A DNA stretch of 43,709 bases from Bacilli bacterium (GTDB lineage: Bacteria; Bacillota_I; Bacilli_A; RF39; UBA660), in contig JAZRRD010000092.1 of assembly GCA_045650425.1 (NCBI GenBank), forward strand, positions 1 to 43,709, given 5' to 3'. The position numbers and the translations under genes were made by a program. The notes beneath the pieces were generated by a model. The model had not been told where the DNA came from and did no database searches. It saw only the letters and a list, made by a program, of their open reading frames with translations. Below, piece after piece: positions 1 through 43,709 of the stretch (positions are counted from its first letter, which is position 1; each line of letters begins with the position of its first letter).

Positions 1-386
1 TATTTAGGAGATAAAAATTCATAATCTTTAACATAAATATTGAACTTAAAAATATTTGTTTCAATTTTTTCTAAATAAAAATCACAACACTTAAATGAAC
101 CACTATCTAAAACTCTGTTAATATCTATTATTACATTTTCATCGATATACTCATTTATTTTAACATTCTTATTCATTTTAAAATTATTCAAAACTTCTAT
201 AGACGCTAATAATTTAAATTCAAAATTATATTCATTAAATTTATCAATTCCATTTAATTGAAAATTAATTACACTTCCCTTCGTGTAACTTTTTAAATTA
301 GCTTTTTTCACAATATTAATTCCTTTTGATTTTATAATATCTATTTGTATATTTTTTAAATTAAATCCATTTACGTTAAATACCAT
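1..386 (-). CDS. hypothetical protein, partial (continues past window start)
   Basis: My minus-strand translation from ATG 386-384 stays open to position 1 (MVFNVNGFNLKNIQIDIIKSKGINIVKKANLKSYTKGS...). It is absent from the ORF track because it has no stop in the window. No recognisable motif. Confidence 0.35.
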   Translation of the reverse strand, partial: MVFNVNGFNLKNIQIDIIKSKGINIVKKANLKSYTKGSVINFQLNGIDKFNEYNFEFKLLASIEVLNNFKMNKNVKINEYIDENVIIDINRVLDSGSFKCCDFYLEKIETNIFKFNIYVKDYEFLSPK

Positions 387-415
387 AAACCCACTACCAC
401 TTTCATAAATGTCTA

Positions 416-1228
416 TTAATAATTTTTATTATTATCAAATAAAAATGAAACCCCAAAAATTATAGATGCTCCGATAATTATAATCCATACATATGTAATT
501 AAATAAACTATATATGGCACATGTTCTTGAATCATATCAAATACAGGCAACGTACTAATAAAATAAGGACTTATATAAAACATATTAAAAGTTTCACCAT
601 TTAATATCCCTAAATTATATATTAATAAATTTAATGTGTTAGCGATCATTACAAATATCAAAAATACTTTTATTGCTTGCTTAAATGCTTGAAAATTAAT
701 TTTAACTTCTCTAGAAAATAATAAATAAACAGATACCACAAAACTTCCTAAGTGAAGCCACATTGTATGAATATTAACAAGTATATCAGAAGTAAAACAA
801 CTATCTGGCATTACAATCGTAGCTATACTTCCCAAGATAGTTACATATGATAAATAAGATAATAAACCATCTCGAATTTTTCCTTTATTTAAGAAAAGAC
901 AAATTAAACAAACGTATATTGGAGTTGTACAAAGTTGAAAAGGAAATGAATACCACTCATAATCCCAAATAGCCACATTATTTACAAAATCATAATTAAA
1001 CGCCCATATAATTTGTTTTAGTATTTCTAAAGTTAATGCAATAATACTATACGTTCCTAAAATTAATTTTAATTGTTTTTCATTATGATTTTTTCTTTTA
1101 AAAAACAAAAGCACAGCAAAACAAATCATTATGAATATACAAAGCAAATGAAACCACCCAAATGATACTGGCGTTGACATTTCACCTTGTAAAAAATATA
1201 AAAACTTTTCAAATAAATTCATAAGCAA
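416..1228 (-). CDS. polytopic membrane protein, YwaF/TMEM164-like (TIGR02206-type)
   Basis: 270-aa ORF with about 7 hydrophobic segments. FPFQLC and later His-containing helices (NIHTMWLHLG) resemble the YwaF-family PLQLC/His pattern. Confidence 0.55.
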   Translation of the reverse strand: MLMNLFEKFLYFLQGEMSTPVSFGWFHLLCIFIMICFAVLLFFKRKNHNEKQLKLILGTYSIIALTLEILKQIIWAFNYDFVNNVAIWDYEWYSFPFQLCTTPIYVCLICLFLNKGKIRDGLLSYLSYVTILGSIATIVMPDSCFTSDILVNIHTMWLHLGSFVVSVYLLFSREVKINFQAFKQAIKVFLIFVMIANTLNLLIYNLGILNGETFNMFYISPYFISTLPVFDMIQEHVPYIVYLITYVWIIIIGASIIFGVSFLFDNNKNY

Positions 1229-1317
1229 TCCACTACTATCTTTTTTAGTTTATCTATTTATTATTATATCATAAGTTTAGTTATATTTAAAATTTCTTGA
1301 AAATATTATTAATAGCC

Positions 1318-1346
1318 TTGTTGCCAGAACGTTTGTTTACTATAAT
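1318..1346 (+). promoter_or_regulatory. sigma-A-like promoter for the small hydrophobic ORF
   Basis: TTGTTG (1318-1323), 17-nt spacer, TATAAT (1341-1346). Confidence 0.4.
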
Positions 1347-1408
1347 GCTTATAGGAACATTTAATAGTTGGGTGATTGCCAAATTCCATTTAGGAAGGAG
1401 GCGATATT

Positions 1409-1492
1409 ATGTTTAAGAAAGATTTATTAATCTTTTCATTAATCATACTTATCTTCCTACTATTATTATTACTATTTATAGTTTTGATATGA
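1409..1492 (+). CDS. 27-aa hydrophobic peptide, candidate type I toxin
   Basis: Not in the ORF track because it is too short. Strong SD GGAAGGAGG lies 7 nt before the ATG. Translation is MFKKDLLIFSLIILIFLLLLLLLFIVLI*, a single TM helix with a charged N-terminus. Confidence 0.45.
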   Translation: MFKKDLLIFSLIILIFLLLLLLFIVLI

Positions 1493-1602
1493 AAAGAAAA
1501 TCACCTAACTCAGCATTGAATTAGGTGAAACCAAAATATACGGCAACATCCAACTTGCGACATTAGATGTTCCTTTTTTATTTTATGAAGATTCCTTCAT
1601 CT
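1493..1602 (-). ncRNA. candidate convergent/antisense small RNA overlapping the 3' UTR of the small ORF
   Basis: Minus-strand promoter TTGCTA (1637-1632), 17-nt spacer, TGc-TATTAT (-10 at 1614-1609). Minus-strand terminator hairpin TCACCTAA/TTAGGTGA (1501-1528) is followed on the minus strand by TTTTCTTTTC (1500-1491). Confidence 0.3.
1542..1584 (+). terminator. Rho-independent terminator of the small-ORF transcript
   Basis: GG(c)AACATC ... GATGTTCC stem followed by TTTTTTATTTT. Confidence 0.5.
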
Positions 1603-1648
1603 GTATACATAATAGCACAAAAATACTTTTTTAGCAATTTATTTACCT

Positions 1649-2695
1649 TTATTTATTAATACTTCTTAATAATTTAATTCCTTCTGCATTTTCTGGATTA
1701 TCTTTTTCTATCAACGAAATATAAAATTGTATAGCTTTATTAATGCCTTCAGTTTTATATTGTATAGCATTACATTGACTTATTACCCCTTCTTCACTTA
1801 TACAATATTTGTATAAATCACTAAATTCTTTATAGGTTGTCATATTTTGTTGATTAGCAAATAAGATATATATTAATGGTTCTTCTAATATAAATCTAGT
1901 TTGCGTAGTACTATCATCAACATATTCTTGTAATATACTACAATTATTTTCTTTAATTATTTTATAGATAAAATTTAATAAAAAACTTTTTTTATCTTCA
2001 CTTAAATCATTATTCCCAAAAAATCCTGTTAATAATCTTAAATATAATAAAACATGATCTGTACCATTTTTTACCATTCTATAATTACATCTTTTATCAT
2101 AAATGATTTTATCAGATAAATAAGTTGCATGATAATCACATGGAATATGGTCAGCCCAAAACGGTTCATAAGACGCTTCTACAGTTCTTTTATTTGGATT
2201 AAAAAATCCATTAAAAACTATATCATTAAATATATCGTTAAAAGAATTATCCAAAATTCTTAGTGTTGAAAATTCAAAATAAATAGGGTCAGTATCTTCT
2301 TTTCTACTTTTTATTTCCCAATATAAATCGTATGATGAGAGATATTTATAAAATTCATAATATTTTGTATTTTGAAAATCTTTTCTTGTCCATTCATAAT
2401 CACATTTGTTATTTTTTAAATATTCTAATATATTAGACCATCTAGTATGTATTTCATTATTAATTTCAGAAAAATCATTAGTTATGTTAATATTAAACAA
2501 CTCTTTTGCAATTCTAATATTTTCATTGCAAAAATCAAGTGTAGCTTTATATTTGAGATCACTGGTATAATTAAATGGATCTCTTTCAAGCCATTCTTTT
2601 CTGTGTTTTAATCTAATTTTACACATTTGAATGTTATATCTTAATTTAATTAATATCATAAATAATAAATATTCTTCTTTTTCTGTATGTTGCAT
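1649..2695 (-). CDS. hypothetical protein (348 aa)
   Basis: Long ORF with RBS GAGG upstream and its own TTGAAA-16-TACAAT promoter with an extended TG in 2696-2974. No motif recognised. Confidence 0.7.
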   Translation of the reverse strand: MQHTEKEEYLLFMILIKLRYNIQMCKIRLKHRKEWLERDPFNYTSDLKYKATLDFCNENIRIAKELFNINITNDFSEINNEIHTRWSNILEYLKNNKCDYEWTRKDFQNTKYYEFYKYLSSYDLYWEIKSRKEDTDPIYFEFSTLRILDNSFNDIFNDIVFNGFFNPNKRTVEASYEPFWADHIPCDYHATYLSDKIIYDKRCNYRMVKNGTDHVLLYLRLLTGFFGNNDLSEDKKSFLLNFIYKIIKENNCSILQEYVDDSTTQTRFILEEPLIYILFANQQNMTTYKEFSDLYKYCISEEGVISQCNAIQYKTEGINKAIQFYISLIEKDNPENAEGIKLLRSINK

Positions 2696-2974
2696 AATTT
2701 ACCTCAAAACTATATGTTATTGTAACAAATTTTATAAAATAATCAATAAGAGATAGATTAAATAATACGCAATATTCCTTCAGCATCTCCCATTTGAATT
2801 TTTTTCATTAAATACTATTATTTCAAGTATGCCGCAAATTGTAGCACATTTATTTTGCATTTCAACATTTCTATAATTAACTTTTTTAATAATTGCTATA
2901 ACAATAAAGATTGTAAGAACAAACTATAAGAGTCATGAAAAATACAATTAATGGTTTGGATATATTATGTATTC

Positions 2975-3238
2975 TTATTTTCTTTTTTTTGAAGTCAACG
3001 ACACTCTTGAGTGTTCATCAAATCTGCTTCGACAACGTGAAAACGAATTTTGATATGGTTTGTGATATTCAAGATCCTGCATATCTTTAACCGTCAACAT
3101 TTCTGCGGTTGCACGACGAACCTCTAATCCTTTTTGCTGTTCAACTCTGGAAGAAGGTGTATCAACAGCAGGACGCTCTAAATCAACATGAAGATAATCA
3201 ATAACTTCTTTAATTTTGCTGTTTGCAATTTCATTCAT
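2975..3238 (-). CDS. small charged hypothetical protein (87 aa), compositionally atypical
   Basis: ORF-track frame 2975-3247. I prefer the ATG at 3238 because AGGTG lies 6 nt upstream. Local GC is clearly higher than the flanks. Basic C-terminal tail RCRSRFDEHSRVSLTSKKRK. Confidence 0.55.
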   Translation of the reverse strand: MNEIANSKIKEVIDYLHVDLERPAVDTPSSRVEQQKGLEVRRATAEMLTVKDMQDLEYHKPYQNSFSRCRSRFDEHSRVSLTSKKRK

Positions 3239-3292
3239 ATTCATCACCTAATTAAATAAATTATATCATTTTTATTGTTAATAACCAACAGA

Positions 3293-3404
3293 TTATGATA
3301 CAAACACTTCTAACTCATTATTATAATAGTTTCTTTCATTATTAAATAGTAAGTATTTGTCTAACAAATGAGTTACAAAAGACATGTTAAGTTCTATCTT
3401 CTAA
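3293..3404 (-). pseudogene. degraded 3' remnant of a ninth array paralog (P5-like)
   Basis: Nucleotide similarity to the 3' end of the 6177-7085 gene (about 6205-6330). It translates as MSFVTHLLDKYLLFNNERNYYNNELEVFVS* versus P5 TSFVTHLLGKYLLFNNERNYCNNELEVFGWKK. The upstream part is frame-broken by a ~20-nt deletion and a stop. Confidence 0.65.
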
Positions 3405-3420
3405 TCTTTGTTTTTTTGAG

Positions 3421-4308
3421 TCATTTTCCCCATCCTTTCTGAAGACCAAATACACATGCATAATCATCTGAATCTTTATAAAACCTTTGGGATTTTTTTA
3501 GACGCCTTGACAGAAATGGAGAATTTAATAAATTTCCACTTCCTGATTGATATAACACAAGCCCATTAGAGTTTAAGTTATTGTTATATATATCAACTAT
3601 TAGTTCTTTTGAATGCAAATTAACATTGTTTAAAAAAATCTTCTTTTTATAACATAGTATATTAGATAATTCAACTAAATCATATGTACCAAACTTTACT
3701 GGCAATTCAGTTATATTTGCTTGCGTAAAAGTTATTTTAGCATTTTCTAATCTTTTTTTTAAATATTTAAACGTTTCTTCAGAATTTAGATAAGCATTAT
3801 ATTCGCCACCTTCTGGAGATCTATATTCTTTAGCCCACATTAATATGCTAGCAAAATGCTTACCATAACTTTTTAATTCATATTTATATGTTTCCCAAAA
3901 CTTTTTATATACTTCATCCATGTTTTTAATTACTTCATCTTCCAAATCTTTAATTTCAGCGCTATTAGATGAAGTATATAAAGAACAAAATTGTTCAAAA
4001 TTTAAACACTCTATCGCTCTTTTTTTAAAACCTAAAGCATAATATTCGGTAAGGCGATTAACATCGAATGTATCAACGTTATCAATTCCTTGATATATTG
4101 CATTAAAAGCATGGTCTCCGCTTGATAAAACAGTCAATGCTGTGTGGTAGTTTGTAAAATCTATTTGTGAATAAATTTGGTTTATTTGTTCATTAGAAAG
4201 ATAATAGAAAGCAGCATACTCTTCAAAAGTATATGGTATGATACCCATATCAATAATTTCTTTTGCACGTCTTAAATCCTCATCCCTTTGTTCTTCTAAA
4301 CTTCTCAT
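3421..4308 (-). CDS. array paralog P8, DUF3419/BtaA-like putative SAM-binding protein
   Basis: 295 aa with RBS AGGAAGGGG. Motifs LTVLSSGDHAF, DTFDVNRLTEYYALGFKKRAIECL, KKFWE, ITFTQANITELP, TYDLVELSNIL, IYNNNL..NG. Confidence 0.8.
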   Translation of the reverse strand: MRSLEEQRDEDLRRAKEIIDMGIIPYTFEEYAAFYYLSNEQINQIYSQIDFTNYHTALTVLSSGDHAFNAIYQGIDNVDTFDVNRLTEYYALGFKKRAIECLNFEQFCSLYTSSNSAEIKDLEDEVIKNMDEVYKKFWETYKYELKSYGKHFASILMWAKEYRSPEGGEYNAYLNSEETFKYLKKRLENAKITFTQANITELPVKFGTYDLVELSNILCYKKKIFLNNVNLHSKELIVDIYNNNLNSNGLVLYQSGSGNLLNSPFLSRRLKKSQRFYKDSDDYACVFGLQKGWGK

Positions 4309-4366
4309 AAAGATGCCCCTTCCTAATTAAGTTTGTATTTTATAATAAAACATCAAAAAAAACAAC

Positions 4367-5257
4367 TTATTGTTGTTTTTTTAAGCTTCTTATAAGATCG
4401 TTATTATGAGCATATTCTTTTTTATTTGCATAATCAATATTATTAAAAATATCACCACATGCCCCAACTGTTCTAAAGTCATTACCCCAACAATAATCAA
4501 ATAGTAATTCACCATGTTTAGTTAAATTGTTATCATAAATTTGACGAAGTAAATCAGAAACCTTTTCTTTCTGAAGCCACCTTCTGTTCACACATACTCC
4601 TAGTATATTAGATAGTTCTACTAAATCGTACCTTCCAAAATCTTCAGGTATATTAAGTACATCGCAATGTTTAAAAGTTATATTTGCTTTTTCTAATCTT
4701 TTTTGCATTTTATGATAATTAACATCCGAACGCAAATAAATATTTTTTATATCTTTTTGTGTTATATCAGTGTCAGTTCTAAATAAACTAACAACAAAGC
4801 CAAATGAATATTTTTTAAAATACGCAATTAATGATTCAAAAAAATTACGATACTCCGGTTCCATATTTTTTATAACGTAGTTTAGCATTTCGATTTGTCT
4901 TCGTTCCATTTCACCAGAAAACAACTTCATAAATTCATTATAATTTAAGCATTGGATAGCTGTCTTTTTTAAACCTAAAGCATAATATTCAGTTAAGCGA
5001 TTCGAATCAAATGTATCAATGTCTTCTATACCCATGTAAATCAAATTAAAAGCATGATCTCCACTTGATAATACAGTTAAGGCGTTTTTCTTACAAGCTA
5101 AGTTCATTTGCAAAAACATATTAGCTAAATATTCGTTTGTAAAAGAATATATTTTAGAATATTCTTCAAAATCAATTCCTAAATAATAATCAGATTGTAA
5201 GTCATCATATAATTTAATTGTTTGTTCCAAATCTTTTTTTCTTTGTATTTCATTCAT
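4367..5257 (-). CDS. array paralog P7, DUF3419/BtaA-like putative SAM-binding protein
   Basis: ORF-track frame 4367-5344. Start moved to the ATG at 5257 (MNEIQRKKDLEQTIKLY), 10 nt after the P6 stop. The longer start lies inside P6. Same motif set (LTVLSSGDHAF, DTFDSNRLTEYYALGLKK). Confidence 0.8.
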   Translation of the reverse strand: MNEIQRKKDLEQTIKLYDDLQSDYYLGIDFEEYSKIYSFTNEYLANMFLQMNLACKKNALTVLSSGDHAFNLIYMGIEDIDTFDSNRLTEYYALGLKKTAIQCLNYNEFMKLFSGEMERRQIEMLNYVIKNMEPEYRNFFESLIAYFKKYSFGFVVSLFRTDTDITQKDIKNIYLRSDVNYHKMQKRLEKANITFKHCDVLNIPEDFGRYDLVELSNILGVCVNRRWLQKEKVSDLLRQIYDNNLTKHGELLFDYCWGNDFRTVGACGDIFNNIDYANKKEYAHNNDLIRSLKKQQ

Positions 5258-5267
5258 ATTATCATCT

Positions 5268-6164
5268 CTACTTTTTTCTACTTCTAGGCTTTTTCCAACC
5301 AATTGCCAAATCATATATTCTTGTATCTTCAACACAACATTCATCCATTAAACAACTTAAAAAACGAGAAAATAGATGTGTAAATAATATTTGTCCTCCA
5401 TCTTGAAGATTATTATTATAGATATTCATCGCCTTTTCAAGCGCTTCGTTAAACGGCTCTTGTTCAAACATTTCTTCGTAATAGTCAAAAATATTGGAAA
5501 GAAATATTGTATCGTATTTGCCAATATTGGGTGATATGTCTAAAATGTCCATTTGCCTAAAAGTTATTTTACAATTCAAAAGATTTTGTTGAAGCTTATG
5601 GTAATTTTTTTTATTATTCATATATATATTACTATGATTTAATTTAACCCATTTAAGTTCTGATTTTTGGGCTAACGAGAAAATAGTATTTGGTTTCTTT
5701 GGGTTTAATTCTTTAGATTTATATAAAAATTCTTGCCAAAACTTTTTGTATTCCTCTTCCATATTTTCAATAACATATTTTTCGAGTTCCGGATTATAAA
5801 AATAGTAAGGGTCTGAGTCTCCGTCATAATAATTAAAAAGCTTAATAAATTGTTCGTAACTTAAGCATTCTACTGCTCTTTTTTTAAATCCTATAGCATA
5901 ATATTCAGTTAATCTATTTATATCAAAGGTATCCATTTTAGTAATCCCTTTATATATTAAACTTAACATTTGGTCACCACTTGCTAATACCGATAATCCA
6001 GTGTCTCCAGACAGGCGTAAACGGCTCCATAAATCTTGTAAGTATTCGTTAGTTAAACTATAAAAAATATTGTATTCCTTAAAATCACTAGCTTCTTTAA
6101 TTTTTTTACCAATTAACTTTAATGCTTCATCTAAGTCTTTTCGTCTTTGATTTATATTTTTCAT
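5268..6164 (-). CDS. array paralog P6, DUF3419/BtaA-like putative SAM-binding protein
   Basis: 298 aa with RBS AGAAGGGG. Motifs LSVLASGDQM, DTFDINRLTEYYAIGFKKRAVECL, EEEYKKFWQEF, KYDTIFLSNIFDYY, IYNNNLQDGGQIL. Confidence 0.85.
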   Translation of the reverse strand: MKNINQRRKDLDEALKLIGKKIKEASDFKEYNIFYSLTNEYLQDLWSRLRLSGDTGLSVLASGDQMLSLIYKGITKMDTFDINRLTEYYAIGFKKRAVECLSYEQFIKLFNYYDGDSDPYYFYNPELEKYVIENMEEEYKKFWQEFLYKSKELNPKKPNTIFSLAQKSELKWVKLNHSNIYMNNKKNYHKLQQNLLNCKITFRQMDILDISPNIGKYDTIFLSNIFDYYEEMFEQEPFNEALEKAMNIYNNNLQDGGQILFTHLFSRFLSCLMDECCVEDTRIYDLAIGWKKPRSRKK

Positions 6165-6176
6165 AAGTCCCCTTCT

Positions 6177-7085
6177 TTATTTTGATGGTTTTCTTTCTTT
6201 TTTCCAACCGAACACTTCTAATTCATTATTACAATAGTTTCTTTCGTTATTAAATAGTAAATATTTGCCTAATAAATGAGTTACAAAAGATGTATCAAGT
6301 TGTGTCATAATCATTTCGCCATTATCTTCTAGGTTACATTTGTAAATTTCTTCAGCTAAATCACATGTCTTTAGATAGCCTTTAGTAGGAAACAATCTAT
6401 AATAATAATCAAATATGTTTGATAAAAAAATAACATCATACTTACCAAAAGTTGTTGGAAGATCTTTAACATCTGAAACTTTAAAGCTTATTTTAGCATT
6501 TAACAATTGTTTTTGTAATATTTTATAATTATTTTGTTCATTCATATAAATATTACATTTATCAAGTTTTAAATCATTAAAACCTACATCCACAGCAAAA
6601 TTGAAAACACTCGGTTCTTCACTTAACCCTGATTCTTTTAATCTATAAAAAAGTTCTTGCCAAAACCATCTGTATTCCTCCTCCATATTTTCAATTACAA
6701 AGTTTTCTAAATCCTGTTGATACCCCGTTAAAGAAAAATTAAATAACTTTCCATATTGATCATAATTTAAAACTTGAACAGCTCTTGTTTTAAATCCTAA
6801 TGCATAATACTCTGTCAACCTGTTTATATCAAAGGTGTCCATTTTAATAACACCACCATAAATTAAATCTAACATTTGATCTCCGCTTGCTAACACACAC
6901 AGCCCTTTATCTCCAGGCAAAGTAAATTTGTTAAAAAAATTATCTAAACACTCATTTGTCATTCCATAGACTACATTATATTCTTGAAATTTAGTAGGAT
7001 TTATATATCCCGCATCAATTCGCTGATATAATTTGATTGTTTCTTCTAAATCTTTTCTTCTTTGTTCACTAATTACTTTTTCCAT
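6177..7085 (-). CDS. array paralog P5, DUF3419/BtaA-like putative SAM-binding protein
   Basis: ORF-track frame 6177-7142. Start moved to the ATG at 7085 (MEKVISEQRRKDLEE, RBS AAGGGAAGAG), which overlaps the P4 stop by 13 nt exactly as at the P2/P3 junction. Confidence 0.8.
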   Translation of the reverse strand: MEKVISEQRRKDLEETIKLYQRIDAGYINPTKFQEYNVVYGMTNECLDNFFNKFTLPGDKGLCVLASGDQMLDLIYGGVIKMDTFDINRLTEYYALGFKTRAVQVLNYDQYGKLFNFSLTGYQQDLENFVIENMEEEYRWFWQELFYRLKESGLSEEPSVFNFAVDVGFNDLKLDKCNIYMNEQNNYKILQKQLLNAKISFKVSDVKDLPTTFGKYDVIFLSNIFDYYYRLFPTKGYLKTCDLAEEIYKCNLEDNGEMIMTQLDTSFVTHLLGKYLLFNNERNYCNNELEVFGWKKERKPSK

Positions 7086-7969
7086 AATACTCTTCCCTTT
7101 TGAAATCCTGCTGCACCTGGATATAATACTTTTTCTGTACAAGTTACTTTTCTATCAACTGAGTTTGACAATACTTCTTTTATAAACGTATGGTGAAAGA
7201 AAGTTAAAATAATTTCACCAGGATCTTTTAAGTTTGTATCATATATTGATTGAAATAAATCTAATCCAGCATTTACATTTTTTTCTAAATCATACTTTCT
7301 AAATATATCATCGTAATAATCTAAAATGTTAGAAAGATAAATTAAATCATATTTTCCACATTCTAACGGAAGTTGTGTAATATCGCGATAATTAAATGAT
7401 ATATTTGAAGCTTTTAGATTTTTTTTTAATTTTTTATAGTTTTTATCATTTATAAGATAATTACATCGCTTATCTATTTGCAGATCTGCTGCAGCATCTC
7501 CACACACAAAATCAAAAACACTAGCTTCTACTCCTTGTTGTTTCAAATTATAAAATAATTCTTGCCAAAATTTTTTATACTTCTCTTCAGCGCATGAAAT
7601 AATATATTTTTCTAAGTCATAGTTACGTTCGCTATATTTAAAATTAAACAATTCGTAAAAATCATCGTATTTTAAAACGTCAATAGCAGTTTTCTTAAAA
7701 CCGAGAGTGTAATATTCAGCAATTCTATTACAATCAAAGGTATCTATATTTTTTATTCCTTTTAAAATCAGTTCAAATATTTGATCCCCGCTCGCTAAAA
7801 CACCTAACACCTTTTCATTCCCCTTAAGATTAAAGAAATTCCAGACAGCTGCAATATTCTCATTTGTAAAAGAATACGCATAACTATATTCAGTATGTAA
7901 TTTGGCCGCAAATTGATAAATTTCCATTGTTTCTTTTATATCTTTTTCTATTTGTTCTGATTTTGTCAT
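7073..7969 (-). CDS. array paralog P4, DUF3419/BtaA-like putative SAM-binding protein
   Basis: 298 aa. RBS AAAAGGAGAAG lies inside the P3 end, with the ATG 2 nt after the P3 stop. Closest to P2 (MTKSEQIEKDI.. versus MTVSEQREKDI..; both end GRVLWKK). Confidence 0.85.
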   Translation of the reverse strand: MTKSEQIEKDIKETMEIYQFAAKLHTEYSYAYSFTNENIAAVWNFFNLKGNEKVLGVLASGDQIFELILKGIKNIDTFDCNRIAEYYTLGFKKTAIDVLKYDDFYELFNFKYSERNYDLEKYIISCAEEKYKKFWQELFYNLKQQGVEASVFDFVCGDAAADLQIDKRCNYLINDKNYKKLKKNLKASNISFNYRDITQLPLECGKYDLIYLSNILDYYDDIFRKYDLEKNVNAGLDLFQSIYDTNLKDPGEIILTFFHHTFIKEVLSNSVDRKVTCTEKVLYPGAAGFQKGRVLWKK

Positions 7970-7971
7970 GT

Positions 7972-8892
7972 TTACTTCTCCTTTTTAAGGGTATATCCCA
8001 TTGTTGACTCACGCCCCATTATATATTTGTGTTCTCTTAAAAATTTGTCTTCTAACATCACAGACATAAATCTATCCACAAGATCAATTAGAAGAATTTC
8101 GCCATTTATATTTAAATTTTCATTATAAATTTTTTTAAGTATATCTAAAGCTTTCTTTTTGTTTCCACAAAAGAATTCAGTATAATATTCCATTACATTA
8201 GACAAATATATTAAATCATATTTTTTATTAAAATTATTTGGAACATCTACAATTGATGATTGTTTAAATGTTATATTGGCTTTTGCTAATTTTTGTTGTA
8301 ATTCATTATATTTTTCTATGTCTTTCATATATGAATTAGGAATTCTACATATAGAACTTAATCTGTCAGCACGATTTGCAAAATGAAATACACTGGGATT
8401 AAAACCATGTTGTTTTAAATTATAAAACAATTCTTGCCAAAACCATTTATATTCATCTTCCATATTTTCAATAACATATTGTTCTATATCTAAATGTTGA
8501 CAGTTATGGGTTTTATCGTAATATTCTTTATAATATTCAAAAAGTTTATTGTAATCTTCAAAACTTAAACATTCGATAGCTCTCTTTTTAAATCCTAAGG
8601 CATAATATTCTGTTAATCTGTTTATATCAAATGTGTCTATATCTTTTAGACCTCTTTGCACCAAATGAAATACTTGATCTCCACTTGCTAAAATACTTAA
8701 TGCTTTGGTCTCTAGTGTAAGAGTTACAATTTTTAAAAATGTCTCAACTGATTCATTAGTTAAATGATAAAAGCTAGCATATTCTGTAAATTTTCCGGAT
8801 ATTTCAAACGATTTACTACAATATCCATCTAAATATAATTTAATTGCTGCTTCCAAGTCTTTTCTTCTTTGTTCACTAATTACTTTTTCCAT
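7972..8892 (-). CDS. array paralog P3, DUF3419/BtaA-like putative SAM-binding protein
   Basis: 306 aa starting MEKVISEQRRKDLEAAIKLY. Overlaps the P2 stop by 13 nt. Closest to P5. Confidence 0.85.
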   Translation of the reverse strand: MEKVISEQRRKDLEAAIKLYLDGYCSKSFEISGKFTEYASFYHLTNESVETFLKIVTLTLETKALSILASGDQVFHLVQRGLKDIDTFDINRLTEYYALGFKKRAIECLSFEDYNKLFEYYKEYYDKTHNCQHLDIEQYVIENMEDEYKWFWQELFYNLKQHGFNPSVFHFANRADRLSSICRIPNSYMKDIEKYNELQQKLAKANITFKQSSIVDVPNNFNKKYDLIYLSNVMEYYTEFFCGNKKKALDILKKIYNENLNINGEILLIDLVDRFMSVMLEDKFLREHKYIMGRESTMGYTLKKEK

Positions 8893-9797
8893 AATACTCT
8901 TCCTTTTTCAAGACCTAAAGCATCAGAATACCTTACCTTTTTAGTACAACTAATTTTTGTTGGAACAAATTTAGCAGCTCTTTTTCTGCTTAATATCTCA
9001 TCAACGAAAACACCCCTAAAACAAGTTAATAATATTTCACCTGGTTTTTCTAAATTTACATCATATATTTTTTGAAGCAATTCTAATGTGCTAGATAATG
9101 CATTGAGCTCTGGTTGTTCAGAATATATATCATTAAAATAATCCATGATATTAGAGATATAAATAAAATCATATTTACCATACTCTGTAGGAATATTTTT
9201 AATATCATTATATTTGAATGTTATATTTGATTCCTTTAGGTTTTTTTGAAGTTTTGTATAATTTTCATTAGTTTTTAGATAATTACATCTATTGTTTAAA
9301 AGCGCATCTTGAATGTGTTCCCCTCTTACAAAATCAAAGACACTTGCATTAATACCCTTTTGTTTTAAACTGTAAAATAATTCTTGCCAAAACTTTTTAT
9401 AATTTTCTGGAGCACATGAAATCACATAATCCTCCATCTCTGATTTTTTTTCGTTTCTTTTCTCATAATTAAATAAATCTAAGAATTGATAATAGTTCAA
9501 GGCTTCTATTGCTATTTTTTTAAAACCCAAAGTATAATATTCAGCAATTCTATTGCAATCAAACGTATCTGCATTTTTTATTCCATTTAAAATCATATTG
9601 AAAAGCTGATCTCCACTTGCTAAAACACTTAATAATTTTACACTATCATCAAACTTGAAAAAATTCCATACACTATCAATATCTTCGTTTGTAAAAGGAT
9701 AAGCATAACTATATTCAGTATGTAGTTTTACAACTTCATAAGAATACATATTTATTGCTTCTATTATATCTTTTTCTCTTTGCTCTGATACGGTCAT
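8880..9797 (-). CDS. array paralog P2, DUF3419/BtaA-like putative SAM-binding protein
   Basis: 305 aa with RBS AGAGGGTGA. The ATG is 4 nt after the P1 TGA stop. Same motif set. Confidence 0.85.
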   Translation of the reverse strand: MTVSEQREKDIIEAINMYSYEVVKLHTEYSYAYPFTNEDIDSVWNFFKFDDSVKLLSVLASGDQLFNMILNGIKNADTFDCNRIAEYYTLGFKKIAIEALNYYQFLDLFNYEKRNEKKSEMEDYVISCAPENYKKFWQELFYSLKQKGINASVFDFVRGEHIQDALLNNRCNYLKTNENYTKLQKNLKESNITFKYNDIKNIPTEYGKYDFIYISNIMDYFNDIYSEQPELNALSSTLELLQKIYDVNLEKPGEILLTCFRGVFVDEILSRKRAAKFVPTKISCTKKVRYSDALGLEKGRVLWKK

Positions 9798-9801
9798 TTA
9801 A

Positions 9802-10689
9802 TCACCCTCTTTTTTTTAAGACATAACAAAGGTGTTTTGCATTATTAAAGTTTTTCTTTATTCTTTCAGCATCTGGAACTGATTTATATATTTCTTCGTC
9901 AAAATAACTACATAAATCTGTAAATATTATTTGGCCATTTTTATATAGGTTATTATCATATATATTCGTTAAAAGTATTTTAGCAAATTCTTGTTCAAAA
10001 TAGTCTATTATGTTTGATAAATATATTAAATCATATGCAGGGAATTTTATTGGCAGTTCTACTATATCTGATTGCCAAAAATTAATAGATGTAGAAGGTA
10101 ATTTATTTTGAAGAGTTTTATAATTGTTTTCATTTTTCAAAAAGCTCGGTTTATTAAAATCTTTTTGTTTAACATCCAAAGCAAAGTGAAATACACTTGC
10201 TTCATATCCATACTCTTTTAAAATGCGCTTAATTTCTTTCCAAAACCATTTATATTCTTCATCCATATTTTCTACAACATAGTCTTCTATTTCAGATTTT
10301 ATATTATAGAACTTACATTCTAATCCATCATACGAAAAATTAAACAAATCTAGATATTCTTGATAATCCAAACATTCTATTGCTCTTTTTTTGAATCCTA
10401 TTGTGTAATATTCTAATAAGGCATTAATATCAAATGTATCTATATTGATAGCTCCTCTAAATATCATTTCAAATATATGATCTCCACCAGCTAATACACT
10501 TAAAATGTTTTTATCTTCATATTTTGTTCTAATATCAAATATATCTCGTATTGGTTCATTTGTAATGTAATAATATCTCGAATATTTTGAAAACTCAGGT
10601 TTTAATTCAACTCTACCTTGTTGATATAATTTTAAATATAAATCAATAGTTTTATCTAAATCTTCTTGTCGTTGCTCGGATATAACCAT
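9802..10689 (-). CDS. array paralog P1, DUF3419/BtaA-like putative SAM-binding protein (first gene of the operon)
   Basis: 295 aa with RBS AAAGGGGAG. Motifs LSVLAGGDHIF, DTFDINALLEYYTIGFKKRAIECL, EEYKWFWKE, AYDLIYLSNIIDYF. Confidence 0.85.
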   Translation of the reverse strand: MVISEQRQEDLDKTIDLYLKLYQQGRVELKPEFSKYSRYYYITNEPIRDIFDIRTKYEDKNILSVLAGGDHIFEMIFRGAINIDTFDINALLEYYTIGFKKRAIECLDYQEYLDLFNFSYDGLECKFYNIKSEIEDYVVENMDEEYKWFWKEIKRILKEYGYEASVFHFALDVKQKDFNKPSFLKNENNYKTLQNKLPSTSINFWQSDIVELPIKFPAYDLIYLSNIIDYFEQEFAKILLTNIYDNNLYKNGQIIFTDLCSYFDEEIYKSVPDAERIKKNFNNAKHLCYVLKKRG

Positions 10690-10717
10690 GCAAACTCCCC
10701 TTTCGTTTTGACTATTT

Positions 10718-10746
10718 ATTATAAATTACTTTTAATTAAATAACAA
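10718..10746 (-). promoter_or_regulatory. sigma-A-like promoter of the eight-paralog operon
   Basis: On the minus strand: TTGTTA (10746-10741), 17-nt spacer, TATAAT (10723-10718). It lies between the tRNA-Thr terminator and the P1 RBS. Confidence 0.45.
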
Positions 10747-10786
10747 GCTGTATTTAGGGCTCATCATTTTTCTTTTTATAAACATT

Positions 10787-10853
10787 AAAAAACTAACTAT
10801 CTCTAGTTAGCCTATATTACTTAAACTCTAAAAAATTGAGTTTCCTATCAACC
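10787..10853 (-). repeat. conserved tRNA 3'-trailer element, copy A (two hairpins; the second is a terminator)
   Basis: Read on the minus strand: GGTTGATAGGAAACTCaattttttaGAGTTTAAGTAATAtagGCTAACTAgagaTAGTTAGTTTTTT. About 85% identical to 40164-40231, which follows tRNA-Cys. Confidence 0.7.
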
Positions 10854-10929
10854 TGGTGCTGGAAATAAGAATCGAACTTATGACCTACGCGTTACGAGGG
10901 CGTTGCTCTACCAACTGAGCTATTCCAGC
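10854..10929 (-). tRNA. tRNA-Thr (anticodon CGU)
   Basis: Manual cloverleaf: acceptor GCTGGAA/TTCCAGC, D arm GCTC-AGTTGGTA-GAGC, anticodon loop CTCGTAA, T arm ATAAG-TTCGATT-CTTAT, encoded CCA. One C-C mismatch at 31-39. Confidence 0.88.
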
Positions 10930-10984
10930 AGACAATATAATTATATCTCTATTTTAAACTAAAAGTAAAGTTTTAATTCATTTT

Positions 10985-11013
10985 TTAACATATTAGCCTA
11001 AAAGTGCTATAAT
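10985..11013 (+). promoter_or_regulatory. sigma-A-like promoter upstream of murE
   Basis: TTAACA, 17-nt spacer, TATAAT with TGc immediately upstream (extended -10). RBS GGAG lies before the ATG at 11033. Confidence 0.4.
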
Positions 11014-11032
11014 ATCTATAGGAGTTGATTCT

Positions 11033-12397
11033 ATGATTATTTATGAAACAGATTCAAGAAAAGTAAAACCTGGTCAAATATTTATTGCTATCGATGGACA
11101 TACAGTTGATGGACATGACTTTATAGATAATGCAATCACTAATGGTGCTATCAAAGTAGTCGGAACTAAAGATATAGATTGCAGTGTGCCATACGAAAAA
11201 GTTATTGATTCTGAGAAGTATCTTACAGAACATTTAGTTAACGAATACAGTAAAGAACTTAACAATATTGATTTTATTGGAGTTACTGGAACAAATGGAA
11301 AAACTACTACATGTTATTTAACATACCAAATTTTAAAAGAACTTGGACATGAAGTAGCTTATATGGGAACAATTGGTTTCTATTATAAAGATGAAGAAAT
11401 TGTTTTAAATAATACCACCCCTGATATTCTTACATTTTATAACTTAGTTCTAAATGCTAAAAGTAAAGGGTGTAAAACTATTGTAATGGAAGTTAGTAGT
11501 CATGCCTTAGAACTAAATCGAATCGCAGGCATAAACTTTAAAGTCGCAGGATTTACAAACTTGACTCAAGATCATCTAGATTTTCATGAAACAATAGATA
11601 AATATTTTGAAGCGAAACTAAAAATACTAAATTATCTTGATAATGATGCCTACTTTATTACAAACAGTGACGATACATACGGTAAAAAAATTTTTGGCAA
11701 ATATAAAAATGTATTAAGTTATGGAGAAAATAATGCTAACTATCATATAAAAAATTTTAATATAACTCCAAGTAAAACAAAAATAGAATTTACTTATGAT
11801 AATAATTACTACGAAGTTACTACAAACTTAACTAGTGAATTTAATGTTTATAATTATATACTTTCTTTAAGCTTAATTAATAAATATGGAATTAGTATCG
11901 AAGACATAATTAAAGTTACAAAAAACATCAAAGCTCCAAAAGGAAGATGTGAAACTTATGAAGTTAATGATGCTTTCGCGGTAATTGATTATGCACATAC
12001 TCCAGATGCAGTTGAAAAAATAATTACAGCTTACACTAAACTTAAAAAAGGAAAATTATACACAATCGTAGGATGTGGCGGAGACAGAGACCCTATAAAA
12101 AGACCAATCATGGGTAAAATTGCAAGTGATTTAAGTGATTATTGTATATTTACTAGCGATAACCCTCGTACTGAAAATCCAGAAAATATATTAAATGATA
12201 TACTTTCAGGCGTAAAAAAAGATAACTATGAAGTTATCATTGATCGTAAAGAAGCAATTCACTCTGCTCTTTCAAGATTAAAGAAAAATGATATTCTTTT
12301 AATCCTAGGTAAAGGTCATGAAGATTATCAAATTATTGGTCATACTAAAATTCATTTAGATGATTCCGAAGAAGTCTTAAAATTTATTTCCCGCTAA
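11033..12397 (+). CDS. murE: UDP-N-acetylmuramoyl-L-alanyl-D-glutamate--2,6-diaminopimelate ligase
   Basis: Mur ligase P-loop GVTGTNGKTTT, DYAHTPDA, GCGGDRD and a DNPR motif (FTSDNPRTENP). DNPR is typical of meso-DAP-adding MurE. Confidence 0.9.
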   Translation: MIIYETDSRKVKPGQIFIAIDGHTVDGHDFIDNAITNGAIKVVGTKDIDCSVPYEKVIDSEKYLTEHLVNEYSKELNNIDFIGVTGTNGKTTTCYLTYQILKELGHEVAYMGTIGFYYKDEEIVLNNTTPDILTFYNLVLNAKSKGCKTIVMEVSSHALELNRIAGINFKVAGFTNLTQDHLDFHETIDKYFEAKLKILNYLDNDAYFITNSDDTYGKKIFGKYKNVLSYGENNANYHIKNFNITPSKTKIEFTYDNNYYEVTTNLTSEFNVYNYILSLSLINKYGISIEDIIKVTKNIKAPKGRCETYEVNDAFAVIDYAHTPDAVEKIITAYTKLKKGKLYTIVGCGGDRDPIKRPIMGKIASDLSDYCIFTSDNPRTENPENILNDILSGVKKDNYEVIIDRKEAIHSALSRLKKNDILLILGKGHEDYQIIGHTKIHLDDSEEVLKFISR

Positions 12398-13232
12398 TTT
12401 TCTCAAAAATCAAAACAAAAGATGCGCTTAATATTAAAAGAATAATACAAAGTATCCCTCTTATATCAAAAGAAAATCCAGGATATATAAATAATATTGA
12501 GCCTAATACAAAACCTAATATAGCACTATAAGTTTTATTATAGTGTTTTTTTAATAATAAATTCATAAATTTTATCAATAAATAAGAAGAACCGACAAAA
12601 CTAATAAAAAATGGTGTTAATTTTATCAATTCCATAAAAGATAAAGTTAATGGATTAGCAAGAATACCCAATAAATACTCATAAATACCTAAAAGCATTA
12701 ATAAAGCAGCCCCACTTATCCCTGGAATTATCTTTCCCGCTGAATAAAATAAACCTGCAATTAAAAGGTTTAAAACAGTTAAATTACTTGAATCAAATTT
12801 TAATAATTCTGTTTTTTCAACAACAAATAAACCAATAGAAAACAAAAGTGCTAAAAACATAAATTTAAAATCAACTTTTTTTTCACCTTGTTTTTTTATT
12901 TCATTAATTAATGCAGGTATTCCGCCTATTATTAAACCCATGAAAACATATTTAATAGCATATTCTCTTGTATTTAATAAATATATTAATACATTACTAA
13001 ACATAATAGAACCAATTAATACGCCAGCTAATACCACAAAAAGAAAGCCGGCATTTTTTAAAATATCTTTTCTAAAATTACTTATGCTATAAATAATTTT
13101 ATCATATATTCCTAATAACACGGCTAAAATACCACCACTAACACCAGGAATAATAAAACCAATACCTATTATTATTCCTGAGATTAAGTTTTTTAAAATA
13201 TTATTTTTTCTTCTTTCTCTCTTCTTCTTCAA
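12384..13232 (-). CDS. DUF368 family membrane protein (putative undecaprenyl-phosphate translocase type)
   Basis: Two PG(V/I)SGG motifs (IIPGVSGGILAVLLGIYD and IIPGISGAALLMLLGIYE) in a polytopic protein. The start is uncertain. The ORF-track ATG at 13307 overlaps the upstream gene by 107 nt. I prefer the in-frame TTG at 13232 (LKKKRERRKNN...) after GAAAGGTGG. Confidence 0.7.
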   Translation of the reverse strand: MKKKRERRKNNILKNLISGIIIGIGFIIPGVSGGILAVLLGIYDKIIYSISNFRKDILKNAGFLFVVLAGVLIGSIMFSNVLIYLLNTREYAIKYVFMGLIIGGIPALINEIKKQGEKKVDFKFMFLALLFSIGLFVVEKTELLKFDSSNLTVLNLLIAGLFYSAGKIIPGISGAALLMLLGIYEYLLGILANPLTLSFMELIKLTPFFISFVGSSYLLIKFMNLLLKKHYNKTYSAILGFVLGSILFIYPGFSFDIRGILCIILLILSASFVLIFEKISGK

Positions 13233-14925
13233 GTTTAGTAAAAGCCACCTTTCCAACTGCTGTTGTCGGTAAACTACTTCTAAATTCATACTCATATGGT
13301 AGTGCATACTTACTTACATTTTGTTCACATAATTTTTTTATTTCTTTTTCAATTTTTCCACTAACTTTTACACCTTCTCTTAAAACAATAAAAGCTTTAG
13401 CCACTTGATTTTTATAAGGATGATCAATTCCTATTACAGTACTTGTTAGTACATCAGGATGTGAATTTATAACATTTTCAATGTATGAAGGATAAATATT
13501 ATATCCAGAAGAAATAATAACTCTTTTTAATCTTTGTTTAAAAAAGATAAAGCCGTTTTCATCCATTGCTCCAATATCGCCAGTATGAAGCCAAATTCTT
13601 TTATCCTTGTGTTGCCTTAACGCTTGATATGTTTCTTCCGGATTATTAATATATTTCATCATTACTGTTGGTCCACTTATACATATTTCTCCATCAGTAT
13701 TGTATGGAACTTCATCATGAGTTCCAATTCTAACAATTTTATAAAATGTATCTGGAAAAGGTATCCCAATTGTTCCTTCTTTATATATATTTGAAGGTGT
13801 CAAACAAGTTGCAGCAGTAGCTTCAGTAAGTCCATATCCTTGTCTTACGCTTGCATTACAACCATATATCGCTAAAAAAGCATCAACTTTCTTTTTTAAT
13901 TCTGAAGACATTAAATCTCCACCAGATATAATACATTTTATGCATGAAAGTTCATTATCATTAAATTTATTTTTTATTAATGATTCAAATAAAGCTGGAA
14001 CTCCTACAATAAAATTAGGCTTATATCTTCTGATTAAATTAGCAAATTCCTTAAAACTAAACGCTGGAATTAAAACACATTTCATACCTAAATAAAGAGG
14101 TGTATGTATACAAACTCCTAATCCAAAGCCATGGAATATTGGCATTATAGATAAAACCGTCATCTTTGGATTAGCTTCTTTTACCATCAACTCGGTTTGC
14201 ATTACCAATGCATTAAAATTTAAATTAGAAAGCATTATTCCCTTAGGATTACCAGTTGTTCCTCCACTATATAAAATTACAGCAGCATCATGAGCTTTTC
14301 GATGAACATCATAATTACCCATATAATAACTAGAAGATCTAAGAAAAGTTTTCCATGTTACAACACTCTCATCTAGTGGAAGCTTAACCTTTCTTCCTTC
14401 TTTTAACCAATATAAAGAACTTTTCACTATTTTAAAATCTTCTGCAGCACTTGCTACAATAATCTTTTCTAATTTAGTATTATTTTTGATTCGATATATT
14501 TTTTCAAAAGCAATATCTATACATATTATTAATTTTGATTTGGCAGAATTAATATAAAATTCCATCTCATTTTCACTGGATAAAGGATGAATCATATTAG
14601 CTATTGCACCTATCATATTTACTGCATAAAATGAAATAATACCTTCAGGTGTATTTGGCATACATATTGTTACTTTATCATTTTTTTCTACACCATAACT
14701 TTTTAAAGCTCTAGCTACTACTTCAATTTTATTCATTAATTCTATATAAGAGCATTTATTACCAAAATACTCATATGCTGTATTTTCGGGATATTTTTCA
14801 ACTGATTTTCTTAACAAATCAACAATTGAAATATTAGGATACTTTAATGTTGATGGAACGTTTTGATAAAATTCCGCCCATGGACGTTCATTCTTTTTTC
14901 TCATTAATTTTTGTTTACTTTTCAT
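13201..14925 (-). CDS. AMP-dependent acyl-CoA synthetase/ligase (ANL family)
   Basis: Motifs YSGGTTGNPKG, GYGLTE and TGDIGAMDENGFIFFKQRLKRVI. Confidence 0.85.
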   Translation of the reverse strand: MKSKQKLMRKKNERPWAEFYQNVPSTLKYPNISIVDLLRKSVEKYPENTAYEYFGNKCSYIELMNKIEVVARALKSYGVEKNDKVTICMPNTPEGIISFYAVNMIGAIANMIHPLSSENEMEFYINSAKSKLIICIDIAFEKIYRIKNNTKLEKIIVASAAEDFKIVKSSLYWLKEGRKVKLPLDESVVTWKTFLRSSSYYMGNYDVHRKAHDAAVILYSGGTTGNPKGIMLSNLNFNALVMQTELMVKEANPKMTVLSIMPIFHGFGLGVCIHTPLYLGMKCVLIPAFSFKEFANLIRRYKPNFIVGVPALFESLIKNKFNDNELSCIKCIISGGDLMSSELKKKVDAFLAIYGCNASVRQGYGLTEATAATCLTPSNIYKEGTIGIPFPDTFYKIVRIGTHDEVPYNTDGEICISGPTVMMKYINNPEETYQALRQHKDKRIWLHTGDIGAMDENGFIFFKQRLKRVIISSGYNIYPSYIENVINSHPDVLTSTVIGIDHPYKNQVAKAFIVLREGVKVSGKIEKEIKKLCEQNVSKYALPYEYEFRSSLPTTAVGKVAFTKLEEEERKKKK

Positions 14926-15796
14926 TTATTATTTCACTCGCCTTATCATCAAGTAGTTCTGGATTATCAAAAATATATTGTAATAAATTTAATGATTTTG
15001 CGAAATATACTCCATCTGCAATTCTTTCATCTACATTTATACCAAAATCACAAATCTCTCTAATTTCCTTTTTACCATCACTATTAATTATCTGTTCTTT
15101 ATGAATTTCTCCAATTGTAGCAATAATTGAATTTGTTCCAAAATTTGTTAAATTATGATATATTGAACCACATTTTATACTACCTAAATTAGATAAAATA
15201 ACAGAACTATAATATATATTATCATTTATAAACACTGAAGGTAACCATCCATGTTTATCTAAAAATTTAACTATACCAATAATAGGAACTCTTATTAATT
15301 GTGGTAATTTACCTATTATATCAATAGCATCATTAGTATCCGATTTTTTATTATTTCTAATTTTTTCTACTCTTTTAGCTATATTTTTAGAAATGTCTAT
15401 AAAAGTTTCTGTAGGTTTTACATCCAATACACACAGTAATTCTGAAGAATGATCATCAAACTTAACTTTTGCCACAAAAGATAATTTAACATTATTTCTT
15501 TGATAATATTTACGATTAGCAACAAATCTATTCATCAATGGTTTATTATATAAAAGTTTTGCAATTGCCATAGAAAACGCATGAAAATAGGTAATATGTA
15601 TATCAGGATTTTCTTTCTTCTTTTTTTCTACAAATTTAATTAAATTCGTAACATCAAACTTTTGATTAATATAAACATCTGCATCACATCTATCAGGTTT
15701 AAAATCTGCTAAAATATAATGCATTCCATCCATACTAATTCTTTGACCATCTCTTCTATCACACAATCTTTTTTTTGCACTCATAATATCACTCAC
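14915..15796 (-). CDS. 2-oxoacid dehydrogenase E2 / CAT-fold acyltransferase-like protein, standalone catalytic domain
   Basis: C-terminal motif VDERIADG sits where E2 enzymes have DHRxxDG. No lipoyl domain. Overlaps the downstream ligase start by 11 nt. Confidence 0.65.
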   Translation of the reverse strand: MSDIMSAKKRLCDRRDGQRISMDGMHYILADFKPDRCDADVYINQKFDVTNLIKFVEKKKKENPDIHITYFHAFSMAIAKLLYNKPLMNRFVANRKYYQRNNVKLSFVAKVKFDDHSSELLCVLDVKPTETFIDISKNIAKRVEKIRNNKKSDTNDAIDIIGKLPQLIRVPIIGIVKFLDKHGWLPSVFINDNIYYSSVILSNLGSIKCGSIYHNLTNFGTNSIIATIGEIHKEQIINSDGKKEIREICDFGINVDERIADGVYFAKSLNLLQYIFDNPELLDDKASEIINEK

Positions 15797-15918
15797 TTAT
15801 CTTTGTTTAATTTTATCATATAATTAAAAGTATTGTCCAGTTTTATAGCATATTCAAACATTTGACAAAAATATAATTTCATTATAAAATATACACTCAA
15901 GAAAGGGAGTTTTAAAAA

Positions 15919-16959
15919 ATGAAAAAACTTATTTATATTTTTACAATCGCATTATTTATCATCTTACCATGCAATGTAAATGCTGCCTTAGAAGTAAATA
16001 CACCTTGTGACGATATAAAAACTGATGGAAAAAATCAATTTAAAACTTGCTATATTGATATTAAAGTAACAGAAGATACAGCACTATATAGCACAAGTGG
16101 TAAATTTACTATGATAAATACTAGTTTAAAAGGTAATATTGAATCCGGAGACAAAAGAATTAAAATTACAAATAATAATTTAGACAATTTAACATTTGTA
16201 TCAGAAACACCAATAAAAAATGAAACTGTTAGAATTGCTAAATTTACTATTTATTTAGCAACAAATGGAGAAAAATGTATAGTTCAATGGGAACCTAAAA
16301 TATATGGTACTAATTATTCATGTACAATTGAAAATGGTTATTATTATGACAAGAATGGTAACTCAGTAACAGAAACAGAATATAATAAACAATGTAACCC
16401 ACATTATTGTGAAATAATAGATGATACATATTTTGACAAAAGTGGTAATATTGTTGATAAAAATGAATACAGTAAACAATGTGAAAAGCATTACTGCGAA
16501 ATAATTGATAACACATATTTTGATAAAAATGGTAATGTCGTTGATAAAAATGAGTATAGCAAACAATGTGAAAAACACTCATGTGAAATAATTGATAATA
16601 CTTATTTTGATAAAAATGGTAATGTCGTTGATAAAAATGAATATAGCAAACAATGTGAAAAACACTCTTGCGAAATTGTAAATGGCGTATATTTTGGAAA
16701 AGATGGTAATATTATTACAGATAAAGAATATGATAAACAATGTAATAAACATTTTTGTAAAATAATTGATGGAACATATTTTGGTAAAAATGGAGAGATA
16801 ATTTCTAAAGCAGAATACAATGTTCAATGTCCTACTGATAATCCTCATACATCTGGAAATAGCATATTTGGATATGCATTAATAGCAACTCTAATTACTA
16901 CTTTTATATCAATAATTTTATGTATTAAACAAAATAATAAAAAAGTTTACAAAATATAG
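15919..16959 (+). CDS. secreted repeat protein with C-terminal cell-wall sorting signal (putative sortase B substrate)
   Basis: N-terminal signal peptide (MKKLIYIFTIALFIILPCNVNA), six 29-aa Cys-bracketed repeats, then NPHTSG, a hydrophobic segment and the basic tail KQNNKKVYKI. RBS AAGGGAG. Confidence 0.8.
   Translation: MKKLIYIFTIALFIILPCNVNAALEVNTPCDDIKTDGKNQFKTCYIDIKVTEDTALYSTSGKFTMINTSLKGNIESGDKRIKITNNNLDNLTFVSETPIKNETVRIAKFTIYLATNGEKCIVQWEPKIYGTNYSCTIENGYYYDKNGNSVTETEYNKQCNPHYCEIIDDTYFDKSGNIVDKNEYSKQCEKHYCEIIDNTYFDKNGNVVDKNEYSKQCEKHSCEIIDNTYFDKNGNVVDKNEYSKQCEKHSCEIVNGVYFGKDGNIITDKEYDKQCNKHFCKIIDGTYFGKNGEIISKAEYNVQCPTDNPHTSGNSIFGYALIATLITTFISIILCIKQNNKKVYKI
16321..16842 (+). repeat. six tandem 87-bp coding repeats
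   Basis: Consensus C(E/T)I(I/V)(D/N).(T/G)YF(D/G)K(N/D)GN.V.(D)K.EY.KQC.KH. (29 aa). Units 3 and 4 (16495-16581 and 16582-16668) are nearly identical at the DNA level. Confidence 0.85.
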
Positions 16960-16987
16960 TTGATTTTTTTAGACAATATGATATAAT
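16960..16987 (+). promoter_or_regulatory. possible promoter for tRNA-Gly
   Basis: TTGATT, 16-nt spacer, TATAAT. Overlaps the inverted repeat AGACAATA/TATTGTCT. Confidence 0.3.
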
Positions 16988-17002
16988 TAATATTGTCTGA
17001 AT

Positions 17003-17076
17003 GCAGGTGTAGTTTAATGGTAGAGCTTCAGCCTTCCAAGCTGATAACGTGGGTTCGATTCCCATCACCTGCTCCA
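17003..17076 (+). tRNA. tRNA-Gly (anticodon UCC)
   Basis: GCAGGTG acceptor, anticodon loop CTTCCAA, T arm TGGGT-TCGATTC-CCATC, encoded CCA. Close to the Bacillus-type tRNA-Gly(UCC) sequence as I recall it. Confidence 0.9.
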
Positions 17077-17085
17077 TTTGAAAAC

Positions 17086-17124
17086 AACTTACGAACTGTA
17101 AAGTTTCGTAAGTTTTTATTTTAT
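17086..17124 (+). terminator. Rho-independent terminator after tRNA-Gly
   Basis: 10-bp stem AACTTACGAA/TTCGTAAGTT followed by a T-rich tract. Confidence 0.7.
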
Positions 17125-17270
17125 ATAAAAAACTATGATTTTAACCTGGCCACAAAATATGGTTTTTCGATACAAAAAAGAATTTCACGCAGTACACTTA
17201 TTACTAAATTTACACATCAGAAAGTTATAAAATCCACTAATATATGACAATTAATCATTTTAAACGCCCT

Positions 17271-18152
17271 TTAATTTAGCAAAGTTCCATCGTTTTGTAA
17301 TTTTTCAATATAATTATTATATAATTCAGGATAGTTTTCTTTAAAATTTTTGTATATATATTGAGGATTATCCTTAAATAAATTTCCAATTAGTAAACTA
17401 CCATTTGGTACTGAATCAACAGGTCTGATATATATGTCTCCATTAGGATATATACCGCATAAATCACCTTGCTTACCATTAGATTTTATTTCTATGCTGA
17501 CTATTTCTTTATATTTTTCACAAACATTACTTAGTAACCTTGAGAATTCATTTTTAGGAATTTTGCCATTTTCTTTAATATAAGTTTTACCTTTTCCACC
17601 GCTAGAAATATTAGACAAACAAATTTTTTTTATTTTATGATTTATGCACCACTTAATATAATCTTCAACTTTGTTAACACATTCAGGTCTTAAAATAAAT
17701 CGAGCACTTATTCTTATATTATGATCATAATAATTATTATTTATTTCATTAACTGCATTCTCAATATCAATGAAAGAATTTTCAATCTGAGTAATTTCTT
17801 CATGATCTTTAAATAAACCATTTAAACTTAATTGAATATCTATATCATATAAATTTTTAGCCAACCTTTTTAATGCAATTCCATCTTGAGTTGAGAACAT
17901 TGGACAAATTTCCTTTTCTTTGCAAATATTTATATAGTCTAAAATGTATGGACATAAAGTAGCTTCGCCACCCGTCAACCACACTCTTTTTACCTTTTCT
18001 TTTCCTAAAATATTTAAAATTTTAATTATATCTTCTTTGGAAAAGTTATCATAATTATTTGTATTATTTTCTAAACAATACTTACATCTCATTCTACATT
18101 TAGGCCAAACAAAGAAAAAAACATTCATAAAAAATTTGTTATTATCATTCAT
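17271..18152 (-). CDS. radical SAM domain protein, unknown substrate
   Basis: CxxxCxxC motif (PKCRMRCKYC) and WLTGGEATLCP. RBS AAGGAG. The C-terminal GDLCGIYPNGDIYIRPV...IGNL resembles a reduced SPASM/twitch tail with a single Cys. Confidence 0.75.
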   Translation of the reverse strand: MNDNNKFFMNVFFFVWPKCRMRCKYCLENNTNNYDNFSKEDIIKILNILGKEKVKRVWLTGGEATLCPYILDYINICKEKEICPMFSTQDGIALKRLAKNLYDIDIQLSLNGLFKDHEEITQIENSFIDIENAVNEINNNYYDHNIRISARFILRPECVNKVEDYIKWCINHKIKKICLSNISSGGKGKTYIKENGKIPKNEFSRLLSNVCEKYKEIVSIEIKSNGKQGDLCGIYPNGDIYIRPVDSVPNGSLLIGNLFKDNPQYIYKNFKENYPELYNNYIEKLQNDGTLLN

Positions 18153-18190
18153 AAAAAAAACTCCTTTTTTAAACCTTAATATTTATTTAA

Positions 18191-18796
18191 TTACTTACCA
18201 TTTAAAATTTTTGTTATCAAACTATCTTTTTCAAAACCTTTATAATTATAAATTTTATCAACTATTATATAACCAGCAACTCCTGCTAAACCTCCAGATA
18301 ACACTCCACCTATAACATCCGAAGGAAAATGAACCATTAAATAGTTTCTTGAAATTCCCATAAAAACTACTAATATAAATAACACCCAACTATATTTTTT
18401 ATTAGTATTTAAAAATATTCCCATCATTGTTGCCATGGTTACTGTAACATGCCCTGAAGGAAATGAATAATCTGATTCTAAAGCATTTCCTACATAATTC
18501 CACCATTCAATATATTCCATATATTCATAAGGCCTTAAACGAGCTATAACATTTTTTAAAATTACATTAGTAAATAAAAAACCTAAAATCATTGCAAAAA
18601 TCATAGTAATACCTATTTTTCTAGTTTTTTTAATCCCTATTAACATAATTGCCAAAAATATAAAAAACCAACCATTTTTACCTAAAAAGCTTATAAATTT
18701 AATAATAGGTAAAAACACATTATTAGTATTTAATGCAAAATTATGCCAAAATTCTAATATTGTAAAATCAAAATTATTTATTATATTAGCTATCAT
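18191..18796 (-). CDS. PAP2 family phosphatase (undecaprenyl-diphosphate / lipid phosphate phosphatase type)
   Basis: All three PAP2 motifs are present: KNVIARLRP, PSGH and SRNYLMVHFPSD. Polytopic protein. Confidence 0.85.
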   Translation of the reverse strand: MIANIINNFDFTILEFWHNFALNTNNVFLPIIKFISFLGKNGWFFIFLAIMLIGIKKTRKIGITMIFAMILGFLFTNVILKNVIARLRPYEYMEYIEWWNYVGNALESDYSFPSGHVTVTMATMMGIFLNTNKKYSWVLFILVVFMGISRNYLMVHFPSDVIGGVLSGGLAGVAGYIIVDKIYNYKGFEKDSLITKILNGK

Positions 18797-18869
18797 TTTA
18801 TATCACCCTAATAAATTATATCATGAATGAAATAAAAAAATAATAATTTCCATTTTTTAATAAAAATTA

Positions 18870-19706
18870 TTATTTCTTCATAAAAACTCGTGATTTGCCC
18901 TTTTCCCATTTAGAAATTTCATATTTTTCATTTAAATCAGCTATTGCTTCACGAATATCCAAATTATCTTTATCCTTATTATACAAAACTCTTATACACT
19001 CACCAAAATATGTATCAGCAAGTCCTGATTGATTTAATAAAGCATCTATATCTCCATATTTATAAAACATATATGCAGGTAAATTAATTTTAGTAGCATA
19101 GTAAATATAACGAATAGCTAAAGTATATAAATCAATATTTTTAGAATAAAATGAACCATTTTGATATTTTGAATCGTTAATTACTGGATCTATTACTATA
19201 AAAGAACTTTGAGCATTAGTTGAAATATCTTTAACTTGCATATCTTGATAATCTGTAAAATACACCATTTTGTTAACCTTATCAAAAAGAACATTTCCAA
19301 CACTAGCCATATCCGGAATTACAATGTCATTCTTATGACATTCTGCTACAATATCACAACACTTTAAAATATAATCCGTAATAACGTTTAGAGTCATACT
19401 TTCTCTATTAGAATTATAATAATTTGAAAAATCTGTTAAATTACCTTCTAAAAAACCTGGCAGTATATTTTCAACATATCCACAAAAACTTTTTTCAGTT
19501 TCTAAGATATCAACAGGCAACGATAAACCATCAATTTGACTAAAAGTATCGATATATTCAAATCTTTTTAATTTGTCTCTTTTCTCGCTATCATTTAGAT
19601 GATTAAATCTTTTTATTAACAATGAATCATTCAAATAATAAATACTTGTTCTTTCGCTCTCTAAATCCGGTTTTTTGGCATTTAATTCTTTCATTGGTAT
19701 TAACAT
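18870..19706 (-). CDS. hypothetical protein with protein-kinase-like fold motifs
   Basis: The ORF track starts at GTG 19715. I prefer the ATG at 19706, 5 nt after AGGTGA. HKNDIVIPDMASVGNVLF is catalytic-loop-like (D....N), FTDYQ is DFG-like, and LLIKRF is VAIK-like. Confidence 0.5.
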   Translation of the reverse strand: MLIPMKELNAKKPDLESERTSIYYLNDSLLIKRFNHLNDSEKRDKLKRFEYIDTFSQIDGLSLPVDILETEKSFCGYVENILPGFLEGNLTDFSNYYNSNRESMTLNVITDYILKCCDIVAECHKNDIVIPDMASVGNVLFDKVNKMVYFTDYQDMQVKDISTNAQSSFIVIDPVINDSKYQNGSFYSKNIDLYTLAIRYIYYATKINLPAYMFYKYGDIDALLNQSGLADTYFGECIRVLYNKDKDNLDIREAIADLNEKYEISKWEKGKSRVFMKK

Positions 19707-19715
19707 TTCAATCAC

Positions 19716-20948
19716 CTAACAATCTATATTTTTCGTTCTACGTTTAACTTGAACATTTTCTAAACTTAAACTATATTTTTTTACTATACCTAGTAATATA
19801 TCGCAAACTTTTTCCATATCTTCCAGAGCAATATACTCTTGTACTGAATGAAAATTATGTCCCCCAGTTCCTAAATTAGGACATGGAATTCCCATAAAAG
19901 ATAACCTAGCACCATCTGTTCCGCCGCGAGCAGGGTTTATTAACGGAACCACATCTAACTCCTCCATCGCAGAGCAAGCATATTCTACTAAATGCATATT
20001 ATCTTTAATTACTTCATACATATTTTTATATCTTTCTTTAACATCTATATTTACTAACTTTCCGTATTTTTTATTTAAATTAAATTCTATATTTTTTAAC
20101 ACACTTATTCTACTTGACAATTTTTCTTTATCAAAATCTCTAACTAAGACCTTGAGTTTAAGTTCTGAAACGTCTCCAGAAAGATTATATAAATAATAAA
20201 AACCTTCATATCCATCAGAATTTTCAGGAAATTCATTTGGTAGCATACTGATAAATTCATTCAGTAAAATTATTGGATTAACCATTTTATTTTTCGCATA
20301 ACCTGGATGAGCATTTATACCTGTGAAAGTAATAAAAACATCTAAAGCATAAAAATTTTCATAAGATATTTCACCAAGAGATGAGCCATCTATAGTATAT
20401 GCATAATCAGCATTAAACTTTGTCATATCAAAATGAGTCATACTTTTACCAATTTCTTCATCTGGAGTAAAAGCAACGTAAACATTTCCATGAGCTGTAT
20501 CACTATTAATCAATTTCTCTAACATTGTCATGATTTCAGCAATACCAGCCTTATCATCTGCTCCTAATAAAGAGTCACCCTTTGAAGTAATTAGAGTTTT
20601 TCCAACATGATTTTTTAAATCTGGATTTTGTTTGTTTGATAAAAGTAAACCATTTTCTAGATATATATCTCGACCATCATAATTCTCTAGGATGCTATAT
20701 TTTACATTCCAATCTGCATCTAAGGATGTATCCATATGTGATATAAAACCAAGACTTGGTGCCTCAATATTTCCCTTTAAAAATCCATAAACATAACAAT
20801 ATTCTTCATCATAATAAGCTTGTACACCTAAAGCAATTAATTCATCTCTTAAAACTTCTGAAATTTTTCTTTGCGTGTTATAATTTTCCCCATTATTTGA
20901 TGGAGAGGGAATTGAAATATATTTTAAAAATCTTTCCAATACTGTCAT
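19716..20948 (-). CDS. pepT: peptidase T (tripeptide aminopeptidase, M20B)
   Basis: Motifs ERFLKYISIPSPS, GFISHMDT, GADDKAGIAEIM, PDEEIG and GGTDGA. Confidence 0.9.
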   Translation of the reverse strand: MTVLERFLKYISIPSPSNNGENYNTQRKISEVLRDELIALGVQAYYDEEYCYVYGFLKGNIEAPSLGFISHMDTSLDADWNVKYSILENYDGRDIYLENGLLLSNKQNPDLKNHVGKTLITSKGDSLLGADDKAGIAEIMTMLEKLINSDTAHGNVYVAFTPDEEIGKSMTHFDMTKFNADYAYTIDGSSLGEISYENFYALDVFITFTGINAHPGYAKNKMVNPIILLNEFISMLPNEFPENSDGYEGFYYLYNLSGDVSELKLKVLVRDFDKEKLSSRISVLKNIEFNLNKKYGKLVNIDVKERYKNMYEVIKDNMHLVEYACSAMEELDVVPLINPARGGTDGARLSFMGIPCPNLGTGGHNFHSVQEYIALEDMEKVCDILLGIVKKYSLSLENVQVKRRTKNIDC

Positions 20949-21009
20949 AATTCACCAAAACCTTTTAAAATATTATACATAAAAAAAAATAATATGCAAT
21001 TAATACATA

Positions 21010-22866
21010 TTATTCTAATTCAAAAGCTCCTGTATATAACTTATAATAAGTGCCTTTTTGTTTAATTAATTCACCATGATCTCCACGTTCAATAATACGA
21101 CCGTTTTCTAATACCATTATAGCCTTAGAATTTTGAACTGTTGATAATCTATGAGCAATTACAAATACAGTTCTACCATCCATTAATCTATCCATACCTT
21201 TTTGAACATGACTTTCAGTTCGACTATCGATACTACTTGTTGCTTCATCTAAAATCATTACTGGAGGATTCACTAAAGCTACCCTAGCAATTGATAATAA
21301 TTGTTTTTGTCCTTGTGATATTTCTGCGCTATTTCCACTAATAATTGTATCATAACCATTTGGTAATAATTCAATAAATGAATCAGCATTAGCAAGCTTC
21401 GCAGCCTTTTTAACTTCTTCTAAAGTTACATCACTTTTACCATAACTAATATTTTCTCTAATAGTTCCCGTAAATAAATTTGTGTCTTGTAAAACCATTC
21501 CTAAAGATTTTCTTAAATCTTCTTTTTTAATTAGTTTTATATCAATTCCATCATAAGTAATAGTTCCTTCATTAATATCATAAAAGCGATTAATTAAATT
21601 AGTAATAGTTGTTTTTCCAGCTCCAGTTGCTCCAACAAAAGCTATTTTTTGACCAGGTTTTGCATATAAATTTATTTCATGTAAAACTTCTTTATCCACA
21701 GTATAACCAAAGTTAACATTATCTAACCTTACATCACCCTTTAAGTCAATCATGGAAACTTTACCATTCTCTTGTGGATATTTCCAAGCCCACTTATTTT
21801 TTCCGACTTGTTCTAAAGTAACAATACCATCATCTTCTTCAGATTTTTCATCTAATAAAGAAAATATTCTTTTAGTTCCAGCTAACCCTTGAAATAAAAC
21901 TCCAATTTGTTGCGTAACTTGACTTATTGGATTAGTAAAGTTCCTAACTAATTGAAGAAATGCTGCAACAGTTCCAATCGTCATTCCTCTAAATCCCTTT
22001 ACAACCATAATACCACCAATAATCGCAATAACGACATAGATTATATGCCCCACATTATTAGAAATAGGCCCAATTATATTAGCGTGGCCTTCTGCCCTGA
22101 AAGAATCATCACATAACTTGTTATTTATTTTATCAAATTCGTTCTTGACATTTTCCTCATAAGTAAATACTTTTATAACTTTTTGACCAGTTACCATCTC
22201 TTCAACAAAACCATTTAATTTTGCTTTTGAACTTTGTTGTTCTTCAAAATACTTAGCACTCTTTTCGGCAGCAGTCTTCGTAGATATAACCATTAAAATA
22301 ACACCAATGATCGATATTATAGTTAAAATTATATTTTGAATTAGCATAGAAGCTAAAATAAATATAATAGACAATATTGATGTAATCAAGGTAGGAATAC
22401 TATTAGATATAACTTGACCTAATGTATCAACATCATTAGTATAAAAACTCATTATATCTCCATGTTTATGAGTATCAAAATATTTGATTGGTAAAGTTTG
22501 CATATGAGTAAACATTGTATCTCTTAATTTTTTTAATATTCCTTGAGAAATTACCACCATAACTCTTTGATAAATATAGTTAAATATTATTCCTATAATA
22601 AATACAAATGCCATAAAAATTAAAAACATTAATAGCGAAGAGTAATTAGGAACGTTTTCTAACAATAAAGGTTCAATATAATCATCAATTAGCATTTCAA
22701 TAAAAAATGACCCTAATACTGTTATCGCAGTACTAATTAAAATACAAATTAATGCTAAAAGCCAATGTTTTTTATAGTTCTCTGTAACTAGCTTATAAAG
22801 TCTAATAATAGTTTCTTTACCAATTTTTTCATCAGGAATTGGTGCTACTTTGTGTTTGGCTCTCAT
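21010..22866 (-). CDS. ABC exporter, fused permease/ATPase subunit (heterodimer partner 2)
   Basis: Six-TM domain, Walker A GATGAGKTT, signature SQGQKQ, Walker B ILDEATS. Confidence 0.9.
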   Translation of the reverse strand: MRAKHKVAPIPDEKIGKETIIRLYKLVTENYKKHWLLALICILISTAITVLGSFFIEMLIDDYIEPLLLENVPNYSSLLMFLIFMAFVFIIGIIFNYIYQRVMVVISQGILKKLRDTMFTHMQTLPIKYFDTHKHGDIMSFYTNDVDTLGQVISNSIPTLITSILSIIFILASMLIQNIILTIISIIGVILMVISTKTAAEKSAKYFEEQQSSKAKLNGFVEEMVTGQKVIKVFTYEENVKNEFDKINNKLCDDSFRAEGHANIIGPISNNVGHIIYVVIAIIGGIMVVKGFRGMTIGTVAAFLQLVRNFTNPISQVTQQIGVLFQGLAGTKRIFSLLDEKSEEDDGIVTLEQVGKNKWAWKYPQENGKVSMIDLKGDVRLDNVNFGYTVDKEVLHEINLYAKPGQKIAFVGATGAGKTTITNLINRFYDINEGTITYDGIDIKLIKKEDLRKSLGMVLQDTNLFTGTIRENISYGKSDVTLEEVKKAAKLANADSFIELLPNGYDTIISGNSAEISQGQKQLLSIARVALVNPPVMILDEATSSIDSRTESHVQKGMDRLMDGRTVFVIAHRLSTVQNSKAIMVLENGRIIERGDHGELIKQKGTYYKLYTGAFELE

Positions 22867-24591
22867 CTACTCACTTCCCTTCTGTTGTGACTTATAAACT
22901 TCTTGATATATCTTATTTTTTGCAAGTAGTTCTTCGTGAGTCCCTACTCCGTTTATCTTTCCTTTATTAAGAACTACAATTCTATCCGCTTTTTCAACAG
23001 ATAATATTCTTTGTGAAATTATAATCGTAGTCATATCTTTTAATTTGTTTGTTAAAGCATCTCTTATACTTGCTTCTGTACTTGTATCAACAGCACTAGT
23101 AGAATCATCTAAAATTATAATTTTAGGTTTCTTTAAAAGTGCTCTTGCAATACATAATCTTTGTTTCTGACCACCAGAAACATTCGTTCCACCTTGTTCA
23201 ATTTTAGTATCGTATTTCTCCGGAAAATTCATTATAAAATCATGCGCATTAGCAATTTTGCATGCTTCAATGATTTCTTCATCCGTAGCATCATTATTTC
23301 CCCAACGAAGATTATCTTTAATACTGCCACTAAATAGTGTATTCTTTTGTAAAACACAACTAACATTATCCCTTAAGACTTTTAAATCATAATCTTTAAC
23401 ATTAATTCCTCCAACATACACGTTTCCACTAGTAGTATCATAAAGCCTTGGAATTAGTTGTACTAAAGAGGTTTTGCCGCTACCTGTACTTCCAATTATT
23501 CCGATAGTTTCTCCTGACTTAACTTCTAAATTAATATTTGTTAATGCTAATTTATTTTCATCATTAAAATAAGAAAAATTAACTTTTTCAAAAACTACAT
23601 CTCCAGATAAAATATCTTTAACTGGATTTTTAATATTTTTAATAGTAGGATTTTCTTTTAATAATTCTACTATTCGTTTTCCTGAAGGAATAGATATTGT
23701 TATAAAAACAAAAATCATTGATAACATCATTAAACTAGATAAAATCTGCGTAGAATAAGTAAATAAACTCATTAATTCTCCAGTTGTCATATATTGACTT
23801 ACAATTAATTTAGCCCCAATCCAAGAAATTAATATTAAAGTAGTTCTCATTGCTAATTGCATTATCGGAGAATTAAAGGCCAAAATTTTCTCAGCTTTAG
23901 TATGATAATCAAAAACTTTCTTAGACACATCTTTAAACTTTTTATCTTCTTTATCTTCTTGAACAAAAGATTTTACAACTCTTATACCCGCCACATTTTC
24001 TTGAACAACATTATTTAATTTATCATAAGACTTAAAAACTTTTTCAAAATATTTTTTTGCTCTTGTTACTAAAATAAATAAAGTAACTCCTAAAATAGGC
24101 ATTACAGCCAAGAAAATTATTGCTAATTTAGAATTAATTCTTATAGCCATTATTAGCGAAAAAATCATCATTAATGGTGCTCTTACAGCTATTCTCGTTA
24201 TCATTTGAAAAGCCATTCTTATATTATTTACATCAGTTGTAATTCTTGTTATTATTCCTCCAGTAGAAAATTTATCTATATTAGAAAATGAATAATTTTG
24301 AACACGAAAATATATATCATGACGTAAATTTTTAGCAAATCCTGTACTTCCTTTGGCTGCAGTTAAACCTGCTAATATTCCAAAAATCAAAGATAAAATT
24401 GCTAATATTATTAAATAACCTCCATAACGATAGATTTCACTCATATTACCTGCTGTAACTCCTAAGTCTATTAAGCTTGCCATCACGTATGGTATGGCAA
24501 CTTCTAAAATTACTTCAATAGCAACTAATAATGGTGTTAATAACGCAAACAATTTATACTCTCTTACGCTTTTTATTAATTCTTTAATCAT
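22867..24591 (-). CDS. ABC exporter, fused permease/ATPase subunit (heterodimer partner 1)
   Basis: Walker A GSTGSGKTS, signature SGGQKQR, Walker B ILDDSTS. Directly abuts the partner gene. Confidence 0.9.
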   Translation of the reverse strand: MIKELIKSVREYKLFALLTPLLVAIEVILEVAIPYVMASLIDLGVTAGNMSEIYRYGGYLIILAILSLIFGILAGLTAAKGSTGFAKNLRHDIYFRVQNYSFSNIDKFSTGGIITRITTDVNNIRMAFQMITRIAVRAPLMMIFSLIMAIRINSKLAIIFLAVMPILGVTLFILVTRAKKYFEKVFKSYDKLNNVVQENVAGIRVVKSFVQEDKEDKKFKDVSKKVFDYHTKAEKILAFNSPIMQLAMRTTLILISWIGAKLIVSQYMTTGELMSLFTYSTQILSSLMMLSMIFVFITISIPSGKRIVELLKENPTIKNIKNPVKDILSGDVVFEKVNFSYFNDENKLALTNINLEVKSGETIGIIGSTGSGKTSLVQLIPRLYDTTSGNVYVGGINVKDYDLKVLRDNVSCVLQKNTLFSGSIKDNLRWGNNDATDEEIIEACKIANAHDFIMNFPEKYDTKIEQGGTNVSGGQKQRLCIARALLKKPKIIILDDSTSAVDTSTEASIRDALTNKLKDMTTIIISQRILSVEKADRIVVLNKGKINGVGTHEELLAKNKIYQEVYKSQQKGSE

Positions 24592-24707
24592 ATGTATATT
24601 CCTCTCATCTTAAATAATTATAATACTAAATATAACTAACATCAATAATATAAAAAATAAGTTTTTTTTAAATTATTAATATTATATAATATAACTATGG
24701 TGATTAG

Positions 24708-25538
24708 ATGAAAAAAAGACTTAAATTAAAAAAAGAAGGCAGAATATTTTTTGGAATTATTTTTATCATATCTTTTATTTTATTTATCTATTCTTTTATT
24801 AATATTTATAAGTGGCATCACGATAATAAACATACCGATAACCAAGTAGAAATAATCATTAACAAAGTTAAAATACAAGAAGTCAAAGACAATAATAATA
24901 CTGAAATTATAAACTCTAAGACTAAAGAACCAGAAAATTCTCCTTATTGGACTTATATTAAAATGCCACTTATTAATGTAAATTTTGATGAATTAAGAAA
25001 AGTTAACAATGAAACAATTGGTTGGATAAATGTTGCCGGTACTAATGTTAATTATCCGTTTGTTCAAACTAAAGATAATGATTATTATTTAAATCATTCA
25101 TTTGACAAAACTAAAAATAAAGCAGGATGGATATTTTTAGATTATCGAAATAGTATCATAAACCTAAACAAAAACACCATTATTTATGGACATTCTCGTG
25201 TTAACAATACTATGTTTGGTTCATTAAAAAACACTTTAAATAACAATTGGTTTAAAAATAAAGATAATCACATAATAAAACTTTCTACTGATGTAGAAAA
25301 TTCGCTATGGCAAATATTTTCTATTTATACAATTCCAACAACAAATGATTATATTAAAACTGATTTTAATAATGAAAATGATTTTTTAAATTTTATTAAC
25401 ACAATAACTAAGCGAAGCATATACAAATTTAACAGTACAATAACCGAATACGATAACATAATAACACTATCAACCTGCCATAAAACTAATGAACGATTAG
25501 TTATACATGCTAAATTAATTAAAAAAGAAGCTAAATAA
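24708..25538 (+). CDS. srtB: class B sortase
   Basis: N-terminal TM segment. Motifs GWINVAGTNVNYPFVQTKDNDYYLNHSFDK, IIYGHS and TLSTCH (catalytic Cys). Confidence 0.85.
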   Translation: MKKRLKLKKEGRIFFGIIFIISFILFIYSFINIYKWHHDNKHTDNQVEIIINKVKIQEVKDNNNTEIINSKTKEPENSPYWTYIKMPLINVNFDELRKVNNETIGWINVAGTNVNYPFVQTKDNDYYLNHSFDKTKNKAGWIFLDYRNSIINLNKNTIIYGHSRVNNTMFGSLKNTLNNNWFKNKDNHIIKLSTDVENSLWQIFSIYTIPTTNDYIKTDFNNENDFLNFINTITKRSIYKFNSTITEYDNIITLSTCHKTNERLVIHAKLIKKEAK

Positions 25539-25543
25539 GCTTC

Positions 25544-27154
25544 TTATTTTAATGTTATAATATAATTCTTATTTCTAATAGTAAATACAACAGAAACACT
25601 TTCAGCTTCATTTACTCTACTACCTATTTGTAAAACCAATTTATCTTTTAAAGTTGAAGGAGTTTGATTAATAACCTTAGAATAATAAGTTTTGCCATCA
25701 ATTACATACTTAATTTTCATAAAATTATTAATAAAATCTTTTAAAGCAGGATTTGAAATAAAATAAGTAGCTTCAGAATCTTTTTTGAAATCATAATCAA
25801 GCACAATTAATAATCTATTATCACCTAAAACAGAGTAATCTACCGACACTATATCATCTAAAGTAGTACAAACATTTTTATTATTACATTTATCATATGT
25901 ATATTGATAACTTTTTGTAAATTGAAATGAAGTAATTTTAAAAATAGTATCACCAACATTAGAATACATAAATTCTAAATTTTCGTTCAAAGAAACCTCA
26001 TTCGCATTAGTTACTTTTTCAAGCAGCACTGGTTTAATTTTTATTTCATTATATTTAGCTACGATTTCTCCCGGTTTAGTTGCCACTCCCCTAAAAATCT
26101 TCAATTTATACGAGTCCTTAATTTCATCTTTATTTATCTCATATGCTAAATTAATTGTTCTACTTGTACCTTTAGAAATTTTATCTCCATAATAAGGACT
26201 AGCAAAATCTTTAAAATATAATGATTTATCTAATAACGGTTTTACTTGTTTATTATTTATTTCCAATTTAAAATTTGAATAATCTAATATTTCACTCTTA
26301 TTTGAATTATTTGTTATATTCATTTTTAACACTACATAATATTTATCTTTACTTAGACTCTCGCCATTAAACGACAAATTAGTTACGATACTATCCAACA
26401 CATTAATAGTAAAAGTATTATGTAAAACATTTTCGCTAGATTTATAACTTTTATTATAAACTTCTCTATTCAAAAACATACTTGTTCCTAATATTATAGT
26501 AACTATTATTAAAATAACAGTTAAAATAAATGAGTTTTCCTTAAGATAATATTTTAATTCTCTAATATATCGTCTTATATTTCTCTTGGTTTTATAAATA
26601 TCAAAACCTACGACAAATTCAAATTCTTCATTATCTTCTGCATTTATTTCTAATTCTTTTAAATCTTCTCCAAAATTAAATTTCTTAATATTAAATCCTG
26701 TTACAGTTACTAGCGTATAAATTAAGAAAAAAACTTGAGGTATAATAGCTATTACTGAAATATCCCTATACGCTCTTAAACCTGAAGAAGTTATTTCGTT
26801 ATTACTTAAATCATTTATAAAATCATAAAAAATTGTAAATAAAATAAATAATATAATGTAATAAATAATTGAGTACATATAGAATTTTCTAGGTTTATCT
26901 TTATGACTAAGCAAATAATAAATAGCTATTAAAAACGCTAAAATTAGAACAATTGCTATATACATAAAATAATTTATAAATAATCCCGCTACTTGCCCTG
27001 AAATTACAGCATTATAATTATTAGCAACAGATAAAGACAAAAAATCAACTAAATTATAAGACTTATAAAGTAAATAACCAATTAATACCGCAATAAATAA
27101 ATGAATTAATTTAAAATATTTAATTAAAAAAGCATATGGTTTTCTAAGTATCAT
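25544..27154 (-). CDS. membrane protein, N-terminal polytopic region plus extracytoplasmic beta-rich C-terminal region
   Basis: 536-aa ORF with several N-terminal TM segments. No motif recognised. Confidence 0.7.
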   Translation of the reverse strand: MILRKPYAFLIKYFKLIHLFIAVLIGYLLYKSYNLVDFLSLSVANNYNAVISGQVAGLFINYFMYIAIVLILAFLIAIYYLLSHKDKPRKFYMYSIIYYIILFILFTIFYDFINDLSNNEITSSGLRAYRDISVIAIIPQVFFLIYTLVTVTGFNIKKFNFGEDLKELEINAEDNEEFEFVVGFDIYKTKRNIRRYIRELKYYLKENSFILTVILIIVTIILGTSMFLNREVYNKSYKSSENVLHNTFTINVLDSIVTNLSFNGESLSKDKYYVVLKMNITNNSNKSEILDYSNFKLEINNKQVKPLLDKSLYFKDFASPYYGDKISKGTSRTINLAYEINKDEIKDSYKLKIFRGVATKPGEIVAKYNEIKIKPVLLEKVTNANEVSLNENLEFMYSNVGDTIFKITSFQFTKSYQYTYDKCNNKNVCTTLDDIVSVDYSVLGDNRLLIVLDYDFKKDSEATYFISNPALKDFINNFMKIKYVIDGKTYYSKVINQTPSTLKDKLVLQIGSRVNEAESVSVVFTIRNKNYIITLK

Positions 27155-27218
27155 ATTAGTCTACCTCCTTATAACATTATACCAAAAAAAATATGATTAT
27201 ATCAATCATATCATTTTA

Positions 27219-27668
27219 TTATTTTTTACTTACTATAAGTTGATCTGGTAATAAATAAATTGTTTCATTTTCTTCAATAACTTTATTTACTGGTTTCTTA
27301 AATACATCAGATACCATTTTTAATGTATCGCCTTCTGCAGTTAAATAATAACTATAATTGTTTTTGGGAATTAAAATTTCTTGTCCAGGATAAATATAAT
27401 CTTCATTTTTTAATCCATTCATAGCCGACAATAACTCAGGGTTAATATTATATCTTCTTGCTATACCATAAATTGTATCACCTTGTTCAATTGTATAATA
27501 ATTAAAATATGCTTGACTATTTTCTGGTAATAAAATTTGACTCCCTACCCTTAATTCACCATTATAATAAATTTGATTTAGTTTTTGTAACTTATCTAAA
27601 CTTAAATTTAATTTGTTAGCAATAACCTCTAATGTATCTCCCTCTTTTGTAATATATTTATTAAACAT
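27219..27668 (-). CDS. LysM repeat protein (three LysM domains)
   Basis: Three copies of Y.(T)..GDT...(I/V)A......(L)...N. Confidence 0.85.
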   Translation of the reverse strand: MFNKYITKEGDTLEVIANKLNLSLDKLQKLNQIYYNGELRVGSQILLPENSQAYFNYYTIEQGDTIYGIARRYNINPELLSAMNGLKNEDYIYPGQEILIPKNNYSYYLTAEGDTLKMVSDVFKKPVNKVIEENETIYLLPDQLIVSKK

Positions 27669-27712
27669 AAAACCACTCCTATTGTAAATTATGTTTAATA
27701 TAGTTTTTTGTG

Positions 27713-28804
27713 CTAGTATATAAAAATTAAATTTTTGTAATTAAAAGTCCATTCAAAATTAGTCATTAATTTAACTTCACCATATATATCATTAAACATA
27801 TACAAAGAATCATCAATTAAATAATAAACTTCATTTTGATCATAATATACAATTTCTTTTATCTTACCTGTTGAAACTAGTTCTCTATATTCATCTATTA
27901 CTCTGTACAAATTACCATCTTGTAGTTTAAACTTAATAGGATTATCATAGGTAAATATTCCCTTATTATTAATTAATTTTTGTAAAGAAACTTTTTCAAA
28001 GTTACTATTAATTAAAGTAGTAGGATTAACATTTCTTAATTTTTCTTTATGGGGAACTAATTCATATTCTTTTTTTTCTTTTCGATCAAAAAGATATAAA
28101 CTATTTTCGTACGTTCCCATTATGTAACTATCAAAATAAATTTTTTTACCAAGGTTCCATGTTGATTTTTTATTATTTTCTACATTATATAAATGTACAG
28201 ACTCAAAATAATAATCATTTGTATAATCAGGAATTATAAAATAATCATTTATCTTAGCTGCTAAGTTAATATCATAAACATCATTTTCAAAAAAATTAAT
28301 TGATTTAGTTACTTTTTTATTCATAATATCTAAGCCTTGATAGTTCCATATTAAAAATGTTTTATCATTTAAATAGTTTATAGAAATGTTTTTGTATGAA
28401 CTATTATTAAACTCTGGTTTTTGATTATACTTCTTATCTAATTTTTTAGAAAGATTATCAACTAAGTGGTAATTTAAATATGTTTCATTATTTTTACACA
28501 ATGGATAAGTATTTAATTCATCACTTATTCCTAATAAACATATATTTTCTTTTTCTTCGATTATATCTATTTTATTTATTAATTTACGTGACTTAGTATA
28601 ATCATTATATAAAATTTGTTTAAAAGACATATCTTTATATTTATATTCCATTATGTAATACTTACCTTTTTTGTTGTAAGTTTCTTTTACTAAAACATCA
28701 TCCAATTTATATTCTAAATTATAATTTTTAGGAGTTAAATACACAAAAAGCAAAATAATGAACAAAATAATTATTATAAAAAATATTCTAGTTATTTTTC
28801 TCAT
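27713..28804 (-). CDS. membrane-anchored hypothetical protein
   Basis: 363-aa ORF with an N-terminal TM anchor (ITRIFFIIIILFIILLFVYL) and a Tyr/Asn-rich beta-type remainder. Confidence 0.7.
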   Translation of the reverse strand: MRKITRIFFIIIILFIILLFVYLTPKNYNLEYKLDDVLVKETYNKKGKYYIMEYKYKDMSFKQILYNDYTKSRKLINKIDIIEEKENICLLGISDELNTYPLCKNNETYLNYHLVDNLSKKLDKKYNQKPEFNNSSYKNISINYLNDKTFLIWNYQGLDIMNKKVTKSINFFENDVYDINLAAKINDYFIIPDYTNDYYFESVHLYNVENNKKSTWNLGKKIYFDSYIMGTYENSLYLFDRKEKKEYELVPHKEKLRNVNPTTLINSNFEKVSLQKLINNKGIFTYDNPIKFKLQDGNLYRVIDEYRELVSTGKIKEIVYYDQNEVYYLIDDSLYMFNDIYGEVKLMTNFEWTFNYKNLIFIY

Positions 28805-29243
28805 TATTTATTTCCCTAGTTTTATATTCTTTCTTTTTTGCCATCATGTATTCGCTTATATGTGTTACTATTTCATCTAATGATTTTTTAGGTAAATTAG
28901 AAATAGTAACAATTTCTTTAACTGTATCTAAATTTAATTTACCCCAAAATAATCCAGCATAAATAGATAAATCATTATATAAATCTGGTGTAATCGAGGT
29001 TAAAAAATATCCCCATACCACTCTTTTTTGAGCAATTAAAATTCTTTTACTAGTTATTGCTACCACACAAGTACTAACCCAATCAAAAGGATTATCATTT
29101 TTTTGACCAGGAAAAGCATATATTACACTTTCACTCGGATTTAGATGTTGTTCAATTACTTTAGAGTGTTTTTTTAATCTCCAAGATATACCTCCACTAT
29201 ATTTCTGTTTAAATAATTTAACATGATCATAAACTGTTGCCAT
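28788..29243 (-). CDS. bacterial PH-domain-like protein (YokE-like)
   Basis: VVAITSKRILIAQKR ... LDTVKEIVTISNL resembles the bPH pattern. Overlaps the next gene by 17 nt. Confidence 0.5.
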   Translation of the reverse strand: MATVYDHVKLFKQKYSGGISWRLKKHSKVIEQHLNPSESVIYAFPGQKNDNPFDWVSTCVVAITSKRILIAQKRVVWGYFLTSITPDLYNDLSIYAGLFWGKLNLDTVKEIVTISNLPKKSLDEIVTHISEYMMAKKKEYKTREINNEKNN

Positions 29244-29294
29244 AATACATCCCTCAAAAAAATTATAACATAAAGAAAATATAAAAAAAAGAAC

Positions 29295-29696
29295 TCATTT
29301 AAATAAGTTCAATTTTCCTATTATTGGTAATTCTATTTTTTGTTTGCATAAGACATTTACTATACCATTTATAGCAATCACTAAGATTAAAACTCCAACT
29401 AACAAAACACATATTTTTAAATACATTGGAGTTTCTTCTCCGCAATAATAAGTTATTCCATATAAATAATTAGTACAATCTCTTAATACAGTAATTTTAT
29501 CTAATAAAATTATAGATATTAAAGTAAATAATAATTCTACCAAAAACAAATTCATTCCTTGACGCGCATGAAAATTAAGCCATTTGCTTTTTTTCTTATC
29601 TTTAGAATAATAAGCTATCGGAGGCAAAATATATGCTAAAACAGCCATTTTTTGATTTTGCTCAATATCTTTATTGTCTATTTTCTTTCGAACCAT
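29295..29696 (-). CDS. DUF4870-like small membrane protein
   Basis: AYILPPIAYY...HARQGMNLFL motif with 3 TM segments. The start is 1 nt after the upstream stop. Confidence 0.55.
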   Translation of the reverse strand: MVRKKIDNKDIEQNQKMAVLAYILPPIAYYSKDKKKSKWLNFHARQGMNLFLVELLFTLISIILLDKITVLRDCTNYLYGITYYCGEETPMYLKICVLLVGVLILVIAINGIVNVLCKQKIELPIIGKLNLFK

Positions 29697-29697
29697 T

Positions 29698-31050
29698 TTA
29701 ATCTACCAATTCCATTACTACTCTAGATTTAAACATTTTATTTAAATCTATATTTTGATTAACTCCAGTTTCTCTAAATTCATACTTTATAGTGTAATAA
29801 TAAGTATGATTTGCAGGTATCAATATATTTGATAATAATAAACCATTTGAATAAGGAGCTTGCTTATCTTTTAAAAGTGTTGTAGTACCATTATCTAAAC
29901 TAAATACTATATTATTTGTTTTAGTAATAGTATTTACTACATCTTTCCAGTTCAAATTTAATCTAACAGAATTTTTAGACTCATTAGTAATAGCAAATAC
30001 CTGCGTATCATTCCATCCAGGTTCTATTCCTTGAGCATCAATATTTTTTACACTCTTTAATACTACTCTTCCAGCATTGTTAGTCTGAACAATAATAGTT
30101 AAATCGTTACTAGGAAGGTTGTCAACAGAACATTGAATTTCTATATTTTTATCAGCTTTTCCATCATTATTTGTATCGCAATTAATATCACAGACACCAT
30201 CATTATTTTTATCAATATTTAATTCAGGCCATCCATCTTTATTAGTATCAACATTTTTAGATGCTGTAATCATATTAGCATCAGCTTTTTTATCACCATT
30301 TGAATCGATATTAAAATAAGAAACGTAATCACGGCAATAATCAATATTATAATCTGGCTTTTTATCTTTATTTGTATCACAGTTAACATCACAAACTGTA
30401 TCTCTATCTCTATCTATATTAATTTCAGCATATCCATCATCGTTAATATCACAATTGAAATCACAAATATCATCATTATTTGTATCGATATTAATATCTG
30501 CTATTCCATCACCATCTAAATCAATATTTTTATCTGGCCATCCATCATTATTTATATCACAATTCAAATCACAAATTCCATCTTTATTATTATCTTCATT
30601 AATTAAATTATAGTCAGGCTTTTTATCATTATCTGTGTCTATCCCAAAATGTGAAGCTTTATCTTTATTATAATCAACATTATAATCTGGCTTTTTATCG
30701 TTGTTTGTATCGCAATTTATATCACAAACTTTATCACCATTTGTATCTATGTTAATATCAGCAACCCCATTATTATCCAAATCACAATTATTATCACAAA
30801 CATCATCATCATTTAAATCACAATTTAATTTACAATTATGATGAACATTATCATGATGAATTTTTCTATAAGAGAAAGTAGCCCCAAATAAAGTAACAAG
30901 AAGAATTAATATACAAAGAATCAAAATAACAATTGATTTCCTTCTTTCTTCTGCCTTCTCCTCTTCTTCTAAAATTAAATATTGCTCTTCATAATCAATA
31001 GGTTCAAAATCCTGACTACTAAATTTCTTTTTCTCTTCATTTTGATTCAT
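29698..31050 (-). CDS. SipW-type-signal protein with Asp/Asn/Cys-rich calcium-type repeats and a C-terminal beta domain shared with its two upstream neighbours
   Basis: TM segment plus GATFSY, then about 235 aa of CD.NCD.N.DG.(P)D.NID repeats. The C-terminal end NQNIDLNKMFKSRVVMELV parallels QSYNMNKKFISSIKVENV and NDQINKTFTGEISVANV. Confidence 0.8.
   Translation of the reverse strand: MNQNEEKKKFSSQDFEPIDYEEQYLILEEEEKAEERRKSIVILILCILILLVTLFGATFSYRKIHHDNVHHNCKLNCDLNDDDVCDNNCDLDNNGVADINIDTNGDKVCDINCDTNNDKKPDYNVDYNKDKASHFGIDTDNDKKPDYNLINEDNNKDGICDLNCDINNDGWPDKNIDLDGDGIADINIDTNNDDICDFNCDINDDGYAEINIDRDRDTVCDVNCDTNKDKKPDYNIDYCRDYVSYFNIDSNGDKKADANMITASKNVDTNKDGWPELNIDKNNDGVCDINCDTNNDGKADKNIEIQCSVDNLPSNDLTIIVQTNNAGRVVLKSVKNIDAQGIEPGWNDTQVFAITNESKNSVRLNLNWKDVVNTITKTNNIVFSLDNGTTTLLKDKQAPYSNGLLLSNILIPANHTYYYTIKYEFRETGVNQNIDLNKMFKSRVVMELVD
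30130..30834 (-). repeat. coding repeats: D/N-rich, Cys-paired, thrombospondin-type-3-like calcium-binding motifs, with a ~110-aa super-repeat present twice
   Basis: NIDTNGDKVCDINCDTNNDKKPDYNVDY... versus NIDRDRDTVCDVNCDTNKDKKPDYNIDY... Confidence 0.75.
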
Positions 31051-31098
31051 AACGACACACTCCTAGTCTATGAACTGAGTATAACATAAAAATGTTGA

Positions 31099-31680
31099 TT
31101 ACTCAACATTTTCGACTTTAATTGAACTAATAAATTTTTTATTCATATTATAACTTTGATCTTTATTTAAAGATACATAATGAAACACAACTTTCCAATA
31201 TTGTGTAACTTCCTTATTGGCTTCAACTTCAATTTTTTGATTGTCAATCAAAGTGTTCGTACCAACTAGTGTAGTTGCATCACCATTTGCTATTTTATTC
31301 CATGTAGATTTATCCTCGCTCATATAAACTTCATATAAAAGTTCAGGAGTTTTTTCGTCACTATTAGGGTCATATTCAAAAGTATTTTCAGATATATACC
31401 AATTAATATCATATAAACTACTTACTGTTGCTCTATTTTCTCCGACTAATTTTACCGAAAAAATTAGTTCATCACTATATCCAGGTTGATTAGCAATTAA
31501 CTCTAATCCACTTCCAGTATCAAAATAAATATAAGCATTACTACTAGTTTCAACATTTACTTCTGTTTTTTGATTATGACTAATAGTTGATGAAAAATAA
31601 GCAAATGTAAGCCCAACAACAGACAAACATAAAATTGATATAGCTAAAATACTTAATATTAAAGTTCTTCTATTTTTCAT
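31099..31680 (-). CDS. SipW-dependent-type signal peptide protein (TasA/camelysin-like secreted subunit)
   Basis: ORF-track frame 31099-31692. Start moved to the ATG at 31680 (MKNRRTLIL), 4 nt after GGTGGT. N-terminal ...VVGLTFAYFSS matches the SipW-cognate signal pattern. Confidence 0.75.
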   Translation of the reverse strand: MKNRRTLILSILAISILCLSVVGLTFAYFSSTISHNQKTEVNVETSSNAYIYFDTGSGLELIANQPGYSDELIFSVKLVGENRATVSSLYDINWYISENTFEYDPNSDEKTPELLYEVYMSEDKSTWNKIANGDATTLVGTNTLIDNQKIEVEANKEVTQYWKVVFHYVSLNKDQSYNMNKKFISSIKVENVE

Positions 31681-31723
31681 TATTACCACCATAATAATAA
31701 TATCAAATATCTTATATTATAGC

Positions 31724-31751
31724 AAATAAAAAAAGATGTTTTAAACATCTC
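31724..31751 (-). terminator. Rho-independent terminator after the 217-aa subunit gene
   Basis: Minus strand: AGATGTTT/AAACATCT stem followed by TTTTTTTATTT. Confidence 0.6.
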
Positions 31752-31762
31752 TTTAAACTATA

Positions 31763-32416
31763 CTATTCAGCAGTGTAAGTAAGTTGCCCGCCATTTTCAC
31801 ATCTAACATTTGCTACTGAAATTTCACCAGTAAATGTTTTATTAATTTGGTCATTTTGTTCTTGTTCTAAATTATAGAATTGAGCTGTAAATGTCCAAGT
31901 TTGTGTAGTAGCAGTTGAATCAGCACCGTTATCAGTAATAGTATAACTTCCTAAAGTTGCAGGTAATTTATCAACATTAGTTTCACCGAAACTTTGTGTT
32001 TCATCACTATCATCAGTTCCTTTTAATGTGAATTCTAAAGCATTAGCATTTACTTCAGCAACTTTTGTACTTAAAGCATATTTTTCAGCAGAAGTTTCTT
32101 TCCATACTAAATCATAAGTACAAGTAGCTTCTCCGTCTCCAGCTTGTAATGAAACTGTAGTAGTTTTTACATCACTATCAACGAATTGTCCTTTTTGAGC
32201 AAGTGACATATTTTCATTTGTAATAGCATCTAACACAAGTTCGTTATTTGCTGTATAAGTAAATACATCGTTTGCTTTAGCTGTAGTTGCAGTTACAGTA
32301 GTTTTTTCTGTACTAGTAACACTTGCAGAGAAATATGCGAATGTTGCCCCCACAACTGCTACCAATAAAGTTGCGATAGCGATAACTGTTAATAATACTG
32401 TATTTTTCTTTTCCAT
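31763..32416 (-). CDS. SipW-dependent-type signal peptide protein, probably abundant subunit
   Basis: N-terminal ...AVVGATFAYFSAS. Strong RBS AAGGAGGAG. Thr/Ala-rich and GC-richer than its neighbours. Followed by a terminator. Confidence 0.8.
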   Translation of the reverse strand: MEKKNTVLLTVIAIATLLVAVVGATFAYFSASVTSTEKTTVTATTAKANDVFTYTANNELVLDAITNENMSLAQKGQFVDSDVKTTTVSLQAGDGEATCTYDLVWKETSAEKYALSTKVAEVNANALEFTLKGTDDSDETQSFGETNVDKLPATLGSYTITDNGADSTATTQTWTFTAQFYNLEQEQNDQINKTFTGEISVANVRCENGGQLTYTAE

Positions 32417-32501
32417 TTTCTTTACTCCTCCTTCTATTATTGATATTACCAGAAATTACACTTTTGTGCAATATTATTTTGATAATTTTACAAAAGTTTT
32501 T

Positions 32502-35000
32502 TTATTTCCATACAGCGTCAAAATACAAACCATAATCAACACTGATTTTATCACCAGGTTGATAATACTTGTTATCCGCTGTATTGTACCATCCTACAAA
32601 TTTTTTACCATTCTTGAAGACAGGTTTAGGCAATGTAAATATACTTTGTTCTTCTAGCTTAAGTCCTTTTTTACCACTAGCCAAATCATCGCTAGTAGTT
32701 ACCATCCAAACATTTTTATTATTCTTAGCCTTCATTGGTTCCAATGCCAATCTATCTAATAACCAGGAACCATATTCAATATCTAATAAACCCTGGTTAT
32801 ATAAATGCTTAGTTTCAGGCATTCTATATCCTGCAAATAAATGTCTTGCAAACATGTGTGTCCAATCCTCATAATAGAATAAATCGTTAGTTTTTAAAAA
32901 TTCTTCTCTTTCGCTTGTCCACATAATATTATCATCAAATGAAAACATATTAGATACTACTAAAAATGCATCAGTAGTTAAAATATCATTTGCCAAAACA
33001 TTATGATATCTATTCGAAGTAACATGATAATACTTAACTGGTTTGTTTATTATATTTATACTTTTTACCGTAATAATTTTCTTCTGATTATTCTTATCAA
33101 ATTTAACAACTCTTGTTCCAACATCAAAATTATCTTTATCCATTACAGAAACATATCTTTTTAAATCAACATTATAAATCCCATGATCTCCTATTGTATT
33201 TAAATATGTTCCATCTGAAAATGTTATTTTTTGATATGATTCTCCTACTGACTCTTTTTCAATCCAAATAGGATATTCATATACAACTCTACCTAAATCA
33301 TAACTATAAGACATTATTAAGTCATCATAACGTATATCTTCAATGTTTTTATATTTACCATTAGCCAATTTAATCTTTGTACCTTCAGCTAAACAAGTAG
33401 TTTTTTTCTGTGCAGTACCAGAAATAGAAATATCTCCAGTCACAGTTTTAGTAATATTAACATCACCAGCTCCACTAGAAGAATCATATGTATAATCTGT
33501 ATTAACAGTTAAAGCGCTACCTCCCATAGAAACATCAATAGACTCAGGCAATTTATATTTATCTACTGGCTCCAATTTACCTACATAAGTATTATATATA
33601 TAAGCTTTAGTAGGACTATCTGAAGATAAATTCATATTTGAAAGTCCCGATGTAATAACATCAAATTCCCACTTCAAACTAATACTAGGAGAAGCTACAC
33701 AATATGTATTTTCTACTCCAGAAAAGCAATCTTCAACTCCAGAATTATTTTCATCCACGCCATAAACTTTAATATAATAATTATGATTATTAGTGACCAT
33801 ATTAGATTTATGAGTTGCCAAGAAATTAGAATCTAAAGTGATACTTTGACTTGTGTAATTAGCATCTATCTCATAAGAAGCAATTTGACTTCCTGTCGTG
33901 GAATCAATCAACAATACATAATAATTTTGAACATTAGTTCCTCCCTCATCTAGCCTTTTCCATGAAGTATTAATCTTTAATGAACCAGTAGCTTGGTCAT
34001 AAGCCCCAACACTCATAACAACATTACCAATTTCTACTTTATCATTATCTTCTTCTTCAGTTATATCTACTTTAATATTAATATCTCCTGCTACTATAGG
34101 ATCTACCTCATTCGAATTCAAGGTAATCCTCGTACTTGCACTTTCCGATGTAAATATACTTGATGGATTAACTACCAAACAAACTTCATAATTAGCAATA
34201 TTACTACTAGAATCTAATTCACTTGGAGCTCCTATATGAAATTCTGATAAAGGATTGCCATTAGTATCAACTAAATAAAAATTTTCATTACCAGATTTCA
34301 AATTAAAATTCCTAGCATATTTATATGTATTCATAACATTTACATGAAAACAGGCAGAATTATTATCGCCAGATAAATCTACATAATTAGTATCAATCGA
34401 AGCAACTAATTCTCCAGAATTATCTAACGAACTATTAATGTTAGTTCCACCCCCTACACCTATACTTACATTCTTCTTAGAACCAGTATAAATATTTAAA
34501 GTAATTACTACAACCCCTGATTCACCAGGTGAAAGAGTTGTACCCAATCGAATCGTATTACTTGAATGATCAATATCATGTGTATAAGATACATCAACCG
34601 CAGCGTCATCACTATTTCCAGTTGAAACATTAATCTCAGGATTCATAGTAATTCCAGTAAAAGTATAATCATATAAACTATTATTTTCTAAATAAATTAA
34701 ATAAGTCCCTTGTTCTGTACGTTCGGAATTATTATGCTTAATTGAATAATTTAACCCAATATTTCCATCAGCATCTAATTGCAAAACATTATTAGCTAAT
34801 CTTCCATCAGCACTTCCAATACTAGCATTAGTATCTAACTCTATTCTTACAATTTCAACCTTACCAATAGGACTAATAGTTAATTTTCCGGTTAAATTCA
34901 ATCCCTGATTATAAACAGCATATCCCACAGTTATTGTAAAACATAAAATAACCATTAAAATGGTTAATATTATGTTAGATTCAATTCTTTTCTTTTTCAT
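32502..35000 (-). CDS. large secreted/anchored protein: class-2 N-terminal signal, beta-rich repeats, internal Hint (BIL) domain, C-terminal Listeria-Bacteroides-type repeat
   Basis: ORF-track frame 32502-35048. Likely start is MKKKRIESNIIL at 35000, with 35012 as an alternative. It overlaps the upstream gene end. The C-terminus KFVGWYNTADNKYYQPGDKISVDYGLYFDAVWK matches the G(Y/F).F.GWY...LYA.W repeat. Confidence 0.8.
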   Translation of the reverse strand: MKKKRIESNIILTILMVILCFTITVGYAVYNQGLNLTGKLTISPIGKVEIVRIELDTNASIGSADGRLANNVLQLDADGNIGLNYSIKHNNSERTEQGTYLIYLENNSLYDYTFTGITMNPEINVSTGNSDDAAVDVSYTHDIDHSSNTIRLGTTLSPGESGVVVITLNIYTGSKKNVSIGVGGGTNINSSLDNSGELVASIDTNYVDLSGDNNSACFHVNVMNTYKYARNFNLKSGNENFYLVDTNGNPLSEFHIGAPSELDSSSNIANYEVCLVVNPSSIFTSESASTRITLNSNEVDPIVAGDINIKVDITEEEDNDKVEIGNVVMSVGAYDQATGSLKINTSWKRLDEGGTNVQNYYVLLIDSTTGSQIASYEIDANYTSQSITLDSNFLATHKSNMVTNNHNYYIKVYGVDENNSGVEDCFSGVENTYCVASPSISLKWEFDVITSGLSNMNLSSDSPTKAYIYNTYVGKLEPVDKYKLPESIDVSMGGSALTVNTDYTYDSSSGAGDVNITKTVTGDISISGTAQKKTTCLAEGTKIKLANGKYKNIEDIRYDDLIMSYSYDLGRVVYEYPIWIEKESVGESYQKITFSDGTYLNTIGDHGIYNVDLKRYVSVMDKDNFDVGTRVVKFDKNNQKKIITVKSINIINKPVKYYHVTSNRYHNVLANDILTTDAFLVVSNMFSFDDNIMWTSEREEFLKTNDLFYYEDWTHMFARHLFAGYRMPETKHLYNQGLLDIEYGSWLLDRLALEPMKAKNNKNVWMVTTSDDLASGKKGLKLEEQSIFTLPKPVFKNGKKFVGWYNTADNKYYQPGDKISVDYGLYFDAVWK
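32976..33395 (-). other. Hint / bacterial intein-like domain (about 140 aa) inside the 848-aa protein
   Basis: Block A: CLAEGTKIKLANGKYKNIEDI. Block B: TYLNTIGDHGIY. Blocks F/G: VKYYHVTSNRYHNVLANDILTTD. No terminal HN+Cys/Ser/Thr splice junction. Confidence 0.65.
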
Positions 35001-36027
35001 TATGCGCACCATTTTTTTGAAGAATATATCTCCAAGCAACCTTATCATTTATTAATATAAATTCACTTTTATTTTTATATTGTTTATAGTTTATTGGTTG
35101 TCTAACTTCACTATGTGCATCAATTAATTCATTAAATTCAGATACATCAATTACATTTAAACTTTTTAAATTAATTGGGGTATTAAGATTTACGATAATA
35201 TAATCATATTCTTTCATTATTTTTTTTAATTTTTCATCATAAGAATTTTTATCTTTTATTTTTCTAGTTCTAAAACTTAACAAAAATACTTCTACAGCCA
35301 TCACCCCAACATATATAATAACAGCCATTTTGTATCTATTTAATGTTTCTTCTTTATTATCTTCAACTTTTAATATTTTAGTTTTTTCACTTTCATCCAG
35401 ATTTACAGGAACTTCTATAGTAGCTTGTGTCAAAGGAATCGATAATGATGAAACACTTTCTTCATTAAACAAATTTCCATCTTTTCTTACATTGTTTTTA
35501 AAGACTAATTCTATCAATAAAGAACCATCAAATCCAATCTTATAATTTTGTCTAAACTCTAATAATAAATCATTATATTTTTGATAATCAATTCTTACAG
35601 ATTCACTATTATATAAATTGGATTGTTCATCAAAATTAATAGTCTTCATTTCACTTAAAATATATTCTTTTTCCCAATATTTAACATTACTTTCATTAGG
35701 TTTAGTTGCCAAAATAGTACCTTTAATATAATAAGAATAACTTCCTGAAAGTCTTTCATTAAATGAAACATTATTATTAAATGTTACATCTAAATAATCA
35801 ATCAAAGTAGTAATATAAGCTTTTCCTTCATCAAGATAATTTTCTTCAAAAAATTCATTTTCTTTTAAATAAACTTTGTAATCAATTGTATTTTTTTCTT
35901 GATAAGTAACATAAGAAGGCTTTTCTTTAGATAATGTAATATATTTATACACAAAATAACTACCAACTAAAAATGTTAAAATTAATAAACTAATATATAC
36001 AATTTTGACACTTTTTAATAGTTTCAT
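34981..36027 (-). CDS. two-TM accessory protein of the locus (possibly DUF5305-like)
   Basis: 348 aa with an N-terminal TM, an extracytoplasmic region of about 200 aa, a second TM (MAVIIYVGVMAVEVFLLSF) and a cytoplasmic tail of about 100 aa. The family name comes from my memory of SipW neighbourhoods and is unverified. Confidence 0.6.
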   Translation of the reverse strand: MKLLKSVKIVYISLLILTFLVGSYFVYKYITLSKEKPSYVTYQEKNTIDYKVYLKENEFFEENYLDEGKAYITTLIDYLDVTFNNNVSFNERLSGSYSYYIKGTILATKPNESNVKYWEKEYILSEMKTINFDEQSNLYNSESVRIDYQKYNDLLLEFRQNYKIGFDGSLLIELVFKNNVRKDGNLFNEESVSSLSIPLTQATIEVPVNLDESEKTKILKVEDNKEETLNRYKMAVIIYVGVMAVEVFLLSFRTRKIKDKNSYDEKLKKIMKEYDYIIVNLNTPINLKSLNVIDVSEFNELIDAHSEVRQPINYKQYKNKSEFILINDKVAWRYILQKNGAHNEKEKN

Positions 36028-36029
36028 AA

Positions 36030-37163
36030 CTAACCTCCTAACGTTTCACTTAATTTAACTGTAGGATATCCGATATATTTAACAACTAATCTCACAACAC
36101 CTAATACATTTTTTTCATAGACATCTAAATTATCTACTATATCGTTATTATCCCCTTTTGTAGTATATTTTAACATTCCCTTTTCTCGTTCTATTTTTAC
36201 AACTCTATGAGTTATAATTTCGCCATTTATTTGAAAAACAAGTATATCATCCACTTTTACTACTTTTGGATCAATTTTTTCATATAATACCGCATCCCCA
36301 TAATAATATATTGGATTCATGGAATCAGAGCCGATAGCAATAAGATGATATTTCGTTAAACCCGAAACAAATACAATAAGTACACCTGCTAATCCAGCTG
36401 TCAAAATAAAGAAAAATCTTCGCACATAATTTTTAGCATATAATGAATATTTTTCTTTATAAGAAACACATTTATATACTTGTTTATATATGGCAAACGG
36501 TAACAATATACCAAAAATAGATGATATATAATTTCCAAGTGCTGGAGTAATAGGTACAACATAAACATATAACTCCATACATAAATGTAATATTAATGTG
36601 GGAAGCAATCCTACTTTTTCAGTTATATATGTATACAAGCACTCTCTTGCAATACATGGTAATAACACAACAGACACCATACTAAATATTTGTGATGGTG
36701 ATTTCAAAATCATATTATTAACCATTATTATAGTATTTAATAAAATAAATAAAATTGTTAAAATTATTGTTTGTCCCTTAGATGGTTCTCTTTTTAATAT
36801 AATATACCTTATCAAATCAGAACAAACAATATTTAAAATAACAGGAAGTATATTCTTTAAAACTTTAACAAATTTTAAGGAAAATACGTTTTTTTCAAAT
36901 CCTGTAATTAATCCCAACAAATAGATTATTAAAATATACATCATTAAAGAAATTATTACAATTTTAGTTGTAGTAATCTTATAATAACTCTTGTCTTTTC
37001 TTATTCCCCATTTGGCAATCAAATAAATTAATAAAACAAATAATAAACCAAAAGATATTAAATCTATATATTGCGGTATTATCTTAAATATTATTGTTTC
37101 AAATACTATAATAAACATTAACAATATTAATATAATATTTATTTCCTTTTTATTTCTTTTCAT
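36030..37163 (-). CDS. ER/archaeal-type signal peptidase I (SipW-like) fused to an N-terminal ~8-TM domain of unknown function
   Basis: C-terminal motifs GSDSMNP (catalytic Ser), ITHRVV (His) and TKGDNN. The N-terminal ~270 aa are polytopic. Start moved to 37163 (MKRNKKEIN) because the ORF-track ATG at 37202 lies inside an intergenic hairpin. Confidence 0.8.
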   Translation of the reverse strand: MKRNKKEINIILILLMFIIVFETIIFKIIPQYIDLISFGLLFVLLIYLIAKWGIRKDKSYYKITTTKIVIISLMMYILIIYLLGLITGFEKNVFSLKFVKVLKNILPVILNIVCSDLIRYIILKREPSKGQTIILTILFILLNTIIMVNNMILKSPSQIFSMVSVVLLPCIARECLYTYITEKVGLLPTLILHLCMELYVYVVPITPALGNYISSIFGILLPFAIYKQVYKCVSYKEKYSLYAKNYVRRFFFILTAGLAGVLIVFVSGLTKYHLIAIGSDSMNPIYYYGDAVLYEKIDPKVVKVDDILVFQINGEIITHRVVKIEREKGMLKYTTKGDNNDIVDNLDVYEKNVLGVVRLVVKYIGYPTVKLSETLGG

Positions 37164-37189
37164 AGGTGCACATCCTACCAACAAATTAT

Positions 37190-37215
37190 ATTCTGCTACC
37201 AAAAGGTAGCAGAAT
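37190..37215 (-). terminator. stem-loop between the first subunit gene and the peptidase gene (partial terminator or stabiliser)
   Basis: Minus strand: ATTCTGCTACC-tttt-GGTAGCAGAAT (11-bp stem) followed by ATAATTTGTT, a weak U tract. Confidence 0.45.
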
Positions 37216-37230
37216 AAATTCTTTATTTAA

Positions 37231-37803
37231 TTAAACTTGTTCAAAATATAAAGATGCAGTTAGATTTAAAGAAGCTCCATTAGTTGGTAAATCTGTAGAT
37301 GCATCAGGCATAACATACTCTACTCTAACTTTTAAAGTTTTACTTGTTGGAGTACCAGATGTAGCTTTTCCAAGAATAACACCTTGAACAGATTCATCAG
37401 TTGCAGTATATTCTTTACCATCATAAGTAACTACATAATTTATATACTTATCAACATCAGCAGTCATTCCACCCAAAGTTACTTTCTTTAATGCAGCATC
37501 AAATGTTCCAGCGTTTTCTACATTAATTGTAAATTCATAGAAATCACCAGGATTATTCAATGTAACATTATAGTTAACACTTGTTCCTGCAATAGTTGGT
37601 GAAACAGCATTAACACTACTTTGAGATTCAGCGTAACTTTCAGTATTAAAATGTACATCCCATCTTGCAGTACCTACATTAGTTGTACCTGTAACATTTA
37701 AAGTTTGGTTATATGCAGCAGCAGCAAAACCTACAGTCATTACTACCAATGCAACAGCTAATGCAATAATTGCAACTCCTTGTCCATTTCTTTGTCTCTC
37801 CAT
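37231..37803 (-). CDS. secreted TasA-like subunit with class-2 N-terminal signal (probable major subunit)
   Basis: Strong RBS AAGGAGGA. N-terminus ...VVMTVGFAAAAYNQTLNVTGT. NNPGDFYEFTINVENAG resembles TasA LKPGDKLTKDFQFENNG. GC-richer than its surroundings. Confidence 0.8.
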   Translation of the reverse strand: MERQRNGQGVAIIALAVALVVMTVGFAAAAYNQTLNVTGTTNVGTARWDVHFNTESYAESQSSVNAVSPTIAGTSVNYNVTLNNPGDFYEFTINVENAGTFDAALKKVTLGGMTADVDKYINYVVTYDGKEYTATDESVQGVILGKATSGTPTSKTLKVRVEYVMPDASTDLPTNGASLNLTASLYFEQV

Positions 37804-37863
37804 TATTTATCCTCCTTATCATACAAATAATAACATATTTTTTTTATATGCACAATTACTAAA

Positions 37864-39978
37864 TTAATCATTCGATAACAAAGTCAATTGAACTTTATTC
37901 TTATCTTTCAAAATATCTAAAACATAACAATCTACAATATCTCCAACACTAAATAATTCACTTGGATGCTTAATATATTCTTTTGATAATTGAGATATGT
38001 GAGCAAGACCATCATTTTTTAGTCCAATATCAATAAACACTCCAAAATCTATCACATTTCTTACAGTACCTTGAAGCTTCATTCCAATTTCAAGATTTTC
38101 AATTTTTAATATATCTTTTCTTAAAATTGGTTTTTCTATCATATCACGTGGGTCTCTATTCGGAGCCTTCAAACTATCAATTATATCTAATACAGTTAAC
38201 GAATCACTATTTATATTATTTAATTTATTAATTAATTTCTCTGTCCCAATTTCGTCTAATGAAACTTCTACTTTGTTAAGTAATTCTAATGCAATATTAT
38301 AACTTTCTGGATGGATACTAGTTTTATCTAATGGATTACTTCCATTTGGAATCCTTAAAAAGCCTATTGCTTGTTCATATGTTTTTTCAGTTAAAACTTT
38401 ATTTTTAAGAATCTCTTCCCTCGTATCAATTAATCCTTTTTTATTACGATATTCTATAATTTTATCTATACTCTTTTTATTTAAACCAGACACATAACTA
38501 AGTAGGGCTTCACTTGCAGTGTTAATATTCACCCCAACACTATTAACAGCTTTCTTAACCGTAAAGTCTAACATTTCATCTAATCTTTTTGGCGAAACAT
38601 CATGTTGATAAAGTCCAACCCCAATACTTTTAGGTTCAATTTTAACTAGTTCACTAAGAGGATCTTCAATACGTCTTGCAATCGATACAGCACTTCTTTG
38701 TTCTACATGTAAATCAGGAAATTCCTTTATAGCTAACTTACTTGCCGAATATACACTAGCCCCAGCTTCATTAACCATCAAATATGAAACATCTTTATCT
38801 ATTGAATTAATAACATCCGCAACTAATGCTTCACTTTCTCTAGAGGCAGTTCCATTTCCTACGGCAACTAAATTAACATTATATTTATTTATTAAATCTA
38901 TTAATTTTGATTTTGATTTTTCATATTCATTCTTAGGTTCATGTGGATAAATTACATCTATTGTTAAAAGTTTACCTGTTTCATCTATTACAGCTAATTT
39001 ACATCCTGTACGATACGCAGGATCAAGCCCTAAAACAATTTTACCTTTCATCGGAGGTTGAAGTAATACTTTTTCTAAATTCTTACCAAAATTCATAATT
39101 GCAACTTCTTCAGCTTGTTCTGTAAGTTCACTTCTTATTTCTCTTTCTATGCTAGGCAAGATTAATCTTTTTAAACTATCTTCAATTGATTCTTGAATTA
39201 ACTTGCTACATACGTCTTCTTTTAACTTCATTTTATTCGCAATAAAACCTTTAGCATTATCAACATTAAAATTAATGCTTACAGATAATACTCCTTCTTT
39301 TTCTCCACGATTTAACGCAAGAACACGATGTGGTCTTATTTTCTTAACAGGTTCTTTGTAATCATAATACATAGAATAAACTTGTAACTCATCTTTATTA
39401 TTTTTCTTTTTCTTACTAGCTATCTCACATGTTTTAAATGAATAATCTCTTATATATTTTCGATATTTTGCATTATCACTTATTATTTCTGCAATTATAT
39501 ATTTAGCGCCTTCTATAGCATCTTCCTTAGTTTTTACTTTATCATTAATAAATTTAAGAGCTTCATTCATAACATTTTGATTGAATGTTAAAATCATTTT
39601 AGCTAAAGGTTCTAATCCATTTGCTATAGCTTCCGTAGCTTTAGTTTTTTTCTTTTCTTTATATGGACGATATAAATCTTCAATATCCACAAGCTTTTGA
39701 CACGCTAATATTTGGTTTCTTAATTCTTCAGTTAACATTCCTTTTTCATCTATTAAACGAATTACATCTTCTTTTCTTTTTAACAAATTAACTTGATATT
39801 GATATTGTTCATCTATTACTCTAATTTGCTCCTCATCTAAAGAACCAGTAACTTCTTTTCTATAACGAGCAATAAAAGGAATAGTATTACCTTCCTCCAA
39901 AAGTTTTAAAGTTGCTAAAACTTGATATTCCCTAACCCCTAAATTATTACTTACTTGTTTTATTATATTTTCATTCAT
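37864..39978 (-). CDS. tex: Tex-like transcription accessory protein (YqgF/RuvC-like, HhH and S1 domains)
   Basis: IPFIARYRKEVTGSLDEEQIR, a central YqgF-like GLDPAYRTGCKLAV, and a C-terminal S1 domain (GTVRNVIDFGVFIDIG). Confidence 0.9.
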   Translation of the reverse strand: MNENIIKQVSNNLGVREYQVLATLKLLEEGNTIPFIARYRKEVTGSLDEEQIRVIDEQYQYQVNLLKRKEDVIRLIDEKGMLTEELRNQILACQKLVDIEDLYRPYKEKKKTKATEAIANGLEPLAKMILTFNQNVMNEALKFINDKVKTKEDAIEGAKYIIAEIISDNAKYRKYIRDYSFKTCEIASKKKKNNKDELQVYSMYYDYKEPVKKIRPHRVLALNRGEKEGVLSVSINFNVDNAKGFIANKMKLKEDVCSKLIQESIEDSLKRLILPSIEREIRSELTEQAEEVAIMNFGKNLEKVLLQPPMKGKIVLGLDPAYRTGCKLAVIDETGKLLTIDVIYPHEPKNEYEKSKSKLIDLINKYNVNLVAVGNGTASRESEALVADVINSIDKDVSYLMVNEAGASVYSASKLAIKEFPDLHVEQRSAVSIARRIEDPLSELVKIEPKSIGVGLYQHDVSPKRLDEMLDFTVKKAVNSVGVNINTASEALLSYVSGLNKKSIDKIIEYRNKKGLIDTREEILKNKVLTEKTYEQAIGFLRIPNGSNPLDKTSIHPESYNIALELLNKVEVSLDEIGTEKLINKLNNINSDSLTVLDIIDSLKAPNRDPRDMIEKPILRKDILKIENLEIGMKLQGTVRNVIDFGVFIDIGLKNDGLAHISQLSKEYIKHPSELFSVGDIVDCYVLDILKDKNKVQLTLLSND

Positions 39979-40046
39979 ATTATTACCTCATAAAAAAGTA
40001 TATCATAAAACAAATTAAAATTAATATAGTTAAATATAAGAAATGT

Positions 40047-40075
40047 TTGACATTATCAAATGTTTATAATAAAAT
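40047..40075 (+). promoter_or_regulatory. sigma-A-like promoter for tRNA-Cys
   Basis: TTGACA, 17-nt spacer, TAAAAT. About 14 nt upstream of the tRNA 5' end. Confidence 0.45.
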
Positions 40076-40089
40076 ATGTATGTATTGAT

Positions 40090-40163
40090 GGAGCCATAGC
40101 CAAGTGGTAAGGCGTGGGACTGCAACTCCCTGATCGTTGGTTCAAATCCGACTGGCTCCTCCA
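40090..40163 (+). tRNA. tRNA-Cys (anticodon GCA)
   Basis: Acceptor GGAGCCA/TGGCTCC, anticodon loop CTGCAAC, T arm GTTGG-TTCAAAT-CCGAC, encoded CCA. Confidence 0.88.
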
Positions 40164-40231
40164 GATTGATAGGAAACTCGAACTATTCGAGTTTAAGTAA
40201 TAAATGCTAACTAGAAATAGTTAGTTTTTTT
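40164..40231 (+). repeat. conserved tRNA 3'-trailer element, copy B (hairpin plus terminator)
   Basis: GATTGATAGGAAACTCGAActaTTCGAGTTTAAGTAATAaatGCTAACTAgaaaTAGTTAGTTTTTTT. About 85% identical to the reverse complement of 10787-10853. Confidence 0.7.
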
Positions 40232-40264
40232 GTTGTTTAAACAAGAAAGGTTGAGTGATGAATT

Positions 40265-40534
40265 ATGACAATAGAAACTAAAGAACTTGTAATAAGTGAA
40301 GAATTAAAACGAAAGGTTGAAATGATATGTAGATTTGCTTATGTTGACTACTCTATCACAAACGGAAATATTAAAAGTATTAAGAATACAAATATTGCTT
40401 ATGTGAAACCTCACATAATAAAAATTAAAAGTAATGATTATTTAATATTTGATGAATGTGATGATATTTTTATAAACGGCTATAAACAAAAAATAAAATT
40501 TAAAGACTTCGAAGAATTTATTAAAACACATTAA
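40265..40534 (+). CDS. hypothetical protein (89 aa)
   Basis: ORF with a purine-rich RBS region. No motif recognised. Confidence 0.55.
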   Translation: MTIETKELVISEELKRKVEMICRFAYVDYSITNGNIKSIKNTNIAYVKPHIIKIKSNDYLIFDECDDIFINGYKQKIKFKDFEEFIKTH

Positions 40535-40563
40535 AATTTAAGAATTTAACTTCGTAAAAGTAC

Positions 40564-40684
40564 CTTTTAGTTGAGTATATATTGAAAGATGATTTTTATC
40601 CCCTTAAAAATTGATTATAAAGTGAGTATATATTAGGGGTAAAAAATTGCATTTAAAGTGAGTATATATTGAGAGAACTAAAAG
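40564..40684 (+). repeat. three direct repeats (core TGAGTATATATT) bracketed by a 9-bp inverted repeat, upstream of the recombinase gene
   Basis: Cores at 40572-40583, 40623-40634 and 40659-40670. Copies 2 and 3 share the 17-nt TAAAGTGAGTATATATT. The inverted repeat is CTTTTAGTT (40564-40572) and AACTAAAAG (40676-40684). Confidence 0.7.
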
Positions 40685-40725
40685 TTATGGGTTGCAAAAG
40701 TGTGTTTTAGTTAGGAAATATATGA

Positions 40726-42606
<1,881 letters not shown>

Positions 42607-42608
42607 CT

Positions 42609-42637
42609 AAAAAAATCCATTGGATTTTTTTTATTTT
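42609..42637 (+). terminator. Rho-independent terminator after the recombinase gene
   Basis: AAAAATCCA-t-TGGATTTTT followed by TTTATTTT. AT-rich stem. Confidence 0.5.
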
Positions 42638-42643
42638 GGCCAA

Positions 42644-42861
42644 AATGGACAAATCAATGGACAACATATTCCTTGTAAAATAAAGAAATATTAAGCATCA
42701 ATGGACAAAAATTGGGTATCCAATGGATTTTTTGCAAGTGCAAAAAGTGAAAGTGATATCACTAAATTCCCTTGTATTAAGCCAAAAATACAAGAAAGTG
42801 GTATCACTTCCCTTATCCTGCTTTTAAAAATATAGTTGTTTTTATTGTTGTGTTGTCCATT
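42644..42861. promoter_or_regulatory. cluster of AATGGACAA motifs and GTGATATCAC-type palindromes (candidate operator region)
   Basis: AATGGACAA at 42644-42652, 42656-42664 and 42700-42708, with an inverted copy at 42853-42861. AGTGATATCACT and AGTGGTATCACT lie at about 42745-42810. Confidence 0.45.
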
Positions 42862-42912
42862 ATTTTATAATACATGTTATAATAGTATACAAAAAAAGAG
42901 GTGTAATTGATT

Positions 42913-43551
42913 ATGAATGATAATACAATGGTTGTAGGAATAATTAATATTAATGAGTATATCAAAGCTAAAGAAGATAAAATTAATGCAATTATAAAAG
43001 ATGCATCATATGCAGAAATAATTAGATATTTAGAATTATTGCCAGAAAATTATCAAACAGAAGATTCTTTGTTTGATTGGGGATTTAGTTATATAAATGA
43101 ATATTATAAAATAATTGGTAAATTAGAAAATATGAATTCTCCTGAAGTTGAAGAATTAAAACATAAATTGTATATCCTTTATTTACAAGATAATATGTTA
43201 GATATATCTGTGACTTATGATGAATTTATTACATTTAGTAAATTGTTGAATGTTGCATTTAGTGATTATAAACCTAATAAAACTAGAAAAAGGGATAAAG
43301 AATCATATAAAAGTGGCAATGCTGATGGTGATTCAATAGTTAATGAAATTGCATATGATGTACTTCATAGTCCGCATCCACATGCTTATGAAATAACAAA
43401 ATTTAATTTAGATATTTTACTAAATATTTTAAAAGAAAAGAAAAATACAATGATTATTGATGAATTTAACAAAATAGATTTAGATGATAGTTTGTTAAAT
43501 AGTGTTTTATCTCAAAAGCGAATAAAAAAATTAAAAGAAAAGAAAAAGTAA
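42913..43551 (+). CDS. hypothetical protein (212 aa)
   Basis: ORF-track frame starts at TTG 42907. The ATG at 42913, 9 nt after AGAGGTG, is preferred. No motif recognised. Confidence 0.6.
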   Translation: MNDNTMVVGIININEYIKAKEDKINAIIKDASYAEIIRYLELLPENYQTEDSLFDWGFSYINEYYKIIGKLENMNSPEVEELKHKLYILYLQDNMLDISVTYDEFITFSKLLNVAFSDYKPNKTRKRDKESYKSGNADGDSIVNEIAYDVLHSPHPHAYEITKFNLDILLNILKEKKNTMIIDEFNKIDLDDSLLNSVLSQKRIKKLKEKKK

Positions 43552-43573
43552 GTAAGATTATAAAATTTAATTA

Positions 43574-43709
43574 TTATTTCTGTAATTCTTTAAAATCAAT
43601 ATATATTTCACTAATATAATATCTTAATATTTGTCTATATAATAAATTAGCTAATATTGTAATTAATATTAAATATATAATCACTATTAAGTACATTGAT
43701 AATGCTATT
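43574..43709 (-). CDS. hypothetical membrane protein, C-terminal fragment (gene starts beyond the window end)
   Basis: My minus-strand translation is open from the window end to TAA at 43576-43574 (...IALSMYLIVIIYLILITILANLLYRQILRYYISEIYIDFKELQK*). Confidence 0.3.
   Translation of the reverse strand, partial: IALSMYLIVIIYLILITILANLLYRQILRYYISEIYIDFKELQK

Follow-up and report, generated by a model that had tools for sequence, protein, structure and literature searches.

What do eight adjacent, divergent copies of a small predicted SAM-binding protein do for an uncultured gut bacterium of the Bacilli? The copies lie on a 43,709-nt stretch of DNA (GCA_045650425.1, JAZRRD010000092.1:1-43709), the whole of which is called the window here and from whose first nucleotide all positions are counted. 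An initial annotation, made from the sequence alone, had read them as a single operon of paralogs recalling the DUF3419/BtaA family.

Organization and boundaries of the array

The eight consecutive minus-strand genes of the initial annotation, spaced by −13 to +58 nt, were recovered as the same ORFs when the window was scanned; all are intact, run head to tail, and encode proteins of 295 to 306 aa. The array begins with P1 (9802-10689, 295 aa), a predicted compact DUF3419-like class I SAM-dependent transferase, and continues with its paralogs P2 (8880-9797, 305 aa), P3 (7972-8892, 306 aa), P4 (7073-7969, 298 aa; the sister of P2), P5 (6177-7085, 302 aa), P6 (5268-6164, 298 aa), P7 (4367-5257, 296 aa), and P8 (3421-4308, 295 aa), the last intact copy. 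Intergenic gaps from P1 to P8 are 4, −13, 2, −13, 12, 10, and 58 nt. A clear GGAGG-like ribosome-binding site precedes seven of the eight copies. The start of P5 was placed at the homologous ATG of an ORF that extends to 7142, while the start of P7 is ambiguous because its ORF extends to 5344, with alternative upstream ATGs possible at 5314 and 5344 and a weak ribosome-binding site. The stop of P2 overlaps the start of P3 by 13 nt and the P4/P5 junction has the same 13-nt overlap, such that P4-P5 appears to have arisen by duplication of a two-gene unit of the P2-P3 type; these overlaps suggest that P2-P3 and P4-P5 may be translationally coupled.

The upstream boundary of the array is a tRNA-Thr(CGT) gene (10854-10929, minus strand). 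It is followed by a hairpin and T-run (10787-10810, minus strand), within a 100-nt stretch that folds at −13.3 kcal/mol. This element probably keeps the transcript of the upstream tRNA separate from the array. At the opposite end, 91 nt remain of a P5-like 3′ end (3303-3393, minus strand; 89% nucleotide identity to 6211-6301), the scar of a recent recombination or deletion. The good promoter proposed upstream of P1 is present as a promoter-like TTGTTA-17-TATAAT sequence (10718-10746, minus strand) located 29 nt upstream of the start codon, a consensus match of a kind that is no more common in the AT-rich array region than in shuffled sequence (73 observed versus 64.6 expected). The proposed lack of a convincing internal terminator held in that a terminator scan of the array returned a single site, which was weak and within P2. 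Because the promoter-like matches do not exceed the shuffled expectation and this weak terminator-like site is present, a single operon, as suggested by the tight spacing and shared strand, is plausible only; the genes would probably be cotranscribed from a promoter downstream of tRNA-Thr.

Family assignment and predicted structure

Profile searches were performed with PF11899 (Pfam DUF3419), a model of 385 positions with a gathering cut-off of 28.2 bits. Five of the eight copies scored above this cut-off (P1, 32.3; P2, 49.0; P3, 35.2; P4, 43.7; and P7, 38.4 bits), as the earlier DUF3419 call would have it, and P8 fell just under it at 28.1 bits. P5 and P6 had no PF11899 match, though they are clear homologs, P5 being 46 to 48% identical to P3 and P6. 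All of the PF11899 alignments were confined to model positions of approximately 9 to 120, the N-terminal third, and thus fell short of a whole-model match. The C-terminal half matched only the generic Methyltransf_11/25/31, CheR, and ovoA_Cterm models, all under their cut-offs. PF11899 was likewise precomputed for most of 112 database homologs.

The Rossmann-type SAM-enzyme fold anticipated in the initial annotation was examined by AlphaFold modeling and Foldseek. The P3 model (pLDDT 92.9, pTM 0.92) supports a class I SAM-methyltransferase fold in which roughly 110 residues form a helical lid; its predicted elements are ordered as beta1 63-67, beta2 84-89, lid 93-204, beta3 206-211, beta4 225-229, beta5 260-269, and a beta6-7 hairpin at 289-303. 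In this model, the features of a class I SAM transferase appear together as a seven-stranded alpha/beta core, a Gly-rich loop that follows strand 1, and an acidic residue closing strand 2. Foldseek returned 164 PDB matches at E ≤ 0.001. Among the 50 matches listed, which include OvoM, NNMT, TrmR, AviRa, and MnmM, all but the first two are SAM-dependent methyltransferases; the first two are both chains of 6ulo, an uncharacterized Leptospira protein. TM-scores to the solved methyltransferases were modest (0.34 to 0.46, at 9 to 14% identity), and no solved or characterized close relative of the window proteins was found.

Divergence and conserved motifs of the paralogs

Pairwise amino acid identity among the eight copies is 34 to 59%. 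The subfamilies proposed by eye were borne out for {P2, P4} (59% identity) and {P3, P5, P6} (43 to 48%); {P7, P8} was weak, with the two being only 36% identical and thus no tight pair, yet grouped in one deep clade from which P1 to P6 are separate. The common motif skeleton is real, as 40 alignment columns are invariant in all eight copies, including G69-D70, D84-T-F-D87-x-N89, E93-Y-Y, G98-x-K100, Y219-D220, S225-N226, and G252. Across 107 homologs, E47, D72, F88, D89, and S231 are invariant, with G71-D72 and D89 invariant or nearly so. Judged from these motifs, the residues expected to bind SAM are kept in all eight copies. Basic C-terminal tails, noted earlier for most copies, proved to be a trait of the family: the last 12 residues carry a net charge of at least +3 in 42% of 263 homologs compared with 4.9% of internal 12-mers.

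Sites that are paralog specific yet conserved among orthologs were found to cluster at P3 residues 40-49, 171-190, 235-249, 268-278, and 285-300. By analogy, these sites correspond to the acceptor-binding loops of class I methyltransferases, as judged by secondary-structure position and canonical class I topology rather than by three-dimensional distances; they could equally be compatible with protein-protein interfaces.

Distribution in related genomes

A survey of related genomes, as had been proposed, revealed the arrays to be a recurrent, lineage-wide trait: the compact subfamily occurs in metagenome-assembled genomes (MAGs) of uncultured gut Bacilli as 1, 2, 5, 7, 17, or at least 20 tandem copies. 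The hosts of the arrays are uncultured Bacilli from herbivore and bird guts. Single-copy genomes exist, and the protein is therefore independent of its paralogs. Clear one-to-one orthologs of five copies were identified, largely in the same order, in the goat MAG RGIG3081 (L010), with 81 to 87% amino acid identity and dN/dS of 0.12 to 0.18: P1 with L010 copy 9 (83%, dN/dS 0.18), P2 with copy 16 (81%, 0.18), P3 with copy 17 (87%, 0.18), P6 with copy 18 (82%, 0.12), and P7 with copy 19 (86%, 0.12). In addition, P8 has an ortholog, P0006, at 85% identity in a related metagenome contig. From the one-to-one orthologs and their low dN/dS, it follows that the paralogs are old and that each is kept by selection, in agreement with the initial view of old diversification rather than recent amplification; purifying selection maintains every copy in its own right. 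Among the relatives, a few split or truncated copies occur.

In close relatives, the array lies exactly between gap and pgk. Apart from the phospholipid-enzyme genes described next, the neighborhoods hold housekeeping genes and show no conservation (gap/pgk, mreC, gltX, relA-dtd, gyrA-like, and pnp), and no conserved partner gene was detected across the neighborhoods examined. Two types of phospholipid-enzyme neighbor were found in other clades: (i) a Zn-dependent phospholipase C gene after the seven-copy array in L007; and (ii) in a distant clade, a cardiolipin-synthase-like PLD gene that adjoins the family gene on three contigs, where the linkage may represent inherited synteny since the three PLD neighbors are 77 to 82% identical to one another.

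Comparison with known systems

To our knowledge, BtaA is the only characterized member of the large DUF3419 family. The window proteins resemble BtaA/DUF3419 in that (i) five of the eight belong to the same Pfam family by score; (ii) the matched stretch of the model (positions ~9-120) holds their TNE, SGD(Q/H), D.N, and K motifs; and (iii) SAM is the presumed co-substrate of a predicted class I fold into which a large helical segment is inserted. They differ in length (about 300 aa versus the 385-position model), in their anaerobic gut Bacilli hosts, and in their arrays of up to at least 20 paralogs versus a single gene. In the Rhodobacter btaAB operon, the BtaB N-methyltransferase is encoded beside BtaA. 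In contrast, neither a BtaB-like partner nor, apart from the eight paralogs, any other methyltransferase-family protein was found in the window, where nearly all ORFs of at least 100 aa were scanned, and no such additional methyltransferase lies beside the arrays in L001, L004, L007, L008, and L024-L026. Aminocarboxypropyl transferases that depend on SAM are rare and difficult to recognize from sequence.

The small-molecule class I N-methyltransferases OvoM (or the OvoA C-terminal domain) and NNMT rank among the strongest structural matches (Foldseek E ~1e-5, probability 1.00), and the C-terminal half weakly matches ovoA_Cterm (E down to 1e-4), as well as CheR (Pfam E 0.004; PDB 5ftw E 0.01). 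However, the sequence scores are far below the family cut-offs, structural and sequence similarity are as low as given above for the solved methyltransferases, and OvoM, NNMT, and CheR are without the DUF3419 N-terminal motifs and lid. The top structural match, 6ulo of Leptospira interrogans (E 3e-6, TM 0.45, 295 aligned columns), adds no functional information, as it is uncharacterized, has no detectable sequence similarity to the family profile, and is the subject of no paper that we found. Another case of one scaffold being multiplied, presumably for different substrates, is that of the MttB-superfamily methyltransferase paralogs of gut acetogens; these are mostly dispersed, have known partner proteins, and are unrelated to the window family in fold and cofactor, whereas the window copies are strictly tandem and without partner genes. 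Polymorphic-toxin immunity arrays also differ, as no toxin-domain match was found in the flanking ORFs and the members here, predicted enzymes of 300 aa, are under purifying selection and have invariant catalytic motifs.

Possible functions of the array

The explanation that we favor, at somewhat better than even chances, is that the array encodes coexpressed transferases that use one SAM chemistry (methyl or aminocarboxypropyl transfer) on different acceptors. The eight intact copies would be soluble, cytoplasmic enzymes of the compact (~300 aa) DUF3419 branch. The predicted core of each is a class I (Rossmann-type) SAM site in which a glycine-rich ASGDQ loop follows strand 1, an acidic DTFD.N motif closes strand 2, and the ~110-residue helical lid is inserted between strands 2 and 3. 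One SAM-dependent alkyl transfer may be common to all copies, with the group moved being either methyl or 3-amino-3-carboxypropyl; according to reviews, aminocarboxypropyl transfer activity is not predictable from sequence (PMC11869996, PMC10491745). The differing acceptor-pocket loops suggest different acceptors. The acceptor that we would tentatively guess first, with perhaps one chance in four, is a membrane lipid or a lipid-linked head group, because of BtaA, the two phospholipid-enzyme neighbors in other clades, and the basic C-terminal tails; these hints toward a lipid acceptor are weak.

Adjacent paralogs might instead form the subunits of one hetero-oligomeric SAM-dependent machine. 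The translational coupling suggested by the 13-nt overlaps, the gene order largely conserved between genomes, a natural 611-aa fusion of two copies (P0196), and the potential of paralog-specific sites to serve as interfaces are all consistent with such a complex. We nonetheless consider it unlikely, as copy numbers of 1, 2, 5, 7, 8, 17, and at least 20, including single-copy genomes, fit no fixed stoichiometry, the full catalytic and SAM motif set in every copy is unusual for scaffold subunits, and the AlphaFold model of the P0196 fusion (pTM 0.56, linker pLDDT < 50) displayed no confident inter-domain packing. Less probable still is that the paralogs modify tRNA or rRNA, with one RNA or position for each. 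Translation genes are found nearby (tRNA-Thr in the window, and gltX, dtd-hisS-aspS-gatCAB, and pnp-rpsO), basic C-terminal tails are enriched, and TrmR, MnmM, and AviRa are among the structural matches; however, the linkage is not specific because translation genes are common neighbors in small genomes, the proteins are acidic overall (pI 5.0 to 6.9 in the window; family median 6.3), no RNA-binding domain was found in the paralogs by domain profile searches, and at least 20 lineage-restricted RNA modifications would be without precedent.

An arms-race array, in which immunity-like, anti-phage, or decoy copies diversify under conflict, would account for the strong copy-number variation and birth-and-death in tandem arrays, which are typical of conflict systems, and for the split or truncated copies and the recombination scar. 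Set against this are the purifying selection on the orthologs (dN/dS 0.12 to 0.18), the invariant catalytic motifs, the absence of the family from phage, plasmid, and IMG/VR collections, and flanking ORFs that include no adjacent toxin-domain or mobile-element gene, with arrays instead lying within housekeeping operons such as gap-pgk. Likewise, PADLOC-DB yielded no meaningful anti-phage defense match for the paralogs: the only one under E 0.01 was a partial match of P6 to mad2 (E 1.4e-4, 18.9 bits), with Csm3 for P2 being weaker (E 0.065). We regard this reading as very improbable. That the array is a selfish or decaying amplification now devoid of function is scarcely credible and already largely refuted: while a few copies are split or truncated in relatives and a 91-nt remnant follows P8, all eight window copies are intact, seven with a clear ribosome-binding site, orthologs persist in different genomes with low dN/dS, and 40 columns are invariant despite paralog identity of 34 to 59%.

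Significance

The array is an unusual, unexplained enzyme-family expansion. Enzyme expansions this large are uncommon in bacteria and usually mark an important lineage-specific adaptation, such as in substrate breadth or envelope chemistry. The literature mentioning DUF3419 that was searched holds no description of such arrays, in line with the earlier impression that no system of this kind had been described. The compact DUF3419 branch comprises arrays of up to at least 20 divergent, individually conserved copies, which in some species lie inside the gap-pgk glycolytic operon. More speculatively, and with the chances clearly against it, the coexpressed transferases may represent an unrecognized type of pathway in uncultured gut Bacilli, in which many paralogous DUF3419 enzymes, working one after another or side by side, attach aminocarboxypropyl or methyl groups from SAM to lipids of the membrane, to lipid-linked precursors of the envelope, or to molecules scavenged from the host or the diet; in some species, the enzymes would be expressed from within the glycolytic operon. 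If true, this would imply a family of new compounds of betaine-like or alkylated type and the first DUF3419 function outside betaine-lipid synthesis. The eight copies and their orthologs provide a ready panel through which the family might be given a function and new lipid or metabolite chemistry of the gut brought to light.

Tandem array of DUF3419-like genes

ORF calling revealed eight consecutive ORFs of 295-306 aa on the minus strand of the window (3421-10689), which were designated P1 (9802-10689), P2 (8880-9797), P3 (7972-8892), P4 (7073-7969), P5 (6177-7085), P6 (5268-6164), P7 (4367-5257), and P8 (3421-4308). For P5 the ATG at 7085 was taken as the homologous start of an ORF that extends to 7142, while for P7 the start at 5257 was favored over two potential start codons further upstream (ATG at 5314 and 5344) because the P7 orthologs are 297 aa in length. 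The genes were found to be tightly spaced (intergenic gaps of 4, -13, 2, -13, 12, 10, and 58 nt from P1 to P8), and seven of the eight are preceded by a clear GGAGG-like ribosome-binding site. An identical 13-nt overlap is common to the P2/P3 and P4/P5 junctions (...GRVLWKK and its stop codon over MEKVISEQRR...), which makes P4-P5 look like the duplicate of a two-gene unit. Full-length alignment of P1-P8 identified 40 invariant columns that reproduce the motif skeleton proposed in the initial annotation, including TNE, L.VL(A/S)(S/G)GD(Q/H), DTFD.N, EYY.(L/I)G(F/L)K, FW, YD....SN, and IY..NL...G. Pairwise identity ranged from 34 to 59%, with P2 and P4 at 59% and P3, P5, and P6 at 43-48%. The subfamily suggested earlier for P7 and P8 did not prove to be a tight pair, as the two are only 36% identical, but both were placed by tree analysis in a common deep clade apart from P1-P6.

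Upstream of the array and on the same strand are a tRNA-Thr(CGT) gene (10854-10929), followed by a hairpin with a T-run (10787-10810) and then a consensus match to a promoter, TTGTTA-17-TATAAT (10718-10746); murE is located further upstream and is transcribed divergently. The only terminator-like site detected in the region was a weak one within P2. Promoter-like hexamer pairs were not enriched in this 26% GC region (73 compared with 64.6 in shuffled sequence), and thus internal promoters may also contribute to expression. The spacing and common strand of the genes suggest co-transcription of the array. No riboswitch or other noncoding RNA was detected in the window and four related loci beyond the three tRNA genes of the window.

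Other features of the window were also noted. Downstream of the array, a 348-aa ORF (1649-2695, minus strand; weak AbiJ match, E 0.0012) and a 90-aa ORF (2975-3247, minus strand) with its own TGATATAAT extended -10 element were without Pfam or NCBIfam match and had no counterpart in any relative locus compared. Close to a sortase gene (24708-25538) is a series of large minus-strand ORFs, most of which have no Pfam match (450, 197, 217, 848, 390, and 190 aa) and one of which encodes a DUF5305 protein (34981-36027); the whole region (24708-37803) may encode surface proteins or a pilus-like structure. A large serine recombinase with Resolvase and Recombinase domains (40732-42606, plus strand) is encoded just after tRNA-Cys (40090-40163), and the GC skew changes sign at ~40 kb, a region that may represent the edge of an integrated element.

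Protein family and predicted fold

Comparison with Pfam DUF3419 (PF11899) placed P1-P4 and P7 above the gathering cut-off and P8 at the cut-off, with no match for P5 and P6; in every matching copy the match was confined to model positions ~9-120 of 385. The C-terminal halves gave only sub-threshold matches to generic methyltransferase domains, CheR, and the OvoA C-terminal methyltransferase, and NCBIfam matches were likewise sub-threshold only (ovoA_Cterm and BioC). PDB searches with three sequence profiles (built from 8, 107, and 75 sequences) yielded no match other than CheR (5ftw; E 0.07 and 0.01), in the C-terminal half only. An AlphaFold model of P3, built from a 107-sequence alignment, was of high confidence (pLDDT 92.9, pTM 0.92) and displayed a class I methyltransferase core, in which strand 1 (residues 63-67) leads into the ASGDQ loop and strand 2 (84-89) ends in DTFD, followed by a ~110-residue helical insertion or lid (93-204) and strands 3-7. 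When this model was compared with the PDB by Foldseek, 164 matches were obtained at E<=0.001, and among the matches listed all but the top were SAM-dependent methyltransferases (including OvoM, NNMT, TrmR, AviRa, and MnmM). The top match, 6ulo from Leptospira, was set aside as a functional guide since it is itself uncharacterized and unpublished. TM-scores were modest (0.34-0.46) because the lid is absent from the matched structures. Overall, the Pfam scores, the P3 model, and the Foldseek matches support the assignment to compact DUF3419-like SAM enzymes. Both the eight-gene array described initially and the main inference drawn from it stand. Whether a methyl or an aminocarboxypropyl group is transferred, the latter as by BtaA (the only characterized DUF3419 member), is not readable from sequence in this enzyme class (PMC11869996, PMC10491745).

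Distribution of the array in related genomes

All 112 database homologs were derived from metagenomes or MAGs, and the few that are named were assigned to 'Bacilli bacterium' or 'Firmicutes bacterium' and annotated as DUF3419 family, class I SAM-dependent methyltransferase, or hypothetical. In GTDB, at one genome per species, relatives were found only in MAGs of uncultured gut Bacilli/Bacillota from goat, sheep, rabbit, and chicken (Candidatus Caccenecus). An exhaustive HMMER search recovered 186 cluster representatives at E<=1e-30 and 1897 at E<=1e-10. Copy number was found to vary widely among the related loci: (i) one copy each in L014, L016, L018, L023, L025 (after a gyrA-like gene), and L035 (beside pnp); (ii) two copies in L015/L024 (one split, after gltX) and L026 (after relA-dtd); (iii) five in L008, after mreC and before M23/M50 peptidases; (iv) seven in L007, after two ABC transporters and before a Zn-dependent phospholipase C; (v) 17 in L011 of goat MAG RGIG1752; and (vi) at least 20 in L010/L001 of goat MAG RGIG3081, where the array extends beyond the stretch covered.

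In close relatives (L011:2043-20880, L001, L004, and L032), the glycolytic operon is interrupted precisely between gap and pgk by an array, which comprises 17 to at least 20 genes; in L011 the array spans 3384-20172, flanked by gap (2043-3044) and pgk (20215 onwards), and in a third relative it likewise ends before pgk-tpi-spo0A. Neither gap nor pgk was detected in the window, where the eight copies instead lie after tRNA-Thr, between tRNA-Thr/murE and unrelated ORFs. The window's copies represent either a relocated or a separate portion of the family's repertoire, and the locus exemplifies the lineage-wide expansion of a compact DUF3419 subfamily into tandem arrays. Our literature search found no paper on this expansion and nothing relevant on tandem arrays of methyltransferase paralogs.

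Age and maintenance of the paralogs

A neighbor-joining tree of 75 copies matched five window copies one-to-one to members of the RGIG3081 array (P1 to copy 9, P2 to 16, P3 to 17, P6 to 18, and P7 to 19). For P8, an 85% ortholog was present in another relative, and P4 and P5 are duplicates on the window side. Orthologs were 81-87% identical with dN/dS of 0.12-0.18, and dS exceeded 1 for the paralog pairs P2/P4 and P5/P6. These findings indicate that the paralogs are older than the divergence of these species and that each is kept by purifying selection. Birth and death have proceeded alongside, with copy number differing between genomes, truncated or split copies in relatives, and a P5-like remnant in the window. 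The remnant (91 nt, 3303-3393, minus strand) is 28 nt downstream of P8, could encode MSFVTHLLDKYLLFNNERNYYNNELEVFVS followed by a stop codon, and shares 89% nucleotide identity with the P5 3′ end (6211-6301), which exceeds any intact pair (70% for P2/P4); it is a scar that recent recombination or deletion left at the array end. Small ORFs beside the arrays of relatives were considered as separate genes and rejected, as both cases (an 83+215 aa ORF pair in L004:10918-11813 and a 57+262 aa pair in L024:7822-8789, the 57-aa ORF together with P0099) are split family copies, either frameshifted pseudogenes or sequencing errors.

Candidate functions of the array

Paralog-specific sites, defined as conserved within and differing between 16 orthogroups from three genomes, were found to be concentrated in five stretches of P3: residues 40-49, around the TNE motif; 171-190, in a lid loop; 235-249 and 268-278, which follow strands 4 and 5, respectively; and 285-300, the strand 6-7 hairpin. 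Residues 61-110, comprising the SAM loop, strand 2, and first lid helices, were nearly uniform across orthogroups. In canonical class I methyltransferases, the acceptor site is built from the loops that follow strands 4 and 5 and from N-terminal or lid elements. With the variable sites placed by secondary structure rather than 3D distance, the pattern fits a shared SAM chemistry with diversified acceptor pockets, and the most likely mechanism, somewhat better than evenly favored, is that the array would provide SAM-dependent transferases that are expressed together and act on different acceptors. The same sites could alternatively reflect interface divergence. A hetero-oligomer of the paralogs was considered improbable, though the foremost of the rival readings. 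A 611-aa metagenome protein (P0196) carries two naturally fused family copies head-to-tail in one ORF; this may be either a Rosetta-stone signal that the copies interact or an assembly/frameshift artifact. Its AlphaFold model, made for heterodimer packing from an alignment covering the first half only, had a pTM of 0.56 and a disordered linker. Basic C-terminal tails were enriched (42% compared with 4.9% of internal 12-mers) and could serve in membrane or nucleic-acid contact; RNA modification by the array was rated as a slim prospect. An array engaged in genetic conflict is very unlikely, with no meaningful PADLOC result or defense-system signal and no homologs in phage, plasmid, and IMG/VR collections. 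Decay, to which the split copies and remnant would belong, is scarcely credible beside the purifying selection on the intact paralogs.

Among possible acceptors for such transferases, a lipid or lipid-linked molecule is the leading, if tentative, candidate. Array neighbors were mostly housekeeping genes, and across 12 neighborhoods no non-family gene recurred except for PLD in one distant clade and phospholipase C at one array. The latter, a Zn-dependent phospholipase C family gene directly after the L007 array, scored 31.4 bits (cut-off 26.8). The former, cardiolipin-synthase-like, was located beside a family gene on three contigs, all from a distant Gram-negative-like clade; because the three PLD proteins share 77-82% identity, the linkage may be inherited synteny. 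These phospholipid-enzyme neighbors are weak hints toward lipid chemistry, in agreement with that of BtaA. In this distant clade the family gene belongs to a conserved block (L027:4949-7897, L029:4972-7873, and L031:4953-8829) made up of the genes for PLD, a MerT-like membrane protein of 111 aa, one or two DUF3419-like proteins, a ~620-aa unknown protein, and HU, with lpxD and fabZ nearby. On the far side of murE in the window (12384-15796 and 17271-18796) are genes for a VCA0040-like undecaprenyl-phosphate translocase, an AMP-binding (acyl-activating) enzyme, a 2-oxoacid dehydrogenase-type acyltransferase, a radical SAM protein, and a PAP2 phosphatase; these lipid- or envelope-flavored genes were not conserved beside arrays in relatives. 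Overall, what is surprising about this family is the scale of its expansion, the age of its paralogs, and its placement inside a glycolytic operon, and the system is directly testable.

Follow-up and report, generated by a model that had tools for sequence, protein, structure and literature searches.

The window analysed here is a stretch of 43,709 nucleotides (contig JAZRRD010000092.1, assembly GCA_045650425.1). Its host is an uncultured gut bacterium, which carries a surface-fibre gene set with an unusual, predicted self-cleaving module at the end of the large subunit. Eight open reading frames, here called A to H, were found on the minus strand at the coordinates given by a first-pass annotation of the same DNA, and the observation itself (the genes, their positions and the features stated for them) is confirmed. 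In transcription order, the features are as follows.

37231..37803, minus strand: A, major pilin candidate, AbpX-like (TasA superfamily), 190 aa
37189..37216, minus strand: stem-loop between A and B, 12 bp, with a weak U tail
36030..37163, minus strand: B, polytopic archaeal/ER-type signal peptidase I, 377 aa as called from a start at 37163
34981..36027, minus strand: C, DUF5305 two-transmembrane accessory protein (TafG-like)
32502..35000, minus strand: D, large minor subunit; the longest open reading frame reaches 35048
32970..33395, minus strand: Hint (bacterial intein-like) domain of D, residues 552-693 in 848-aa numbering
32505..32969, minus strand: C-terminal domain (CTD) of D, residues 694-848, with one Flg_new-like repeat at its end
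31763..32416, minus strand: E, abundant-subunit candidate of a second family, 217 aa, with a TasA/camelysin-type signal motif (GATFA/YFS)
31724..31754, minus strand: AT-rich hairpin and U7 tract after E, an intrinsic terminator
31099..31692, minus strand: F, paralog of E and minor-subunit candidate
29698..31050, minus strand: G, protein with Ca-loop-like repeats
29295..29696, minus strand: H, small DUF4870 membrane protein, 1 nt after G

Gene A is preceded by the ribosome-binding site AAGGAGG and followed by the stem-loop (dG -22.9 kcal/mol, z -4.7), as the first-pass annotation had it. Of 76 related loci, 30 have a comparable hairpin 3' of A (MFE <= -15 kcal/mol within 70 nt), and the pairing of a strong ribosome-binding site with a stem-loop after A recurs among them. 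The stem-loop is likely an attenuator that gives a high A:B ratio. Both A and E had been singled out as GC-rich genes with the best ribosome-binding sites and a hairpin after each. These features stand (GC 0.33 vs 0.22-0.29 in the other genes), but GC3 is not raised in either gene, the higher GC reflecting amino-acid composition rather than codon bias.

The signal peptide of A ends in ...MTVGFAAA and is followed by the conserved strand AYNQTLNVTGT; the best-conserved parts of the protein include the stretch directly past the signal peptide (G25, F26, A27, L35, G39, W48). A profile of the A family, built from 58 sequences, matched AbpX over the entire mature domain (9sj2_C, E 1.3e-4), and also matched 9rhp_A (E 8.6e-4). 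The AbpX match is remote (25 bits) and spans the PG(D)...N.GT..A motif. The AF2 model of A (pLDDT 87) consists of an unstructured N-terminal segment (residues 31-49) and a beta-sandwich (residues 50-189), and its Foldseek matches are weak (FimG 2e-3, TasA fibre 1.2e-2), with AbpX not among the top 50. No protein of the locus reaches Pfam Peptidase_M73, and only 5 of 58 A homologs match it weakly. The description of the subunits as TasA-like is valid for A at profile level only, through a remote link via AbpX; for E, F and G, no sequence link to TasA was found beyond the signal peptide.

Gene B had been described as a SipW-type peptidase fused to an eight-helix membrane domain. The fusion is real, and a dedicated SipW-type (archaeal/ER-type) peptidase is supported: the C-terminal 110 aa match TIGR02228, the archaeal-type signal peptidase I model, with 78.6 bits (cutoff 51.85), whereas the SipW equivalog model gives just 51.7 against a cutoff of 190. 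Residues S281, H319, D338 and D344 are invariant across 37 homologs. By hydropathy, about eight N-terminal hydrophobic segments precede the membrane helix of the peptidase itself, about nine in all, and the catalytic domain comes last. The next protein, C, was correctly recognised as having two membrane segments (residues 3-30 and 232-254), and the suggested comparison with DUF5305 returned a Pfam match with E 1.7e-15.

The large protein D is composed of a signal peptide, an A-like pilin domain, beta domains, an FN3 domain (matched in both PDB and Pfam), a BIL-type Hint domain and the conserved CTD. In the alignment of 37 homologs, a start at 35000 (MKKKRIESN, 832 aa) is likelier than the start at 35048 that gave the 848 aa of the first-pass annotation. 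A and D have similar N-terminal domains and a common N-terminal motif: an HMM of the D N-terminal domain matched 89 non-D open reading frames in 79 loci, and in the best 80 of these 89 matches the E-values against A proteins of related loci ran from about 1e-6 to 1e-18. The Hint domain, already noticed in the earlier reading, begins with CLAEGT and ends with ...HNVLANDILTTD. A profile of this domain alone matched BIL2 (6tmm/6y75) at full length with E 1.4e-8; Pfam Hom_end_hint was found in 23 of 37 D homologs and Pfam Hint in 14, and C552, L553, G556 and H622, which include Cys1 and the block-B His, are invariant among all 37. The domain ends in LTTD and has neither the terminal Asn nor the +1 nucleophile required for C-terminal cleavage. 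HMMs of the Hint domain and of the CTD matched the identical 51 loci, the CTD always accompanying the Hint; the Flg_new match in the CTD is weak.

The remaining four genes encode proteins of another kind. E has a strong ribosome-binding site (GAAGGAGGAG), 1323 homologs and, as had been stated, a terminator (11 bp; dG -12.3 kcal/mol, z -2.6), directly downstream of which a promoter-like TATAAT precedes F; a promoter-like sequence stands in front of E as well. E and F align as homologs from end to end (E 3e-16, with 27% identity over 213 aa), and F is conserved after E in five related loci (L081-L084 and L087). F matched NF052522 only at E 0.016, TIGR04088 came near threshold in 17 of 59 E-family members, and no sequence relative of known function was detected for the E family; a link of E homologs to Peptidase_M73 is absent from the top 25 Pfam matches. 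G has an acidic cytoplasmic N-tail, a membrane helix bearing its GATFSY motif, D/N/C-rich EF-hand/TSP3-like repeats and a C-terminal beta domain (residues 321-450) that weakly matches F (E 8.6e-5). The repeats contain six D-x-[DN]-x-[DN]-G-x-x-[DN] loops, and G has 17 Cys; the earlier name of Ca-repeat protein fits these motifs alone, with no family match found and the match to the lanthanide-binding tag of 2ojr not significant. G is a strongly conserved member of the syntenic block (E 1e-125 to 1e-174). H, correctly placed 1 nt behind G and called DUF4870-like (Pfam E 1.2e-6), keeps its position after G in other genomes. The three proteins reported to carry a SipW-cognate N-terminus do so (GATFAYF in E, GLTFAYF in F, GATFSY in G), and their common C-terminal motif, Q...NK.F...(I/V).(V/M)..V, is present too.

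The AF2 model of E (pLDDT 86) resembles that of A in having an unstructured N-terminal segment (residues 1-40, disordered) before a beta-sandwich. Foldseek matches for both are weak overall (E about 3e-4 to 1e-2, TM 0.25-0.5), with donor-strand pilins predominating (FimG, CfaE, CanA, AbpA, TasA, Saci_0406). The proposal of several secreted beta-sandwich subunits with conserved N-termini is supported, as is the presence of a Hint domain and of a protein with D/N-rich repeats.

Conservation was surveyed in 80 species-level genomes. A was present in 78 loci, B in 79 and C in 77, with C following B in 77; D was present in 59 (55 at E<1e-10). The order A-B-C-D was constant, its parts occurring in the same order in 55-79 of the 80 genomes, and in only one locus did an E-family gene lie less than 10 kb from the cassette. 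Elsewhere, E to H are found in a conserved order of their own, Tex-E-F-G-H-J-LysM-L. The survey around homologs of the peptidase fusion, which had been suggested as a check, thus found A-B-C-D conserved together, but not E-F-G-H with A-B-C-D. On balance, we consider it probable that the locus comprises two adjacent, separately inherited modules:

32502-37803, minus strand: module 1, the conserved AbpX/Tafi-type fibre cassette A-B-C-D
29295-32416, minus strand: module 2, E-F-G-H, of a different protein family

The first-pass annotation had instead read the locus as one system with five substrates, A, D, E, F and G, all processed by B and assembling together into one composite fibre or adhesin. 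Every gene is contiguous on one strand, no SipW-type peptidase other than B was seen near E, F and G in the window, and these three bear a TasA/camelysin-like motif requiring such a peptidase. E and B homologs also lie on one contig in the two nearest relatives (21,250 bp and 84,220 bp), and in one locus (L046) A-A-B-C has upstream of it G, an E/F-like gene and a short gene resembling SipW. Nevertheless, we judge this reading unlikely, because an E-family gene is missing from the 10 kb around each of the other 79 cassettes, five E-F-G-H loci have no peptidase of any kind within 10 kb, and many of the E homologs stand alone. In their fold-level sequence the A/D and E/F/G families are different, with only the signal peptide in common, and the promoter-like and terminator signals of E and F are separate.

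The solitary E homologs also suit a different view of module 2. In it, E, F and G are monomeric proteins of the surface or associated with the wall, forming a coat or serving as adhesins on a stalk stiffened by Ca; they would simply make use of a signal peptide of the SipW type, and their sandwich would be generic and Ig-like. The weak Foldseek matches, the lack of a sequence link to any polymerising family and the weak matches of 25 of 59 E-family members to the uncharacterised surface-associated family SAG1386/EF1546 agree with it. We regard it as possible but rather doubtful, given that the nearest structural neighbours are nearly all donor-strand pilins, that a disordered conserved N-terminal segment and a shared C-terminal strand motif suit a donor/acceptor pair, and that the expression signals are those of an abundant structural protein. 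As to D, in polymorphic toxin systems Hint domains are known to act as releasing modules ahead of C-terminal toxins (PMC3482391), and in a variety of large surface proteins Hint and CTD form the C-terminal end; D could then be a toxin-like effector whose Hint frees the C-terminal 155 aa, with the pilin-like part serving for display only. This is very improbable, since the CTD is conserved across the 51 loci rather than polymorphic and ends in the surface-protein repeat Flg_new, the Hint lacks the residues for C-terminal cleavage, and the genes downstream of D vary in related loci, with no conserved immunity-like gene after D.

The statement that the locus is not a described system is not supported: A-B-C-D matches donor-strand fibre loci of the AbpX/Tafi type published in 2025-2026. 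Loci in which a pilin of the TasA superfamily occurs with a polytopic signal peptidase I, an accessory protein of the DUF5305 family and minor or tip subunits have been described for Tafi (PMC11821415, PMC12337348), and AbpX loci, bacterial ones included, have the same component set (bioRxiv 10.64898/2026.01.04.697558). As in the loci of Pyrodictium abyssi AbpX and the bacterial and archaeal abpX neighbourhoods, the pilin family of A (by profile match to AbpX) is accompanied by a dedicated signal peptidase I rich in membrane helices, a DUF5305 protein and an extra pilin-like minor or tip subunit, and an aromatic residue occupies position 2 of the predicted mature N-terminus. The acidic residue at position 4 of the AbpX donor strand mediates Ca-dependent assembly (bioRxiv 10.64898/2026.01.04.697558); in A this position is Q, which makes Ca-triggered assembly doubtful. 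The AbpX-locus peptidase has 10 helices, against about nine in B, which lacks the C-terminal helix. The cassette has no internal SLH or LPXTG anchor, sortase or c-di-GMP regulator, its large subunit carries FN3, BIL-Hint and CTD, and it is found in uncultured Bacilli of low GC from gut and rumen.

The haloarchaeal Tat-fimbriae (TafA/TafC/TafE/TafF, the TafD peptidase and the DUF5305 protein TafG; PMC11821415, PMC12337348) likewise combine a peptidase, a DUF5305 protein, a small major pilin and a larger subunit with a pilin-resembling N-terminal domain, and donor-strand assembly is predicted or solved without chaperone or usher. Their signals are Tat-type, whereas those here are Sec-type. TafD has four helices and a C-terminal Ig-like domain in place of the N-terminal block of about eight helices in B; neither a TafF-like membrane anchor nor a TafB regulator is found here, and A has no significant sequence match to TafE.

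Bacillus subtilis tapA-sipW-tasA and B. cereus CalY/camelysin share with the locus an ER-type Ser/His signal peptidase and, as predicted here, a cleavage that exposes the N-terminal strand of fibre subunits. The G-x-T-F-A-Y-F-S motif of E, F and G is almost identical to that of CalY. Unlike tapA-sipW-tasA, the locus has no TapA and a B far below the SipW cutoff, and it adds the DUF5305 protein and the polytopic peptidase domain. The Clostridium perfringens sipW-bsaA-bsaB-bsaC operon (PMC11580942) also joins SipW-linked TasA-like matrix subunits to a larger accessory secreted protein, but has neither DUF5305 nor a polytopic peptidase; BsaA oligomers are locked through intermolecular isopeptide bonds (PMC11580942), and BsaC has a VWA domain where D has Hint. 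The Hint of D resembles BIL/Hedgehog-type domains such as BIL2 of Tetrahymena BUBL1 in its N-terminal Cys, block-B His and block F (HN..AN..L), with no canonical terminal His-Asn. In BIL2, resolution of the thioester onto a lysine yields an isopeptide (PMC8616854); the D domain differs in being extracytoplasmic, within a pilin-like surface protein, and in having a conserved domain of about 155 aa behind it.

The genes present, their homologies, the way they are conserved and the catalytic residues are established here, and from them we infer the cleavage sites, the polymerisation, the role of D and the whole function of module 2 as follows. A and D would be exported by Sec, and B, with help from C, would cut at their common signal-peptide end, VG(F/Y)A.... 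The cut would free the conserved N-terminal strand (A)Y-x-Q-x-L-x-(I/V)-x-G, and this strand would insert into the following subunit's beta-sandwich, allowing A to polymerise without ATP. D, having the same strand and an A-like domain, would be built into the fibre a single time, at its tip, as its initiator or at its base; a membrane or wall anchor subunit is not evident in module 1. The BIL-type Hint of D would form a thioester at Thr551/Cys552, through which a passenger of about 500 residues would be freed from the Hint and CTD by hydrolysis or transfer to an acceptor. Module 2 most likely builds a second surface polymer, with E probably the abundant subunit, F a minor one and G a calcium-binding stalk or anchor; the signal peptides of all three are probably cut by a peptidase of the same class as B.

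In conclusion, the first-pass interpretation is partly supported. What is new relative to the AbpX preprint is the Hint and C-terminal module on the large subunit; neither "Hint" nor "intein" is mentioned in the text of that preprint (bioRxiv 10.64898/2026.01.04.697558). The same unit also occurs at the extreme C-terminus of other large proteins. Hint and CTD may constitute a general covalent attachment module for surface proteins.

The window has a GC content of ~26%, and uncultured 'Bacilli bacterium' MAGs supply its closest protein matches. The genes analyzed here are eight co-oriented minus-strand ORFs, labeled A–H, whose positions agree exactly with those of the first-pass annotation:

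37231–37803, minus strand: A, ORF encoding the pilin candidate
36030–37163, minus strand: B, signal peptidase, called gene of 377 aa
34981–36027, minus strand: C, ORF encoding a DUF5305 protein
32502–35048, minus strand: D, large subunit with a Hint domain and a conserved C-terminal region (CTD); likelier start at 35000
31763–32416, minus strand: E, ORF
31099–31692, minus strand: F, ORF
29698–31050, minus strand: G, ORF encoding a repeat protein
29295–29696, minus strand: H, ORF encoding a DUF4870 protein

The ribosome-binding sites of A and E are strong, as claimed earlier. We also recovered the stem-loop 3' of A (12 bp, dG -22.9 kcal/mol, z -4.7), the AT-rich hairpin with a U7 tract 3' of E, and the 1-nt spacer between G and H. 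The higher GC content reported for A and E was confirmed (~33% versus 22–29% in the other genes), but GC3 is not elevated, and the excess is therefore an effect of amino acid composition. The N-terminal motifs of E (GATFAYF), F (GLTFAYF) and G (GATFSY) are present, as is the C-terminal motif common to these three proteins, Q...NK.F...(I/V).(V/M)..V. Elsewhere in the window (3421–10689, minus strand), there is an array of eight tandem paralogous ORFs of ~295–325 aa each, six of which match Pfam DUF3419 in its N-terminal part (E 1e-6 to 7e-13).

The first-pass annotation had read these genes as a single system with five substrates. To collect related loci, one genome per species was scanned with B as the query; as a single sequence B retrieved no loci, while an alignment-based profile yielded 80 loci with a B homolog, the ORFs of which were searched with the window proteins. 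A was present in 78 of these loci, B in 79, C in 77 and D in 59 (55 at E<1e-10). Wherever D was present among the 80 loci, the gene order was always A-B-C-D, and A lay upstream of B in 76. An E-family gene was found within 10 kb of the cassette in one locus of the 80 (L046), in agreement with an E-family HMM, and a G-like gene in one further locus (L069). The neighborhood survey around B homologs bore out the association of A, B, C and D but not that of the E family with them. L046 (3349–6932) is the sole related locus of the 80 with genes of E-F-G-H (module 2) beside the cassette: upstream of A-A-B-C it carries a homolog of G (E 3e-125), a gene resembling E and F, and one for a short SipW-like peptidase of 203 aa.

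The neighborhoods of E homologs in L081–L084 and L087 have a conserved block of their own, Tex-E-F-G-H-J-LysM-L, with no peptidase gene within 10 kb; other E homologs are solitary genes. In the window, this backbone recurs with A-B-C-D placed between Tex and E. The D–E spacer contains a promoter-like TTGCAC...TGGTAATAT, and a TATAAT box lies between the terminator of E and F. Given this separate conserved synteny and the near absence of the E family from cassette loci, E-F-G-H is an independent module beside the cassette. The single five-substrate system is not supported, since related loci split the genes into A-B-C-D and E-F-G-H, and this division should keep a misleading 'five-substrate system' out of annotation. 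A gene for a large serine recombinase (40732–42606, plus strand; Resolvase, Recombinase and Zn ribbon) sits just past Tex, on the side of the A-B-C-D insertion. A bPH_3 bacterial PH-domain gene between H and J (28788–29243, minus strand; E 2.7e-9), not present in the otherwise identical synteny of L081–L084 and L087, represents a further small insertion in the module 2 neighborhood.

Variant cassettes were observed in L029, L040, L049, L057, L067 and L073, and in L011, L024, L041, L062, L069, L072 and L075–L077: two cassettes per contig, a tandem A pair (A-A-B-C), or a form lacking D. In the D-less loci, C is followed by a protein of 500–650 aa with the same pilin-like N-terminal domain and without Hint. 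The median GC content over all cassette loci is 27%. L036, L039, L040, L064, L065 and L079 have a GC content of 38–46% and are mostly labeled Candidatus Saccharibacteria or Nanosyncoccus, so that the cassette may cross phyla and occur also in Saccharibacteria. Cassette loci labeled Muribaculaceae or Bacteroides (24–29% GC) are probably mislabeled bins.

A profile of A built from 58 homologs matched AbpX of Pyrodictium abyssi in the PDB (9sj2_C, E 1.3e-4; 9rhp_A, E 8.6e-4); AbpX aside, it had no PDB match under 0.05. Profile positions 32–175 aligned with residues 5–152 of the 163 in chain 9sj2_C, covering the entire mature domain, including the PG(D)...N.GT..A motif. Weak matches of individual members were to domains of the DUF11/CARDB type and, for 5 of the 58, to Peptidase_M73; single-sequence PDB searches with A, E and G gave nothing meaningful. 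The AF2 model of A (pLDDT 87) is a beta-sandwich, all-beta from residue 50, in which the stretch from the signal helix to the first strand is unstructured. Its Foldseek matches were weak (FimG, 2e-3; TasA fiber 8aur, 1.2e-2, TM 0.34; PapA, 2e-2), and AbpX was not among the best 50. The N-terminal consensus of A is MSVGFA↓AYxQTLxIxGT (arrow, inferred cleavage site), with an aromatic residue at strand position 2. Residues G25, F26, A27, L35 and G39 show no or almost no variation, and the stretch after the signal peptide ranks among the most conserved parts of the protein. Such conservation is expected of a donor strand and is unusual for an ordinary mature N-terminus. A is predicted to polymerize by donor-strand complementation.

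The C-terminal 110 aa of B match the archaeal-type signal peptidase I model TIGR02228 (78.6 bits, cutoff 51.85), and S281, H319 and two Asp are invariant in 37 B homologs. Hydropathy of B gives ~9 hydrophobic segments, namely ~8 helices followed by the membrane helix of the peptidase itself. Within the N-terminal helix block G88, R119, P204 and P222 are the sole invariant residues, and E116 is nearly invariant. A CPBP or exosortase-like protease was considered for these helices and rejected, since there is no His or Cys among the invariant residues. C belongs to DUF5305 (PF17231; E 1.7e-15, 57.5 bits versus a cutoff of 29) and has two membrane segments; a DUF5305 gene lies beside the peptidase gene in 77 of the 80 loci.

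The cassette differs from Bacillus tapA-sipW-tasA in that B, at 51.7 bits, falls far under the SipW equivalog cutoff of 190. No window protein matches Pfam Peptidase_M73 (PF12389, the TasA family), and no TapA-like protein was found. The haloarchaeal Tafi system includes the peptidase TafD, TafG (DUF5305), a major pilin and an adapter, as well as a tip of two domains, pilin-like in its N-terminal part (PMC11821415); a cryo-EM structure is available (PMC12337348). Loci of abpX, reported in archaea and Bacillota, pair a signal peptidase I of ten helices with a DUF5305 accessory protein and also encode tip proteins and minor subunits, and donor-strand position 4 of AbpX is an acidic Ca site (bioRxiv 10.64898/2026.01.04.697558). 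Since this literature describes the same architecture, with a peptidase bearing extra helices beside a pilin, DUF5305 and a pilin-like minor or tip subunit, the A-B-C-D cassette belongs to an already described kind of fiber locus. It departs from AbpX in having Q, in both the window protein and the family consensus, instead of a Ca-coordinating acid at strand position 4, and from AbpX and Tafi loci in having no anchor or regulator and a large subunit of a distinct nature. Earlier descriptions cover the base system but not the host group, the subunit bearing Hint and CTD, or the adjoining E/F/G family. In the process we infer, the subunits would be exported via Sec and cleaved by B with C after VG(F/Y)A.., whereupon strand insertion would drive the polymerization of A. 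D would be incorporated once, and Hint would mediate detachment or transfer of its passenger.

An alignment of 37 D homologs, together with profile searches, revealed four parts: a first domain similar to A, additional beta domains (among them a clear FN3), the Hint domain, and a conserved tail of ~155 aa, the CTD, which ends with a single Flg_new-like repeat. A and D have a common N-terminus, ...VG(F/Y)A..Y-x-Q-x-L-x-x-x-G. The pairwise match of the D N-terminus to A had an E-value of 5e-4, and an HMM of the first domain of D matched A proteins of related loci at E ~1e-6 to 1e-18 among the matches listed. No part of D is better conserved than Hint: all 37 sequences have C552, L553, G556 and H622, and intein blocks A, B and F are present. 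A Hint-only profile matched BIL2, a bacterial intein-like domain of Tetrahymena (6tmm/6y75), over its full length (E 1.4e-8), with Cys at position 1 and His at the NH motif. AXH matches in D span just the first 25–60 residues of Hint and were treated as a by-product of its beta-hairpin. The domain ends with ...Y(H/Y)N..AN..LTTD. A canonical intein ending, C-terminal His-Asn with Cys/Ser/Thr at +1, was not found in D, which ends ...ANDILTTD with a variable next residue. BIL2 converts a thioester into a Lys isopeptide (PMC8616854). Based on the BIL2 match and on Hint blocks without His-Asn or a +1 nucleophile, D should undergo an N–S acyl shift at 551/552 and lose Hint and CTD, with no splicing.

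A Hint that releases a C-terminal domain would also be expected if D were a polymorphic toxin. However, the CTD is conserved, not variable, in all 51 Hint-bearing loci, and D has no conserved immunity-like neighbor adjacent downstream, where the genes vary among related loci. The toxin reading was therefore rejected. Hint and CTD look instead like a C-terminal module in general use among surface proteins, a reading suggested by their recurrence at the C-termini of otherwise unrelated large proteins. D was searched against 1.84 billion representative proteins, giving 1911 relatives at E<=1e-3 (126 at E<1e-30). Other large proteins (P0366, P0376, P0406, P0407, P0409 and others) carry Hint and CTD at their extreme C-terminus, and their N-termini are BspA-type LRR, DUF285, Flg_new or pilin-like. 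DUF285+Flg_new types and one protein that has the N_methyl motif of type IV pilins are included.

Cholesterol transfer by Hedgehog and Lys-isopeptide formation by BIL2 offer analogies for a further proposal, which we consider rather unlikely: Hint and CTD could be a general module for C-terminal covalent attachment, needing neither sortase nor ATP. Hint would turn the last peptide bond of the passenger into a thioester, and CTD would offer an amine or hydroxyl acceptor, the candidates being the peptidoglycan stem peptide, a membrane lipid or a lysine of another fiber subunit. The passenger, the pilin-like 500-aa part of D or, elsewhere, BspA-LRR, DUF285 and Flg_new adhesins, would end ligated to the acceptor presented by CTD. 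If true, this would supply the anchor otherwise missing from the fiber cassette. No LPXTG-type sorting signals were found in A–H. The window contains a sortase gene (24708–25538, plus strand; PF04203, E 1.8e-12) and a 346-aa ORF (15919–16959, plus strand) with a sortase-type sorting signal at its C-terminus, where NPHTSG is followed by a hydrophobic stretch and then a basic tail. Thus, the organism has sortase anchoring, and A–H do not use it.

In module 2, E and F are paralogous (E 3e-16), and the last 130 aa of G show a weak likeness to F (8.6e-5). The E family has 1323 detectable homologs, and its profile had no significant match in PDB or Pfam; T4 Hoc (E 0.052) and Wzz/TarH (E>0.01) were judged to be noise. 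The SipW-cognate signal model TIGR04088 scored E at 16.3 bits versus a cutoff of 19 and did not match F or G. Near-threshold matches to this model occurred in 17 of 59 E-family members (best E 3.3e-4), and weak matches to the uncharacterized SAG1386/EF1546 family in 25 of 59. The AF2 model of E (pLDDT 86) is a beta-sandwich with 40 disordered N-terminal residues, and its weak Foldseek neighbors are nearly all donor-strand pilins (CfaE, FimG/F, CupB6, CanA, AbpA, TasA, Saci_0406). The near-invariant hydrophobic N-terminus of E, F and G raised the possibility of type IV pilins, which was rejected: the proteins contain neither G↓F-x-x-x-E nor an archaeal prepilin motif, and Pilin_N matched at just E 0.4. 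G combines an acidic tail on the cytoplasmic side and a single membrane helix with repeats rich in D, N and C, which contain six EF-hand-like loops; the match of these repeats to an engineered lanthanide-binding tag was not significant. The signal peptides of E, F and G would depend on a SipW-type peptidase. In the least secure part of our interpretation, module 2 would form another surface polymer, or a coat, in which E would be abundant and F minor, and G would act as a stalk or anchor stiffened by Ca.

The cassette represents archaeal-style machinery, a polytopic signal peptidase with DUF5305 and a TasA-superfamily pilin, that was experimentally characterized only in 2025–2026. This donor-strand fiber machinery is widespread among uncultured Bacilli of the gut and rumen that have small genomes. 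To our knowledge, no surface appendages are known for these organisms, and the cassette is therefore a concrete candidate for adhesion or matrix building. The Hint and CTD ending, recurrent on many unrelated adhesin-like proteins, points to an unstudied and directly testable route of surface-protein maturation or anchoring.
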